Part shown: one piece after another, positions 1 through 60,742 of the stretch
Numbering within the stretch: position 1 is the first letter of the stretch
Layout of the letters: each line of letters opens with the position of its first letter
Virus record (IMG/VR): IMGVR_UViG_3300047157_000094
Coordinates: 1 to 60,742 of that record
Length of the DNA: 60,742 nt
Strand: one strand, 5' to 3'
Origin: a virus
Lineage: Duplodnaviria; Caudoviricetes
Notes under the pieces: generated by a model
Seen by the model: only the letters and a program-made list of their open reading frames with translations
The model's database searches: none
What the model was told of the DNA's origin: nothing
Translations under genes and position numbers: made by a program

Positions 1-1779
1 TTTGTATTTTTTTTAATTACTTTTTCTACTAAAAAATTAACAGCTTTGTTCATAACTTTTTCATCAGGAACATACTCAGGATTTCTAAATGTTTGAAAAG
101 ATCTTACTAAATATTTACCTACATTGTTTACCTCAACGGTAGCTAATTCTTTTGCTAACTCATCTGCTTCTTTACCTTTTGGTAATACTTTTTTAAATTC
201 AGTTTGAATTTTTTTAATGTCATTAATTAAATCTTTTGTTAATGCTTGTAGTTCTTTTGGTAAATCATTTAATTTTCTTTGACCTTTGACTACTGCATCT
301 GCATCTTTTAAAATATTACTAGCTATTTCTTTTACTTCATCTGAATAATATCTTAACATAGCTGGAGATGTAATGTTTTTATTGTATTGATCTTGAAATT
401 TTTTAGCTAAGTTGTATGCAGTTTTTTCTAAACCTTCGTAAGTTCTATCAATTTTTCTAGCTCTACCTTTTATATATAATTTAACTTGTTCACTCACACC
501 TTCAATATCTTTAGGTTGTTTACCGTAAGATCTAAACCAAGATAAAACGTTATCTATTTTTTTAAGACTTGAATCTATTTTGTTAGGTGATGTTACAGAT
601 TTTAATCTCCAATCTTTAAATGGTGGTAGCTGTGTTTTAAATCTACTTGCTGTAAAATTTCCTGCTCTAGCATTTACTAATAAAGGAGCTACTACTTTAC
701 CAATCGTAAACTTACCTGCGTTTTGTAAACTTTGTGATGCTTGTCTAGTTAGAGGTGCTACAACTTTATTACCTAATAATAATTTTGCACCTTTCATTAC
801 TGTTTTGTCAATTGCTTTAGCTCCAAGTTGAGCTACACCTATACCAAATTTGTTAGCAATTAATGGAGCTAATCCATACTTATAACCTAGTTGTGTAAAC
901 TTACCTATTAATGGAAAACCTCCACCAATTAATACACCTTCTGCACCATATTTAACTCTGTTTCTAAATTCTGCTGCTGCTTTTTTTCTACCTTTTAAAC
1001 CTTTAGTATCTTCTGGTTCTACAAAAAAAGATTCTCTACCAGGTTCTGATGCTAAAAAATCTGTTGCACCAACTATCGTTGCACCTTCTACATTCTTGAT
1101 GCTACTGACTAGCTTTTCTAAGTTTACCACCTTTAACAGCGTCAGCTGCTTTTTTCATTTTAACTACGGATGGTATTCTTCCTACAATTTTTGCAATAGC
1201 TGTACCCGGTATACCAAATTGTGTAAGTAAAGATGTAACTTCTCCTCTCCATGTTTCAGGACGAGTAGGTTCTCTTTCCTCCATAATTTTTTCAAACCAG
1301 ACATAAAGTCTGTGTTAAAAACTAAATCTGTTCCTGCAAATAATAATGAACCTAAACTATTTTGTAAATCATATACACCAGAACTAATACCTTTTGCTAT
1401 TTCATCTAAGCCAGTTGTGTAATCTCTTTCTTGTGTAATCTCTTCGTTATTAATTTTAAAACTAGGAGCCTTTGCATCAGGTAAAGCTTGAATGTCTTTT
1501 ATTGATGTCATATTAATTTTACCTTTAGTCATGGCAGTAATTGCTTGTCCAATTTGTGCGTTAGGACTTAGTGTATTATATAATTCTAAAATACTTTTAG
1601 GGTCAGGCATAGCCAACCACTTGACAGGTTTTTTAGGTTCTGATTGTACTGCTAATTCGTTTGCTATTTTTTGTTTAACTTGATCTAAGTCTAAAGGTTT
1701 TTGATCTTTGATATCTATATTAACAGCTTCTTCCTTATTAGGGATCTTTGAGAAATCGTTCGTAGGCTGTTTCTGCCAT
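1..1779 (-). CDS. Large internal virion/ejection protein, 5' part (continues across the window junction; frameshifted)
   Basis: ATG at 1779 (MAETAYERFLKDP), ORF fragments 1182..1616 and 1102..1284, then a reading frame running to base 1 that joins 60742 in frame. Last gene of the structural operon. Confidence 0.7.
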
Positions 1780-1780
1780 G

Positions 1781-2899
1781 TTACGCCTCCGATGGTAATA
1801 CTAAATTAACGCTATATTTTTGGTTAAATAAATCTACATCTTGTTGTGATGAAATCATAGCAAAGTCTTCTAATGCCTCTGCACTGTTAGACATTAATTC
1901 TACAATGTCATCTGTAATCTCTGCTGGTAGTCTTGCTCTTAGTTGGTCATAACTTATAGGATTATCTGATTGAGCCATAGGTCCGGGAGCCATGGTCTCT
2001 GTAACTTGTTCTTTCATTACCATTTCACCGTTCGCGTATCCTGCTCTACCACCGCTAGCAAAAGATGCTGTTAGTTCTTGTATTTCTTTTTTAATAGCAT
2101 CCAAAGCATCTTTTTCAAGTTGTGGATCGCTTGAAGATTTGTACTTACGATTTTCATTTAATTTTAAATCTTCCCTATATAATTCTTCTATTTTATTAGG
2201 TAGGTATCTTTCACCTTTTCCTTTTACATAAATATCAACAAGCACTTCTTGACCTACATCTTTTTTACGATACAAATTAAACTCTTCTTGCAGCTGTAAT
2301 AATTCTACATCTTCACCTGGACCTAATGTTTCATTTTTTCTTTTATCTTTTAACTCTGTTAGTCTTGGAATAATTCTTCTTAATTCAATAGCTGCTGCCT
2401 CGTCTCTAAAACGACCTGATCCAGATTTTTCTGCTAGTATATCTGACTGACCTTCGATCAATGATTTAAACATACCAGCTCTTCTTTCATCTAAATTTTC
2501 TGCTTGTTGTTGCATTAGTAATTCTTCATTACCTCTTGATGCTTTAAATTTTTCAAACGGATCTTTAGCTGCTGCTAGTGCCGTGCTTATAGCTCCACCA
2601 ATACCACTGCCTATTGGTGTTTGTGATCCAATGTTTATTCCAAAGTCAATCATTAGATCACCTAATCTACGTTTACTATAATCAGTTCTAGGTTTTTGTG
2701 GATACAGTTGCTCAACTAATCTTTGTTGATCACCGATAGATGCGTTTTTTAAAAACTCTGCTATGTTTTGATTTGTGTCAAATTTTTGTACACTGTTCCC
2801 ATTGTCATAACCTTGTCTAGGTGCTTGTAATCCAGATGTAATTCCGCCTTCAGCAGACCCACCTTTTCTAAACATAGGTCTTTTGTATAAGTTATTCAT
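1781..2899 (-). CDS. Putative internal virion/ejection protein
   Basis: 372 aa, helical, with xxGG motifs (MFRKGG, FASGGRAGY); lies among post-tail genes. Confidence 0.6.
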   Translation of the reverse strand: MNNLYKRPMFRKGGSAEGGITSGLQAPRQGYDNGNSVQKFDTNQNIAEFLKNASIGDQQRLVEQLYPQKPRTDYSKRRLGDLMIDFGINIGSQTPIGSGIGGAISTALAAAKDPFEKFKASRGNEELLMQQQAENLDERRAGMFKSLIEGQSDILAEKSGSGRFRDEAAAIELRRIIPRLTELKDKRKNETLGPGEDVELLQLQEEFNLYRKKDVGQEVLVDIYVKGKGERYLPNKIEELYREDLKLNENRKYKSSSDPQLEKDALDAIKKEIQELTASFASGGRAGYANGEMVMKEQVTETMAPGPMAQSDNPISYDQLRARLPAEITDDIVELMSNSAEALEDFAMISSQQDVDLFNQKYSVNLVLPSEA

Positions 2900-3745
2900 T
2901 ATTGTTGACCGCTTCCTCTTAGATAGTCACCGTAACCAGTCATCAGTCCACCAGCAACTCCAGCTATTCCTAACGCATTCTGCAACGGCGTAGGGTTAGG
3001 TGTTACCATAGATTGATATTGTCCAGTGCATTCCAGATGCAATACTTGCTACACCTTGTTGTTGATAACCTAATCTTTCGTATGGTTCGAACGCTGCTAA
3101 TCTATTTTGCTCTCTTAAAGCATCTAGACCTGCTTGTGCTTGTGCTTGTTGATCTGCGCCCGCTGATCTTAAAGCACCTACGTCTGCTCCATATAATTGT
3201 GGAACTTGTTGAGCTAAAGCTTGTTGTTGACCAAAAGCTTGATTAGCTAATTGGTTAGCTTGAGTAAAACCTTGTTGTAATAATCCTGATTGTAATAATG
3301 CTCTGTTCATGTCAGATTTATTTTGATATTGTGATCTCATAACACCTTCACGTCCTCCACCTAAATTACCAGACATAGCTGCTTGTTGACCTATACCTGT
3401 CAAACCAGCTGCTGCTTGTTGATCGTATTCGGCTAGTGTTGCATCAATTACATCTTGTTGATATGGAGACATAAAAGGTTGATAACCAGTTGGTCCCGCT
3501 CCTGCTGCTGCAGCATCATATGCTCCTGCTTGTGTAATGTAAGGTTGGAATGCACCTATACCTTGGCCTTGAGTTGTAGCCATTGTGTATGCATCTTTTT
3601 GCGCTTGATCTTGTGCAGCAACTTGTGGTGCAAATTTTGATGTATCTAATGGTGCAGCAGTTAACGCCGTTAACTGTGTTCCTAAATCTTTTTGTAGATC
3701 TTCTACGTATTGTGGTGGGAGTGCTTGTGTTTGTTGTACAGCCAT
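2899..3745 (-). CDS. Gln/Ala-rich pilot/ejection protein (frameshift near the 3' end)
   Basis: ORF 2996..3745 is Q/A/G-rich; an alternative frame continues ...NPTPLQNALGIAGVAGGL... to a stop at 2899. Confidence 0.6.
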
Positions 3746-5232
3746 TATATTACCTCGCTTAATCGTTCTGATGTTTCAAACATCTGTTGTGCGCCTTGCA
3801 TTCCTTGTGACTCTTCAGACACTTGTCCGCCGGCTTCTAAATTTTTCATCATGTTCTCCATAACTTCTGCGCCTTTATCTATATCTCCACCACCTGCGTT
3901 TCTAACAGCATCTGCAGTAAATACAAACTCATTTACACTTAATCTTGCAGGTACATCATCCGCTTTTTCTTCTCTACCTATTGGTACAAACCCACCTTCA
4001 GCTCTATAATCTTTTTCCATACCACCAAGGTCCATAATTCCACCTTCGGCTCTACCTATTCTACCACCCATAGCCATGTTAGCTATGTCTTTAGTATCTT
4101 GTCTCCCTAAAAAAGGATATTTAACTCTAAGTGCTGCTAACTTTTCACCACTTTTATCTTTAAATGCTTCTTGTACTTCAGCTCTAATCCCAGCTATATC
4201 TAAACCTTCACCACGGTCCATAATTTCATCTACAACTTGGTCAGGTTCACCTAATAATTTTTTACCAAGAGTAAATAAACCAAGTGCTCCTCCTGCTTTT
4301 TTAATATCAAAATTTTCTCCAAATGGATTTACATCACCTAAAGATGTTGGAACGTATTCCATGATTTTATTTGTAAATTTTTTTAATGGGGATATTTTAT
4401 CTACAGAAATAGAACTTCCTGCTGTTATTGGAGATGAAGACGCTCCTGCTCCTGTTAATCCTTCAGCAAATAATCCTGTTGGGTCTTCTACTACACCAGA
4501 TCTATATCTATCCCCTAATGCACTTCCTCTTCCTTTATCTATATTAACTCCACTTGATGCAGCTGCCATTGGAGAACTAAAATATTGTCCTAGTCCGGTT
4601 GCGTTTGGATTAATTTTAAGATTAAATCCTTGTTGCATTTGAGCTCCACCAATACCTCTAGCTAGTTGACCCATACCATAATTCATTAATCCTGATTTAA
4701 TTGATGAACCTATTCTACCTGTTTTATCAAAGCCACCTATACCTGACATTAAACCTGCAGCTAGCGGGTTGAACGGTGCAACAAACGGTGCAGCTTTAAC
4801 TGCAATCTCTGATATTTCATTTGGTATAACTTTTCTTACAAATTTTTTTAATGAACTACCTATTCCATATCTACGTCTACCATCACCACCCATCATACCA
4901 CCATACGCTGCCATCTGTCTGTCAGGTAAAACTGGTCCCTGTGGTTTTGGTTGAAAAGGATTTACTGGATCTTCTGGACTTGGTAAAATTGGACCTTTAC
5001 TCATTTGTCCTTCTGCAATAACCATTTGTCTAAATTCCTCTAGTGTCATTGGTGTAGCTTCAGGTCTAATTTCTAATAAATCAAATACGTATTTGTTGTA
5101 TTCTTCTTCTAGCATAGCATCAACCATCATTTCCATTTCTTGTGGAGATTTAGGTCCTTCGTTTCCTCTATACTTAATAGATGGTGCGCCTGTTTCTAAT
5201 TCTTCTGAAATTTGTATATCTGTTATTGCCAT
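3745..5232 (-). CDS. Putative internal virion protein with multiple xxGG motifs
   Basis: 495 aa; C-terminal DDVPARLSVNEFVFTADAV resembles a motif of phage tape-measure/ejection proteins; contains MAMGGRIGRAEGG. Confidence 0.6.
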   Translation of the reverse strand: MAITDIQISEELETGAPSIKYRGNEGPKSPQEMEMMVDAMLEEEYNKYVFDLLEIRPEATPMTLEEFRQMVIAEGQMSKGPILPSPEDPVNPFQPKPQGPVLPDRQMAAYGGMMGGDGRRRYGIGSSLKKFVRKVIPNEISEIAVKAAPFVAPFNPLAAGLMSGIGGFDKTGRIGSSIKSGLMNYGMGQLARGIGGAQMQQGFNLKINPNATGLGQYFSSPMAAASSGVNIDKGRGSALGDRYRSGVVEDPTGLFAEGLTGAGASSSPITAGSSISVDKISPLKKFTNKIMEYVPTSLGDVNPFGENFDIKKAGGALGLFTLGKKLLGEPDQVVDEIMDRGEGLDIAGIRAEVQEAFKDKSGEKLAALRVKYPFLGRQDTKDIANMAMGGRIGRAEGGIMDLGGMEKDYRAEGGFVPIGREEKADDVPARLSVNEFVFTADAVRNAGGGDIDKGAEVMENMMKNLEAGGQVSEESQGMQGAQQMFETSERLSEVI

Positions 5233-5261
5233 AATTGCCTTATTTTATAGAGTTTCTTATA

Positions 5262-5441
5262 CTACTTGGTTTTTGCAAACAAATCAAGAGCCGGCATGAT
5301 AACTGTTACGTCTCTCTGCACGTCCTCTTCAGGTATATTAGCAGCTTTTAAAGCTTTTTCAGTCTTATATACTTCACCTGTTTTTTTGTTTTTTATTGTC
5401 GTTATTATCTTTTCTGGTGTTAGCATTTTTATTTCATCCAT
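5262..5441 (-). CDS. Small hypothetical protein
   Basis: Read manually: MDEIKMLTPEKIITTIKNKKTGEVY..., 59 aa, start overlaps the upstream stop. Confidence 0.6.
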   Translation of the reverse strand: MDEIKMLTPEKIITTIKNKKTGEVYKTEKALKAANIPEEDVQRDVTVIMPALDLFAKTK

Positions 5442-5776
5442 TATGTTGTTACCTCTTTCTTAATATTTAGATAGCTAATTGCTACATCAAATGAATCAGA
5501 GCTACTTGATAGTACCGTAAAAGTTTTTCCACCTTCTACTATTAGCGGTTGGGTTAATAATTCTGTTGTAACATTTGCTGATAAAGCAGCTGATTTAATA
5601 GCGGTAATACTATTGTTTGTAATAGTCACTGTTGGTGTTCCAGCTGATGTAACTAATATAGATTTAATTAAATATGTTTCACTAACTAAAGGATTACCAG
5701 ATCCAAACGGGGTTAACGCAGCACCACTAGTGCTATTATCTATGCCTACAAATTTATACTGATTTACTGTCGCCAT
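5441..5776 (-). CDS. Small virion structural protein
   Basis: 111 aa, beta-rich T/S composition, translationally coupled in the tail operon. Confidence 0.6.
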   Translation of the reverse strand: MATVNQYKFVGIDNSTSGAALTPFGSGNPLVSETYLIKSILVTSAGTPTVTITNNSITAIKSAALSANVTTELLTQPLIVEGGKTFTVLSSSSDSFDVAISYLNIKKEVTT

Positions 5777-5940
5777 TAATCTAAAAAGAAACTTCTAGCT
5801 TCTATTTCCTGTTTTAATTCTTCTTGAAATGTAGTGTTTAATTTTTCTAACACTGCATCTAAATCTCTAACCAAAGACTGTGCCACATCTTCTTCATACT
5901 CTGAACTTGCTCTAGTTAATGTTTGTACTATCTTTGCCAT
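5776..5940 (-). CDS. Small hypothetical protein
   Basis: Read manually: MAKIVQTLTRASSEYEEDVAQSLVRDLD..., 54 aa, coupled at both ends. Confidence 0.6.
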   Translation of the reverse strand: MAKIVQTLTRASSEYEEDVAQSLVRDLDAVLEKLNTTFQEELKQEIEARSFFLD

Positions 5941-6770
5941 TATATTGTGTAATAATTTTGCATTCTTGATTCAATTGCTTCTCTAATATCAGTAGGTTGA
6001 TTCTGTAAGTATCTTGAAGTAAATGGATCGCTTGCTACTTGTATATTTTCATCCACAACATTATTAACATCATCAAACATATTATTGTTATAAAGAGTTG
6101 CAATACCTCTATTGTCATCTCTACCACCAATAGGATTACCATAAGCATCTATATTTCCAGATCCTCTTTCTTTCATATAATTTTTGTAAGCTGATTCTAG
6201 TTCTTCATTAGTCATTTCAGAAACAGTTCCATAATTTAAACCTTTAATTTTACCCGCTCTTACTACTTCATTCATAAAATAAGGTCTATTTTTTGAAGCA
6301 TTAAAATCAGAAAATTGTTGTAGTGGTGAATTTACACCTTTATTAAATAAATTTAAAAACATACCTGAAAGACCAAAATTAGGAATGTTTACTTTAGGTC
6401 TATTATATAGAAAAGAACTATATGTTCCAGGTTGATATGGACCTATTCCTGGTCCTGTAACTTGATCTTTAGCAAGACCACCTGCAACACCTACTTCAAA
6501 AGCTCTTCTTGCATCTTTAATATCTTGACCAGTCATACTTGAGTAATCATTACCCTGACCATCTGGTCCACTACCACCGCCACCTTGATTACCTCCGCCA
6601 TAATCAGCACCGCTTGTATTTTTAGCACTAGTATTTGCAGCTCTACTGCTAGTTCCAACAGTTGCCATATCAGAACCACGATAACCTGGTCTTGAACCAT
6701 CTAAAGTTTTAGCAACTCTTTGGCCTGTTGCGTACATCTGTCTAGCTTGTTGTAATCTTGTAATTGACAT
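5940..6770 (-). CDS. Hypothetical late protein
   Basis: 276 aa ORF with a Gly-rich segment; coupled stop/start. Confidence 0.65.
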   Translation of the reverse strand: MSITRLQQARQMYATGQRVAKTLDGSRPGYRGSDMATVGTSSRAANTSAKNTSGADYGGGNQGGGGSGPDGQGNDYSSMTGQDIKDARRAFEVGVAGGLAKDQVTGPGIGPYQPGTYSSFLYNRPKVNIPNFGLSGMFLNLFNKGVNSPLQQFSDFNASKNRPYFMNEVVRAGKIKGLNYGTVSEMTNEELESAYKNYMKERGSGNIDAYGNPIGGRDDNRGIATLYNNNMFDDVNNVVDENIQVASDPFTSRYLQNQPTDIREAIESRMQNYYTI

Positions 6771-8989
6771 TATCTTCTTCCTCCAGTTTGTATATCTAAC
6801 CTAAAAGTCCCTAATTTCCAACTAGTATCTACTGCAGTATTGGATATTGTAAGAGCGATAGCTCTTGCTCTTGCACGTGTGTCTACTTTTTCAGTTCCAG
6901 ATGTTACAGTAAATGGACCTAATGATGAACTAGCTGCTGTATTATTAGGATAGTTTCTTAAATCTAATTGTATAATAGTGTTCCTTGCTTGAGATATAAA
7001 ATCAGGTATAATTCTACTTACTCTCATAATATTTTCACCATCACCTCTAAGTCTCCTAAATTAGTTGCAGCTCCTCTAATAACTTTTTGTGTAATATCAT
7101 AATCACCAGAAGTAATATTAGCTGGAATAGCTGTTGTTACTCCAAGTCTTACTTGATTAACTCCTGTTTCATGTTCATAGTAATATGAAATTCCTTCTGT
7201 GTTTCCTGTTACATCAAAAGATGTATCTGTTCCTGCATCGTATTGAGTTGCATGTGGTAATCCAAATACAGCAGAATCAATCCAAGTTGTTCTAATAAAT
7301 AAAGAACTTGCATTACAAACCATATAGGTCGTTTAGCAGTTGAGTCTAGATAACTATAAGTAACTGACTGTGTATTTACATTTGAGTTAGCTTCAGGATA
7401 AAACCATGTAACTTCTCCAAACAAGTTATTAATACCTGCATAAACCATTTGATTAGATGTTGTATTTAAATTATCATAAACATAGTCTTCAACTAAACAG
7501 TCCATAGATTCTAGTTTACCTGTGTATCTAAAGAAACCATTATCAGACATCCAGTACGCAGCACCATCAACTTCAACAGCTGCATTCTTACCTATTAATC
7601 CACAGTTAGTTCCGACTTGTTCAAAGGCAAAAGTAAAAGGAGTTCCAACAAAACGCATGGTAAATAAAGCTGTGTCTGTCCAAACATAAAGTGCATTTCT
7701 ACCAAGTTTAGCACCCATGATCCGTGATCCGGCGGCCAGTCTTTGTGTACCAGCACTATTAGTTCAGCTGTAGGTGTATAATCATTTATATTTTCTTGAG
7801 ATGAGAATCTTATAAACATATCATCTTGTGTTGTTTTATCACCAATAGTTGTTTCTGTTCCAAAAAATACTAAGTGACGATCAGGAGTAGATACTAACAT
7901 ATCTCTAGACGCTGTTGGTGCACCAGATATAATAGTTGCTCTTGTTGTTACAGCATTAGTTAAATCTGAATTCCATTCAAAACATTCACCATTAAATATT
8001 AAAGCAATGGCTGTGCTACCTAAATTATCTATAGACCACATACCGGGTTCTGCAACTTTATCCGTGGTCGATGCTGCTTGACCCCAGGCTGAGTAAGCAC
8101 TAAAGTTAGTAACTGTTGCACCATTACTGTGAGAAGCGTTTGTTGTGCCTCTAACATTTCTAGTAATTCCAGTAAAACTTGTAGCTGTAATTCCTGTGTA
8201 AGATATTTCTTCGTTATCTACTTGTATAAAATTTGTTCCTGAACTTGGAAAACCTGTGGTACTTGCTACATTAATCGTGGTCCCTGAACCACCAGTTCCA
8301 GCAGAGTCGGCATTTAATGCTCCATTCAATGTAGTAGTTTGTGGATTTGTAACAGTACCACCCCACTGAGATATACCATAACCAAAGACTCCAACCTGTT
8401 CAGCTGGTCCTACGTGATAATATTGAAAATAAGTTATGCCTCCAGAAGTAGTTGCTCCTGCTCCTCCTTCATTTCCAGGCATTGTAATAGTTAATGTAGT
8501 TCCTGTTGGTGTTGATGTTACCATAAATTTTTTATCACAAAAATCTGCAGCACCAAAATTTGAACCTGTAATAGCACTAAAAGTAGTTGTGTCACCAAAT
8601 AAAATTATATCACCTGGTTCAAAATTATGTGCTGATGGAAAAGTAAGAGTTACGGTAGGTGATCCATTACTTGTGCTAAAAGCATTTGTAAGAGCTGTGC
8701 CTGATGGATTAGTTAAAGGATGTATATCATAGTATACTCCTCCTGTGTAAACGTATAAAATTCTATTAGTTCCTATTAAAGAATATTTAATACCTGTTTT
8801 ATTAACCATGTGATGCAAACCTCTAGCCGCACCAGTTAATTTACTATCACCTAATTGAGACCAACCACCTATTTTTTCAGGTGTACCATATCTAAAACGT
8901 ACATTTTCACCTCCTGTCCATTGTGATTCAGCTCCGGTGGATGTAACTTGTTTATTAAATCCTGGTAAAAAACCTAGTTTTTGTAGCAT
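6770..8989 (-). CDS. Tail tubular protein B / stabilisation-like protein (multiple frameshifts)
   Basis: Fragments 7595..8989, 7209..7718, 7024..7323 and 6770..7027 join into about 740 aa. N-term W..GENVRFRYG.PEKIGGW and C-term WKLGTFRLDIQTGGRR are typical of podovirus tail nozzle proteins. Confidence 0.7.
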
Positions 8990-9049
8990 ATAAAATCCTG
9001 TTTATTAGCTATTATATTAGATTATAGAGTAATTCAATCTATTTTTATT

Positions 9050-9595
9050 TTAAGAAATATACTCTAAATATTGGCCTGCAGCATAGTGTAAATTAAAGAC
9101 TATAGCATGTTTTGGTTTGTCTTCAAGATTAGGTTTAGATTCATGTCTTAATAAACTGTCCCAAAATAAAATTCTACCTGGTTCAGGTTTAACATGAAGT
9201 TTAAGTTCAGGAAAAAATAATTTTTGATTGCTACTAGTTAAATAAAGTATACCTGAAACATTAGCCTGTCCATGCCTGTGATTTGCAGTCCAATCTCCGC
9301 GATCAAGTCTAATGCCGTAAGCGTCTGATAACGTATACTCTGGATTTAATAAACCTGTAAATGCAGACAAATAATCTTTACTGGCTGTCATAATAGCTTT
9401 AAAACTAGGATTTTCTAAAAAAATATTTTCTGTTCTTTTTCCTTTAACATTGCTCTTGTAATTCCATTCATTATTATTCTTTAACACATCATCTATTATT
9501 TCTATAAAATCTGTTCCGTCAAAATTATCAAAGTCAAAACCATAGAGGCAGGTTGATCTCTTTATTTCTTTTTCAATTCTTAATGCAAATTTCAT
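9050..9595 (-). CDS. 2OG-Fe(II) oxygenase (TIGR02466-like, HxH type)
   Basis: HRH...VSGILYL...PGRILFWDSLLRH...IVFN. Confidence 0.8.
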   Translation of the reverse strand: MKFALRIEKEIKRSTCLYGFDFDNFDGTDFIEIIDDVLKNNNEWNYKSNVKGKRTENIFLENPSFKAIMTASKDYLSAFTGLLNPEYTLSDAYGIRLDRGDWTANHRHGQANVSGILYLTSSNQKLFFPELKLHVKPEPGRILFWDSLLRHESKPNLEDKPKHAIVFNLHYAAGQYLEYIS

Positions 9596-10143
9596 ACTTT
9601 ATAATCTTCCTCAAGTGTATCAAAATCTAGGTTAAATGATATAATAATTTTTTCTATATCTTCAGTTATTTTAGGTGATCTGTGCACCACAAAACTAGGA
9701 AAAATAATTATGTCCCCTTCTTTAGCATCTATCTCTAATATTTTTTGTTTGTTGACTAACTGTGTTTTCGTAGCACCTTTTGGAAATTGTAAATAATATA
9801 CTCCTGTATAATTGTTACTATGTATATGCCAGTTATGCACTCCGTTTTTTTTATATTTTTGAAACCATAGGTTTCTAATATGCACAGTGTTTAACTTTAA
9901 ATTTTTAATGCATTTTAAAAAATGTTTTTCTAGTAAAGGTTTTATAAACCTCACCCATTCTCTATCCATATCTGTGCTTTTTTGCCAATCTAAATAATCA
10001 ATTTTATCTTTAGGATGACAATCAAAATCATTTGCAGCTTTGTTTATAAAATTAATTAATTGATCTTGAATTAAATTATGGTGTTTAAACCTGTCTTGAA
10101 ATCCATAGGACTCTAATATTATTTTTTTCATTAATAACACCAA
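9592..10143 (-). CDS. 2OG-Fe(II) oxygenase (HxH type)
   Basis: WHIH..YTGVYYL...EGDIIIFPSFVVH...KIIISFN. Confidence 0.8.
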   Translation of the reverse strand: MVLLMKKIILESYGFQDRFKHHNLIQDQLINFINKAANDFDCHPKDKIDYLDWQKSTDMDREWVRFIKPLLEKHFLKCIKNLKLNTVHIRNLWFQKYKKNGVHNWHIHSNNYTGVYYLQFPKGATKTQLVNKQKILEIDAKEGDIIIFPSFVVHRSPKITEDIEKIIISFNLDFDTLEEDYKV

Positions 10144-10706
10144 GATACAAATGAGTATCTTGTTCCTTTTTTTATAGGTTTAATTAAATGCGGGTACATA
10201 AAAAGTGATGGAAATATAATTAAGTCCCCAGCTTTAAGTTTTATTTTATAGTCATTAAACATAATCAAATCTCCTCCTGTATAATCATCATTTAAAACTC
10301 CTATAATACTTAGTATGGGGATACCTCTAATTTCTCCTGTAAACAAACTATGTATATGGTCACAATGCTTAGACATTATTTGGTTTTTTTTATATCTATT
10401 AAATCTAATTTTACTAAAACCGTTCCAACCATTAAAAATTTCTCCCCCTATTTTATCAATAAGAATATATTTTTCTAAAGCTTTCCAAGTTAAATGATGT
10501 AAATCTTTAAGATGTGTTAAACTATTTCCATTACAAACATCTAATTCTTTATTACCATTTTTAGATTGTTTCTTAAATTCTTTTGAATAAGACCACTGAT
10601 GTTGTTCCCAATTTTTTTCTTTTGTTAACTCTTTAATAGTAACATTTAAAATATTTTTAGGAATCCATTTATTTAAATGAAGTATATAACTTTTTAAATT
10701 TTTCAT
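10131..10706 (-). CDS. 2OG-Fe(II) oxygenase, prolyl-4-hydroxylase-like
   Basis: HCD...LNDDYTGGDL...GDLIIFPS..MYPH...GTRYSFVSW. Confidence 0.85.
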   Translation of the reverse strand: MKNLKSYILHLNKWIPKNILNVTIKELTKEKNWEQHQWSYSKEFKKQSKNGNKELDVCNGNSLTHLKDLHHLTWKALEKYILIDKIGGEIFNGWNGFSKIRFNRYKKNQIMSKHCDHIHSLFTGEIRGIPILSIIGVLNDDYTGGDLIMFNDYKIKLKAGDLIIFPSLFMYPHLIKPIKKGTRYSFVSWCY

Positions 10707-11278
10707 ATTATTTTAAAATTAGCTGACACAGATATTCTTTCTCCGTTACTTGTAAAAGGACATACGTAATGTTTTAAGTTATAAGGAAATATAAAAAAAT
10801 CTCCTTTGTTAGGTAAAAATTTTTGTTGATCAATGTTGTAGTCTCTATATTCTCCATACGAAAAAATTATAGATCCAGGACCTGAAGATTTTCCTATGTA
10901 CTTTTTGTTTTCTTTTTTTAATGCAGAAGGTATTTGTAAATATAGAACACTAGATAGATCACAGTTTATATGATGGTGTGGAGGATTAGATTCATTTTTT
11001 TTCATATAATTTACCCATGCTGAATTACATTGTAATTTTAATAATTGCCTGTTGTACCAGAAATGAAACCTTTTTTGAAAAGGTTGGAAATAAGGTTCAA
11101 CAATTTTTGCATATTTTTTTTCATCAATAACGTGTTCACTTTTAATAACTCCAGCTAAAATATCTCTAGCGTCTTTATTTTTTTTACTACAAAGTTTTTC
11201 TACTTTAGATAAGTCTTGTGTGTTTAGTTGTGTCTTATACAACAAAGGACCAAACATGTGTTGTTCATAAGTTATCAT
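10703..11278 (-). CDS. 2OG-Fe(II) oxygenase (HxH type)
   Basis: NPPHHH..DLSSVLYL...GDFFIFPYNLKHYV...ERISVSAN. Confidence 0.8.
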   Translation of the reverse strand: MITYEQHMFGPLLYKTQLNTQDLSKVEKLCSKKNKDARDILAGVIKSEHVIDEKKYAKIVEPYFQPFQKRFHFWYNRQLLKLQCNSAWVNYMKKNESNPPHHHINCDLSSVLYLQIPSALKKENKKYIGKSSGPGSIIFSYGEYRDYNIDQQKFLPNKGDFFIFPYNLKHYVCPFTSNGERISVSANFKII

Positions 11279-11764
11279 AAATAGTTAAAGTTTATTACAA
11301 TCCTTCTGTCTGTATCTGTTGCAGTTACTGCAGCATGGTATGTTTTTGTATCTATAATTAATAGTTTATTTTCTTCTACCGCAATTTTAGTTTTATCTTT
11401 TAATAAAGTATAGCCGTTATTTTTATTTATGTAAAATATAGCTGTATTGCAAAAAAAACTCTTTGTCGACATGAAACTCTGATTGTGTATGTTTTTTAGT
11501 TTTAAATAATAAATTAGCTCTTATTTCATTTATCATATTAACTTTAAGTTTTTTAATTATAGGTGTTATGATTGTGTCGTAATAAATAGAATTTTTTTGA
11601 TGGTCATGATAAAAGTTATGTCCCATAAAAAAACTATCATTTTTACCTGAAGTTTGAGACTCATTAAAAAACCAAGGAAAAGTATTAGATAATATTATTT
11701 CTTTAATTTTGTTAAAGGTGTCTTGATCAAGAAAATTTTTTATTTGTTTATATTTATATTCCAT
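11275..11764 (-). CDS. 2OG-Fe(II) oxygenase (one frameshift in a poly-A run near 11451-11458)
   Basis: The joined fragments give FHVD...TAIFYIN.NNGYT...NKLLI....YH...RRIVINFNY. Confidence 0.75.
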
Positions 11765-12078
11765 TCTAACGCATCAATAATTTCATCTAGATTAATTTCT
11801 TTTAACCTGTGTGTGATAATAAAACTATGCAACTCTGCTGCTTCAACAATAACCCATTTATCTTTTTGTTCGAAAACAATTTTATCTGCTTTAGATTTAT
11901 TGGTTAGTGGTTTTACATCTCGACCTTCGTCATCCATCTGATACGGCCTAAGATCGTATTTTAATTTTTCATTTAATCTGTTTTTTAATATACCAACTAC
12001 ATCCCAAAGTTCTTTTTCTTTTTGTTTTTTAGTAGCCTGTTTAACGTTAGTTAAATGTTTTTTTATAAAATCTTTCAT
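11740..12078 (-). CDS. Hypothetical protein within the oxygenase island
   Basis: 112 aa ORF overlapping both neighbours; no oxygenase motif. Confidence 0.6.
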   Translation of the reverse strand: MKDFIKKHLTNVKQATKKQKEKELWDVVGILKNRLNEKLKYDLRPYQMDDEGRDVKPLTNKSKADKIVFEQKDKWVIVEAAELHSFIITHRLKEINLDEIIDALEWNININK

Positions 12079-12662
12079 ACTGTAAAGTCAAAATTTATAA
12101 CAGTTCTTTTACTAAAATCAATAGGGCAATTTCCTGAGTGATATATACCGCCATCAAAATATATAGCTCTTCCTTGTTTAGGAGATATTCTTTTATTTAC
12201 CACAGCATCAGCATCTAATAATATTTCATCAGATATTTTATTTTTAAAAAAAACACTGTCGCCATCAGAATCATCTACATAGTATAACAAAGTTTTGTAA
12301 GGCAAATGATCTTTAACATCTATGTGAGGTACGTTGTATTTTTCTTTAGAATGATTTTTAATTCTAAACGTTCTTCTTATTCTAACTCTTATCATGTCTT
12401 TTATTTTTACTTTTTCTTTAATAACAAAAAAATTCAATATGGTTGAAAACAAATTATAGTAATCAGAGTTTATTCCTTTTTCATTATATAGGGTATGAAT
12501 ATGTGCAAATGTTTTAGTTATGTTTGGATTAATAAATTTTCTATTTTCTTTCTGATGAATAATATTATCTGTATAAAACCATGCAATTTCTTCACTGTCT
12601 AATAATTCAATATATTTATTTTGTATATTTAAAGGTACAAAATTATCTAAAATTTTTATCAT
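12075..12662 (-). CDS. 2OG-Fe(II) oxygenase
   Basis: PHID...LLYYVDDSDGDSVFF...PKQGRAIYFDG..YH...RTVINF. Confidence 0.8.
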   Translation of the reverse strand: MIKILDNFVPLNIQNKYIELLDSEEIAWFYTDNIIHQKENRKFINPNITKTFAHIHTLYNEKGINSDYYNLFSTILNFFVIKEKVKIKDMIRVRIRRTFRIKNHSKEKYNVPHIDVKDHLPYKTLLYYVDDSDGDSVFFKNKISDEILLDADAVVNKRISPKQGRAIYFDGGIYHSGNCPIDFSKRTVINFDFTV

Positions 12663-13258
12663 GTTGTTTCTCTTTTAAATGGATATCCCAAATGAGGTCT
12701 ATCGTCATAAAGATTTTTATCCCAACCTTTTGTTGCTTTATTGTTGTAGTGTAAAAATACTTGACCACACATATAACCTTCAAAAGGTTTTCTCCAATGA
12801 GGTAGAATAGTTCCAGAATATAATAATGCATCTCCTGCATTTAATTCAACTTTAATTTCTTTTCCTTTAGTATTTTCTAGATATATGGGCCACATGTCAC
12901 CACCTAAATTTAAAGTGCCGGAGATTTCACAACTAAATCTATCTTTGTGTTTTTTTAAAATGTCTCCATTTTTATATAACCTAGTGTATGTGTAGGTAGG
13001 AGATAACTTAAGCTTTGTTTTTTTTTCTAGCGTTTCATTAGTAGCTGCTAATAATGTTTCCATAGCAATATCTGAATAACAAGAATAGCTTCCAGGTGCT
13101 TGCTCGTCACCATCAAAACCCAACAGTTTATTATTTATGTTTAATCTTTTTAAAGAATAAAAAGTTTGTTTTTTCATTCTTAAATAATTAAATAAAAAAT
13201 TAGCTAGTTCTTTACTAATTATATTTCTACATATTTGATATTTATTTTTATTAAACAT
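12659..13258 (-). CDS. 2OG-Fe(II) oxygenase
   Basis: LKKHKDR.SCEIS.TL...WPIY...GDALLY.G...PHWR...QVFLHY. Confidence 0.8.
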   Translation of the reverse strand: MFNKNKYQICRNIISKELANFLFNYLRMKKQTFYSLKRLNINNKLLGFDGDEQAPGSYSCYSDIAMETLLAATNETLEKKTKLKLSPTYTYTRLYKNGDILKKHKDRFSCEISGTLNLGGDMWPIYLENTKGKEIKVELNAGDALLYSGTILPHWRKPFEGYMCGQVFLHYNNKATKGWDKNLYDDRPHLGYPFKRETT

Positions 13259-13871
13259 AAGGTTTTCCTACTGTCCACATTACTAAACTATACCTTGTTC
13301 CTTTTGTTATAGGTGTAACACGATGCCATACAAATCCAGGAAAAAAAATAATAGAACCTTGTCCTAAATTACATTGATTCATATTTGATTTATTTTTTTC
13401 CAAAGGTGTTTCAACGTTGTTATTGTAACCTATTTCTAAATCACCCCCACTATATTCTTTAGGGTCATTTAATAAAACACTACAAGATATTTTTCTTATT
13501 TTTCCTTCATATTGTGAAAATTTATGATTTTTAAAAGGTTGATAAAACGAATCCATATGCCAATTATAATATTGTCCTTTTTCATATTTAGTAAATTGAA
13601 TGTCTTCATTCCAGCTAACTTCAAAATTCCAACCCGCATTTTTATTTGCCATATGAAGATAGGGATTTAATTTTTTATAAACTTCTTTATCAAACACCCA
13701 TTCTATAGAAGAATTTCTACGTTTTTTATTTGCAATAGCTTTTTGTTTTACGCCATCCCCACCAATTTTACCTTTTTTAGTAGCCCTAGGTTTGTATGTT
13801 TTTATTATATTATCACACCATGTTTTATCTAAAACATTTTTAAAAAACCATACGTTATGTTTTAAATGCAT
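13251..13871 (-). CDS. 2OG-Fe(II) oxygenase, PKHD/P4H-type hydroxylase
   Basis: YNWHMD...RKISCSVLLNDP.EYSGGDL...FPGFVWHRVTPITKGTRYSLVMW. Confidence 0.88.
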   Translation of the reverse strand: MHLKHNVWFFKNVLDKTWCDNIIKTYKPRATKKGKIGGDGVKQKAIANKKRRNSSIEWVFDKEVYKKLNPYLHMANKNAGWNFEVSWNEDIQFTKYEKGQYYNWHMDSFYQPFKNHKFSQYEGKIRKISCSVLLNDPKEYSGGDLEIGYNNNVETPLEKNKSNMNQCNLGQGSIIFFPGFVWHRVTPITKGTRYSLVMWTVGKPYV

Positions 13872-15532
13872 TATTGATAAATCCTTTCTATGTCTGCAAA
13901 ATATATATAATCTATATCTGATTCATTAAAAGTTTCTATGGCATCTTTAGGAGATTCTACTAATGGTTCCCCTGCTAAATTAAAAGAAGTGTTCATTAAT
14001 ATAGGCATCCCTGTTTTTTTATTAAATAATTTTAATAATTTATATAATACCGGGTTTTGTTTTTCATTAACTGTTTGTATTCTACACGTGTTATCCACAT
14101 GTATCACTGCAGGGATTTTATCTTTAACACCTTCTTTAGCTTCAACAGCATATAACATATACGGAGATTCTTTTAATCCGGCCATGTCAAACCATTTATG
14201 TGCTTCCTCTTCTAAAATAGATGCACCAAAGGGTCTAAACCATTCTCTATTTTTAACTTTGTTCATTATGTCTTTACCATTTTTAATCCTAGGATCTAGT
14301 AACAAAGATCTATTTCCTAAAGCCCTAGGTCCTGCTTCGGCTTTACCTTGATATAAACCAACAATTTTTTGATTAATTAAATGTTCAACTACAGTCTCTA
14401 TTTTATCATTACCTTTTTCTATATCGTAAACAGGTTCAGGTCCTAAATAAATATTATCAAAATTATTTCGTGTTCCACAATATTTACCAAAAGTTATTGC
14501 AGCTCCAATACTATTGCCTTCATCACCACATAAAGGATCAATATAAAGATTAATGTCTTTAGGCAAAAATTTTTTTAACCTATAGTTAAAAACAACATTT
14601 AATGCACAACCACCGGTTATAATAATATTTTTTGCGTTGTTAGCATATCTATTTAAAACTTTAATCATTTGATACTCAAATTGTTTTTGACTTTCATAAG
14701 CTATGTCATAATGAATTTGTTTATATCCTAATTTTTTGTGATAATAAAGTTCTGGGTATTTTTCAACATTAACATTAAAGTTAATATCTTTGTTATATTT
14801 ATCTTTATAGACAAATAAATCATCTTTCAATAAAATCTCTTTTATCTTTTTATTAGGTTTTCCATAAGCTTGTAAACCCATAAGTTTTCCTTCATCGTTT
14901 GTTTTAAAACCCAAATGATTTGTCATTCTACTATAAAAAGCTCCGGAAACAGGTCTATGATCTACATCAAAATTTTCAAATCCTTTTAATGTAATTGCAT
15001 CCATAACAAAGTCAAAACCGTAAATTTCATTAGCTCTTACTTTTGCTTTATGTCCTTCCCTAGTAGTTTGTAATCTTTTATATAAACAATCGAACCCGTG
15101 TTCGATACTTGCAAAGTACACAGAAAAAACTTCATGTCCTTGTTTACCATTATCCAATATATAATTAGAACCTCGACCATCAGCTACTAATATTACTGCT
15201 TCATCCATATCAGTAGAATACATGGCTTTTACTGCATGATTTAGATGATGTGATTTATAATAATGAACTGCATTTTCATAAGGAGAATCAATTAAACCCA
15301 TCTTGTACATATAACCATAAACAAGATGAGCATCGTGAGTGTTATATCCTGTAACAACTACTTTATCTATTTTAATATTTAATTTTTTAATTTCATTTAA
15401 AGTGTGTATGGGAAAAAAACTATCGTTTTTAATTTTAGATAGTCTTTCTTCTTGATTATAATAAACTAATTTAAAGTCACAAAATAAAGCAACTGATGAG
15501 TTATGATTTTTTTGTAATCCTAATATGTTCAT
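13871..15532 (-). CDS. O-carbamoyltransferase (NodU/CmcH/TobZ family)
   Basis: EERLSKIK, HHLNHA, DGRG, EGKLMGL.AYG, GGCALN, GPRALGNRS, KNREWFRPF, HVDNTCRIQTV and NTSFN are all present in 553 aa. Confidence 0.92.
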   Translation of the reverse strand: MNILGLQKNHNSSVALFCDFKLVYYNQEERLSKIKNDSFFPIHTLNEIKKLNIKIDKVVVTGYNTHDAHLVYGYMYKMGLIDSPYENAVHYYKSHHLNHAVKAMYSTDMDEAVILVADGRGSNYILDNGKQGHEVFSVYFASIEHGFDCLYKRLQTTREGHKAKVRANEIYGFDFVMDAITLKGFENFDVDHRPVSGAFYSRMTNHLGFKTNDEGKLMGLQAYGKPNKKIKEILLKDDLFVYKDKYNKDINFNVNVEKYPELYYHKKLGYKQIHYDIAYESQKQFEYQMIKVLNRYANNAKNIIITGGCALNVVFNYRLKKFLPKDINLYIDPLCGDEGNSIGAAITFGKYCGTRNNFDNIYLGPEPVYDIEKGNDKIETVVEHLINQKIVGLYQGKAEAGPRALGNRSLLLDPRIKNGKDIMNKVKNREWFRPFGASILEEEAHKWFDMAGLKESPYMLYAVEAKEGVKDKIPAVIHVDNTCRIQTVNEKQNPVLYKLLKLFNKKTGMPILMNTSFNLAGEPLVESPKDAIETFNESDIDYIYFADIERIYQ

Positions 15533-16134
15533 AGTTTTAATTCTGTTAATGTTTGTCTTGAACCAAAGTCTCCTTTTGCAAAAACGTTAAAAGCTAGACT
15601 TATTCTTTTACCATAAGTTTCTTCAACATTACCAACTTCATGCATTAAACAAGAAGGAAACAAAATAATTTTATTTGTAGCTGCAGGTATCCACCAAGTA
15701 TCTGAATTATATTTATTAAATTGTTTAGGGTATACTTTAATTTGATCGTAAACATTTTTTTTAAATCTAATATAATCAAACTTTGGATTTGCATTTATAT
15801 AATAAACGCCAGATATAATAGAGTTAGGATGAGAGTGTGGATAGTGTACTTGTTTTTCATTCGTGTAGTTTAACCAAGATTGTGTAATATAAAATTTTAA
15901 ATTACTTGAAGGTTTTAATATTTGATCAACGTATTCTTGAATAAAAGAATTAATTTGTTTTTTTAAATTTTTAAAAGGTTTTTCGTCAAGAATGTAAGTA
16001 TTTTTACTTTGTAAAACTTTAAACTCCCAATCTGGTTTTGTTTCATATTTAAAAAAATTTTGTAAAGTAGTTTTAGATAAAGGCTCTAAATATTTTTCGC
16101 ATATGGGGGTCGGAAATAGATCTATTATATTCAT
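15529..16134 (-). CDS. 2OG-Fe(II) oxygenase (TIGR02466-like)
   Basis: HYPHSHPNSIISGVYY...IILFPSCLMHEV...RISLAFN. Confidence 0.85.
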   Translation of the reverse strand: MNIIDLFPTPICEKYLEPLSKTTLQNFFKYETKPDWEFKVLQSKNTYILDEKPFKNLKKQINSFIQEYVDQILKPSSNLKFYITQSWLNYTNEKQVHYPHSHPNSIISGVYYINANPKFDYIRFKKNVYDQIKVYPKQFNKYNSDTWWIPAATNKIILFPSCLMHEVGNVEETYGKRISLAFNVFAKGDFGSRQTLTELKL

Positions 16135-16184
16135 AATCTTTCTTATGAATATATATTTAACTGATAATAACTAAAAAGTAAAGA

Positions 16185-16646
16185 CTAACTAATTTCCCAA
16201 GTATTGGTGTTTGTGTCCCAGTGATAAGAAGTCATTGGGTCTTCTAAAACATTCTCGCTTTGCCATCTGTAATTTTCTTCACTCCAATAGCACCATCTTA
16301 ATATTACAGTATCACTTACCACTAGACTTTCATCTGTTGGTTTTGTTACTGGAGCTTGCCAATCATCATTAGAATCTAGTATCCATGAAGCATATGGTTG
16401 TGGTCTTATAAATTTATCTTTAACAGCATCATAAGTATCTCCTATTCCTGCATTTTGTTTTCTAAATGCATTTGTAGAAGAACATTGTTTCCAAACTCCA
16501 CCTTTAAAAAGATTTGTGCAATAAGTTTCTCCATCAACATGCATGTCATTTTCACCTAAAGGACCATCCGATGTTGGTACGTCATTACCAATTTTAACAG
16601 TTTGAGTAACTACGTTGTTTTCGTCTAATTTTGCAAATGATGCCAT
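16185..16646 (-). CDS. Tail-fibre-associated protein (assembly chaperone-like)
   Basis: WKQCS...FRKQNAGIG.TYD...FIRPQPYASW...WQAPV; directly follows the Gly-rich fibre gene. Confidence 0.6.
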   Translation of the reverse strand: MASFAKLDENNVVTQTVKIGNDVPTSDGPLGENDMHVDGETYCTNLFKGGVWKQCSSTNAFRKQNAGIGDTYDAVKDKFIRPQPYASWILDSNDDWQAPVTKPTDESLVVSDTVILRWCYWSEENYRWQSENVLEDPMTSYHWDTNTNTWEIS

Positions 16647-17458
16647 TACTCTACTGTAAGTGTCCCCGACACTGTAAAGGTAGCTACTTTTTGTCCTCCT
16701 GGAGCAGTTGCTACAGTATTTGTTCCTGGTGCAACAGTTAAAGTTGCGGCCGCTGGAGCGCTAACAATTACAACACCTGAACCGCCAGTACCATTTGGAG
16801 GAGAGCTATCAAAACCCATTCCGCCGCCTCCGCCGCCTTTTCCGTTGGTTCCATTAGATCCTGAAGCTGTTCTACTACCTCCGCTTCCACCGCCGTCTTG
16901 TGCTGGTCCTGGTCCTGGACTTGGAATGTAACCTCCGCCACCTCCACCGCCAGCGTATTCTACTGAAGATCCTGATACAGAGCTATCTCTTCCAACTCCA
17001 CCGGCTCCTCCGGCTGGAGTAGATGTTCCTCCACTGCCGCCAGCTCCTCCGCCGCCAGAATTAATTTGTGTTCCAGCAGGGTTTCCTTGTGGTGGACTAA
17101 CTGGGGGATTGTTACCTGTTTTAGAAGGATATTGAACTGAACCACTTCCACCATTAGCTTCGGGGTTACCATAACCGCCTCCACCGCCACCGGTTGAAGT
17201 AATTGTACTAAAAACTGAATTTCCTCCTCTTGGACAAGAGTCATTTCCTGGAACAGGTCCTGAACCTGTACCGACTGTAATTGTGTGATCTCCTCCCTCT
17301 AATTCTATAACAGCAGAATCTTCAGAAGTTCTAAAACCTCCGGCTCCGCCGCCACCTCCGGCTCCGCCACCTCCGCCTCCGGCAACGACTAAATAATTAA
17401 CTTCGTAGACAACTGAACCGCCGCCTGATCCAAATCCTAAAACTTGATATCCAAACAT
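16646..17458 (-). CDS. Glycine/proline-rich tail fibre tip protein
   Basis: YLVVAGGGGGG...GGGGAGG...GGSGVVIV Gly-rich domain with Pro-rich loops (NNPPVSPPQG, PSPGPGP). Confidence 0.75.
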   Translation of the reverse strand: MFGYQVLGFGSGGGSVVYEVNYLVVAGGGGGGAGGGGGAGGFRTSEDSAVIELEGGDHTITVGTGSGPVPGNDSCPRGGNSVFSTITSTGGGGGGYGNPEANGGSGSVQYPSKTGNNPPVSPPQGNPAGTQINSGGGGAGGSGGTSTPAGGAGGVGRDSSVSGSSVEYAGGGGGGGYIPSPGPGPAQDGGGSGGSRTASGSNGTNGKGGGGGGMGFDSSPPNGTGGSGVVIVSAPAAATLTVAPGTNTVATAPGGQKVATFTVSGTLTVE

Positions 17459-17470
17459 ATTTTATTCTCC

Positions 17471-18696
17471 TTATGCGTCGTTAGCCGCGTCAGTAGTAAA
17501 GAATAATTTGATACCTAGAACTCTACATTCTCCGGTAAAAGTATCACTACCGTCTGCTGCTTCTCTAAATAATTGAAAGTAAGTTTGCTCACCTGCTGCA
17601 GGAGAACCCGCAACTGTCATTGCACTACTTTCAGCTGTAATTTGTTGATCTTCAACTGTTCCTATACCAGCATCTGTAACTTCTATTGCTGTTCCATATG
17701 CAACATCAATAGTATCATTATCTGCACATGCAACACCTTGTAAACCAAAAATAGCATCACCTGTATTAGTAGTAGAAGGAGACCAATAAACTTGATAAGT
17801 TAAAGTTCCTTCATTCCATGATTTAGGCATAGCTATTGTAAATTGTGTGTATTGTTGTGTACTAGCATCAAAATCAAATACTTTTAAATCTGGTCTTGTA
17901 GCTGTTGTTTCTACTTGAGCTGCGTCTGCAGGGTTAGTAGTTGGTCCATACATAGCTGCAGCTGGAACCCATATAGTTTCTTTACCAGCAATTTTAACTG
18001 CAGCTGTTCCTGATTTAAGAACACCTGTTCCTTTAGGATTTAAATTTATATCAACATTAGTTTCACCTGTTGCTGATAAAATTGGACCATTACCTGAAGC
18101 AGCATTAGCTAAAGTAAATTCATTAACTGCTGAACCTGTTGCAGTAAGATTAATTAATTCATTTCCATTAGTATCTAAAATTGAAGTTCCAATTTTAGGT
18201 GCTAGTTAAAGTTTTGTTTGTTAAAGTTTGTGTTCCAGTAAGAGTTACATCACCATCACCAAAACCTAAAGTATATATGTCTGGGTTAGTTCCATCATTT
18301 GCTGTAGCAAATACTACTTGATCACCTTTATCTGTTGCAGAAAAAGTAAATGTATCTCCTGAACCAGAAGCATATTTAAATTGTACTGTGTAAGCACCTG
18401 ATGTTGAATTTCTTAAAAAATAAAATGTTTGTGCATCTAAAGGAATTGTTACAATTTGGTTTCCAGTAATAGAACCTGTAAACTCAATCATTCTGTGAGA
18501 CATAACTGCTCCAGTTGATCCATCAGAAACTGAAAGAGCTGTAGTTTGTGCTCCACCTGCTATTGATTGTGCAGAAAAATCCACCTGAAATTTGTTCGAT
18601 TATATTTAAGTTAGTGTTAGTTTTTGTTCCCCATGTACCGGCGTTTTCACCAGTTGCCATTAGTTCTACACCGAGAGCCGTATAAGTTGATGCCAT
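17471..18696 (-). CDS. Tail fibre protein (frameshifted)
   Basis: Start MASTYTALGVELMATGENAGTWG at 18696, TQTLTNKTLT fibre motif, fragments 18195..18584 and 17471..17953. Confidence 0.7.
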
Positions 18697-18773
18697 AATT
18701 TTGTTCTCCTAATTAGTATCTTTTTTTAATTTGTTTTATACTTAATGTCAATAACATATTGAATTAAGTACCT

Positions 18774-19943
18774 TCATGTAACAGCAGTATAATTAGCTGT
18801 TTGTGTAGCAGTTATTCGTTCGTATCCTAGTGGTGCTATAGTACCTACACTAGCAGTTGCTGAAACTCCTGTCAATCCCATAACTTGATTAACTATAAAG
18901 AACCCGTTGCAGAAGTTGTTGAAACTCCTGTTAATCCCATAACATCTGCAGGTGTTAAAGCACCTGTAGAAGAAGTCATAGAAAGCCCTGTTACAGATAT
19001 ACAATAGGGTTTGAAGAATTGCTATTGAACCAACAGCTGACGTTAAACCTAATCCAGTTAATCCCATTACATCTGCTGGAGCTAAAGCACCTGGAGACGA
19101 TGTTGTAGATAAACCTGTTAAAGCTACATTTATACTAAAATCTATATTTACTGACCCAACTGTTGAAGTTGCACTTTGACCTGTTGGAGTTAATACAACA
19201 TCTGATATTGCGGTTGGTGTTCCAACTGTTGATGTTGCACTTAATCCAGTTAAACCCAATACGCTTGCAACATTTAAATAATATTCACCACCCCAACCAG
19301 TTGTTGCAGATCCCCAAGTTTGTTTACCCCAACTAACATCTTCTCCAATACCTGTAGTTGCTTCAACACCAGTTAATGCAACTGTTATTCCAGAAGATCC
19401 CCAGTTTTCAACACCCCAACCATCAGATCCCCAACCTGTATTTATTTCTGTTAAGATATTAGGCGAACCTGTTGATGAAGTAGAAGAAACTCCAGTAAGT
19501 GTAAAAATTACATCGTTAAGTTCTCCCCACTCACCATCATTCCAAGCTTGAGCTCCCCAACCTAATACAAAGTCATCGGTGGTTCCCCAACGATTAACAT
19601 TCCAACCTAAAGCACCATAAGAAGCTGGAGCAATAGTGTTGGCTTGACCACCCATACCAGAGTGAATTGAACAATAATAATAAAGTTGTGGTGCACTATC
19701 TGCTACAACTATTGTAACTTGTGTTGAACTATTTACAGTTACGCCGGTTGTATATTCACTTCCAGAATTGTGTGTACCATCTGATGTTGTAGAAAATCTA
19801 AATGGGTGAGCTGAAGGATAATTAAATACGTAAGTTCCACTTTCAGCTAAATTTATTGTGTCTTGTTGTACACCATCAATAAAATATTTATTACCAGATC
19901 CAGGATCGCTAACTGTTACTGTAAATGTTCGGGTTACCGACAT
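18774..19943 (-). CDS. Virion structural protein with cupredoxin-like N-domain and WG repeats
   Basis: HPFRFS...LYYYCSIHSGMG; WGxxxW repeats; LTGxSAT repeats; likely frameshift near the C-terminus. Confidence 0.65.
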   Translation of the reverse strand: MSVTRTFTVTVSDPGSGNKYFIDGVQQDTINLAESGTYVFNYPSAHPFRFSTTSDGTHNSGSEYTTGVTVNSSTQVTIVVADSAPQLYYYCSIHSGMGGQANTIAPASYGALGWNVNRWGTTDDFVLGWGAQAWNDGEWGELNDVIFTLTGVSSTSSTGSPNILTEINTGWGSDGWGVENWGSSGITVALTGVEATTGIGEDVSWGKQTWGSATTGWGGEYYLNVASVLGLTGLSATSTVGTPTAISDVVLTPTGQSATSTVGSVNIDFSINVALTGLSTTSSPGALAPADVMGLTGLGLTSAVGSIAILQTLLYICNRAFYDFFYRCFNTCRCYGINRSFNNFCNGFFIVNQVMGLTGVSATASVGTIAPLGYERITATQTANYTAVT

Positions 19944-19956
19944 AAGGATTGCCTCC

Positions 19957-20395
19957 TTATGCTATACGAAGTATTGCGTTAGATGCGTCTGCTGTTGGAA
20001 ATTGAATTGTAAAAGTTCCACTTGTTACAGTTTTGTCTGAACCAAATGCGATTGCACAAACTGCTCTATCAGCGTTTGTATCATTATAAATTAAACAACC
20101 ATTAGCTGTAAATGAAGCAGAAGTAAAACTAAGGTCTGCAAAATCACAACACTGCAGTATCCGTAGATAAAGCAGGAGTTACACTTGTAAGTGCTTTTCC
20201 ACCAGCTGAGTAAGCTGAACCTGATGTGTTAGAAATTTCGTTTGATGAACTGTAAGCTGTTGTTGATTTATTTAAAGTAGCACTACTTGTGTATAAAGCT
20301 AATTTAAAAGTGTTTCCAGACGATGCTGTAAAATTATGTAAAGCTTGTAAAACTTCTGCTTTAAAACTGTTACATACTGCCGATGTTATTGCCAT
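19957..20395 (-). CDS. Virion structural (tail) protein (frameshifted)
   Basis: MAITSAVCNSFKAEVL...FKLALYT; a second frame ends GTFTIQFPTADASNAILRIA*. Confidence 0.65.
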
Positions 20396-20411
20396 AATAT
20401 TTTTCTCCTAA

Positions 20412-21142
20412 TTACTGAGGCGGTGACTCGATTGGTATTCTTATTGTTCCATCCGTGTAATCGTCTCGTCTTCTTCTTCCAATTTGCATCGCTGCAAACT
20501 TTTGTAGTTCAGTTTTATACTTTTTTCGTATAATGTCAACATATCTGTTGGACCTTTTAAAAATCCATATGCTTCTACTAAACATGCATATAAGCAGACC
20601 TTGGGGAAAATACAAACTAATATAATTAGTTTGATTACCGGATTCTAATGTAGCAGGCATTTTATTATAATATATTCTAAATATATAATTAGCGTCTGGT
20701 GTAGGAGCTAAATAGATAGCTCCTGAAGTAGTATCAGATAATCCTGTTGCTCCACCAAACATAGCGTAATATTTAGGTTTTCCAGTAACATCTGCTCCTG
20801 ATGTAGTTGATCCTTCTGGACCTGTTAATCTTCCTACATATTCACTTAAAAAGTTTGATCACGTCTTTCTAACCATGTACCTTTTCAGTAGAATTTGTAG
20901 CATTAAATACTTCTACACCTCTTACAAATAAAGTTCCCTGCTGGAACTCTAATATTATTTACATCAGTTGCCATTGTACCTTGATCCACGAATCTGTCTG
21001 AATCCATAGGTAAATCCATCATAATTCTTTGTTGAGCATTTAAAATAAAACTTTCTAAAACATCAGTTGTAAAAACGTTAGAATCTACTTCTGTGTAGTT
21101 TCTAATTTGTGTAACTAATGTATTATAACTAATTCCTGACAT
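20412..21142 (-). CDS. Head-tail adaptor/tail tube-like protein (frameshifted)
   Basis: Fragments 20903..21142 and 20412..20762; G.PKYYA...IYLAPTPD..Y motif. Confidence 0.65.
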
Positions 21143-21144
21143 AA

Positions 21145-21942
21145 TTAAGCTCTATCATTTACGGGTCCAATTGTACACTGAAAACCGCCTCCTGTTTCTG
21201 TGCTTGAAGCATTAGATACTAAAGGCACTGTTATAGAATTATATAATGTTCTTGTAGCAGGTTGAGCTCCTGTCGTTTCTGTCGTTGCAATTGCTGTTGC
21301 TAAATAAGATCCAAATACTTTTGCTCCATTTGCATGAGATCCAGCTGTTGTATTAGATGGTGTTATTCCTTGAAAGGTGCAGCTGTTCCACGTGTGCAGC
21401 CTGTTAAATTATTTCCAGCTTTTCCTGTATATTGAATAGTTTCATTTTCAAACGCACCACTTGTAGAATTTACTTTTTCAATAACAATAAATCCAGATGT
21501 TGGAAATGCTGATGCATCATTTAAAATAACTGTATTAACAGTATCATTAATTGCACCATTTAATGTTGTAGATAATTCTAAAGTAGAAATGCAACACCGC
21601 CTACAGGATTTTTAACAGCTTGAAATCTAACATGTGTTGTTCCTTCATTTATTTGATTGATGGATAAGAAACACTTAAAGTTGGAGAAGCAGCTGTTGTT
21701 GTAAAAGGATTGTTTGGTAAAATATCTTGTACAGGAAACTCTACTCTTGCAGGTCTTGCATGCATTAATCCTTGTGGATCAGCTCCTACTGGATGTGGTT
21801 CTAATTGTGGTTGTTTAGGTTCAAATTCAGAAATATGTACCCAAGCACCTGTCCATTCTTTTACCATTTCTCTATATGGAAAAGCTGCACCTGATCTATC
21901 AGATATTGCTAATGCTCTACTACCTTTTGCAAATCTAGCCAT
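21145..21942 (-). CDS. Virion structural protein (frameshifted)
   Basis: Starts MARFAKGSRALAISDRSG...EPKQPQL and continues in other frames to a stop at 21145. Confidence 0.55.
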
Positions 21943-22745
21943 TATATATTTGGATAGTATGTCTTCGGAGTAATGTATGTGCTAGCTGGAGAACCATCTT
22001 CAGATAATGCTCTTGCTAATTCATCCTCGTACAACAACTTCATCTCCTGTGTTCTTTGTGGTGCAAACTTCATAGATAAGTAATATGATAATCCTGAAAT
22101 CATACATGGTACAAATCTAAAAGGTGTATCACTTGCGTTAGTATAAGCTCCTGCATCTTGAATTCTTTTTACATAATAAACATTTAAAAAATTTGATGCA
22201 GCAGTTGAATTAGGTAAAGGATAAATAGTTATTGTAACTTTATCTATAAATCTTTGTACCCAAAATTGTGAAGGCGTTCCATTAGATGCTTTGTTAGCTG
22301 TTGCAGAATAAGCATCTCTTGCAACTTTAGTTAAACCTATATCTGATTGATTTGTTGTATTATAATTTTGTCTATATGTAACATTTAAAATATCTGAAAT
22401 ACCATAAACATTTGCTGTTGGAACAGTTGTAGCTTGTGGTGGTTCTCCACCTCCAGGTACATCTGTAGAATTTCTATAAAAAGTATAAATACCAGATCCT
22501 TCAGCTGTAGCATCAATATTAGTTGTTGAACCTGCAACTAAATTAATATTAGTATTTCCTACTTCCCAAAAATGTATTCCTCTATTACCCCATTCTTGAA
22601 AAAGAATATTTAAAGATCTTCTTGCAGTTTTAATTTGATGTCCTGCCGTCCCAACTAAACCAAGACGTTCATATGCATCTGCAATGATTTCATCTATTGA
22701 GAAATCCTGATCAAATGAATATGATGAGGAAGTAGTATTCGCCAT
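21942..22745 (-). CDS. Head-tail adaptor (tail tubular protein A-like)
   Basis: ARRSLNILFQEWGNRG..W, G.PSQFW, IYPLP, PFRFVPC; post-capsid position. Confidence 0.7.
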   Translation of the reverse strand: MANTTSSSYSFDQDFSIDEIIADAYERLGLVGTAGHQIKTARRSLNILFQEWGNRGIHFWEVGNTNINLVAGSTTNIDATAEGSGIYTFYRNSTDVPGGGEPPQATTVPTANVYGISDILNVTYRQNYNTTNQSDIGLTKVARDAYSATANKASNGTPSQFWVQRFIDKVTITIYPLPNSTAASNFLNVYYVKRIQDAGAYTNASDTPFRFVPCMISGLSYYLSMKFAPQRTQEMKLLYEDELARALSEDGSPASTYITPKTYYPNI

Positions 22746-22756
22746 TGGCTAATCCT

Positions 22757-23086
22757 CTAAAATGTTCCGACTATATAAAAAAAGTCTACGTTAGTTAAAT
22801 CTGCATATATTCCAGTGTCAGCATAAATACCAGCTCCTGGTATTTTAAACTCATGCACGTGATTAGCTGCTGTACCAAACTTACCATGAAAAATTAATTT
22901 AGAAGCAGTTACACCACTTCCTATTTCATTATAAAGTTTTACTTCTCCATCAGCTGCGCTTGACATTGCAAATACAGTCATAATATTTGCTTTAGTAATA
23001 TTGGTTGCTGAACCACCTACTAATGACTGTACTTGTCCATCTGCTGTTAGAATTACCGATTGTCTAACTTTTGATGTTATTGACAT
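22757..23086 (-). CDS. Small virion protein
   Basis: 109 aa ORF with an AGGAG RBS. Confidence 0.6.
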   Translation of the reverse strand: MSITSKVRQSVILTADGQVQSLVGGSATNITKANIMTVFAMSSAADGEVKLYNEIGSGVTASKLIFHGKFGTAANHVHEFKIPGAGIYADTGIYADLTNVDFFYIVGTF

Positions 23087-23101
23087 AATTTTATTCTCCT
23101 T

Positions 23102-23125
23102 AAAAAGTGCTCCCGAAGGAGCACT
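23102..23125 (-). terminator. Rho-independent terminator
   Basis: Minus strand AGTGCTCC-TTCG-GGAGCACT followed by TTTT (cUUCGg tetraloop). Confidence 0.8.
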
Positions 23126-23135
23126 CTAATTATTA

Positions 23136-23510
23136 TTACGAAAGGTTATTGTTCTGTAAGTAACTAACAGTTACTGTAGCAGCACCTGCTGACGCATCAT
23201 TGTTTGCACCATTATAGATGTAACCAATTCTGATGTCAGAAGATCCAATATCTTTCCAGTTTGCACAAAGTGCAGCTGTTCCTAAAGCTATCTTTCCAAC
23301 TGCTGAAATAGCTACGTCATTAACGTATAAATCAGTATCCGCAGATGAACCAACTTCAAGTATGTCAGAACCTGAATCGTTAAACGCAGTTTCTACGTTA
23401 ACATCGATTCTTACGATTTGAGAGTTAGCTGGAATTACAACGTTAGTGTCAGTCGCTGCTCCTTTAATAGTACCAGCTAATATTGGTCCTGAAAATGTAG
23501 TGTTTGCCAT
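23136..23510 (-). CDS. Putative capsid decoration/minor structural protein
   Basis: MANTTFSGP... beta-sandwich-like, 124 aa, with its own promoter, AGGAGG RBS and terminator. Confidence 0.6.
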   Translation of the reverse strand: MANTTFSGPILAGTIKGAATDTNVVIPANSQIVRIDVNVETAFNDSGSDILEVGSSADTDLYVNDVAISAVGKIALGTAALCANWKDIGSSDIRIGYIYNGANNDASAGAATVTVSYLQNNNLS

Positions 23511-23518
23511 AATTTTAT

Positions 23519-23575
23519 CCTCCTAGTTATGATACATAGTCTCTAGGCCGTCGACTATACGCGTCTATGTATCAT
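23519..23575 (-). promoter_or_regulatory. Structured 5' UTR (11-bp stem, possible SD-sequestering pseudoknot)
   Basis: ATGATACATAG/CTATGTATCAT perfect stem; loop CCTAG is complementary to CTAGG, which overlaps the AGGAGG SD. Confidence 0.55.
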
Positions 23576-23598
23576 TTTTAAAATTGTATAGTGAGTTA

Positions 23599-23627
23599 TT
23601 TATATATTAGTTTTTAGTAGAGTGCAA
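23599..23627 (-). promoter_or_regulatory. sigma70-like promoter
   Basis: TTGCAC-17-TATAAA. Confidence 0.55.
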
Positions 23628-23671
23628 GAGAGCCTTAAAGAAAGTGCGATTTCAGCGATGTAGCTTTTGTT

Positions 23672-23896
23672 CTAAGTAGCTACAGAAACTTGTGGAGCAG
23701 CGCCTTCAACGCTATTCTGTCTGTGAGCAATAGCTGCTTCTTCCAGCTTAATGTCAGTAATGACTCTTTTAACTTTGTCATCAATTCTGACCATTTCAAG
23801 AGTGTATCTACCATTAGACAGATGCTCCTGTTCCCACTTCAACTCCAAGGACCTTTTTTGTTTGTATAGGTCTTGTATCATCAACAACCTCCTCAT
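23672..23896 (-). CDS. Hypothetical protein
   Basis: 74 aa ORF; the real start is probably at MIQDLY. Confidence 0.55.
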   Translation of the reverse strand: MRRLLMIQDLYKQKRSLELKWEQEHLSNGRYTLEMVRIDDKVKRVITDIKLEEAAIAHRQNSVEGAAPQVSVAT

Positions 23897-24135
23897 AGGT
23901 TATTCTGTTTACTCGGTTATCATATGAGTTTCCGAGATATTCCCAGTTTATACTCTTTTCTCCCAATTTGTCAAGGATTGATTGTTCAAGAGAAATAGCA
24001 TTATCTTCCGCAAAACATTAAATTTTGCGTAATGATCGTATGCCCATATTTTACTGTGAATTGTTTTCATGGTTTTTTCTTTCTATTTATTGAATGTGGC
24101 GAACTGTGTCCGCCACAAAAATTTTAACTTAATGC

Positions 24136-25055
24136 TTACGCACCTTCAACACCGAAGATACCTCTATAGTCAGATGCGCCAAAAGCGTATCTTTCTCTAG
24201 CTTTGTATCTTACGTTACCAGTATCAAAGTCTCCTTCCATTGAAGTTGTCAATGGAGTTCTTGAGAACATTTTCATACCATTTGGAACGTCTGTGATAAT
24301 GTAAAATGAATCAGGGTCAGTTAAGAAATTGTTCACTCTGTAACCTTGAGGAATCATTCCCATGCTGTTGATTGCATTGATGTCATTATCAGCAGTTTGA
24401 GTTCTACCTTGAGACTTCATAAGTCTTTCAGCGTTGAACTGATTCGCAGAAGGAATTATCATTTTAACTCCTTTAGCTGCGATTCTTAAACCTCTTTCAT
24501 CAGTCATTGCAGCGATGTCAATCAAAGACTTGTTCTAATGAAGTTTCGTTTAAGTCTGCTTGTGTTGCTAAAGTGTTTGCTACGTTACCCGCGATTGTTG
24601 GGTGTGCAGTACTAAATAAGTTAACGCCATCACCTGTTTGAAAAAGTTACCAGCTGCAATAGCTGGTAAACCATTATTCAAAGGTGCTGCGCCTTTAACT
24701 TCTTTAGCATTAGACATAGATCTTGCTAGAGCTTTTGTGTATCTAGAAGAAAGTCTGTCATAAAGGTTGTCCTCTATTGCTTCTTCTGTGATAGCGAAAG
24801 CTAAAGCGATCGTTTCCATTGTGTATCTAGCAGTGTAAGTTTCTTGAGCGTCATCGTATGAACTCCTTGACCTTCTGCTTTTACATCTGCGTTTGCAAAA
24901 CCACTTAACATTACTTCTTCTTCAAAAGCTCTGTCAGATGATTCTGTTGTATAAATCTCAGCATGCTGATTTTCATACCTTTTGTACTCCAGGCCGAATA
25001 GTGCATTCAGGCCTGGCTCTAGTTCTTTAACTAGTTGTGCTCGTGATATTGCCAT
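24136..25055 (-). CDS. Major capsid protein (frameshifted)
   Basis: MAISRAQLVKELEPGLNALFG...ETIALAFAITEEAIEDNLY...FDTGNVRYKARERYAFG in three fragments. Confidence 0.88.
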
Positions 25056-25067
25056 TATATGCTCCTA

Positions 25068-25655
25068 TTATTGCCACGTAACCGCACCAGTGAAGTATTG
25101 GTTAAGTGACCTGAGCAACTACAATGCTGAAACGCTGCTGCTATATCGTTGTTCTCAGGATCCTCTGCTGATCTTACCAATCTCCATTGGTTGTTGTTGC
25201 GTGCCTTGTAGCGTAAGTTAAGTTGAACTTGACTGACCAGAAAGTCTGAACCAGCTGCAGTTACAGCTGATACCATATGTTTTACCATATTCAGCTTGAG
25301 CTGCTGCTGCATCAATCGCACCAACAAAAAGTTGCTAAAGGATTGTCAATTACAAACGCAGTTATATCTTCGCTATTAGCTGGAGTAATAGGTTGGTTGT
25401 AGAAATTCGCAAACGTCGGCTTCTTAGTAGTAGCGTCGTTATAGAATATTCCATTCAACACACCTATACAAGTGTTAGTGATGGCAGCTTGTGCAGTAAC
25501 AATGTATCCAGCGGCGCTTCTTACAGCACACTACCTGGAACAAGTCAACACCCATGCCAGCATCGATAAGTATTTGCCTTGACCGCCAGTAGCGGTGTTG
25601 AACCAACAGTACCTTGTGCAATCAAACCAAAACCTTGTGTGTTTCTATTTGCCAT
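25068..25655 (-). CDS. Capsid-associated (minor capsid/cement) protein (frameshifted)
   Basis: Start MANRNTQGFGL with AGGAG RBS; GVLNGIFY; immediately upstream of the capsid gene. Confidence 0.55.
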
Positions 25656-25730
25656 AGTTATTTCTCCTTATGAACCTGCCGTCGTAAAACGGCCTCCAGT
25701 TCGGTTGATATTATTTCGTTGGTTTAAGAA

Positions 25731-26186
25731 TTATTTCTTTGTACCACCGAAGTTTTTGCTTAGAACGCTCGAATTTCATCGGCATTCTTTTATCCTGATC
25801 CTTCAGTAAGTCGTTTTCTACTGCTTCGTCTTGACCTTCAGTTTGTCTTTTCTGATAGTCCACACGAGCCTGCGCGAGTTCTTCCGGTATCCTTGCCAGG
25901 AGAAGGCCACCTACTCCAATCACTCCAGCGTATTTTCCGTCCATGACAACAGGATATTCTTCAGCGTCATATTCGTCAGCTCTCACTAACTCATAACCAG
26001 ATCTCAATCTACCATGAATATTCTTGGTGTCATTGAAACCCATTGACTCTGCTCTTATCCATCTGTGCCTAAATCCATCAGGCGCTGGTGGTGCATCTAG
26101 AGATGATGGGGGCTTGTACTCTTTTGGTCTTTCAGTTTTTGACCGAGTAACAGCCGCACGAGAAGTTTTATTTTTTCTTTTTTCAT
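25731..26186 (-). CDS. Head-module hypothetical protein (frameshifted)
   Basis: PPSSLDAPPAPDGFRHRWIR...GVIGVGGLLLARIPEE. Confidence 0.6.
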
Positions 26187-26190
26187 ATGC

Positions 26191-27125
26191 TTATGCTCCT
26201 TCCGTGAGTTTTAATTGTTTTGCATACTCTTCGAGTGGCACACCTAATTTTTTAGCTATTGCTACTTGTGACGATGTGAGTCTCACAGTTTTGCGACCAG
26301 GTTTTGAGCTTCTGTTAGCCGAAGCTACCGACTGAACGGCCCTGTTCGTTTGCTTAGTTTCATTATTATCAAATTTGTGCCCAAAGTCAACTCTAATCCT
26401 TTTATCAATCTCTTATAATATTCGTTTGATTTAGGATCATAACCTTCTTTATCAACTAAATCCTTGTGAATCTCGAATGCAGTAAATGTCATAGCTCTAT
26501 CTGTTCCGAACCATCTATTTTTTGCAGCCCAATCTTCAGCCATAGGATCAGCTTGAGGCATTTGTTGTGGGGTTTCATTTGGTAATTGTCCACCGTCTGA
26601 TAGTTTAACAGGTGTTTCCTGTTCAACTGGCTTTCTTCTTTTCTTTGCTGAAGTTTAGCGTTCTCGAAAGCTAACTCAGCAATTTTTTTATTTGCTTCAA
26701 CTTGAGCTGTTGCATCACCTGCTTCAATAGCTGCGCTAATTTTTTTGCGCCATGTCCATTCCAGATTTTACACTTTCTTCAAATTTAGCAGTGTAATCAG
26801 AATCAACTTTATTAAATCTTTCCTGATCTAGTTTTCTTTTTTTTCGACTGCAGTAGCGTATTCAAGAGCAGCAGCTTCTCTTCTTTCTGCTTCTCTCATC
26901 TTACGCGTAAGTTTAGCAATTCTAGATTGCACACCTTTACTGTAATCTTCTAATTTTTCATCTTCCTTTTTTTCTGTTCTCTTTTTCTTCTTTACTGTTT
27001 CTTGTTCCGTTGTTTCTGGAGCAGTATCAACTACCGCTTCCTCTTTTTCTTCTAAAGTTACATTGACCTCTGGTCCTGGATGTATCTATCAATATCTACT
27101 GTTTTAGTTTTTCTTCCTCTGGCAT
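26191..27125 (-). CDS. Capsid scaffolding protein (frameshifted)
   Basis: Acidic N-terminus, coiled coil, DPMAEDWAAKNRWFG, C-terminal VRLTSSQVAIAKKLGVPLEEYAKQL. Confidence 0.7.
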
Positions 27126-27140
27126 AGTGTCCTTCCTATG

Positions 27141-27581
27141 TTAAAATTTGTGCAAGATATCTGTTGGATCTTGTACAGTTGCTAGTACTTCGTCATCATT
27201 AAGAAGACGAACTTCCCCACCCTCAATCTCTATACGTGATCCGGCATAACGTGCGAAGACTACCCAGTCTCCGACCTTGCACCATGGACCATCGCTAAAT
27301 CTTTTTATCATTATAACAATCAGGTCCCATCGCAAGTACGTTTCCGCATTGTGATGCAACTTGTTGTCTTTCTATTGTTTCTTTCCTAATAAAACTCCAC
27401 CTTTAGTTTTTTCTTTCATTCTAAAAGGTAAAACTAACATACGCCAACCTGTTGGTTGAGGTAGTTTTAGTTTTTCTTTAGTAACTTCTTTTTGGTTCTT
27501 TCTCGATATTTTTCGAACTAATTCTTTATTTTTGGGACTTCTTCCTTTCACCGATGTCGATGACTGTTCCTCTGTTTTCAT
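27141..27581 (-). CDS. groES: Co-chaperonin GroES-like protein (frameshifted)
   Basis: LPQPTGWRMLV...TKGGVLL...GPWCKVGDWVVFARYAGS...RLLNDDEVLA. Confidence 0.85.
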
Positions 27582-27765
27582 TTTGCTCCTTATCGTTTAG
27601 CAGGTTAGAGATTTCCTGACGCACTGATTCCAATGCATTTATCTGTCCTATTATATACTTGTAAGTTTCCATACTGTCAACCCCACCTGATGTGACGATA
27701 AGGCTAAGTTGATCTACTCTTCTTTTGATTGCTCTTCTTTTATTTAGTATTTGTTCTGGTTCCAC
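27526..27765 (-). CDS. Hypothetical protein
   Basis: 79 aa; SGGVDSMETYKYIIGQI; lies between the portal region and GroES. Confidence 0.55.
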   Translation of the reverse strand: MEPEQILNKRRAIKRRVDQLSLIVTSGGVDSMETYKYIIGQINALESVRQEISNLLNDKEQNENRGTVIDIGERKKSQK

Positions 27766-27846
27766 GTATAACTCCTTTTAAAGTTTTAGCTTGTTTAGCA
27801 TCGTTTTGATGCTTTTTGCAAACCACTTTTTTTATTTTTTTCTTTT

Positions 27847-28132
27847 TTAACATTTCCATCTTCTTCTGCTTGACGGATACGTGAGTTAGGATCGTTACGT
27901 GTTTTTGCTGACGAGTTTCTTAATTGACCTGCGCTTCTTGCACAGTACGACTTACGTCGGTTTGCAGCTTTTGACCCTTTTTTCACTTTACCAGTCACGG
28001 CTGTTTTTAATTTACTTCCAGGGTTTGCTCTTCTGTAAGCAGCGACACCCTTCTTAGTCATACCTGCTCCAGATTTTGTTTTTCTATAATTACCACCTTT
28101 ACCGGTAGTTTTTCTTATAGGTTTTCGGCCAT
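27847..28132 (-). CDS. Small basic protein (DUF6321-like; frameshifted)
   Basis: GMTKKGVAAYRRANPGSKLKTAV...RRKSYCARSAG; very K/R-rich. Family name is from recall. Confidence 0.6.
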
Positions 28133-28296
28133 TACTTTTTCTTTTTAGGTTTTTTCTTAGCCGTCTTAGCTGCTCTTTTAAAATTAGCAGCAGTTGGTGC
28201 TCCTTTAGCTCCAGGTTTTCTCATCTTCTCACCTGAGCCAGCAGCGATTCTCTTTTTTTTCGCGTGAATATTCGCGTACAAACCACGTTTAGCCAT
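28132..28296 (-). CDS. Small basic protein
   Basis: MAKRGLYANIHAKKKRIAAGSGEKMRKPG..., 54 aa. In the ORF track it is fused to an upstream basic ORF, probably through an indel. Confidence 0.6.
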   Translation of the reverse strand: MAKRGLYANIHAKKKRIAAGSGEKMRKPGAKGAPTAANFKRAAKTAKKKPKKKK

Positions 28297-28690
28297 TATT
28301 TTTCTCCCTTCTTTTTTTTTAGTTTTAGGAATTATTCCTTTTGCCATTAAGATATCTTTTTTAGTAATTTTACCATCACCTGAGTGATCTGGAAATTTAC
28401 TTTTCTTTTTAGCTTTTCCACCTTTTTTTTTTCTCATCATCATTCTTCGCGCTTGTTTTTTTTTTTCATGGCATTTTTCTCCTTTATTGTATTATTGCAA
28501 GACATTGATGGCAAGACTTTATAAATCTTGTATGCGATCCACAATGCTTTTGGTTTATGAACCGGTACATCCGGTTCAGGTACTTTTGTAAAAAATTCTA
28601 TATGCTCATCAACTTCATCACATTTTTTTACATGCTTTGATGTTAAATAGTTTGCAAATAAAATTTTTTAATCTTTTAAACATTACTTGT

Positions 28691-28912
28691 TTATTTTCCA
28701 GATTTTTTAGCTTTAGAACCAAACTTACCATATGAATCATCAGCAGAAGCTCTAAGTTGTTTCTTAGTTCTTTTCTTTTTAATTCTCATAGCAATAGATT
28801 CGTCTTTTCTATCTTTGTAGCCCTGCTTTTTCTTTTTAGCAGATCCACCTTTTTTCATACCAGATGCTCCAGTTGGAAATCTGACATTTGATCTTACTCC
28901 GTTTTGTCTCAT
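28691..28912 (-). CDS. Small basic protein
   Basis: 73 aa, K-rich, MKKGG motif. Confidence 0.6.
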   Translation of the reverse strand: MRQNGVRSNVRFPTGASGMKKGGSAKKKKQGYKDRKDESIAMRIKKKRTKKQLRASADDSYGKFGSKAKKSGK

Positions 28913-29298
28913 TTTTTTCCTCCGTTTTTAAAAATTTGTGTTCCCTTTATACCATAAATACTCGCCACGACAAGGATCCATAAATTTGTAAACCATGACG
29001 GAAGCTGCGAGAACATGTCAAAAAACAATTTTACCTTGTCCATCGCTGTCGGATCGTCCGATACGACTGCCCAGGCCAGCACCATTGCACGGGCAAACTT
29101 AAAATTATCAAAACTGCCTCGTCCTTCCAGTCTGACTGACGGGCTTCTAAAAGTTTTCCCTGGTAAGCTTCTTTTCCTTCGGCCATACGAGATGCGTGCA
29201 TAAGCTGTGCATCTGACATAGCCATCTTCGTTCTTCTGCTTGTTAGCATAAATTTTACTTCCAGCAGAAACGGCTAATTTAATTGCCGATAACCACAT
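28909..29298 (-). CDS. Membrane protein, possible holin (frameshifted)
   Basis: SDWKDE followed by two hydrophobic segments and a basic C-terminus. Confidence 0.5.
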   Translation of the reverse strand: MWLSAIKLAVSAGSKIYANKQKNEDGYVRCTAYARISYGRRKRSLPGKTFRSPSVRLEGRGSFDNFKFARAMVLAWAVVSDDPTAMDKVKLFFDMFSQLPSWFTNLWILVVASIYGIKGTQIFKNGGKK

Positions 29299-29299
29299 G

Positions 29300-29514
29300 T
29301 TAGTACCAAGTAGCCTTTACAGGTTTCTTTTCTTTTCTAATAGCCTTCGTTCCTTTAACATCTACGCTGTCACCTTGAGCAATGTAGTTTCTTCCTCTAA
29401 TACTTGATTTAGATCTTGGATCTAATGCAAGTTTTGAGAAGACTCTTCTACAGGTACTCCGCCTTTAGCGTAACCGTCTTTGTTAACGAACTGTTTAAAA
29501 GTATCTTTTGTCAT
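29300..29514 (-). CDS. Small protein with YAKGG motif (frameshifted)
   Basis: Read manually: MTKDTFKQFVNKDGYAKGG...KPVKATWY*; AGGAG RBS. Confidence 0.5.
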
Positions 29515-29538
29515 AATTTTCTCCTAATTGTTAGTATA

Positions 29539-32024
29539 CTATCTTCTTGGACCTTTCAAGACATTTACGTCTCTAGCTTTCATAGCATCTGATGTTAGTT
29601 TAACGTCTGCAGACATCATTGATTTTTCAATAGCTGTATCAGCTCTTAATTTAGCTAAATCTTCGTTTTGTTCAAGTTTTCTATCATTTAGATCTTTTGC
29701 TTGTACCATTTTAGCTCTATCAAGATTTATTCTAGCTTCATCTTCTTTCATCTTACGTTCTGTTTCCATAGCTTTTAAATCTACTTCTCTTTGTTTTAAT
29801 TTAAGTAATGGATCATGATCAAACTGAGATGTAATTTGTTTTTCTTCCTTCATAAAATCTTCAGTCATATCAGCAATCAACAAGCTTTTCTAGCTTCTAT
29901 CTTTTGAGATATTTGTTGTAGCTGTTGTTGTGCTTGTGGATTTTGTACAGCCATTTGTTGTAGTTGTGGTAACATTTGAAATTCTTGTGGAAACTCTAAT
30001 TGTACCTGTTCTTGTGCCATCAATGATATATGCTCCATAATATTTTTTTCTAACGCTGCAGTAATGCTAGGATTGTTTCTAACAAAATTACTTGCCATAA
30101 AATTTAAGTGAGCAGTTATATGTGCTCTATGATCTTGACCTGGAAACGCTTGAAAAGGTTTTCCACCCATTGCATCAATGTGTTCGAATGCTGGATCTTT
30201 TGGTTGATTAGGTGGAGGTGGTGGTAAAACTCTATCAATATCTTTTACACCAATTGCTTCATACATACCTCTGTAAGCCATATACATGTTATGCATTTGT
30301 GGATTAGAAGTTGCTAATCTTAATTGTTCTTGTGCAAAGATACTCTCTGACTCATAGAAAATATATTAGGATCAGCTACAGGTAAAATATCTACTCTTGT
30401 CATCAAAGTCTGTTGCTTTAACATTTCTTGATGCACCAGGAACATCATAAGGATATTCTGGTGGTAAAGACTCACCAAATATTTTGGCAAGTAATTTAAA
30501 TTCTTGTTTTAGACCTACGTAAAGTCTTTTATGGATTGCTGACATTACTCTTGAACCACGTTCTAAAAGAGCTACGGTCGTACCAACAGCGGCCTGTTGA
30601 TTCCCGTCCCCAACCTGCATGTCAGCAATGGACGCGAATCTTTGTCCTGCTTGAACTACAATTCCCATCAACTGTAATAAAGTTGCTGATGGTTCTTTGT
30701 AAGGTAAGAATACGAAAGCATCTTTTAGATTACCACCTGGAGTGTCAACATCTTTAAATTCTCCTGGTTGTATATTTGCGGCATCATCTTTTACTCTGAC
30801 ACCTCTTTGCTTAAATCCTGCGGGTAGGTTGGATAATGTTCCAGCGTCTAATAACTGACGGAGAGCCGCAGTTGCAGTACGACTCAATCCGCCAATCATA
30901 TGAATTAATCCTAAGCCATAAAATCCTAGTCCTGGCAGAAATTTGAAGTGGACAAAATATTGGATTTTATTTTTCTTTGGATCATTGGGCGCAAAGTTTC
31001 GTCTAATAGACAAAACTTTCCTACTGCCTTCTTCGATTGTAACGATGTAAGGCAATTTTATTCCCGTTGGCTCTCCGTCGGGGCCAAGGTCTTCGAATCC
31101 TTCCAAGTCTAGATTAACGTGGCATTCTAGAATTGTATACAAAGGATCTACTCTTTGGGATTTTGTAACACCTTCTACTTCTCGCTCTTTTTCTTCAAGC
31201 TCGTTAGTGACTGTGCCTGTTGGTTTTGTCAACTCGATGTCAGAATAGAATCCAGATACCATCTGTTTTCTTAAATCGTTTTCTGACATCTTGACAACGT
31301 GAATGACTGATTCCGCATCGTCTAATGAGGTAGCCGTATACGGAACAACAAGGTCATCCGCTGGAACAAACTTAGAAACAGCTCGTCCCAATAAATCGTC
31401 ATAATAAACTTTTTTAAATGTTGAACCTGATAGTGGTAGGTAAAATAACATTTGATCAAAATCAGATTCATATTCTTTCATCTGATCCATGATCTGATAG
31501 TTCATAAAATTTTTAACTCTTTGTGCTTGCATTTCTTTTTGTGGATCTGATTTACCCATTACCATTGTTCTAACAGGTCCATCTGCAGGTAATAATTCTT
31601 TGTAAGCTAAAGCTTGAAACTGTGTAACAGCTTCTGCAAGAACAGGGTGAGTTGCACCCTGATGCTCCTTGAAAGGTTCTGTTCTATTTGTGTATTTAAA
31701 TCCTAATAAATCTAAACCAGTAATGTATGCTCGTTCCCATTCTTTACGAGACATTTTATATTCCATGTAATCTTGTTGTAATTGATTACCCATGGCATCT
31801 GTGTCTTCTTCTGGAAGTAATTCGTTTAAGTTTGCAAAAGTGATCGCCACCATCTTCAGGTGCAGGCATTGCACATTAGGATCAAAATCAATTGTAGCCC
31901 CTTCTTCGTCTTCTGTAACTTCTACTGGTCCTTTTTAATTCTCTAAAATCTCCTCAACGTCAACCTCTTCTGCAACTTCTTCAGGTCGTTTATCGTTAGG
32001 GAGAGACTTATCTATATCTGCCAT
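29539..32024 (-). CDS. Portal protein (frameshifted)
   Basis: HPVLAEAVTQFQA, LPLSGSTFKKVYYD, GFYGLGL, PGEFKDVD; fragments 30372..31874, 29877..30296 and 29539..29883; ATG at 32024. Confidence 0.88.
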
Positions 32025-32205
32025 ATATTTTCTCCTAGACTTTCTTAACTTGTTTTGGTGGTAATTTCAACCCCTGTGATAGCGGTCCTTTTTTAGGTGG
32101 TACTGCCCACCATTTAAAACCAGGATTAGCTTAGCTGCTAAAGTGTTGGACTTGGTGGTAAAGTAGAAGTTTTTCTTTTTGTAATTTATTTTTTTTTGTT
32201 GGTTT

Positions 32206-33246
32206 TTATTTTAAATTGACATTTAAACTAGCTATGCCTCCTGCTCGTGGATCATTACAATTTAAACCATTTGAAAGTTTACATTTAAAACCTGAATTTT
32301 TTAATTTGTTAGCAACTTTAGCATGTTCTTGTTTTGATATTTTTTTGCTAAAATCTTGTCTTTCTTTAGATGTCATATCTTTATAGATTTCATCTTTTCC
32401 TTCAACACCAGCAAAAGACATTTTATAATTACCTGCTTTAGGTTTAAAAGATTCGGTTTCAGGATCTACTTGAAAATAACCTATTTGACCTTTGTAATCT
32501 TTTCCTAAATCTTGAAGTGCGTTCATCACATTTTTTTTAGCTTTAGCATTGTTTACAAGTATTTGTTTTTTATAACCTTCGGGTTTAACTTTTAATAAAT
32601 ATTCTTGATCTTCTGCAATTTTCTGACCAATTCTGTTATAACCTATTAACTTATTATTCATATCTGCATCAATTACAGTTGTTGTTTTAGTTCCTGGTTT
32701 TGCAGATTCAATAATAGGATAGACATGACTAAAAGCTCTGTTTATTTGTTTTCCACCTTTAATAGGAATTTCACTTCCTTGTGCAGCTATAATTTTATTT
32801 CTTCTATTAATACTACCTTGATTTGTTTCTTCTATTCTTTTTTTACCTGTAGATTTAAAGTTTAATTTATCTCTATATTTGTCTAATTCTTTTCTAGAAA
32901 TTAATTCTTTTGAAGAATACTCACTTCTACCTTCTAAATCTTTTGCATTTTGTTCAAAAAATTTTCCATTAATTTCTATCAAAGGTGCTTCATCAATTAC
33001 TAATTGAAGTTCTTCTAAACTTCTTAATGGTTTAACTGCAGTAAACTGATTTTTAGGAGGAGTCTTACTATAAAAAATTCCAAACCTATTTCCTTTTTTA
33101 TAAATATGACCTGTCTTTTCATTATACACAGGACTAGTATCTCCACCATTACTAAACCCGATCCGTCCACCTTGAGCCATGGGCCTTGGACCAGGGTTGT
33201 AATCGTCTTCGTACATGGATAAAATATTTTCTATATCGTATTCCAT
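32206..33246 (-). CDS. Hypothetical protein with xxGG motifs
   Basis: 346 aa; MAQGGRIGFSNGG near the N-terminus and AGGIASL at the C-terminus. Confidence 0.65.
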   Translation of the reverse strand: MEYDIENILSMYEDDYNPGPRPMAQGGRIGFSNGGDTSPVYNEKTGHIYKKGNRFGIFYSKTPPKNQFTAVKPLRSLEELQLVIDEAPLIEINGKFFEQNAKDLEGRSEYSSKELISRKELDKYRDKLNFKSTGKKRIEETNQGSINRRNKIIAAQGSEIPIKGGKQINRAFSHVYPIIESAKPGTKTTTVIDADMNNKLIGYNRIGQKIAEDQEYLLKVKPEGYKKQILVNNAKAKKNVMNALQDLGKDYKGQIGYFQVDPETESFKPKAGNYKMSFAGVEGKDEIYKDMTSKERQDFSKKISKQEHAKVANKLKNSGFKCKLSNGLNCNDPRAGGIASLNVNLK

Positions 33247-35252
33247 TATTCTCCTAACATTTTAGCAAGACCACCAGATGCCATGTCATCGGCCATATCG
33301 TCTATGTAATCACTTGGGTCGTAATCAGGTCCGCGATCTGCTGCATATGATGATGTTTTTTCATTTGCATATTTAACATTGTCTTTTCTTTTTTTAGATT
33401 CAACAAACTCTTTCATCGTTTCTTTTTTATTAGTTGCAAACGATTTTACTTTTGTAAGATCAGATGTAAGGTCTTTTGTATTCTCAACTGTGTTTTCAAT
33501 AAACTCTGTTTCATAACCACCATCAGGATCTGTTGCATAATTTCTGTAATCATTTTCTGTAGCTTTAAATTCTGGTTTAATTCTTGCACCACCTTCTTCT
33601 AAAATTTCATCGGTAACTTGTAGTGACACAGTTGGTGGATCATCAAAACCTGTTACGTTTCTAACTTTGTCATCAATATCAACTCTAGTTACACCCTCAT
33701 CTAAATCTTGTGTAACCATAACGTCTGTTTCATCATCTATTTTTTTTCTGTAAACAATTTCTCTATCTTTAGTCGCCATTGTTTTAGTAACATCATCACC
33801 TTCTCTTATAACTCTTGTTACAAGAGCATCAAACCATTCTGGTTTACCTGGTGCGTTTGGTGTTGTTATAATTTCTTTAGCAATTTCTTTTGTTGCTTTT
33901 TTACCACCTAAACTTAATAATCCTGTTTTAAGTGCAGCGATACCTGCACCAGCTGCTCCCATAGTTTTTAAAAATCCTCTTCGTAACAAATCGACACCTT
34001 TACCTTTTGAAAAACCTATACGACCACCTTCTGCAAAGTTTTCTGTTGCAAACATTTCAGCAAATTTTTTAAGTGGTATTTTTTCTTTTTGTTTTCCAGG
34101 CATTTTTAAATATCTTTGATAATGTTCTATCATTTCATCTATTTTGCTTTGCATGTCTCCACCGTTTTCAAAACCTATACGACCACCTTCTGCTGCTTCT
34201 AATATTGGTCCTGGTCCTGTTCCCATTCTTTTTTCCATATATGGTCTTTGTTTTTTTTCTGTTTCTCTATTTTTTAAATATTGTTGATACTCTTGCATAA
34301 GCTGCATCATTTTTTCTTTTTGAAATTGTTTAAAGTCTCCACCGTTTTCAAACGGAACTCTTATGTTGTCATTGTCTTCTGCAAGTAAATAATTTAATCC
34401 TGTAGAAGTTGTAGCTTGACTACCTGGTGACATCAATCTTGTTCTAGCCATCAAGGCATCCGAACCGTGACCGATGTCAGATAGACTTGGCTCAACGTCA
34501 ACCATACCCCCTGTGTAGTAACCCACTATACCACCTTCAGCATTTGGTTCTAAATCTGTAACATCATAATCAGAAAGTTCAATTCGTTCTTTAAAATCTT
34601 TATCAATATATTTTTGTAATGTTTTTTGTTGTTCATCTGAAGAAAGTTTAGTTATTCTTTCTACCTCATCATCAGTAACATTAAAATCTTGTTTAAATTT
34701 TTCTTTGTTTAATTGAAATTTTTTTGTAGGTTTTAATGTTGCAAAATCTAAAGTGTCATCATCGTAGACAGTTATTTTTTGATTACTTGGTAAGTCTCCA
34801 CCTAATTCTCTAAATACATTTTCGTTTTTAGCAAGATCTGGGTTAGCTTCTATTTCTTTTATAAAGTTTGGAAAATTTTCTTGAACGTATGCATCGTCAG
34901 GATTTGCTTTAATTGTATTTTTTAAACGTTGAATTAAATATTCTGCTTTAGTAAATTTACCTTTTCCTTTTTTACCATATTCTTTTAATGGATTGTTAGG
35001 ATTAAAAGGTTTACCCATATCATCGATTGGTAGTTTGACTACAGTGTCGTCAAACACTTCATCTTTAATTTTTATACTTTTAATACCCTCACCTTTTGGA
35101 TTTTTATATACATCGTCAATTCTTTTTTGTAAAAATTTACTAATTTCACCAAATTCATTTTTAGCAAATTGTTCAGCTGCTTGTTTACTAAGTCCTTGTC
35201 TTACAAGAGACTGTAAAGCTAATATAAATTTTGTTACTGCATTTGCTGCCAT
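33246..35252 (-). CDS. Modular protein with repeated AEGGRIG motifs
   Basis: 668 aa between terL and portal; several xxGG motifs; internal RRGFLK. Confidence 0.7.
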   Translation of the reverse strand: MAANAVTKFILALQSLVRQGLSKQAAEQFAKNEFGEISKFLQKRIDDVYKNPKGEGIKSIKIKDEVFDDTVVKLPIDDMGKPFNPNNPLKEYGKKGKGKFTKAEYLIQRLKNTIKANPDDAYVQENFPNFIKEIEANPDLAKNENVFRELGGDLPSNQKITVYDDDTLDFATLKPTKKFQLNKEKFKQDFNVTDDEVERITKLSSDEQQKTLQKYIDKDFKERIELSDYDVTDLEPNAEGGIVGYYTGGMVDVEPSLSDIGHGSDALMARTRLMSPGSQATTSTGLNYLLAEDNDNIRVPFENGGDFKQFQKEKMMQLMQEYQQYLKNRETEKKQRPYMEKRMGTGPGPILEAAEGGRIGFENGGDMQSKIDEMIEHYQRYLKMPGKQKEKIPLKKFAEMFATENFAEGGRIGFSKGKGVDLLRRGFLKTMGAAGAGIAALKTGLLSLGGKKATKEIAKEIITTPNAPGKPEWFDALVTRVIREGDDVTKTMATKDREIVYRKKIDDETDVMVTQDLDEGVTRVDIDDKVRNVTGFDDPPTVSLQVTDEILEEGGARIKPEFKATENDYRNYATDPDGGYETEFIENTVENTKDLTSDLTKVKSFATNKKETMKEFVESKKRKDNVKYANEKTSSYAADRGPDYDPSDYIDDMADDMASGGLAKMLGE
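34011..34352. repeat. Intragenic direct repeats (24 bp x2 and 18 bp x2)
   Basis: aaaacctatacgaccaccttctgc at 34011-34034 and 34170-34193; gtctccaccgttttcaaa at 34155-34172 and 34335-34352. Confidence 0.85.
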
Positions 35253-36731
35253 TAATAATACTCCATCTTCCTAGGTGGTTGTTTTTCGTCTTCGTAATCT
35301 TCTGGATGGGGTAGGAAACCTCCCTGCCTGAATCGCATAACAGCCATAGTCATAGAATCGACTAAGTCATCATGATCGCCGTATGGAAATGACGCGCATT
35401 CCTCAATAACTTCTTCTGCATATTTCCTGTCAGGAGCCCAAATTATGCCAGCTTCAAACAGTGGTGCACAAGAATTTACACGTACGTGCTTATCATTACC
35501 ACGACTTGGGGTAAATGTCATCACCGGAATGTCCATTTGCCTTAGTTCGTGCGTTAACGGCGTACCAGATGCTTTTTGTTCAACGATTACCATGTCAGGA
35601 TTCCAATATTGATATTGTTCTAATGCAACACGACGTAATTCTGGAAATTCAAACCTGTCTTTTACAGAATCTAACAAAATTAAATTTGGTTTGCTATCTT
35701 CGTTTGGATAAAACACTCCCCAAGTTGTAATTGCACTGTAATCGGCAGTTTCTTTTTTTAAAAACGCTGTATCGTAGCTTTGAATAATATAATAACAGTC
35801 TGGAAGGTCGTCGTCAGTCCATTTTTGCCACCATTCACGTTTTATTAGTGCACCTTCTTCAGAAGTTGGCTTTTGCATCCATTGTGCATTCCATTTTCCA
35901 ACCGGAAGTGTAGCTTTTACTTTTTCTAGCTCTTCCATTTTCCAATATTGTGGCCAAACAGGTCTTTTCTTTTCTCCGTGGTCCATGATCGCCGGAAATT
36001 CTACCACTTCCCACTGATCACCTTTAACATCTTTTTGATTATCCATTAAAATTCCTGTTAAATCTTTCTTTGACCAACGCGTCATAACTAAAACAATCTT
36101 GGCTCCTGGTTGTAAACGCTGACGTGGACCTGATGTGTACCATTCGTAGGCGTTATCAAAGGCGCTAGCTGACATTGCGTCTTGTTCCGAGTGTGGATCG
36201 TCAATAATAAGTAAGTCTGCACCACGGCCCGTGATTGCACCGCCAACACCAGCTGCAAAATACTCACCACCTTGGGCAGTTTCCCAACGTCCCGCAGCCT
36301 GACTGTCCTCTCTTAGTGTTGTATCAAAAATTTTTTTATAATCTTCACTATCAATTAGTGTTTTTGCTTTACGACCGAACCTTACAGCAAGTTCACCTGT
36401 GTGAGTTGCTTGAATAATCTTGAGTTTTGGATTACGGCCCACCATCCACGCTGGCAAAAGATAAGATGCAAACTCTGACTTTAGTGTGTCTTGGTGGCAT
36501 GTTTACAATTAGACGCGTAATTTTTCCTGTAGCAAGGTCATTAAATTTTTTTGCTATGACTCTGTGGTGTGCGCCTTCAATAAACTCGGGCCAAACAGCT
36601 TTGACAAAGGACATAAAGTCATCTTTAGCTTTATTTTTAATTTTTTTTTCGGCTACCATTACTTGTAGCTTTAGTAATTCTTTTCGAACGTCAGCAGGTA
36701 GTTTACTTATATCTATATTATTTAAATTCAT
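35252..36731 (-). CDS. terL: Terminase large subunit (frameshift near 36470)
   Basis: Walker A-like NMPPRHTK, ITGRGADLLIIDDP (Walker B), VMTRW, nuclease SYDTA...DYSA...HDDLVD. Confidence 0.93.
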
Positions 36732-36918
36732 AAAAATTTTTATAAAATTTTTTGCACCATCTTAGGTGTTCAATAAGTTTTTTACCACCATTAACTGTCT
36801 AAATCAAGCAATACAACCGAGAGTAGTGGGACCCCTTTTTATATTTAGGGGGATTGCTTATATAGTTGCAAAGTTTTTTGTGTGTGGGTGTGGTACCTCT
36901 ATTGGTCCATGTGTTGTG

Positions 36919-36944
36919 TACCTAGGCGCGTTAGCGCCTAGGTA
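36919..36944. other. Perfect GC-rich hairpin (terminator or cis site)
   Basis: TACCTAGGCGC-GTTA-GCGCCTAGGTA, 11-bp stem, no U-tract on either strand. Confidence 0.6.
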
Positions 36945-36951
36945 GAGAGAG

Positions 36952-37227
36952 TTAATCTAGTAAGACCATGTATTGTTTAGGAAAGTATTTTTGAAACCAT
37001 GTAATGCCTTTACGCATTGTGTCGTAGTCTTCAGCTTGTTCACTACCCATGATTACATCATACACAGCAACAGCAAACCAAGGCAATAAAGCTGGTTCAT
37101 TGCTAAATCTATTACGAACAATAATTAGTTCTTTAAATTTATCTGCTTTCTGTTTGAAATAATTTGCCTTGAATGGCATCTTATATTCTTTGCTGTCCCA
37201 TTTAATTGTTTCTATTTCATCTGTCAT
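36952..37227 (-). CDS. Early hypothetical protein
   Basis: ORF 36952..37299; likely start MTDEIETIKW at 37227, just after a promoter. Confidence 0.6.
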   Translation of the reverse strand: MTDEIETIKWDSKEYKMPFKANYFKQKADKFKELIIVRNRFSNEPALLPWFAVAVYDVIMGSEQAEDYDTMRKGITWFQKYFPKQYMVLLD

Positions 37228-37234
37228 ATCTTGG

Positions 37235-37263
37235 ATAATATAGGATAAGTCAAGCATTGTCAA
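37235..37263 (-). promoter_or_regulatory. sigma70-like promoter
   Basis: TTGACA-17-TATTAT. Confidence 0.65.
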
Positions 37264-37570
37264 TAGCCTGTATTCTTTTTTGTTTATATGGATTGCCATA
37301 ATAATCGGTGTGAGTTTTTACAACTACATTGATTGGAGTTTCAAGGCACTCGGTTCTAGGGTGTAGTCTAATCTGTTCTTCCCAATGTTCATGCATAAAG
37401 TCGGTGTAACAACCTTGACTACAAAAGTGTGACCAGACATTCCTTGCGTTCCATGATGTTTGTTTTATCTTTCTAGTCCTCAATACCTTAGAACCTTGGA
37501 CACCTCTTATTCTGTCCTGTGTGTGATTAGTATGGCACTTAGTACCATGACACCAAACATATTCGCTCAT
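37250..37570 (-). CDS. Cys/His-containing early protein
   Basis: 106 aa; CHGTKCH and FCSQGC, a possible Zn site. Confidence 0.6.
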   Translation of the reverse strand: MSEYVWCHGTKCHTNHTQDRIRGVQGSKVLRTRKIKQTSWNARNVWSHFCSQGCYTDFMHEHWEEQIRLHPRTECLETPINVVVKTHTDYYGNPYKQKRIQAIDNA

Positions 37571-37722
37571 TTTTTTACCCTCAACATTGCGTCAATGAAC
37601 CTTTGGTTCTCAGCCATTTTTCTGTCTATCTCTCTTTCTTTCATTTCTGCATATAAGAATAGTCCAAAACCAAAAACAATTAAAACTAATCCAATATATA
37701 AAACTATATTCCAATCAATCAT
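37567..37722 (-). CDS. Small membrane protein
   Basis: Read manually: MIDWNIVLYIGLVLIVFGFGLFLYAEMKERE..., 51 aa, coupled to neighbours. Confidence 0.55.
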   Translation of the reverse strand: MIDWNIVLYIGLVLIVFGFGLFLYAEMKEREIDRKMAENQRFIDAMLRVKK

Positions 37723-37913
37723 TAGTACCTCACTTTCCAACTGCCTTTAGCAGTTCTATAATTGTCTGCGTCCATGTCAAAGTATGTCATTAATTTTGCA
37801 CCTTGTTTGCTAGTCCAAAATCTGCACTTGTCAGTCCACTTTGCATTTCTTGTTATGTGTTTTTTATCTTTGTTAGAATAATAAGTTATTCTAAATTGTG
37901 TGTTGTTTTCCAT
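37722..37913 (-). CDS. Early hypothetical protein
   Basis: MENNTQFRITYYSNKDKKHITR...; purine-rich leader. Confidence 0.6.
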   Translation of the reverse strand: MENNTQFRITYYSNKDKKHITRNAKWTDKCRFWTSKQGAKLMTYFDMDADNYRTAKGSWKVRY

Positions 37914-37934
37914 AATGTATTTCTCTCTTTCTGT

Positions 37935-37967
37935 ACCTATCCTATCATTGATAGGATAGGTTGTCAA
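37935..37967 (-). promoter_or_regulatory. sigma70-like promoter containing a 27-bp palindrome
   Basis: TTGACA-17-TAGGAT overlapped by ACCTATCCTATCA-T-TGATAGGATAGGT. Confidence 0.7.
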
Positions 37968-37970
37968 ATG

Positions 37971-38948
37971 TTAATTTATACTTTGTTGTTCTCGCAATAG
38001 TTGTTTGGCTATTGCTATTTTTTCCTCTCTAGTTTGTTCAACTTCATCAGTTAATAAATCAGCTAGATTAGTCGGACTATAAATAGATAATGCCATTGAA
38101 CTACTTTCATTCAATACACTTTCATTTAATACAACACCTAATTTATCAGCTAACTCTTTTGCTTGGTCAAAGTATCTATAAGACTTTAAACCCATTCGTA
38201 GTTTTTCCATTTTCTTTTCAACATTGGCAAATAGATTTTTATGTGCCATGATTACATTTTCCTGTGCTGACTTAAATTTATTAAACCACTCGTAGTCTTT
38301 AGTTTGGAATTGTCTACTATGACAATATGATGTTCCAATAACCCAAAGTTTAAAGTCATTTTCCCATTCATCTTTGTGATACATTTTATTACCACTCTCA
38401 TCATTACGACCACCAAAACCTAAATGATTTCTTACATTAGTTTCAGCTTTGTAATAAGTTGGATTTTTGTCTTTACCACTATGGTCTACTCTAACATCAT
38501 AATCTGCGTCAAGTCCTTTTGCATTTAACTCATCACGATAATAAGAAGTTAGAAAATCACAATCAGCTTGAAACTGAATTTGCACTTCATCATAGACTTC
38601 TTTTGGATTACCATTATAATCTTTGTCCATACGAGGTGTATCAGATTGAACATAGAAACAATTATCATGGTGTAAGTCCCCACCACTACTATCATACTTT
38701 CCTATCATTCTTCTAATTGTATCTACATCTTCCTGTGGTTGATGAAATCTAACAAGGTCATTCATTTTAACTTTTGCCTGTTCTCTCATTAGATTGTAGT
38801 TTGTTATTGCATCAGTATGTTGTTTCTTGTATTTTGAATTATCTTCAAAATGACTTTGAAATACATCTGCAATAACTTTTCTCTTATCTGCATTAAGAGT
38901 TTGTCTTTTTTCTTTAGTCATATTTCCTCTTTCTGTTTTATTTTGCAT
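37971..38948 (-). CDS. Early hypothetical protein
   Basis: 325 aa ORF; possible start at 38921 after AGAAAGAGG. Confidence 0.7.
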   Translation of the reverse strand: MQNKTERGNMTKEKRQTLNADKRKVIADVFQSHFEDNSKYKKQHTDAITNYNLMREQAKVKMNDLVRFHQPQEDVDTIRRMIGKYDSSGGDLHHDNCFYVQSDTPRMDKDYNGNPKEVYDEVQIQFQADCDFLTSYYRDELNAKGLDADYDVRVDHSGKDKNPTYYKAETNVRNHLGFGGRNDESGNKMYHKDEWENDFKLWVIGTSYCHSRQFQTKDYEWFNKFKSAQENVIMAHKNLFANVEKKMEKLRMGLKSYRYFDQAKELADKLGVVLNESVLNESSSMALSIYSPTNLADLLTDEVEQTREEKIAIAKQLLREQQSIN

Positions 38949-38962
38949 AAATGTTTTTTAAC

Positions 38963-38993
38963 ACTTGACAATAGGATTGTCAAGTATTATATT
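38963..38993. promoter_or_regulatory. Divergent promoter palindrome
   Basis: ACTTGACAAT-AGG-ATTGTCAAGT; rightward TTGACA-17-TATATT. Confidence 0.65.
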
Positions 38994-39211
38994 GGATTTA
39001 AGATTTAACTAATCTTACCTACGCCCTTTTGCTAGTTTACGGCGTTATAAACTCAAACTAGCGGGACAACCTCGGGTTGCATCACACCGCCACTAGTTGG
39101 CCGTCTTTGTAATCCAGAGGACTGATCCCTGGTCCTAGTGATTCGTTTTGCTAGCGTTGAGCGTATTTTGTGTAATGCATTTCACATAGACGCTAGGACC
39201 TGGGATCAGTC
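38993..39211 (+). ncRNA. Candidate structured RNA / long leader
   Basis: ORF-free region downstream of a promoter, with a possible pseudoknot (ACGCC/GGCGT; GCTAGTTT/AAACTAGC), small hairpins and a 21-bp inverted repeat (39120-39140 / 39191-39211). Confidence 0.4.
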
Positions 39212-39273
39212 TATTAGTGCGGGGAAGACTCGAGAAGCCCTCGTGTGAAGAGACTGGTCCTAAGAAAGAAATT

Positions 39274-39486
39274 ATGACTAGAAAAATTTATGAGACAAAC
39301 GCCAACCATGGTCCGGAGTACAACAAAATTTTAATTAACCACTGGCGCTGGCTGGAGGATCAGGGCCCAAGCTACAAGCACCAGGCCGCAAGCTGCAAGC
39401 TTCAAGCAGCAAGCTTGACAAGACGTCTTTATGGTGTTATAGGAGAATCAAGGAGAAAGAAATTATGCAAACAAAAGACGCTTTAA
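39274..39486 (+). CDS. Small hypothetical protein overlapping heptamer array 1
   Basis: MTRKIYETNANHG..LINHWRWLE; AGAAAGAAATT leader, as in the next gene. Confidence 0.45.
   Translation: MTRKIYETNANHGPEYNKILINHWRWLEDQGPSYKHQAASCKLQAASLTRRLYGVIGESRRKKLCKQKTL
39361..39416 (+). repeat. Tandem heptamer array (CAAGCNN) 1
   Basis: cagggcc caagcta caagcac caggccg caagctg caagctt caagcag caagctt. Confidence 0.9.
39415..39443 (+). promoter_or_regulatory. sigma70-like promoter
   Basis: TTGACA-17-TATAGG, then an AGGAG RBS and ATG at 39465. Confidence 0.65.
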
Positions 39487-40067
39487 AAATTATCGGAGGC
39501 AGCCTAAGCAAACCGTCAAAGATGCCGGGCTGGTCAATAGGTTTACCTGCGAAGGAATGCAAGACTGGCGGCAAGCTACAGAAGGTCCCAGGCAGCGTAT
39601 GCTTTGACTGTTACGCGCTCAAAGGTTGTTATGTTTTTAAGGTTGTGCAGAATGCACAGTATCGAAGGCTGGCAGCCATCAAGAGCCCGGACTGGGTCCA
39701 GGCAATGGCTCACCTAATCAACAGCAAAAAGCCTGATGTGTTCCGCTGGCATGACAGCGGCGACGTCCAGGATTTAGATCACTTACAAAAAATTTATAAG
39801 GTTTGCCAGCTCACACCTGGCAAAAGGCACTGGATGCCTACCCGTGAAGCATGGATAAAGGACCACCTGACAGACAAGCCCAACAATTTAGTCATACGAT
39901 TTAGCGCGCCCATGGTGAACCAGCGGGCGCCTGATTCGTGGTCTCACTCTTCGGAGGTTGTTGACTCTGGCGCGACGTGTCCAGCTGCAAAACAAAACAA
40001 TGAATGCAGAGACTGTCGACAATGCTGGGACGCCACAATTAAAACAGTTTCTTATGGTAAACACTAA
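39465..40067 (+). CDS. GP88-family (radical-SAM-like, Cys-rich) protein
   Basis: SKMP...C-x13-CFDCYA, FRWHDSGD, C-terminal CPA...CRDCRQCW. Family assignment is from recall. Confidence 0.7.
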   Translation: MQTKDALKIIGGSLSKPSKMPGWSIGLPAKECKTGGKLQKVPGSVCFDCYALKGCYVFKVVQNAQYRRLAAIKSPDWVQAMAHLINSKKPDVFRWHDSGDVQDLDHLQKIYKVCQLTPGKRHWMPTREAWIKDHLTDKPNNLVIRFSAPMVNQRAPDSWSHSSEVVDSGATCPAAKQNNECRDCRQCWDATIKTVSYGKH

Positions 40068-40150
40068 AACAGAATTCCCGCGTGGAATAAATTCGGATCA
40101 GGTCATTAGCAAAGAACCGGCGACGGCTGGGAATCAGCGTGCACCTGGTC

Positions 40151-40270
40151 CGGGCCTCAAGCTTCAAGCACCAAGCGTCAAGCTTTCGAACCAACCTGGT
40201 CAAGCATCAAGCAACAAGCGGTAAAGCCACAAGCACAGGGGTCAAGCGTCAAGCCACAAGCAGCAAGCTC
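40151..40270 (+). repeat. Tandem heptamer array (CAAGCNN) 2
   Basis: About 14 units in two blocks: caagctt caagcac caagcgt caagctt ... caagcat caagcaa caagcgg ... caagcgt caagcca caagcag caagctc. Confidence 0.9.
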
Positions 40271-40567
40271 AGTGATCCGTGTACCACGGTACAAGAATAC
40301 TGAAGAAGTATTCTTGGGTAAAGGACCAAGGGCCTTTACCATGATAAATGTATTCTTTGGATGACGTTTATGGAATGCTATTTGGTGTGGTGAGAATCTA
40401 ATTTTTTTACTCTTCGTTACCTTGAGTTCTACAGTGCAAAAGTGCCCAGAAGTATTGCAGACCAATAGATCAGGAGTACCAAGTAAGCTGGAATTCTCCA
40501 GTCGAATAAGCGAAAACTCTTTAAAATTTCTTTTGATTTGTTGATAAAATTTTGCCTCTGGACCCAT
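40178..40567 (-). CDS. VRR-NUC/Holliday junction resolvase-like PD-(D/E)XK nuclease
   Basis: E..F...RLEN...GTPDL...VELKV...SPHQIAF. Confidence 0.75.
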   Translation of the reverse strand: MGPEAKFYQQIKRNFKEFSLIRLENSSLLGTPDLLVCNTSGHFCTVELKVTKSKKIRFSPHQIAFHKRHPKNTFIMVKALGPLPKNTSSVFLYRGTRITELAACGLTLDPCACGFTACCLMLDQVGSKA

Positions 40568-40595
40568 GTCATTATCGAGGTAATTACCCCGCGCA

Positions 40596-40862
40596 TTATG
40601 CGCCTGGAGTACGTAGTTTATCCGGTAAAACTATGCTCGATACTTCTCCTGTTTTCATTACAAGACGGTGTGAATGATGATTTTTATGTAAACCAAATAT
40701 AGTCTGACTGTTTTCGTGTACTTCCATTTTTTTTATTTCTCTTAATTGACCATTTACTTCAACATAGATAACCGCATCGCTAATCGCATTACCCTGACCT
40801 GATGCAGATTTATCTCTAGCTGTAAAAGATTCTAAGAATTGTTGTAAGTCTCTTACTCTCAT
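40596..40862 (-). CDS. Hypothetical protein
   Basis: 88 aa coupled ORF. Confidence 0.6.
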   Translation of the reverse strand: MRVRDLQQFLESFTARDKSASGQGNAISDAVIYVEVNGQLREIKKMEVHENSQTIFGLHKNHHSHRLVMKTGEVSSIVLPDKLRTPGA

Positions 40863-41164
40863 TTTTTGTTCTCCGCAACAAGTCTTTCTATTTCTTTTTC
40901 TAATTCTGCAATTATTCTCACTTGATCAATTAACTTAGCACTTAATTCTTCTATAACTTTTTTGTAACCAATTGCTAAATTTTCTGTTTTAATCCATTCA
41001 GACTCTTTTTGTTTATACTCCCAAATTTCTTTCTTGTGTTGTTCTATCATAAAAGTTAAATCTAACGAACTTCTATCTTCTTTAGGGTCTACCTTGCTTT
41101 CGTTTTCGTGACTCATATCTTCTCCATGTTCTTTCAAATGTGTATATGTACGCTTATCTTTCAT
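40859..41164 (-). CDS. Coiled-coil hypothetical protein
   Basis: 101 aa; starts immediately after a promoter. Confidence 0.6.
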   Translation of the reverse strand: MKDKRTYTHLKEHGEDMSHENESKVDPKEDRSSLDLTFMIEQHKKEIWEYKQKESEWIKTENLAIGYKKVIEELSAKLIDQVRIIAELEKEIERLVAENKK

Positions 41165-41167
41165 ACC

Positions 41168-41201
41168 TTGACTTTATAGGAGAGTTACCTTAAATTGTCA
41201 A
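41168..41201. promoter_or_regulatory. Overlapping divergent promoters
   Basis: Rightward TTGACT-17-TAAATT; leftward TTGACA-17-TATAAA. Confidence 0.6.
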
Positions 41202-41202
41202 C

Positions 41203-41727
41203 ATGGGAGTACCTAAAAGATTAACAGAAATGCAAAAAAGATTTGCTGAATATTTAATATTTGGTGGACCTGACGGACCTGTATCTAAATCTGAAGCAGC
41301 AGAGCTAGCAGGATACTCACCCAAACGATCACGTGTTGAAGGTAGTGAGCTTACTAATCCAAGACTATCACCACTGGTAGTACAATACATAGGTAAACTA
41401 CAGGACGAACGATTACAAAAACATGAAGTTAGTTATGCAAAACACATAGCTGAATTAGATAGAATTAAACAAGCGGCTTTGAAGAAAGGTAGTTTCTCGT
41501 CTGCTGTAAACGCTGAAGTAAGTAGAGGTAAAGCAGCAGGGCTATACATAGACCGCAAAATAATAAAAACTGGGAAATTAGAAGACATGTCAGAACAGGA
41601 ACTAGAAGCAAAAATGAAACAAATTTTAGACGACTACGCACCTCTTTTAAATGTGACACCTAATGAATCCGAGTTATCTTCTTCACACAAGAAGTTGGAA
41701 AAACCGATCTCTCCGAAAAATGAATAG
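41203..41727 (+). CDS. terS: Terminase small subunit
   Basis: LTEMQKRFAE...EAAELAGYS...GSELTNP HTH pattern; AVNAEVSRGKAAGLY. Confidence 0.8.
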   Translation: MGVPKRLTEMQKRFAEYLIFGGPDGPVSKSEAAELAGYSPKRSRVEGSELTNPRLSPLVVQYIGKLQDERLQKHEVSYAKHIAELDRIKQAALKKGSFSSAVNAEVSRGKAAGLYIDRKIIKTGKLEDMSEQELEAKMKQILDDYAPLLNVTPNESELSSSHKKLEKPISPKNE

Positions 41728-41977
41728 AGCCATCAGCTTCTACATCGTACCCAGCAAAGATTCTTACAGTCTCATCATCTTTACTAAATAACCAACCTTC
41801 ACTTACAGGTGTAGCTAGTTTCATATTTTTAAACTCAACCTCTGAACCCCAGCCGCCCTCAGTTATGATATCAATCCAATCGATCCGTACACGTTTATAC
41901 GGAAACACAACAGACTCTTTGACAGTCTTTGGTTTAGTGTAGCTGTTTATTCTTCTCGATTTTTTCTTGGATTTCAT
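41660..41977 (-). CDS. Hypothetical protein
   Basis: V.I.W.DI...GW...SEGWL...FP..CVKKI pattern; 105 aa. Confidence 0.6.
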   Translation of the reverse strand: MKSKKKSRRINSYTKPKTVKESVVFPYKRVRIDWIDIITEGGWGSEVEFKNMKLATPVSEGWLFSKDDETVRIFAGYDVEADGSIHFSERSVFPTSCVKKITRIH

Positions 41978-42258
41978 TTCTGTATATGTATCTAAAAAAA
42001 ATCAGTTTTACCAGATTTTTGTATCGCGCGCGCATAGGCAATCTGTAATATTTTGTAAGGTGACACTATTTTCTGTCACATGACACTTTTTAAAACCATA
42101 ATTTGGCAGACATTAGCTATATATACCAACACTTTTAATCAAAGTGACAGATTAGACACTTTTTCTAGAGTAGTTTTTATTTTTTTTTTTATTTTTTTTA
42201 CCATACATATACACTGGAGTTTTGGTGTGATATATTTACCACAATTGTGGCATAATTA

Positions 42259-42486
42259 TCACAATATATTTTTATCTGCCTCTTTTTTGCCATAATGCAG
42301 ACTCATTACTGCCAATTTGTCGTGAGCTTCTGCCATTTTCAGTAACAATTTGTCAACTTCGCCTGTAATATCTGGGTGTTCAGGTATGATTAACTCTTGA
42401 TCGCTATAGCATTTTATCTTGTATTTAGCGTCTTCTATGTCAGCTTCATATCTCTTCTTTAGAACGTTTCTAAGTTTGTCATTCAT
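42259..42486 (-). CDS. Hypothetical protein
   Basis: 75 aa; IPEHPDI. Confidence 0.6.
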   Translation of the reverse strand: MNDKLRNVLKKRYEADIEDAKYKIKCYSDQELIIPEHPDITGEVDKLLLKMAEAHDKLAVMSLHYGKKEADKNIL

Positions 42487-42582
42487 AATTTCTCCTTTTT
42501 CATTATAATTTTACCATCTCCATCAATGTACATAGTATACATTTGTTTACCATCAAAGTAATATCCATGCAATTCTAGTTTT

Positions 42583-43368
42583 TTACGCGCCATTAAAAAA
42601 ATCCTCCGGGTTTAGGTTAACTTTAGCTCTTTCTTTCTCATCATGTATTAATTCATTATACATGTTGATTCGTTTTAGTGCCTTGTGTTTCCAGGCTCGA
42701 AGGTCAGCGCCTTCTGTTTTGAATTCTTGATAATATAAGTCAGGCGTGCAGACCATGATAACTCCTTGCTCAATCTTGCTACCGTAGACGTAGTCGTGTG
42801 CCATGGCGTACATGGCAATCTGCAGATAATAATCTTCGATCCATTCTTCCCTCTTCGGACGATTACTTTGTTTGAAGTCAACAATAGTTTCTTTGCCATT
42901 ATGCATGCAAACCAAATCTGTTGAGCCCGCATATAAACCCGGGTAGTGTAACATAACTTCAGAGCCATAATACTCTTCCACTGGCGCAAGACCAATCTCA
43001 ATAATTTTGTCGGCCATGGGACGCGCCTCTTGTCCGATCTTTGTAAGATCAACACAGCCAGTGCCGAGAACATAGTGCTCGAGGAATTTGTGCATACAGG
43101 TACCCCGTGCACTAGATACATTCTTGATTCGCTCTGCTTCTTCTTCTCCAACTTTGGCCTTCCAGTCTTTTAGAAATTGTTTATTTTTGGTGGCTCCTAA
43201 TATCGTAGTCACAGACGGAAGTCTAGAATTATCTATGTCATAAACCCTGGTCCCTGTTCCGGGGTCCGTGAGCTGTTTTCCTCGTATATAGTTGTATTTA
43301 TTATTCTTTTTTATTCCAGATTTTTTACCAATATTATGGTATTCAGCGATATCTTCATCACTCATCAT
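42583..43368 (-). CDS. PD-(D/E)XK exonuclease (Cas4/RecB-like)
   Basis: LPSVTTIL, RGT.MH..LE, YAGSTDL, IVDFKQS, YYLQIAMYA. Confidence 0.85.
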   Translation of the reverse strand: MMSDEDIAEYHNIGKKSGIKKNNKYNYIRGKQLTDPGTGTRVYDIDNSRLPSVTTILGATKNKQFLKDWKAKVGEEEAERIKNVSSARGTCMHKFLEHYVLGTGCVDLTKIGQEARPMADKIIEIGLAPVEEYYGSEVMLHYPGLYAGSTDLVCMHNGKETIVDFKQSNRPKREEWIEDYYLQIAMYAMAHDYVYGSKIEQGVIMVCTPDLYYQEFKTEGADLRAWKHKALKRINMYNELIHDEKERAKVNLNPEDFFNGA

Positions 43369-43597
43369 GGGTACGTTCCAATCTATTACGAACAGACTGT
43401 TCGTAACTCTCTCTTAATTCGTCCTGTTCTTTTTTTCTATCGTATATTTTTTTACTATCTATTACTTTAGATTTAAACTTAGGAGTCCTAACCTCTTTCG
43501 CAACAGGATTAGTTTTAAATATTCTATCAAAGTTTTCTTTATATAAGTCAGTTGAGGGTCTAGATTTACCATCATATTTAAATTTTTTATTCTTCAT
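43358..43597 (-). CDS. Small basic hypothetical protein
   Basis: DGKSRPS...YKENFDRIF. Confidence 0.55.
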   Translation of the reverse strand: MKNKKFKYDGKSRPSTDLYKENFDRIFKTNPVAKEVRTPKFKSKVIDSKKIYDRKKEQDELRESYEQSVRNRLERTHDE

Positions 43598-43776
43598 AGT
43601 TTTCTTTTTAATTCCTCTAAATACTCACGGTTCTCTTGATCACGTAATATCTTTTCATGTTGTATGTTTTGTTTACGTTTTAATATTTTAACATGTTCTC
43701 TCCAGGCCCATGCATTAAGTTGACCTGCATACTTCATTATAAAATGTAATCCTTCGTATATAAATTTATCAAACAT
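43594..43776 (-). CDS. Hypothetical protein
   Basis: 60 aa coupled ORF. Confidence 0.5.
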   Translation of the reverse strand: MFDKFIYEGLHFIMKYAGQLNAWAWREHVKILKRKQNIQHEKILRDQENREYLEELKRKL

Positions 43777-44213
43777 TATTCTAAACTCATCGCTTGTTTA
43801 TATTCTTCTAACGAAACTACTTTACCATTCATCACATGTCCTGCGTAATGTTCCATGACTTGATTAATCTTTGGTAACTTTGTATGCGCCCAAGGCCAAA
43901 TCAAACAACAAACATAGTATGCATCTCTAAATGTAGCACGCCATCGGTATTGCATAAGATATTTAGTACCATCTACGCGTTTACCTTTTCTAGGTTTTTT
44001 ATTTAATGTACCAACACCTAAAACTTCATGGACCCACCTTAACACAGATTGATCTGTCATTGTAATTTCCATAGATAATCTTAAACTATTAGACCACCTA
44101 TACCCAGGTTTACCTCGATGTTTCTTTTTCTTTTCAGGTGCTCGTTTAAAATGAATACTACCTTCACCATCAAACAATCCTGCAATGTATGCTTTGTCTG
44201 TATCAGGAATCAT
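43776..44213 (-). CDS. Single-motif LAGLIDADG endonuclease-like protein
   Basis: AYIAGLFDGEGSI near the N-terminus; later Q.RW. Confidence 0.8.
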   Translation of the reverse strand: MIPDTDKAYIAGLFDGEGSIHFKRAPEKKKKHRGKPGYRWSNSLRLSMEITMTDQSVLRWVHEVLGVGTLNKKPRKGKRVDGTKYLMQYRWRATFRDAYYVCCLIWPWAHTKLPKINQVMEHYAGHVMNGKVVSLEEYKQAMSLE

Positions 44214-44355
44214 ATTTCCTCACATGTATTAAGATAGCCATTACAATAACTGAAACTACAATACCTATAAAAAACAAACCTATCATTCTTTATCTCCTGT
44301 AAATACCCACTTCACTACTGATGTTGTTGGGTCAAACCCATCAAACTTTAGGTCT

Positions 44356-44574
44356 CTAGTGCAGCTTGTGAGCATCACCTGTAACAGGATCAGCATCGAT
44401 ATAAGACTCAATAACTTGGGACTCATCCACATATATTTCTCCTTCCGAGTCACACTCAGGGCATTGTGCCACAACGTGTTCTCTACCTTCTTCTAATACT
44501 AATTTAATATATCCATTACCTTTACAGTTAGGACATATCATTGCATGTTCGTTATACTTTTTTAATTTTTCCAT
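44356..44574 (-). CDS. DnaJ-type zinc-finger small protein
   Basis: CPNCKGNG...CPECDSEG. Confidence 0.6.
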   Translation of the reverse strand: MEKLKKYNEHAMICPNCKGNGYIKLVLEEGREHVVAQCPECDSEGEIYVDESQVIESYIDADPVTGDAHKLH

Positions 44575-44740
44575 TTAATTTCTTCGCTTTCTCATTTGCA
44601 ATTGATTCAATGGTTTTACTGATTGATAAAGTTGCATCGGGCAATAATACCTTCGACAAACTTATCAATGTCTTGTATGTTTCATGTGTTAATGAAACAT
44701 TTCTATATTTAGTTATATCGGTCATAGACCTTCCTTTCAT
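44552..44740 (-). CDS. Putative ribbon-helix-helix DNA-binding protein
   Basis: RNVSLTHETYKTL...LSISKTIE strand-helix-helix pattern; first gene after a promoter. Confidence 0.55.
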   Translation of the reverse strand: MKGRSMTDITKYRNVSLTHETYKTLISLSKVLLPDATLSISKTIESIANEKAKKLNGKIKKV

Positions 44741-44754
44741 TTATTTATGAGCAA

Positions 44755-44782
44755 TATATAGGATATAGAGGAGATTTGTCAA
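44755..44782 (-). promoter_or_regulatory. sigma70-like promoter
   Basis: TTGACA-16-TATATA, with ATCC immediately before the -10. Confidence 0.55.
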
Positions 44783-44997
44783 GTATGAAAATATTATTAA
44801 TTTTAGTTATTTGTTCACAAGTAGCAGGTACTTGTTTAGAACCCTATGAATGGCCACAAAGATTCGATAATCAGTATGATTGTTTAATGTTTGGCTATGA
44901 ACAATCTACTATAAAAATGAAACAATTAGGTCCTGAAGAAGTAAACAAATATAATATGTTTATTAAGTTTTATTGTACTCCAGACAAAACTATTTGA
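44776..44997 (+). CDS. Small exported Cys-containing protein
   Basis: MKILLILVICS hydrophobic start, four Cys, GAGGAG RBS. Confidence 0.6.
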   Translation: MSSMKILLILVICSQVAGTCLEPYEWPQRFDNQYDCLMFGYEQSTIKMKQLGPEEVNKYNMFIKFYCTPDKTI

Positions 44998-45282
44998 AAT
45001 TAAGGCAAGAATGTGGTAATGCAAGTTATCTCACCACAATAACCTATCCTTATTTTTTCCCTCTTTAGGATAGGTTTATCTACAAATACAACCAACTAAA
45101 GATCCACTACCATCATTCATGATGTGTAGGTTTAGTGTGTCTACGTATCCTGTTAGTTTTAGTCTTAGTATCTCGCACAGGTCCATGCAGTTTACTGGTT
45201 CCAATAAAGACACATGTTCCATCATCTGCTTTGACAACGGAATTAATTGATACAGTCCGTCGTTTAAAATTATTAAACTCCA

Positions 45283-45480
45283 TTAATCTTCGTCTGGCAA
45301 AACTTTTGAGTCAAAGTTTTTTGTTCCATGTGCTATGATTTTTTTTACACCAGAACCATTCAAATCTATTTTTGCATATCTTTCCCATGCTTTTTTAATT
45401 AGATTTAATTCTAGTATTAAATTAGACCATTGTTTTTGAGTTATGTCTTTGCCAATTATTGTTAGTTTTTTTTCTTTCAT
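45283..45480 (-). CDS. Hypothetical protein
   Basis: 65 aa; QWSNLILELNL. Confidence 0.55.
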   Translation of the reverse strand: MKEKKLTIIGKDITQKQWSNLILELNLIKKAWERYAKIDLNGSGVKKIIAHGTKNFDSKVLPDED

Positions 45481-45485
45481 ACCTA

Positions 45486-45514
45486 GATATAGGATAATTT
45501 AGGATGTTTGTCAA
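45486..45514 (-). promoter_or_regulatory. sigma70-like promoter (probably leaderless)
   Basis: TTGACA-17-TATATC, ATG 5 nt downstream; ATCCTA occurs twice. Confidence 0.55.
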
Positions 45515-45649
45515 CCCTGGCCACTTGATATTTTTTATACGAACGTCGCTTACTTTTGTTCATTTTGCATTTACTAGGATTTCTACCTATACTTGTTTTG
45601 TGAAATATAGGTTCGTGTGCTACTTTTGCGTAAAGACCTTTAGCTTTTT

Positions 45650-45859
45650 TCATTCAAGCCAGTCCTTAACAAATGGCACACCACCATCAGGACGTGCAGT
45701 CATGACAGGTAGATAAGTTATTTTACCATTAACATGTTGCTCTAAATCTGCGCCACAAGTCATACATCTATAAAAAGCTTTATCAAGACCTACTAAAGTT
45801 GTAAATTCATCACAAGTTGGACATCTGCCATTAACTATTTCTGCCTGTATTTTTACCAT
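45650..45859 (-). CDS. Zinc-ribbon protein
   Basis: CPTC...CMTC. Confidence 0.6.
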   Translation of the reverse strand: MVKIQAEIVNGRCPTCDEFTTLVGLDKAFYRCMTCGADLEQHVNGKITYLPVMTARPDGGVPFVKDWLE

Positions 45860-46086
45860 TACTTTATTATTAACTTTTTTATTGAATAAGATCCATCAAT
45901 ATTTTCCTCTAATTCTGCCTCACATTTTATACAAGAATATTTAATATTACTATTAATTTTTAAACCACGTTTAGCTACACGTGCGCCTTTTATACATTCC
46001 GCATATCCAGTCTGTATACGTGCTTCTTTCATCTCTCCGTTGACCAGCATAAGTAAAGCTATTACAACTTCTGTTACTTCATTCAT
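45859..46086 (-). CDS. Hypothetical protein
   Basis: 75 aa; hydrophobic N-terminus and Cys residues. Confidence 0.55.
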   Translation of the reverse strand: MNEVTEVVIALLMLVNGEMKEARIQTGYAECIKGARVAKRGLKINSNIKYSCIKCEAELEENIDGSYSIKKLIIK

Positions 46087-46460
46087 TAATAGCTCCCGTT
46101 TTGTCTAACTTTATCTTTTAATTTTTCTACATCAGTTAATAATTTTTCTAATTGTTTTTGAGTAAATTCTATGTTGACTTTGTTTGTCATGTTTTGCTCT
46201 TGATTTTTTTGTAGCTTCTCTACGTCAGAAAAAACTGCCTCCAGGAGCATGTACTGTTCCTGGTCCGTGGGCAATTGTTCACTCTTCTTGAGCAGGTCAG
46301 CCTCAAACAGCTCACGTGATGTCTCTAACGATACTAACCTGGCAGTCAACTCGGTGTATGCGAACACGCCGGCTGCGACGAGCAGAATTAAGCGAGCTAC
46401 CGTCTTCATCGGCATCTGTACAGCTGCTTCTTCAGATATATTTAATGGTTTTTTATTCAT
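46086..46460 (-). CDS. Membrane-anchored coiled-coil protein
   Basis: One TM segment followed by a coiled coil. Confidence 0.6.
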   Translation of the reverse strand: MNKKPLNISEEAAVQMPMKTVARLILLVAAGVFAYTELTARLVSLETSRELFEADLLKKSEQLPTDQEQYMLLEAVFSDVEKLQKNQEQNMTNKVNIEFTQKQLEKLLTDVEKLKDKVRQNGSY

Positions 46461-47019
46461 CTACTTTTGGTTTTGGTAATGGCAGTATATAATCTTTTGG
46501 TGGCATTTTCAATTTGCTTTTCTTAGGTCCTATAAGCTTATCATTCATTAATTTAACATCAGGGTTCTCTTTTTTGTAGTCATCTTTCATATCGTCCCAC
46601 AAACTTTGAGAATCAGATGGTCTAGTGTTATCTCTTGCAGGAGTCACACCTCTACATTTCATAACTAACAGTCTAAAGTTTTCATTCTGTGCAAGACTAG
46701 GATTACTATTTACCCTACCACACATCTTCATCAATTCTAATTGTTGTTTTAGTTGTACGTTTTCTTTTGCTGTTTTACAGTCTGTGCCTAAATATTTTCT
46801 GTAGGTAAATCTTAAATACTGTTGTTCATTAGTGCTGCTGTCAGAATAATTATAATCAGTATCACGTCTTTCTGTGCTTACTTCCATTTCACCACATCTT
46901 ACACCATAGTCGTTAAGGTATTCGTTTCTAGGATACGCAGGTTCTACAAACAATGCTAAGATTGTCATCGCCAAGATTAGTAGTCCTGTAAAATAATAAT
47001 TCATCCTGAGAACCTCCAT
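46453..47019 (-). CDS. Exported/membrane-anchored protein
   Basis: N-terminal hydrophobic segment; 188 aa. Confidence 0.6.
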   Translation of the reverse strand: MEVLRMNYYFTGLLILAMTILALFVEPAYPRNEYLNDYGVRCGEMEVSTERRDTDYNYSDSSTNEQQYLRFTYRKYLGTDCKTAKENVQLKQQLELMKMCGRVNSNPSLAQNENFRLLVMKCRGVTPARDNTRPSDSQSLWDDMKDDYKKENPDVKLMNDKLIGPKKSKLKMPPKDYILPLPKPKVDE

Positions 47020-47022
47020 GCA

Positions 47023-47322
47023 TTACCTGTTTAAATCCTTAATATCATAGTCGTGTTCTCTAACTTGATCGGCCAGTTGTCTATATAAATTTTCTGCCAT
47101 CTGCCAAGTAGATTCTGCAGAAGTTAGTCTTGTGTTTTGATCTACAATTTTATCTTCAGCAACTTTTAAATCTCTTTTAAGATCTACGATTTCTTGCTGA
47201 TTAGTGTTGATGGTATCTGTAAGATTAACAATATAACGAACGCCAGTAAATGTACCGACTAGCACTGAAGCTACTACAGGTACTAATACAAAATTCTTTT
47301 TTAATAAATCTGCTAAATTCAT
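47023..47322 (-). CDS. Membrane-anchored coiled-coil protein
   Basis: One TM segment followed by a coiled coil; 99 aa. Confidence 0.6.
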   Translation of the reverse strand: MNLADLLKKNFVLVPVVASVLVGTFTGVRYIVNLTDTINTNQQEIVDLKRDLKVAEDKIVDQNTRLTSAESTWQMAENLYRQLADQVREHDYDIKDLNR

Positions 47323-47966
47323 TTTTTCTTTTCCTCAATTTCATAGAAGAACTTATCAGTATCTTCTGTTTGCCATTGGCCCGTATCTTCTACGTTCCAT
47401 TCGTTAGTTTGTACCTTCCAGTCAGGAATATTATCCTTAACAGTAAATGAAGGTAGATCCCATATACATCTGTTGTTGGGTTGTGCTGCATAGTTGCCGT
47501 CGTTCAACGCAATTATGTGAGCGCACTTATGCTCGTGCGGAATCTCTGAATGATCAGAATTTAATATATTAGCATCTGGGTGTCCCCAGTCAACGGTAAA
47601 TAAATACTTACCATGATGCCACTTCTTATCTTTACCAATGTATTTGCCGGATGCGGCTGTTAAAACATCCCAAGTAGTAACAGCAGGATAATAACTAAAA
47701 GAATTCCATAACTCCAATTCATCAAGTCTACGTTCAGGAACTTTTTCTCTGTTAAAACCTCTTTGTATGAAGGCGCTAATCGGGAGACGATAAAATACAG
47801 CGCCGTTTTCCATAAGTGCATGCCATAAGATAGCACGACCTGTAAGGCTGCTAATACCGAAGATAATACAGTCTTCAACTTCGCCATGATGTTTTCTAAG
47901 GTCATATAAATACTCCTTTTTTATTTGCGCGTATTGTATAGGAATATTTGCATTTAAGTAAGCCAT
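47319..47966 (-). CDS. Hypothetical phage protein
   Basis: MAYLNANIP...EHKCAH...GNYAAQPNNR; 215 aa intact ORF. Confidence 0.7.
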   Translation of the reverse strand: MAYLNANIPIQYAQIKKEYLYDLRKHHGEVEDCIIFGISSLTGRAILWHALMENGAVFYRLPISAFIQRGFNREKVPERRLDELELWNSFSYYPAVTTWDVLTAASGKYIGKDKKWHHGKYLFTVDWGHPDANILNSDHSEIPHEHKCAHIIALNDGNYAAQPNNRCIWDLPSFTVKDNIPDWKVQTNEWNVEDTGQWQTEDTDKFFYEIEEKKK

Positions 47967-47986
47967 ATTTTCATTATTTTTTCTTT

Positions 47987-48607
47987 TTATTCTAAGTTAT
48001 TTCCAAATAACAATGTATAACTTATTCTTCTGTTTTCAAAACCTTTTTTCATAGAAACTTCATTTGTTTTATGAAAATAAGCACCATTAAAAAAAATTGC
48101 TCTATTACTTTTATAATTAATTTTAACAGGCTCTACATTTTTTGATCTGACATATTCTAAACTTTTTTCTGAGTTGTTATTCCAATCCTCTCTTGTCCAT
48201 TTTTTTGGAGGTATAACTTTGTAAATATGTAGACCATTTTTTTCTGGATTTAATACACTTTCATTTGATGAAACCCAAATATTTAAATTTATTACAGATG
48301 GATCACAGTGCAGACCTACACCAGATTTATTTTTTGTGTAAAGAAAACTCCAGGCTCTTTGAAACTCTGGAACATCAAATTTATTATTTATTTCACTAGC
48401 AATTAAATCTGTTAAATAATCTTGAGTTGGAAAATAATCAATTGCAAGATAAGATGAATATTTTTGATCAAAATATTTACTGTATAAAACTCTAATTTTT
48501 AATATCTCTAAACATTCTTTAGTAAAAAAATTATCTACAACTTTAATATCTTCATGGTTTGTAATAACACAATCATCATTTAAAATTTTCATTTTATTTG
48601 GCCCCAA
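47987..48607 (-). CDS. 2OG-Fe(II) oxygenase (stand-alone)
   Basis: HCD..VINLNIW...NRAIFFNGAYFHKT...RRISYTLLF. Confidence 0.75.
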   Translation of the reverse strand: MGPNKMKILNDDCVITNHEDIKVVDNFFTKECLEILKIRVLYSKYFDQKYSSYLAIDYFPTQDYLTDLIASEINNKFDVPEFQRAWSFLYTKNKSGVGLHCDPSVINLNIWVSSNESVLNPEKNGLHIYKVIPPKKWTREDWNNNSEKSLEYVRSKNVEPVKINYKSNRAIFFNGAYFHKTNEVSMKKGFENRRISYTLLFGNNLE

Positions 48608-50442
48608 TTAGGGCCTGATTCGTAATCTACTTTGTTAGGTACCTCTAAATCAACAGCAGATTCCATAATGTCTTTTATTTTTTCTGCATGTTCAGGGCTC
48701 TCAACAGATATATCAAGTTCATCATGCACTTGTATATGCGGTATGATACCTTCTTTGTGTAATTCTATCATAGCTTTTTTTGTCATGTCAGCTGCTGATC
48801 CTTGTATTAATTTGTTTAATGCTTTGTAAGTGTAAGCACGTTTAATCCCTGGTCCGTGTTCCAAGAGCGCTGCATCGTGTGGCAATGCTTTATGAATACC
48901 AAATTGATTAGGCTCCCACAAATGAAACCTGCATAGTCTTCCGAGTAATGTACGTATTCGACCTGAGTCTTGCGCACGACTCATTACATTATCCATCAAC
49001 TGTTTAACAAATGGTACTCGGTTGTGGTACTGTCTAAACAAAGCATCAGATTTATCTTTAGATATACCTAGCTCTGCTTGTAATTTATTTTTACCCATAC
49101 CATAGAACAGACCAAGATTTATTGTCTTGGCCTGCGATCTAGGTATCTCTGCCATATCAGCAACGATCGTGTGAAAGTCAGCATCGCCATCGCGATACGC
49201 ATCCAATACATCGCCCACTCCATAGAGATTCTGTAAAGCTGCATAATGCACCACCAGCCTAGGCTCTTGTTGAGAATAGTCAAAACAACCCCATGTATGG
49301 CCCTCCTCGGGCACAAATAAGGCCCTAATCCGTGGTCCAAGGTCTTTGTTTCTAGCTGGTATTTGCTGTAAATTTGGATTTGAGTATGAGAATCTACCAG
49401 TCACAGTTCCGCCATTATCGGATCTAAGCTGATTGATCTCTGCATGTATTCTATCTTTATGTGAATACTTAATTATGGTATCAATAAACGTGGTATGGGC
49501 CTTGTTTATTTCACGAGCCTGGGCAATTAGTTTCACAGTTGGGTGGGGGTGATTCTGTAAAAAGTTTTTAGTAAAGGAAGGTGCAGATGTTTTCTCAGTT
49601 CTATCGTAGTCTAGTTTTAGTTTATCAAAAACTTGTGCAATACTTCTTGCTGCCCATATTTGAGTATCTATGCCTGTTGCTTTTTTTACTTGTTGGATTA
49701 ACTTATCTTCTTGTGATGCTAATTCTTGCTTCATTGTATGAGCTTTTTGAACGTCCACTCGAACCCCACGAAATCGCATGGCCACCAGACAAGGAAAAAG
49801 TTCCGTTTCGAGATCAAAAATAGATTGTATGTCTTGGTGAAGTATTTCTTTTTTAAGTTCTTGCCATAACTCTAAAGTTATCTCTGCATCTTTTTCTGCG
49901 TACGCACCTACATAAATGGCAGGTAGTTTATACATTTCTGCTTTGGCGTCAACACCCCAATCTTTTGCTGCTTGATATAAATCTGTTTCATTTTTACCTT
50001 TACCAGTGTATCGTTTAGCACAGTTGTTTAAGTCATAGCGCATTTGATTTTCATCAACAAGGGCCGATGCAATCATCGTGTCCACAATTTTACCGCTGAC
50101 ACTTAAACCGAGCGCTTGTATCCAACACACGTCATACATGGCGTTGTGAAATATTTTTATAGCGGGTGTATTTAATACACCTTGAAACCATTTTAAAACT
50201 TTTTTACGATCCATGTTACCACCACCCTCGTGAGCAATTGGATAGTAACCTGACCAACCTGGCACGGCTACAGCTATACCCGTTACATCACCTTTACCAA
50301 CTACAGAACCTGACCCCATTTTCATTAGGTCTGGATCTTTAGTTTCTAAGTCAATTGCAATTTCATCATACTTAGATAAGTCTGGAAAATTTTCTGGTGG
50401 TAGCCACTCTGTCTGTGGTTTAAATAGAGGTGTCTGCATCAT
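48589..50442 (-). CDS. polA: DNA polymerase, family A, with 3'-5' exonuclease
   Basis: DLET and HNAMYD exonuclease motifs; TGRFS..NPNLQQIP, DYSQQE, AKTINLGLFYG, IQGSAAD, QVHDEL. Confidence 0.95.
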   Translation of the reverse strand: MMQTPLFKPQTEWLPPENFPDLSKYDEIAIDLETKDPDLMKMGSGSVVGKGDVTGIAVAVPGWSGYYPIAHEGGGNMDRKKVLKWFQGVLNTPAIKIFHNAMYDVCWIQALGLSVSGKIVDTMIASALVDENQMRYDLNNCAKRYTGKGKNETDLYQAAKDWGVDAKAEMYKLPAIYVGAYAEKDAEITLELWQELKKEILHQDIQSIFDLETELFPCLVAMRFRGVRVDVQKAHTMKQELASQEDKLIQQVKKATGIDTQIWAARSIAQVFDKLKLDYDRTEKTSAPSFTKNFLQNHPHPTVKLIAQAREINKAHTTFIDTIIKYSHKDRIHAEINQLRSDNGGTVTGRFSYSNPNLQQIPARNKDLGPRIRALFVPEEGHTWGCFDYSQQEPRLVVHYAALQNLYGVGDVLDAYRDGDADFHTIVADMAEIPRSQAKTINLGLFYGMGKNKLQAELGISKDKSDALFRQYHNRVPFVKQLMDNVMSRAQDSGRIRTLLGRLCRFHLWEPNQFGIHKALPHDAALLEHGPGIKRAYTYKALNKLIQGSAADMTKKAMIELHKEGIIPHIQVHDELDISVESPEHAEKIKDIMESAVDLEVPNKVDYESGPNWGQIK

Positions 50443-50650
50443 AGTCCCTTTCAATAATCATTTCTAAAAAGTGTATAGCTTTCAATATGTCTTGTTTCTT
50501 TCCTTTCAGTCGATGACGACAGATATATTTTATAGCGCATCCTTCCGGGAATAGCAACTCATTCTCAACTACAAACTTGCTGGGCTGTATCGTAAATTTT
50601 TGATAGTGGGATCCGCCATGCTGCTTATCCCAAACACTTTTCTTTTTCAT
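50420..50650 (-). CDS. DUF3310 / T7 gp1.7-like protein
   Basis: GGSHY...IQP...EGCAIKYICR...KG..QDILKA.H. Confidence 0.8.
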   Translation of the reverse strand: MKKKSVWDKQHGGSHYQKFTIQPSKFVVENELLFPEGCAIKYICRHRLKGKKQDILKAIHFLEMIIERDYDADTSI

Positions 50651-52137
50651 AGTAAATAACCTTTCTCATATTTTTTTGGTTCAATTATATGTAAATTTTC
50701 TTTTGTTCTTGTTGCACCTACGTAAAATAATCTATTCTCATCATCTGGATTTCTTTCATAACCTCGCATAGTATTTTCTGTAAGATCAGTTAGTAATACA
50801 ACATTAGTTGCTTCTCCACCTTTGGCTGCATGTATAGTTGACAATTCTATCCTAGGTTTTTCGTTTAGTTTTTCGCCATTCTTTCTCATCTTTCTTAAAT
50901 AATTTACTTTTGTTTGCCCTGCATTATCAAATGCTTCATACCATTCTGTTTTAATTTGCAAACCATAATCATTTGTAAGTTGGTCCATGCCATAAAAAGA
51001 TCCTTTGGCCATACCTTTTATTTTTTTAGAATCCCAATTTTTAGGTCCCATAAATTTAATTATATTTTCTATTTCTTTATATGAAACTAATTGTCCTTGT
51101 CGTAAATGTTCCCATGATGTAGCTGCGTTATGTAATTCTTTTTCACTACTTCGTTTATATCTATTTTCATAATACAATCCTTGTCTATACAAAGACTCTT
51201 CTATATCTGTTAACATGTGTCTTGTTCGACTTAATATTAACCAATCACCTTTTGTCATGTCTATGCTATCTATATCAAAATGCCTGTGTAAATTTCCTTG
51301 ACTAACTCTTGGTTGCCACGTTTTATCTATTCTATTTCTAATTTTATTTATTATACCCATTGCTAATCCGTGTACTTTAGCAGGTATTCTGTAAGACTGT
51401 GTTAGTGGTAGGTATTGTCCTTCTAACGCTATAAAAGAATCTACGTCTGCACCAGCCCATCTAAATATTGCTTGGTCGTCATCACCTGCAATAAAAGAAT
51501 CTTTTGTTTTATTCCAAATAGATCGTGTCATATCCCATTGCATTAATGATAGATCTTGTGCTTCATCTATGAATACTACATCAAACTTTGGTGATTTGTC
51601 TGACTTTGTAAATTCTAAAATCATGTCATTAAAATCTATTAAATTATATTCTTTTTTATATCTTCCTAACTCGTTGTGTATAATTCTAAGTTGATCTCTT
51701 TCCAGGTCCTGCGTGTGTTCTTGTAAATCAAACTGTTGTTCTGGTGTAATGTTACGTAGTTGTGCTAGCTGGATAATTCGTAGATACTCACTGTCTGATG
51801 TAAAAATACCACCTTGGTCTTCTTGGTAGTCAGCGTATGTTACAGGAAAACCTAACTTCTTACCTAGGTCTTTGTAATGTCTCGGTTGCATAACTTGATC
51901 TTTTTTTAATCCTAACTTTCTGAATGCTAGTGAGTGTAGTGTTCTAAAATACGGTAGATCATCTTCTGTTAAATTAAATTTTTTAATTGCTCTGTCTCGT
52001 GCTTCGTGTGCAGCTTTCTGTGTAAATGCAAAGTAACCTATCTTGTCAGGATCTGTTTGTTTTAAATAATCATCTACTTTATTTAACAGCGTGGTTGTTT
52101 TGCCTGTTCCTGGTGGTCCTAATACTATTGTTCTCAT
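50647..52137 (-). CDS. UvrD/Rep superfamily 1 helicase
   Basis: GPPGTGKT, IDEAQD, GDDDQAIF, QSYR, TIHAAKGGE, YVGATR. Confidence 0.92.
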   Translation of the reverse strand: MRTIVLGPPGTGKTTTLLNKVDDYLKQTDPDKIGYFAFTQKAAHEARDRAIKKFNLTEDDLPYFRTLHSLAFRKLGLKKDQVMQPRHYKDLGKKLGFPVTYADYQEDQGGIFTSDSEYLRIIQLAQLRNITPEQQFDLQEHTQDLERDQLRIIHNELGRYKKEYNLIDFNDMILEFTKSDKSPKFDVVFIDEAQDLSLMQWDMTRSIWNKTKDSFIAGDDDQAIFRWAGADVDSFIALEGQYLPLTQSYRIPAKVHGLAMGIINKIRNRIDKTWQPRVSQGNLHRHFDIDSIDMTKGDWLILSRTRHMLTDIEESLYRQGLYYENRYKRSSEKELHNAATSWEHLRQGQLVSYKEIENIIKFMGPKNWDSKKIKGMAKGSFYGMDQLTNDYGLQIKTEWYEAFDNAGQTKVNYLRKMRKNGEKLNEKPRIELSTIHAAKGGEATNVVLLTDLTENTMRGYERNPDDENRLFYVGATRTKENLHIIEPKKYEKGYLL

Positions 52138-52679
52138 TCAAATTGTCCTTTTAAAGTTTGCAATACTAATTGTGTGTTAGCTGTTTTAGATCCTTTATTT
52201 ACATTTTTTAAATTTTGTTGTTGAGTAAGCCATTTTAAATTACTTAATCTATAATTAAAAACATCATCATCTATGTGTCCAACAACCCACTCTTTACCAT
52301 TATATAAGTCTGGGTTTTTTATAAAAGCTAATCCAAGTATTCTATGCATACGAGCTAAAATAGTTTTACCACAAGTAGTTTTTAATCCTAGTTTAGGATA
52401 TAGATCTGTTTTTGTTGGAACAGGATATATAATTTTTCCTGTATCATTATTTTTGACATAAGGAAATATGTCTTCTCTTTCTTTATAAAAAGTATTAACT
52501 CCACCTGTTTTATAAACAGTGTACTTACCTTTTGGTAAAGCACTATATTGTAAATCATTATAACTATATTTTTTTCTTTGTGGGTCGTACGGTAAAGAAT
52601 GTAAATCTACATAATCTACATCTTTAATTAAATTTTTTTCAGTAAACTCTTCAAATAAATGTAATTGTTCTGATATCAT
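52134..52679 (-). CDS. HNH homing endonuclease
   Basis: MHRI...AFI.NP...VGHIDDDVFNYRLSNLKWLT..QN. Confidence 0.85.
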   Translation of the reverse strand: MISEQLHLFEEFTEKNLIKDVDYVDLHSLPYDPQRKKYSYNDLQYSALPKGKYTVYKTGGVNTFYKEREDIFPYVKNNDTGKIIYPVPTKTDLYPKLGLKTTCGKTILARMHRILGLAFIKNPDLYNGKEWVVGHIDDDVFNYRLSNLKWLTQQQNLKNVNKGSKTANTQLVLQTLKGQFE

Positions 52680-54149
52680 TAAAATACATCCTTTGGTTTC
52701 AATTCTTTTTGATTGTAGTCATCTGTTTTTTTATCAAACTGTTTTACAACAAACACAGAGATTCTTTCTTTACCAATACGTTTGTCATCACAGTTACATG
52801 TTTCTTTTAACATCTGCGCCGTACGTTGATAATTTATATCCCAACGTTTTCTAATTAAAAACTGATTATAAAATCTGTCAAACACAAAATGGTGATTGCC
52901 ATCACTAGTCCACACACCACCTTTTTTTAGATCGTTTTTGTCTGTTGATACTTGTCTGTTTAGACAATACTCTTCCAAATGATTTTGTAATTGGTCTTGT
53001 GTAGTCACACCTTCTGGTGGATCTATTGGTTCGTGGTTCTTCATTAGTGGATTTATTATCATGTCCCAGTCTTTAGGTTTTACTGTTGGTGGTTTAAAAT
53101 CTAACTGTTCCATACATGCTTCCTGAAATAAACTTTGTTGTTTTAAAAACTTTACGTTCTCCAGGTGTAGTCGTTCACCATCTACATTAAGATAGTAATA
53201 TGGTTTTTCTAATTTAATGGAAATACTATCTCTTGACCTATACCAAACTTTCTTTCTTACATAATTTTTTATCACACAAACTACACATAGGTTGGTCATT
53301 ACATTTGTAACCCCATTCTTTTTTATCATGTTGTTTTATAATTATTTGTACTTCTGTATCTGACAATGGTTGTTCCATTGCTGACTCATTAAATACATTA
53401 CTTTTGTTTTCCAATTTTCAGGCCATTTAGATTTTGCATACACACCATAATGAAATAGTGCATTGTTTCTACCACCTTCACCAATTTTATTTTGTGCCAT
53501 AAGTTCTATACATGGTGGTCCATCAGATAAGGAGTCTCTGGTCTTTTAATTTCTATTGCGCTTATGTCTTGTTGTTTATGTCTTTCGTAGAGTTCAAAAA
53601 AAGCATCTATACTAGCAGCTTCGCCATCCTCCATAAAGGCGTATCTTGTTGTTTGACCACAATTAAAGTATGGTAAATTTAAAAAGTTTCCTGTATCATC
53701 TTTTGATTTTAATTCTCTTTGTTTTGGAAATACTTCTGATCCACCATAACCTAATACAGATCTAATCTCATTTAATTTATCTTGCATCAAACCTGCTGAT
53801 ACATAATCTTCTGTAAATAAAAATACATGAGCACCACCAGACTTTGATCTACATACGACTAATGGTAATTGAAATTGTTTTATCTTATTATTAATTGTTT
53901 GTGATCAAACTCTGCGTATGAGTCTATGTCTATACATCCCCACTTACATTTGTTATCATCATTGATTGGTATAATACCTAAACTGTCAGCACCATCTAAA
54001 TGCTTTTGCCACAACTCATCTGTGACTGGTTCTCGTTTAACAAACGATTTACCTTTAATCTTGTTACCATCACCATTTGATTCACCAACTAAAGTGACAC
54101 CATGTGCACGGTCTAATCCATAAAATATATTTTTAAATCTTTCTATCAT
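52679..54149 (-). CDS. AEP-type primase (frameshifted)
   Basis: CIDID, RSKSGGAHVF, EVFPKQ, GNFLNLPY, PPC, GGRNNALF across fragments. Confidence 0.8.
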
Positions 54150-54152
54150 ACA

Positions 54153-54193
54153 AAATAAAAGTGGGCGTTGCCACTCTCGCTTAGACGCCCACT
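54153..54193 (-). terminator. Rho-independent terminator
   Basis: AGTGGGCGT...ACGCCCACT stem followed by TTTATTTT on the minus strand. Confidence 0.6.
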
Positions 54194-54959
54194 ACCTAGG
54201 ATACTGGTTAGTATTAGAAGAACCTTTTGTAGTTTCTTCTGTACCGTGTTTAGCTTGAACTTCACCTTTACCTACAGATTCTGCAAAAGATTTAGCCATA
54301 TCATATATAGCTTTATCTTCTACAGGACCAACTTTAGATACATCCCAACCAAACCATGTTCCTTTGTCATTAGACATCTGAACGGTTGATAGTTTATAAA
54401 TGTGGCTATAAGTTGGCGGTGTAAATAAACCGTTTTTACCTTGCATCTTAATACCCATCATCATTGAGTTCCATTTTCTACTAACTTTAAGTTGAGTAGA
54501 CTTCATAGAAATCAAAGCTGTCTGTGGGTTATCTCCAAGAGTCAATACAAAGTGACTAGCTGTGTTATCAAGATAGTTACCATTTGGTAATCTGTCTTTA
54601 TAATCTTTACCTCTAGTCGTTTGACTTACAATATCACTGTCTGCATCGTGAATTGCAACAGGTGCACCTGTACTGGTACCTCTGTCTTGCCATTCGATGT
54701 ACTGTCTTTTGTAATGACATGGTACAACATTTATAGTGTCATACAATTCATTAGTTACAGTATTTATTATTTTGCCTGGTTCTGCACCTTCGACATATTT
54801 ACCATCTCTTTTGTTTACCTCTGGAGATAGTTGGCCCAAAATTTTTAAGAATGGTAACGCAAGATCTTCTTGCGATATATTTTGAGCGCCTTGTGCTGCA
54901 TCAGCTTCCATATCAAATGTTGCTAGTGCATTATTCTTTTTTTCTGCTACTTGGTTCAT
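54192..54959 (-). CDS. Putative ssDNA-binding protein
   Basis: DLALPFLKILGQLSP, YIEW, ISMKSTQLKVSRKWN, GTWFGW; lies in the replication module. Confidence 0.65.
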   Translation of the reverse strand: MNQVAEKKNNALATFDMEADAAQGAQNISQEDLALPFLKILGQLSPEVNKRDGKYVEGAEPGKIINTVTNELYDTINVVPCHYKRQYIEWQDRGTSTGAPVAIHDADSDIVSQTTRGKDYKDRLPNGNYLDNTASHFVLTLGDNPQTALISMKSTQLKVSRKWNSMMMGIKMQGKNGLFTPPTYSHIYKLSTVQMSNDKGTWFGWDVSKVGPVEDKAIYDMAKSFAESVGKGEVQAKHGTEETTKGSSNTNQYPR

Positions 54960-54961
54960 GT

Positions 54962-55511
54962 TTATTTGTTCCTTTTTATTGTTGTCTTATTCTCTGAGAA
55001 TACCCCAAAGATTTCCGTTGGCATTTCTTTACCTGCCTCAATACGCTCACGGACTAGCGCTTTCAGAGTCATGGGCTCAACCTTCATCTTTTGTGTCGGT
55101 TGAAACCCTTGACCCTTCGCAAGTTCAGCATATGATGCTGCCTTGTTATCTTCGTTACGACCAAATGATACCAAGATCTCGTTCTTAATAATATCACCTA
55201 GTCCATTGTCTCGAAGCCAGTTAAACGCCGTCTCTTTATTTGCTTCTGTAATAGTAGCACGATACGTCGTTGAAACTTTAAGATGTGATCCATCTTGAGT
55301 TTTAATTCTGCTAAACCCATCTCGGACATCATGGTTGGTATAACCTCACCTGATATACGTTGGTATTCTTTTTTTAAATCTTTAAATTGTTTTCACTTGT
55401 CTCTATTCTTTTGTGTAAACCTTCTAACATTTCTACTTGATCTGCAAGAGACTGAATGTTTTCAGTTTTACTCATTGCATCTTGTTGGTCTTGTTCAAAA
55501 TTAATTGTCAT
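54962..55511 (-). CDS. Replication-module hypothetical protein (frameshifted)
   Basis: IPTMMSEMG...AFNWLRDNGLGDIIKN...VEPMTLKALVRERIE. Confidence 0.6.
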
Positions 55512-55867
55512 CTATTTCTCCTTTCTCGTATAGATTAATTTCAATAGGATAATATTTTCTTTCTTGTTTATCCCACTTCAATAAATTGTATTTACCATTT
55601 GTAATATCAGATACAATAGAACATGCAACACCAATGATTGCAGGATCACCTGTTAATAATAAATAATCTTCTGGTGTATAATCTTTTAAACCTTTTCTTA
55701 ATTTAAAAATTAATGGACCAGGAGAAAAAATCATTTGAGAAATTCTGGTAATAAAAAATTAAATTCATTGTTGTAGAATAAGAAGCTGCACCCATAATAT
55801 TTATTTTAGGACTACCTGCTTGGCTACCTGGTATTTCTTGTATTACATAAACTTTTCTTTCTGACAT
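55501..55867 (-). CDS. Hypothetical protein (frameshifted)
   Basis: Start MSERKVYVIQE at 55867; DYLLLTGDP...LKWD. Confidence 0.55.
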
Positions 55868-55902
55868 TGACAAACAATATAAACATGTTTATATAATGTC
55901 AA
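55867..55902. promoter_or_regulatory. Overlapping divergent promoters around an 18-bp palindrome
   Basis: TTGACA...ATATAAACATGTTTATAT...TGTCAA. Confidence 0.7.
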
Positions 55903-55923
55903 CTAGAAAGAAGAAAAAAAATT

Positions 55924-57308
55924 ATGAATTATAAATTTAAAACTAAACCATATGCACATCAATTAACTGCATTAGAAAAATCATGGAACAAAGAAAACTT
56001 TGCTTACTTTATGGAAATGGGTACAGGTAAAACAAAAGTATTAATAGATAATGTTGCTATGTTATATGACAAAGGCAAGATTGATGGTGCTTTAATTATT
56101 GCACCTAAAGGTGTTGTTAAAACTTGGTATGAACAAGAACTACCTACACACTTACCTGATCATATAGAAAATGTGTCTGTATTGTGGCAACCAAATATTA
56201 CAAAAAACAACAAGAAAAATTAGATACTTTGTTTGAAATAGAAGTGCATTACATATTTTAATTATGAATGTTGAAGCTTTTCTACAGAAAAAGGTGTTAA
56301 GTTTGCAACTAAATTTTTAACTCTCACAAAACTTATGATGGCTATTGATGAGTCTACTACAATTAAAACTCCTACTGCTAAACGTACTAAAAATATTATT
56401 AAGATTGGGAGTAAATGCTAAGTATAAAAGAATCATGACAGGTTCTCCTGTTACTAAAAATCCATTAGATTTATATACACAATGTGAGTTCCTTGATCCG
56501 TGGTTATTGGACTTTACTTCTTACTACGCATTTAGAAATAGATATGCTGAAATGAAAACGATGCATGTACATGGTAGATCTATACAAGTAGTAGATAATG
56601 GTTTTCAAAACTTAGGTGAGTTATCAGATAAAGTAAAACAATTTTCTTACAGAGTATTAAAAGAAGATTGTTTAGATTTACCCCTAAAGTATTTATTAAA
56701 CGTCATATACATTGACACCAGATCAAAGTAAATTTATATGAACAAATGAAAAAAGAAGCTCTTGCTGTACTTAATGGTAAAGTTACAACTACCATGACTG
56801 TGTTAACTCAATTAATGAGACTACATCAAATTACTTGTGGTCATTTTACTGCTGATGATGGGACCACACAACAAGTTGAAAGCAATAGACTTAATGAATT
56901 GATGTCCATACTAGAAGATACAGAAGGTAAAGTTATTATATGGGCCAACTATCAATTAAGTGTAGGTGAGATTATACAAAGATAATTAAAAAATATGGTC
57001 CAGATTCATATGTTCATTACTATGGATTAACACCACAAGAAGATAGACAAGACTAATATCGTAAGTTTCAAAACGATCCTAAGTGTAGATTTATTATAGG
57101 TACACCTCAAACAGGTGGCTATGGTATTACACTTACGCAAGCTAATACTGTTATTTATTATTCTAATGGTTATGATCTAGAAAAGAGACTACAATCAGAA
57201 GACAGAGCACACAGAATAGGACAAAAGAAAACAGTGACTTATGTTGATTTCAAAAAAATAAATATAGCATCAGAAGTTTTAGGAGAAGAATTAAGGTCAT
57301 GGATTTAA
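55924..57308 (+). CDS. SNF2-family helicase (frameshifted)
   Basis: PYAHQ, MEMGTGKT, IDES, MTGSP, GGYGITLT.A, QSEDRAHRIGQ. Confidence 0.9.
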
Positions 57309-57337
57309 TAGGATATATGCGTACCGCGCTGTAATTT

Positions 57338-57823
57338 TTAATTTACGACTTTACCGCCGGACCACTTCATTTCTGGAAGTCCTTCGGTGTATTTTTTGCC
57401 GTCAAAAGTTAATACTTGTTTTCTGTTTGAATCTGATTCGTGATAAGATATGTGGACCCATCCCCCTGCCGGATCGTCTTTGTCGTAGTACTCCATGATC
57501 AATTGATCGAAGTCCACGTTATTTTGTAGCCAGTAAGCTGTCTGAATATTTGGCACGCCAAATATTTCTAGGTCGACGGCCTGGCCCTTCGCATGCTGCG
57601 AAGTCTTTTTGCTGCCGATCGCCTCACATAATGCTTCACTACGATATCCGCTAGTAATCGTTACTGGTTTAGAAAAATGTGCACGTAGTGGTTCAAGAAC
57701 TTCATAACATAGATCTCCTAAACTTTTAATTTCACCTGCTCCTGGTGTATTATCAATGCCCCTACGTTGAGCGGTCATCGATTTGGTCATCTCTTTAAGA
57801 GTAAAATGTTTGCTAAGTTGCAT
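57338..57823 (-). CDS. Peptidase M15A-type endolysin
   Basis: LSKHF, ITSGYRS, SQHAKGQAVD, WVHIS. Confidence 0.88.
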   Translation of the reverse strand: MQLSKHFTLKEMTKSMTAQRRGIDNTPGAGEIKSLGDLCYEVLEPLRAHFSKPVTITSGYRSEALCEAIGSKKTSQHAKGQAVDLEIFGVPNIQTAYWLQNNVDFDQLIMEYYDKDDPAGGWVHISYHESDSNRKQVLTFDGKKYTEGLPEMKWSGGKVVN

Positions 57824-57826
57824 ATT

Positions 57827-58021
57827 TTATTTTGTGATTAATTGAAATATAACATAGATTAAACCGCTGATCAAAGCACCAGAAGTAATTAGTAATATAC
57901 TTTCTATTCTCTGTATTTGAGTTTCAATAGAATGTATTTTGTCATGAGTTTGCTTCTGCATTATTCTACATAGCTTTTCATGTGATTCAATTTTTTGTAA
58001 TGCTTCGTCTTTTCTAGCCAT
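57827..58021 (-). CDS. Small membrane protein (holin-like)
   Basis: HEKLC coiled coil plus C-terminal TM; adjacent to the endolysin. Confidence 0.55.
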   Translation of the reverse strand: MARKDEALQKIESHEKLCRIMQKQTHDKIHSIETQIQRIESILLITSGALISGLIYVIFQLITK

Positions 58022-60742
58022 TATGTTCTACTCGCTATTACCTTTTCTGTTGGAGATAGTAACGCTTCCTCATTTCGTGTCAAGTTAGTTTGTGGGTCTT
58101 TTCGTGAGACATTTGCTACTAATTTAGGCATTGGTGTGCTGCCTAATGGTGGTGTTTCTGGTTTACTTGTAAAACCAGGTGCACCAGGTAATATTAAATC
58201 TTTAACTGCAGGTATTATTTTTTTAATATTTCTTTGTATAAATCCTTCTTCTTTTACTGGTCTACCATTTTCATCATAAATTAATCTACCTTCTTTGTCT
58301 GTTTGATAGTTTTCTTTATCAGGATAATAACCACCTTCTAATTCATTTGTTTCTTCATTATATATTTCAGGAAAAAATTTAATACCACTATATTTATCTA
58401 TGACTTTATCTAATTTAGATTGTGGAAATAAAAAATCTCTATTTACAGTATAAATAAACTTACCATCTTTTTCTTCATTTAACCTGTTCATTTGATCTTT
58501 TACTGTTCTAACTTTAGTTTCAAATCTAGGTGTAGAATAATTAACAGGTGTAAATCTTCCATCTAATAAATTGTTAATAAGTTTTGTAGAAGCGCCTGAT
58601 TTTTTCATAATTTCATATATTTTATTTTCTGATAAATCTAATAATTTTAAATCTTGTATTCTAATATACATATCTTTTTGTATTCTAAATGCTTCTTTTT
58701 GCATTTCATTAAATGTGTTAACCATATCTGTTGGTGTTTTTTGTGCATAGTTTTGTACACTGTAAAATTTTTCTGTTTCATCAACTGCTCTTAACAATCT
58801 GTTCATTGTAGATGTAAAATATCTAAGATCTTTTTTAACATCAATTCTAATAATCCGTGTTCCAGTAAACAATGCTAATAATTCATCCATTAGGTTTACT
58901 GGTTTACCACCTTTAGTTAAGTCTAGTGATAAAGCATCACCAATTTTTTGACCACTAGATACAAAACCTGGTTTAACACCATCTAATACGTGTATTAATG
59001 ATTTAATAAATTTATCTCCAAGGTCATCTGATTGTGTATACACAGATCCACCACCATCTTTTTTACCATTTCTTGTAGTTACATCTATAAATCTATCAAA
59101 ACCTAATGGCTCTGATATAAATGGTTCTAAAAATTTAGATACAGGTCCATCTTCTCCAAACATTAATATTCATTACAAACTGTTCTGTTTCTTGTGGATT
59201 TAAATTTTGTTTTTGTGCTTGTGCAATTGCTGCGTCTAATGGTTGATATAAACTATCATAAGGACTAAAGTATGAAAAATTAATTGCAGCGCTTTCACCA
59301 TTTTCCAACCTTTAACAGCTAATAAGTTTGATGTTGCATCCCATGATGCAGCTGATGATCTTTTGTATGCGTTCCACTGTGATTCTGTAGAATTAGTTAA
59401 GAACTGTGCAAGTTCATTAAATCCTTTTCCAACAGCATAACTAGTCATAAATGCACCTGTTAATCTTCTTATACCCATTTGTTGTATGGCTCTGTTAGGA
59501 TGTGCAGCTTCTTTTAAACCTATACCAATAATATTTGCACCTGTTCTAAGTATTTCTGCAGGAAAAGATATGAAAGTTTCCAAGCGGTAATTTTCTTAAT
59601 TCTTGAATAATAGGTGGTACTTTACTGTATGTTGGATATGTATTTCTTAATAAAAATGCTGACGCTTCTTCTATTGCATCATCAAATGTTTTTTTCTGAC
59701 CTGTAACTGTATTGATTGGTTCAAACTCTTTACCCATGTATCTAAACCATTGTTTAACATCATCTAAACTTTTTAGTGCTTGATACAATTGTGATTTACC
59801 AAACTCAAAACCATAACCTTTCCATAAGTTATCACCACCTGCATATAGTCTTGCAACTTTATCTGTAGGTGCCATTTTCATTAATCTGTCAAACAATTGA
59901 TCAGTTGTATTTATTACATTGTTTTTATATCTTGTGTTACAGCTTTTAATTCTGCAGCTACAACGTTTTCATCCCACACACCAAGTCTAATTAATTTTTC
60001 TACATAGTTATTAAATTCTACTTCATCAATTTTATTACCACCTGCTTTAAATATATCTCTTGAAACAATTCGCATAGCATCAACAACACTAGCTCTACCA
60101 CCAATGTGTCCATTCATTAGTGCAAAGAAAGAAGCTGAAGTTACATTTCTAACTTGTGTTTGTGGTGAGTATAATGTTTTACCAATCTGTACACCTACTT
60201 TAGATTGTAACATAAAACGATAAAAAGCATTTTCTACTAATTTATCTAAGTCTCCACCAATACCTGCAAATCCTTGTACGTATTCAGGCGATGCCCATTT
60301 GTTTAATAAACTTGATTTCATAATACCAAGTCTTGGTACACTTTTAATTTGTTGTGCTCCTATAAATCCTGCGTTAGTTGCATCTTCTAAACTGTTAAAC
60401 AACCAACCATTTTTTAATCCAGATTTGCAATGTAATCTGCTGCTCTTTTGTTAGCCATAGATGAAATAGCTTCTGCAGTTGTATAACCAACAGATGCTTT
60501 TAAATTTCTTTCAGGACCTAATAAATTTTTTATTGCATCAGGTAATTCTTCACCTGTTTTTAAATATCTAAATTTATCGTTTAATAATATACGAGTTCCT
60601 ATATCTCTTAATTGTTTTATGGGTGATTTACCTTCAGCTCTACCCGTTCTTAATATATCTTCTGCATGCATTTTAGCAGATTCTATGTAAGCTTTTTCTG
60701 GTTTTAATTTTGGAAAAGTAATTTCTTGCAGATTCTTTTAAG
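58021..60742 (-). CDS. Large internal virion/ejection protein, 3' part (frameshifted)
   Basis: Fragments 60414..60671, 59914..60402, 59546..59896, 59236..59583 and 58021..59163 on the same strand; continues from base 1. Confidence 0.7.

Follow-up and report, generated by a model that had tools for sequence, protein, structure and literature searches.

A pelagiphage island of nine oxygenase genes and an O-carbamoyltransferase gene adjoins glycine-rich tail genes and may serve tail-tip tailoring

The window analysed here is the whole 60,742-nucleotide stretch of IMG/VR record IMGVR_UViG_3300047157_000094. It represents an almost complete (about 96%) HTVC023P-type pelagiphage, i.e. a SAR11-infecting phage, whose portal protein is 71% identical to that of HTVC027P and 61% identical to that of HTVC023P. 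Positions 9050-16134 hold an island of overlapping minus-strand genes encoding nine 2OG/Fe(II)-oxygenase-like proteins (a one-base homopolymer indel splits one of them; the other eight are intact), one O-carbamoyltransferase and one protein of 112 amino acids. A Gly_rich_2 gene and a small partner gene (16185-16646) border the island on one side and a virion structural gene on the other:

18774..19943, minus strand: upstream tail-module gene, 389 aa; weak baseplate-wedge-like match (phrog_708, E 1.9e-8)
17471..18584, minus strand: broken tail protein gene (ORFs 17471-17953 and 18195-18584; phrog_31104)
16646..17458, minus strand: Gly_rich_2 (polyglycine-type) protein, 270 aa (PF21722, E 1.3e-15; phrog_2295)
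16185..16646, minus strand: small conserved partner, 153 aa (phrog_7759)
15529..16134, minus strand: oxygenase 1, PF13759/TIGR02466-like (H100-x-H102...H165; PF13759 E 3e-18; phrog_81)
13871..15532, minus strand: O-carbamoyltransferase, TobZ/NodU/CmcH family, 553 aa, intact (PF02543 and PF16861)
13251..13871, minus strand: oxygenase 2, P4H/PiuC-like, PF13640 (H105-x-D107...H183, R193)
12659..13258, minus strand: oxygenase 3, family labelled 'ferrochelatase' (H104-x-D106...H154, R156; phrog_2954)
12075..12662, minus strand: oxygenase 4, phrog_274 type (H113-x-D115...H175; database label 'DNA endonuclease V')
11740..12078, minus strand: conserved 112-aa protein, no assigned family
11275..11764, minus strand: oxygenase 5, phrog_274 type, split (ORFs 11423-11764 and 11275-11472)
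10703..11278, minus strand: oxygenase 6, PF13759 type (H101-H-H103...H170)
10131..10706, minus strand: oxygenase 7, PF13640 type (H114-x-D116...H173)
9592..10143, minus strand: oxygenase 8, PF13759 type (H106-x-H108...H154)
9050..9595, minus strand: oxygenase 9, PF13759 type (H106-x-H108...H151)
7209..8989, minus strand: downstream boundary gene, virion structural protein (phrog_3287)

All nine oxygenase-like reading frames of the initial annotation were recovered at the same coordinates on the minus strand, and the very AT-rich, coupled gene run described there was evident: GC is 0.268 in the island versus 0.354 in the remaining window, and neighbouring genes overlap at every one of the ten junctions within the island, by 1-25 nt and in six cases as ATGA. 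Terminator-like sites (8 found versus 4.7 +/- 2.1 expected) were not clearly enriched. The location among tail genes holds, with the correction that this is a podovirus tail module and that frameshifts interrupt several flanking structural genes in the record. The boundary gene 7209..8989 is divided into ORFs 7595-8989 and 7209-7718 and spans about 739 aa in relatives. In near-identical contigs the gene corresponding to 17471..18584 forms one uninterrupted ORF (about 407 aa); compared with one of these contigs (L028, intact at 2410-3633), the window carries 1-bp insertions at 18580 and 18201. Its homologue in HTVC027P is gp69, annotated 'putative tail protein'. Homologues of 18774..19943, about 468 aa long, lie upstream of Gly-rich genes in related contigs and include HTVC027P gp68.

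The metal triads read from the sequence are HxH...H in four oxygenase genes and HxD...H in five. Six of the nine passed Pfam gathering scores, four for PF13759 (9050, 9592, 10703, 15529) and two for PF13640 (10131, 13251), and phrog_274 (12075 and the split gene) cross-matches the PF13759-type genes. The solved structures nearest to oxygenase 1 (3bvc and 2rg4) are both uncharacterised. Relative to the 99%-identical contig L005, in which oxygenase 5 is whole (162 aa, H98-x-D100...H143), a run of T at 11451 is one base longer in the window, and this splits the gene. The likely start of oxygenase 8 is the ATG at 10131, which overlaps the stop of the preceding gene. The 112-aa protein, which had no Pfam or PHROG family match and only viral hypothetical clusters as ESM Atlas matches, is found in most expanded islands.

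No Pfam match was obtained for 12659..13258. Its AF2 model (pLDDT 90.2) adopts a PHD/P4H-like double-stranded beta-helix, and H104-x-D106...H154 and R156 are invariant across the family alignment. The best Foldseek matches of the model are the prolyl hydroxylases 4iw3/4j25 (E 1e-9, TM 0.63-0.72), first the P. putida P4H from the structure with EF-Tu and then PHD2; the small-molecule oxygenases SnoN, EctD and HygX match nearly as well as the protein hydroxylases. Given this prolyl-hydroxylase-like fold model and the lack of a ferrochelatase Pfam match in all 12 family members, we rejected the ferrochelatase identity. Two of the 12 matched PF13532 weakly (E 0.033).

The fibre gene with proline loops named in the initial annotation is the PF21722 protein at 16646-17458, which contains 32% Gly and 7.4% Pro and carries both PPVSPPQG and PSPGPGP; the motif GNNPPVSPPQG is kept in the Gly-rich proteins of HTVC023P-type relatives. 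The top Foldseek matches of its AF2 model (pLDDT 87.7) are all weak and comprise the Bxb1 tail tip, the Pam3 fibre (7ypx, third-best, E 0.06, TM 0.29) and the ALK/LTK glycine-rich domain. Since the Pfam Gly_rich_2 match is combined with a confident model and weak fibre-tip fold matches, a receptor-binding tail tip is a plausible identity for the product; in Pam3, a glycine-rich domain of this kind has been described as receptor-binding (Viruses 2022, PMC9608196). The start of the partner gene overlaps the stop of the Gly-rich gene (TAATG), and its homologues adjoin Gly-rich genes and oxygenases in HTVC023P, DSL-LC04, S-CAM8, S-SSM5, S-MS29, HTVC008M and Bellamy.

Linkage was assessed in 58 viral contigs selected solely by a Gly_rich_2 relative. 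An oxygenase ORF was present in 53 of them, in 46 of the 49 contigs with at least 700 bp of room the series of Gly-rich and partner genes was followed directly by a co-directional oxygenase, and all 23 islands bounded by a structural gene held at least three oxygenases (12659 type in 23, 13251 type in 22, 15529 type in 20), counts that are not independent events because they come mostly from one viral lineage. Gly_rich_2, partner and oxygenase genes also stand side by side in HTVC023P, DSL-LC04, the cyanomyoviruses S-CAM8, S-SSM5 and S-MS29, and the SAR11 myovirus HTVC008M. At the corresponding site HTVC027P has three oxygenase genes, oriented opposite to the tail genes; no Gly_rich_2, partner or carbamoyltransferase gene was found there. 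In nearly all related islands GC lies 8-15 points below the flanks, and gene content differs among near-identical phages. Hypervariable accessory islands often adjoin tail-fibre genes for causes unrelated to function. The suggestion that oxygenase number tracks fibre proline content failed: more Pro in the Gly-rich proteins did not go with more oxygenases (rho -0.31 and +0.21, n=17). Nor does the proline motif follow oxygenase adjacency across lineages, PPxSPPQG being absent from the Gly-rich proteins of the cyanomyoviruses, HTVC008M and DSL-LC04.

The carbamoyltransferase is intact as proposed: it matches both Pfam models (E 2e-24, 3e-62), its frame is free of stops and its length of 553 aa equals that of its relatives. 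Its PDB matches are 7xb6, NovN, GdmN and TobZ, and H95, H96, H99, D118 and D337 are invariant in the family alignment. Catalytic residues are likewise invariant in the two oxygenase families aligned (12659 and 13251 types), and the enzymes look active. The solved relatives all act on small molecules, several of them (TobZ, NovN) on sugar hydroxyls, the single phage member assayed acts on 5hmC, and no family member is known to use a protein side chain as substrate; protein carbamoylation by this enzyme is speculative. The transferase is an accessory of the cassette, present in 2 of the 23 bounded islands from the Gly-selected contigs. Among 70 viral loci selected by a carbamoyltransferase, 32 had no oxygenase within the available flanks, and in P-SSM2 the gene adjoins purM and a DNA polymerase gene. 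In one related, non-phage-looking locus (L147), genes of GT9-like, PfkB-like and epimerase type accompany two transferases and two oxygenases, a context suggestive of sugars. Transferases from oxygenase islands fall on at least three well separated branches of a quick ML tree, which fits repeated recruitment to the cassette.

The explanation we favour, with somewhat less than even confidence, is that the enzymes tailor the distal tail tip, the oxygenases by hydroxylation and the transferase by O-carbamoylation; it is favoured because the pairing of Gly-rich and oxygenase genes recurs in other marine phages. In this view, HTVC023P-type pelagiphages and several T4-like marine myoviruses have a cassette within their distal-tail (receptor-binding) module, and the island would be an enlarged copy of it. 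In its simplest form the cassette would comprise one or two Gly_rich_2 tip proteins, the small partner and three oxygenases (P4H/PiuC-like, PHD-like and mislabelled 'ferrochelatase', and TIGR02466-like), to which this lineage would have added six further oxygenase paralogues, the 112-aa protein and the TobZ/NodU-type transferase. Because the genes overlap and share the direction of the tail genes, we infer that they are co-produced with tail proteins. The oxygenases would hydroxylate side chains of distal tail proteins (the Gly-rich tip and/or the partner), and the transferase, using carbamoyl phosphate and ATP, would O-carbamoylate that target at a hydroxyl that is either enzyme-made or part of a sugar. 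A shifting paralogue set might tune tip stability or receptor specificity. Fibre decoration as first proposed thus stands in part: the tip is plausibly receptor-binding, and two phage families repeatedly place oxygenases in tight linkage with genes of this kind, but the rarity of the transferase in the islands, its small-molecule relatives, the sugar-related neighbours in L147 and the HTVC027P site lacking Gly_rich_2 speak against it.

Nucleic-acid hypermodification, in which a base of phage DNA or RNA (thymine or 5mC) would be hydroxylated by an oxygenase and its new hydroxymethyl group carbamoylated by the transferase, as in 5-carbamoyloxymethylcytosine, seems to us very improbable. Small AlkB-like oxygenases act on nucleic acids, and the weak PF13532 matches in the 12659 family lean this way. 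A phage transferase of the same family makes 5cmdC from 5hmC (Yang et al., 2021, PMC8670742), and some HTVC023P-type clades possess thymidine hypermodification genes (Wittmers et al., 2022, PMC9599517). However, six-frame searches of the record (about 96% complete) gave no match for Thymidylat_synt, Thy1, Tet_JBP, C5 DNA_methylase, GT1 or GT2, in agreement with the earlier failure to recognise a cytosine methylase, dCMP hydroxymethylase or glycosyltransferase. DNA-modifying transferases are marked by co-occurrence with a thymidylate-synthase homologue (Yang et al., 2021), and the known DNA route is disfavoured by the negative searches for thymidylate-synthase, TET/JBP and C5-methylase homologues; the original preference for fibre over DNA is upheld to this extent. 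The island also lies in the tail module and not beside the polymerase. 

Two other accounts are each unlikely in our view, and neither clearly less so than the other. The oxygenases could be host-directed auxiliary enzymes that hydroxylate host proteins (e.g. translation factors, ribosomal proteins) or metabolites, or convert 2OG to succinate, thereby reprogramming the infected SAR11 cell from an accessory-gene hot spot beside the tail. Cyanomyovirus oxygenases have been viewed in terms of 2OG/nitrogen status and DNA repair (Sullivan et al., 2010, PMC3037559) and those of pelagiphages as 'AMGs' (Wittmers et al., 2022). The EF-Tu prolyl hydroxylase as best structural match of 12659, the variable gene content, the opposite strand in HTVC027P and the low GC, which suggests a separate evolutionary regime, fit this account. 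It does not account for the recurrence of these three oxygenase types after Gly-rich genes in 46 of 49 contigs, or for their joint occurrence with Gly-rich and partner genes in myoviruses that infect two different hosts, and nine distinct paralogues are unnecessary for mere 2OG consumption. Alternatively, the transferase and some oxygenases could modify sugar hydroxyls on host surface polysaccharide or LPS, causing receptor masking, a superinfection block or less progeny adsorption to debris, or on a virion glycan; proximity to receptor-binding genes would then reflect a common role in adsorption. The small-molecule relatives and the L147 neighbours (including NAD-epimerase) agree with this, as do glycosyltransferase genes a few kb downstream in HTVC023P and HTVC027P, a transferase homologue in a Pelagibacteraceae genome (L216) and GT1 genes flanking transferases on unmodified contigs (Yang et al., 2021). 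Against it, GT1 and GT2, the two glycosyltransferase families searched, had no match in the record, the conserved core of the cassette is three oxygenases and not the transferase, and the best matches of the 12659 model are protein prolyl hydroxylases.

Oxygenase arrays including the 'ferrochelatase' are already published for HTVC023P-type pelagiphages and cyanomyoviruses; the linkage to Gly_rich_2 tail genes does not appear in the searched text of the cited papers. Wittmers et al. (2022) described 2OG-Fe(II) oxygenase and 'ferrochelatase' partner AMGs in the same phage group, with the same co-located families. They take the ferrochelatase label as real, whereas the same protein models here as a PHD-like oxygenase. 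The array of the window, with nine genes, is also the larger one and keeps a fixed place after Gly_rich_2 tail genes; the terms 'carbamoyltransferase', 'tail fiber' and 'glycine-rich' are absent from their article text. Cyanomyovirus accessory genes comprise 2OG-Fe(II) oxygenases, a 'hypothetical with ferrochelatase domain' and a carbamoyltransferase (Sullivan et al., 2010). S-CAM8, S-SSM5 and S-MS29 resemble the window in grouping Gly-rich gene, transferase (abutting it), oxygenases and partner beside tail-fibre genes, but belong to another virus family (T4-like myoviruses), and their transferases are 35-37% identical to the window's and sit on another branch of the tree. The 5-hydroxymethylcytosine carbamoyltransferase of an uncultured phage (Yang et al., 2021) shares the family (Carbam_trans_N and C) and the addition of carbamoyl to an installed hydroxyl; there the transferase accompanies a thymidylate-synthase-like dCMP hydroxymethylase, whereas here oxygenases and tail genes adjoin. 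The glycine-rich receptor-binding tips of Pam3 (gp24, with chaperone gp25) and S16 (gp38) likewise have GGGGxGG-type motifs at the distal tip and a small gene directly downstream, and the article text describes no oxygenases alongside (PMC9608196). The likeness of Pam3 gp25 and the partner 16185..16646 is one of position.

The PBCV-1 collagen prolyl 4-hydroxylase (5c5t) and the bacterial EF-Tu P4H (4iw3), small stand-alone protein hydroxylases of the P4H/PHD fold, are among the structural or sequence matches of the island HxD oxygenases (13-18% identity); the window offers no collagen-like G-X-Y repeats. In antibiotic pathways such as that of cephamycin, a 2OG hydroxylase makes a hydroxyl that the NodU/CmcH-type enzyme CmcH then carbamoylates. 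Such pathways also encode scaffold-building enzymes, whereas the phage encodes none, and the substrate must therefore be a phage or host molecule.

Genes for 2OG oxygenases in multiple copies rank among the commonest accessory genes without an explanation in marine cyanophages and pelagiphages; to our knowledge, discussion of them since 2010 has been confined to metabolic or repair roles. The strongest fact of the present analysis is that a core of three oxygenase types is a fixed neighbour of Gly-rich putative tail-tip genes and their small partner gene in a highly abundant podovirus lineage. The island of the window is an expanded form with nine oxygenases, a carbamoyltransferase and a gene for a 112-aa protein. 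It consists of eleven minus-strand genes running from 16134 to 9050, nine of which are oxygenase-like, and is preceded by the Gly-rich gene and the partner (single coordinates below are the lower coordinates by which genes are named):

16646-17458: Gly-rich gene
16185-16646: partner gene, 153 aa, phrog_7759
15529, minus strand: oxygenase-like, PF13759
13871-15532, minus strand: O-carbamoyltransferase of the TobZ/NodU/CmcH type, 553 aa
13251, minus strand: oxygenase-like, PF13640
12659-13258, minus strand: oxygenase-like, phrog_2954 (label 'ferrochelatase')
12075, minus strand: oxygenase-like, phrog_274 (label 'DNA endonuclease V')
11740-12078, minus strand: 112-aa Lys-rich protein
11275-11764, minus strand: oxygenase-like split gene, phrog_274 (same label)
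10703, minus strand: oxygenase-like, PF13759
10131, minus strand: oxygenase-like, PF13640
9592, minus strand: oxygenase-like, PF13759
9050, minus strand: oxygenase-like, PF13759

All ten junctions between these genes overlap, six of them in the ATGA form, and GC is 0.268 in the island against 0.354 in the remainder of the window; the initial annotation had thus described its genes, low GC and overlapping order correctly. GC lies 8-15 points below the flanks in nearly all related islands (contigs L004-L029, L046-L049 and others), with a smaller drop in the cyanomyovirus S-CAM8 (0.351 versus 0.408, about 6 points). Seen across divergent phages, this low GC suggests that the islands evolve under a mutational or selective regime of their own or share a low-GC origin. 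The 112-aa protein is conserved inside expanded islands and also occurs at two loci without transferase (L097 and L109); neither Pfam nor PHROGs has a family for it, and its ESM Atlas matches were all viral hypothetical clusters. Downstream of the island follows a virion structural gene, phrog_3287, of about 739 aa in relatives. A transcription unit cannot be drawn from promoter-like sites, which were not above shuffles (60 versus 65.5 +/- 8.4), or from terminator-like sites, which were slightly above them. Four oligo-dT RNA-seq runs, all from a single study, contained short contigs identical to stretches of the island and the Gly-rich gene; these support no conclusion, since such contigs cannot reveal transcription, strand or level. 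Megablast of the island against phage records gave no match.

The phage itself is an HTVC023P-type pelagiphage, as judged from portal identity (71% to Pelagibacter phage HTVC027P, 61% to HTVC023P) and from terminase, family-A DNA polymerase, helicase, primase and exonuclease genes consistent with the HTVC023P group. The accessible text of two studies describes such phages as Podoviridae of very high ocean abundance (PMC9599517, PMC12753301). The record (60,742 bases, estimated completeness ~96%) carries nearly all of its genes on the minus strand. Compared with the near-identical contigs L004, L005 and L028 (98-99% identity) it contains many single-base indels, by which structural genes are broken. 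The following tail or structural regions are hit and are intact in these relatives:

17471-18584
7209-8989
about 20150-20939
18778-19016

The island interior contains a single such indel. Mis-assembly of a mixed population could account for the indels, as could a defective genome. As side observations, the replication module holds homing-endonuclease-like ORFs at 43776-44213 and 52134-52679 (LAGLIDADG-type and HNH-type), the HNH-type gene being placed between the helicase and primase genes, and a block at 39001-41800 with GC raised to 0.48 runs against the direction of almost all other genes, with these ORFs inside it:

39465-40067, within the plus-strand block: GP88-family ORF
41203-41727, within the plus-strand block: terminase-small-subunit-like ORF

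Six of the nine oxygenase-like genes scored above the Pfam gathering thresholds; below them were 12075 (weak, E 0.0096), the split gene (weak) and 12659 (no Pfam match at all). The family phrog_274 is cross-hit by the PF13759-type genes, and iterated searches merge it with other oxygenase families. The triad reads HxD...H in five genes and HxH...H in the four PF13759-type genes. HxD...H is invariant in both oxygenase families that were aligned, and the HxH...H variant agrees with the PF13759-type family and with the solved, uncharacterised structure 3bvc; its four carriers may use 2OG. The split gene is a single 162-aa ORF in L005; in the window, a T-run at 11451 is one base longer, which could be an assembly error or reflect a real pseudogene.

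The product of 12659-13258 is assigned to phrog_2954 and hence labelled 'ferrochelatase', a label also found for its family in GenBank records and in two papers. This function is ruled out by the ferrochelatase Pfam models, which matched none of 12 family members, and by a structure model that predicts an oxygenase with a double-stranded beta-helix. H104, D106, H154 and R156 are invariant in the family alignment. The AF2 model (pLDDT 90.2) gave >500 Foldseek matches at E<=0.001 with P4H/PHD enzymes at the top (TM 0.63-0.72), the best being the P. putida P4H solved with EF-Tu (E 1e-9, TM in the same range); PHD2, PiuC (on whose function our literature search found no paper) and the PBCV-1 collagen P4H were further matches. 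Profile-profile comparison with the 13251 family placed the HxD motifs in register with a probability of just 4%, and the fold model was therefore used instead; the fold result covers 12659 alone among the nine oxygenase genes.

The labels 'ferrochelatase' (phrog_2954/3531) and 'DNA endonuclease V' or 'DNA endonuclease' (phrog_274/2297) sit on small HxD...H oxygenase-fold proteins, and families so labelled were found in the window (12659, 12075), in the cyanomyoviruses S-CAM8, S-SSM5 and S-MS29, and in HTVC008M, HTVC023P and P-SSM2. These widely copied labels appear wrong, have been carried over into published interpretations of auxiliary metabolic genes (AMGs) and skew AMG surveys, whatever the substrate of the enzymes.

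The Gly-rich product matched PF21722 (Gly_rich_2, E 1.3e-15) and is 32% Gly with GGGGGG runs; its model (pLDDT 87.7) is mostly without regular secondary structure. Foldseek returned nothing at E<=0.001. The best sub-threshold matches were the tail tip of mycobacteriophage Bxb1, the fibre of cyanophage Pam3 and ALK/LTK glycine-rich domains, the best entries including 9d93 (E 4.5e-3, TM 0.33) and 7ypx (the Pam3 fibre; E 0.06, TM 0.29). The available text on Pam3 describes its glycine-rich lattice as a receptor-binding fibre tip related to S16 gp38 and ALK (PMC9608196). Given these matches and this description, it is reasonable, though not proven, to read the modelled Gly-rich product as a tail tip. 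A tblastn search with the Gly-rich protein gave no hits, probably an effect of the low-complexity filter. For the partner, Pfam has no family and the ESM Atlas gave viral hypothetical clusters alone. Gly-rich proteins of HTVC023P-type phages share a nearly invariant motif, GNTPPVSPPQG. It is absent from those of the cyanomyoviruses, HTVC008M and the freshwater relative DSL-LC04, though oxygenases adjoin them, and present in contig L142, where the 13.6 kb examined contain no oxygenase, so it is no general mark of the linkage.

To survey the linkage, viral loci were selected by the transferase or by Gly_rich_2. Among 70 transferase-selected loci, 38 had oxygenase-like ORFs, about 30 of these being HTVC023P-type contigs with the gene order of the window. 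Complete islands among them carry 6-10 oxygenases, with single ones gained or lost among close relatives. The other 32 loci, most of them on large contigs and with 33-36% identity between their transferase and that of the window, had none even by iterated profiles, by which a constant association of transferase and oxygenases is rejected. Selection by a Gly_rich_2 relative gave 58 further loci, and an oxygenase ORF was present in 53. Of the 49 contigs with >=700 bp left, 46 have a co-directional oxygenase directly behind the final Gly-rich or partner gene. Islands bounded by the phrog_3287 gene numbered 23, and each has at least three oxygenases (three in 16, four in 5, five in 1 and seven in 1); the 12659 type is present in 23/23, the 13251 type in 22/23, the 15529 type in 20/23 and the transferase in just 2/23. 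The Gly_rich_2-selected contigs belong to one broad lineage, so that these counts show conservation and not independent events.

The set of oxygenases, Gly-rich gene and partner recurs, with or without transferase, in T4-like myoviruses of two different hosts. In S-CAM8, S-SSM5 and S-MS29 the transferase abuts the Gly-rich gene, followed by a 13251-type oxygenase, a 12659-type one, the partner and more oxygenases, and the cassette adjoins annotated tail-fibre genes. In the SAR11 myovirus HTVC008M, Gly-rich gp065, partner gp066 and six oxygenase-like genes lie behind baseplate genes. HTVC023P itself has five Gly_rich_2 genes (gp59-62, gp70) around partner gp63 and oxygenases gp65-67 and gp71, and in DSL-LC04 a Gly-rich gene, a 2OG oxygenase gene and the partner follow one another. 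Two exceptions were found: HTVC027P carries three oxygenases at the site on the opposite strand, with no Gly_rich_2 gene, partner or transferase, and in P-SSM2 the transferase is placed by purM and a DNA polymerase gene.

The transferase combines a Kae1-like N domain (PF02543, E 1.9e-24) with a YrdC-like C domain (PF16861, E 3.1e-62) and aligns end to end with the solved O-carbamoyltransferases 7xb6 (for PDB 7XB6 our literature search found no paper), NovN, GdmN and TobZ. H95, H96, H99, D118 and D337 are invariant across 12 sequences, and we take them to be the equivalents of the TobZ metal ligands. Outside the clade to which it belongs, the closest relatives are metagenomic proteins with 42-49% identity, some of them encoded on contigs as long as 336 kb; the enzymes of cyanomyoviruses reach just 35-37%. 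A quick ML tree with SH-aLRT support and a midpoint root, some of its branches long, places the oxygenase-island transferases on three or more separated branches (the window clade; L063/L065; L122), with the S-CAM8 group as an additional one, a scatter that would fit repeated recruitment.

Much of the gene content of the island was known already. For HTVC023P-type phages, Wittmers et al. (2022; PMC9599517) describe eight 2OG-Fe(II) oxygenase 'AMGs' that are not orthologous to one another and lie together with 'ferrochelatases'; the words 'carbamoyltransferase', 'tail fiber' and 'glycine-rich' are absent from the main text of that paper. In the accessible text of Sullivan et al. (2010; PMC3037559), 2OG oxygenases, a 'hypothetical with ferrochelatase domain' and carbamoyltransferases are sporadic cyanomyovirus genes, with proposed roles in 2OG/nitrogen status or DNA repair. 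The tail-tip linkage, the corrected 'ferrochelatase' identity and the transferase in pelagiphage islands go beyond the accessible text of these reports. The main text of PMC12753301 does not give the expression timing of the HTVC027P oxygenases, and literature searches for hydroxylated phage tail fibres found nothing on point.

Together, the fixed linkage and its recurrence in myoviruses are best explained by enzymes that act on, or together with, distal tail proteins, an explanation we put forward tentatively. The initial annotation had gone further, with oxygenases hydroxylating and the transferase carbamoylating a Pro-rich fibre. An accompanying expectation, that oxygenase number rises with the Pro content of the Gly-rich proteins, was not borne out in 17 fully bounded loci that are not phylogenetically independent (rho -0.31 for total Pro, +0.21 for its fraction). 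Oxygenase number ran against total Gly-rich length in the same loci (rho -0.67, not corrected for relatedness). There, many oxygenases tend to go with one short Gly-rich gene (about 270-300 aa), and two long ones with the minimal three oxygenases. In a bolder reading, the oxygenases would hydroxylate defined residues of a polyglycine-type tip and the TobZ/NodU-type enzyme of the window lineage would O-carbamoylate one of those hydroxyls. That the cassette is such a dedicated maturation system for a receptor-binding protein, hydroxylation being followed by O-carbamoylation in the window lineage, is a long shot, and carbamoylation of a protein hydroxyl by the transferase is without direct support. 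If true, it would be the first protein side-chain O-carbamoylation by the TobZ/NodU family, and the rapidly changing set of paralogues would serve to adjust host range or stability in phages among the ocean's most abundant.

Sugars are among the known substrates of TobZ/NodU-type transferases, and the cassette might instead remodel glycans or the host envelope. This is unlikely in our estimate, although one related locus does point to sugars. Among the best 80 loci from species-representative genomes, oxygenase-like ORFs lie beside the transferase in five. On one of these, the GTDB MAG contig L147, which is binned as a marine archaeon, two transferase genes alternate with two oxygenase genes (4463-12899), and genes of GT9-like, PfkB-like and NAD-epimerase type lie alongside, a setting of sugar chemistry. 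The locus could represent a cluster for glycan modification or a fragment of a virus. Auxiliary enzymes directed at the host are a similarly improbable alternative to action on the distal tail, which is the reading favoured by the linkage to Gly-rich genes. That linkage makes the role of the oxygenases approachable in cultured phages, namely HTVC023P, HTVC008M and S-CAM8.

Modification of nucleic acids is the least probable reading, and we consider it very unlikely. Known substrates of the transferase family comprise small molecules and 5hmC, which a phage carbamoyltransferase converts to 5-carbamoyloxymethylcytosine (Yang et al., 2021; PMC8670742). Six-frame searches of the record gave no match to thymidylate synthase (PF00303), ThyX (PF02511) or C5 methylase, and PF12851 (Tet_JBP) was without match at E<=0.1. 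The known DNA route is thus absent, and the earlier statement that no cytosine methylase or dCMP hydroxymethylase is recognisable is upheld; its extension to glycosyltransferases holds for GT1 and GT2, neither of which matched in the record. In the accessible text of Yang et al. (2021; PMC8670742) the 5hmC-type transferase is seen only with thymidylate-synthase homologues, and the window differs from that system in lacking its thymidylate-synthase-like dCMP hydroxymethylase.
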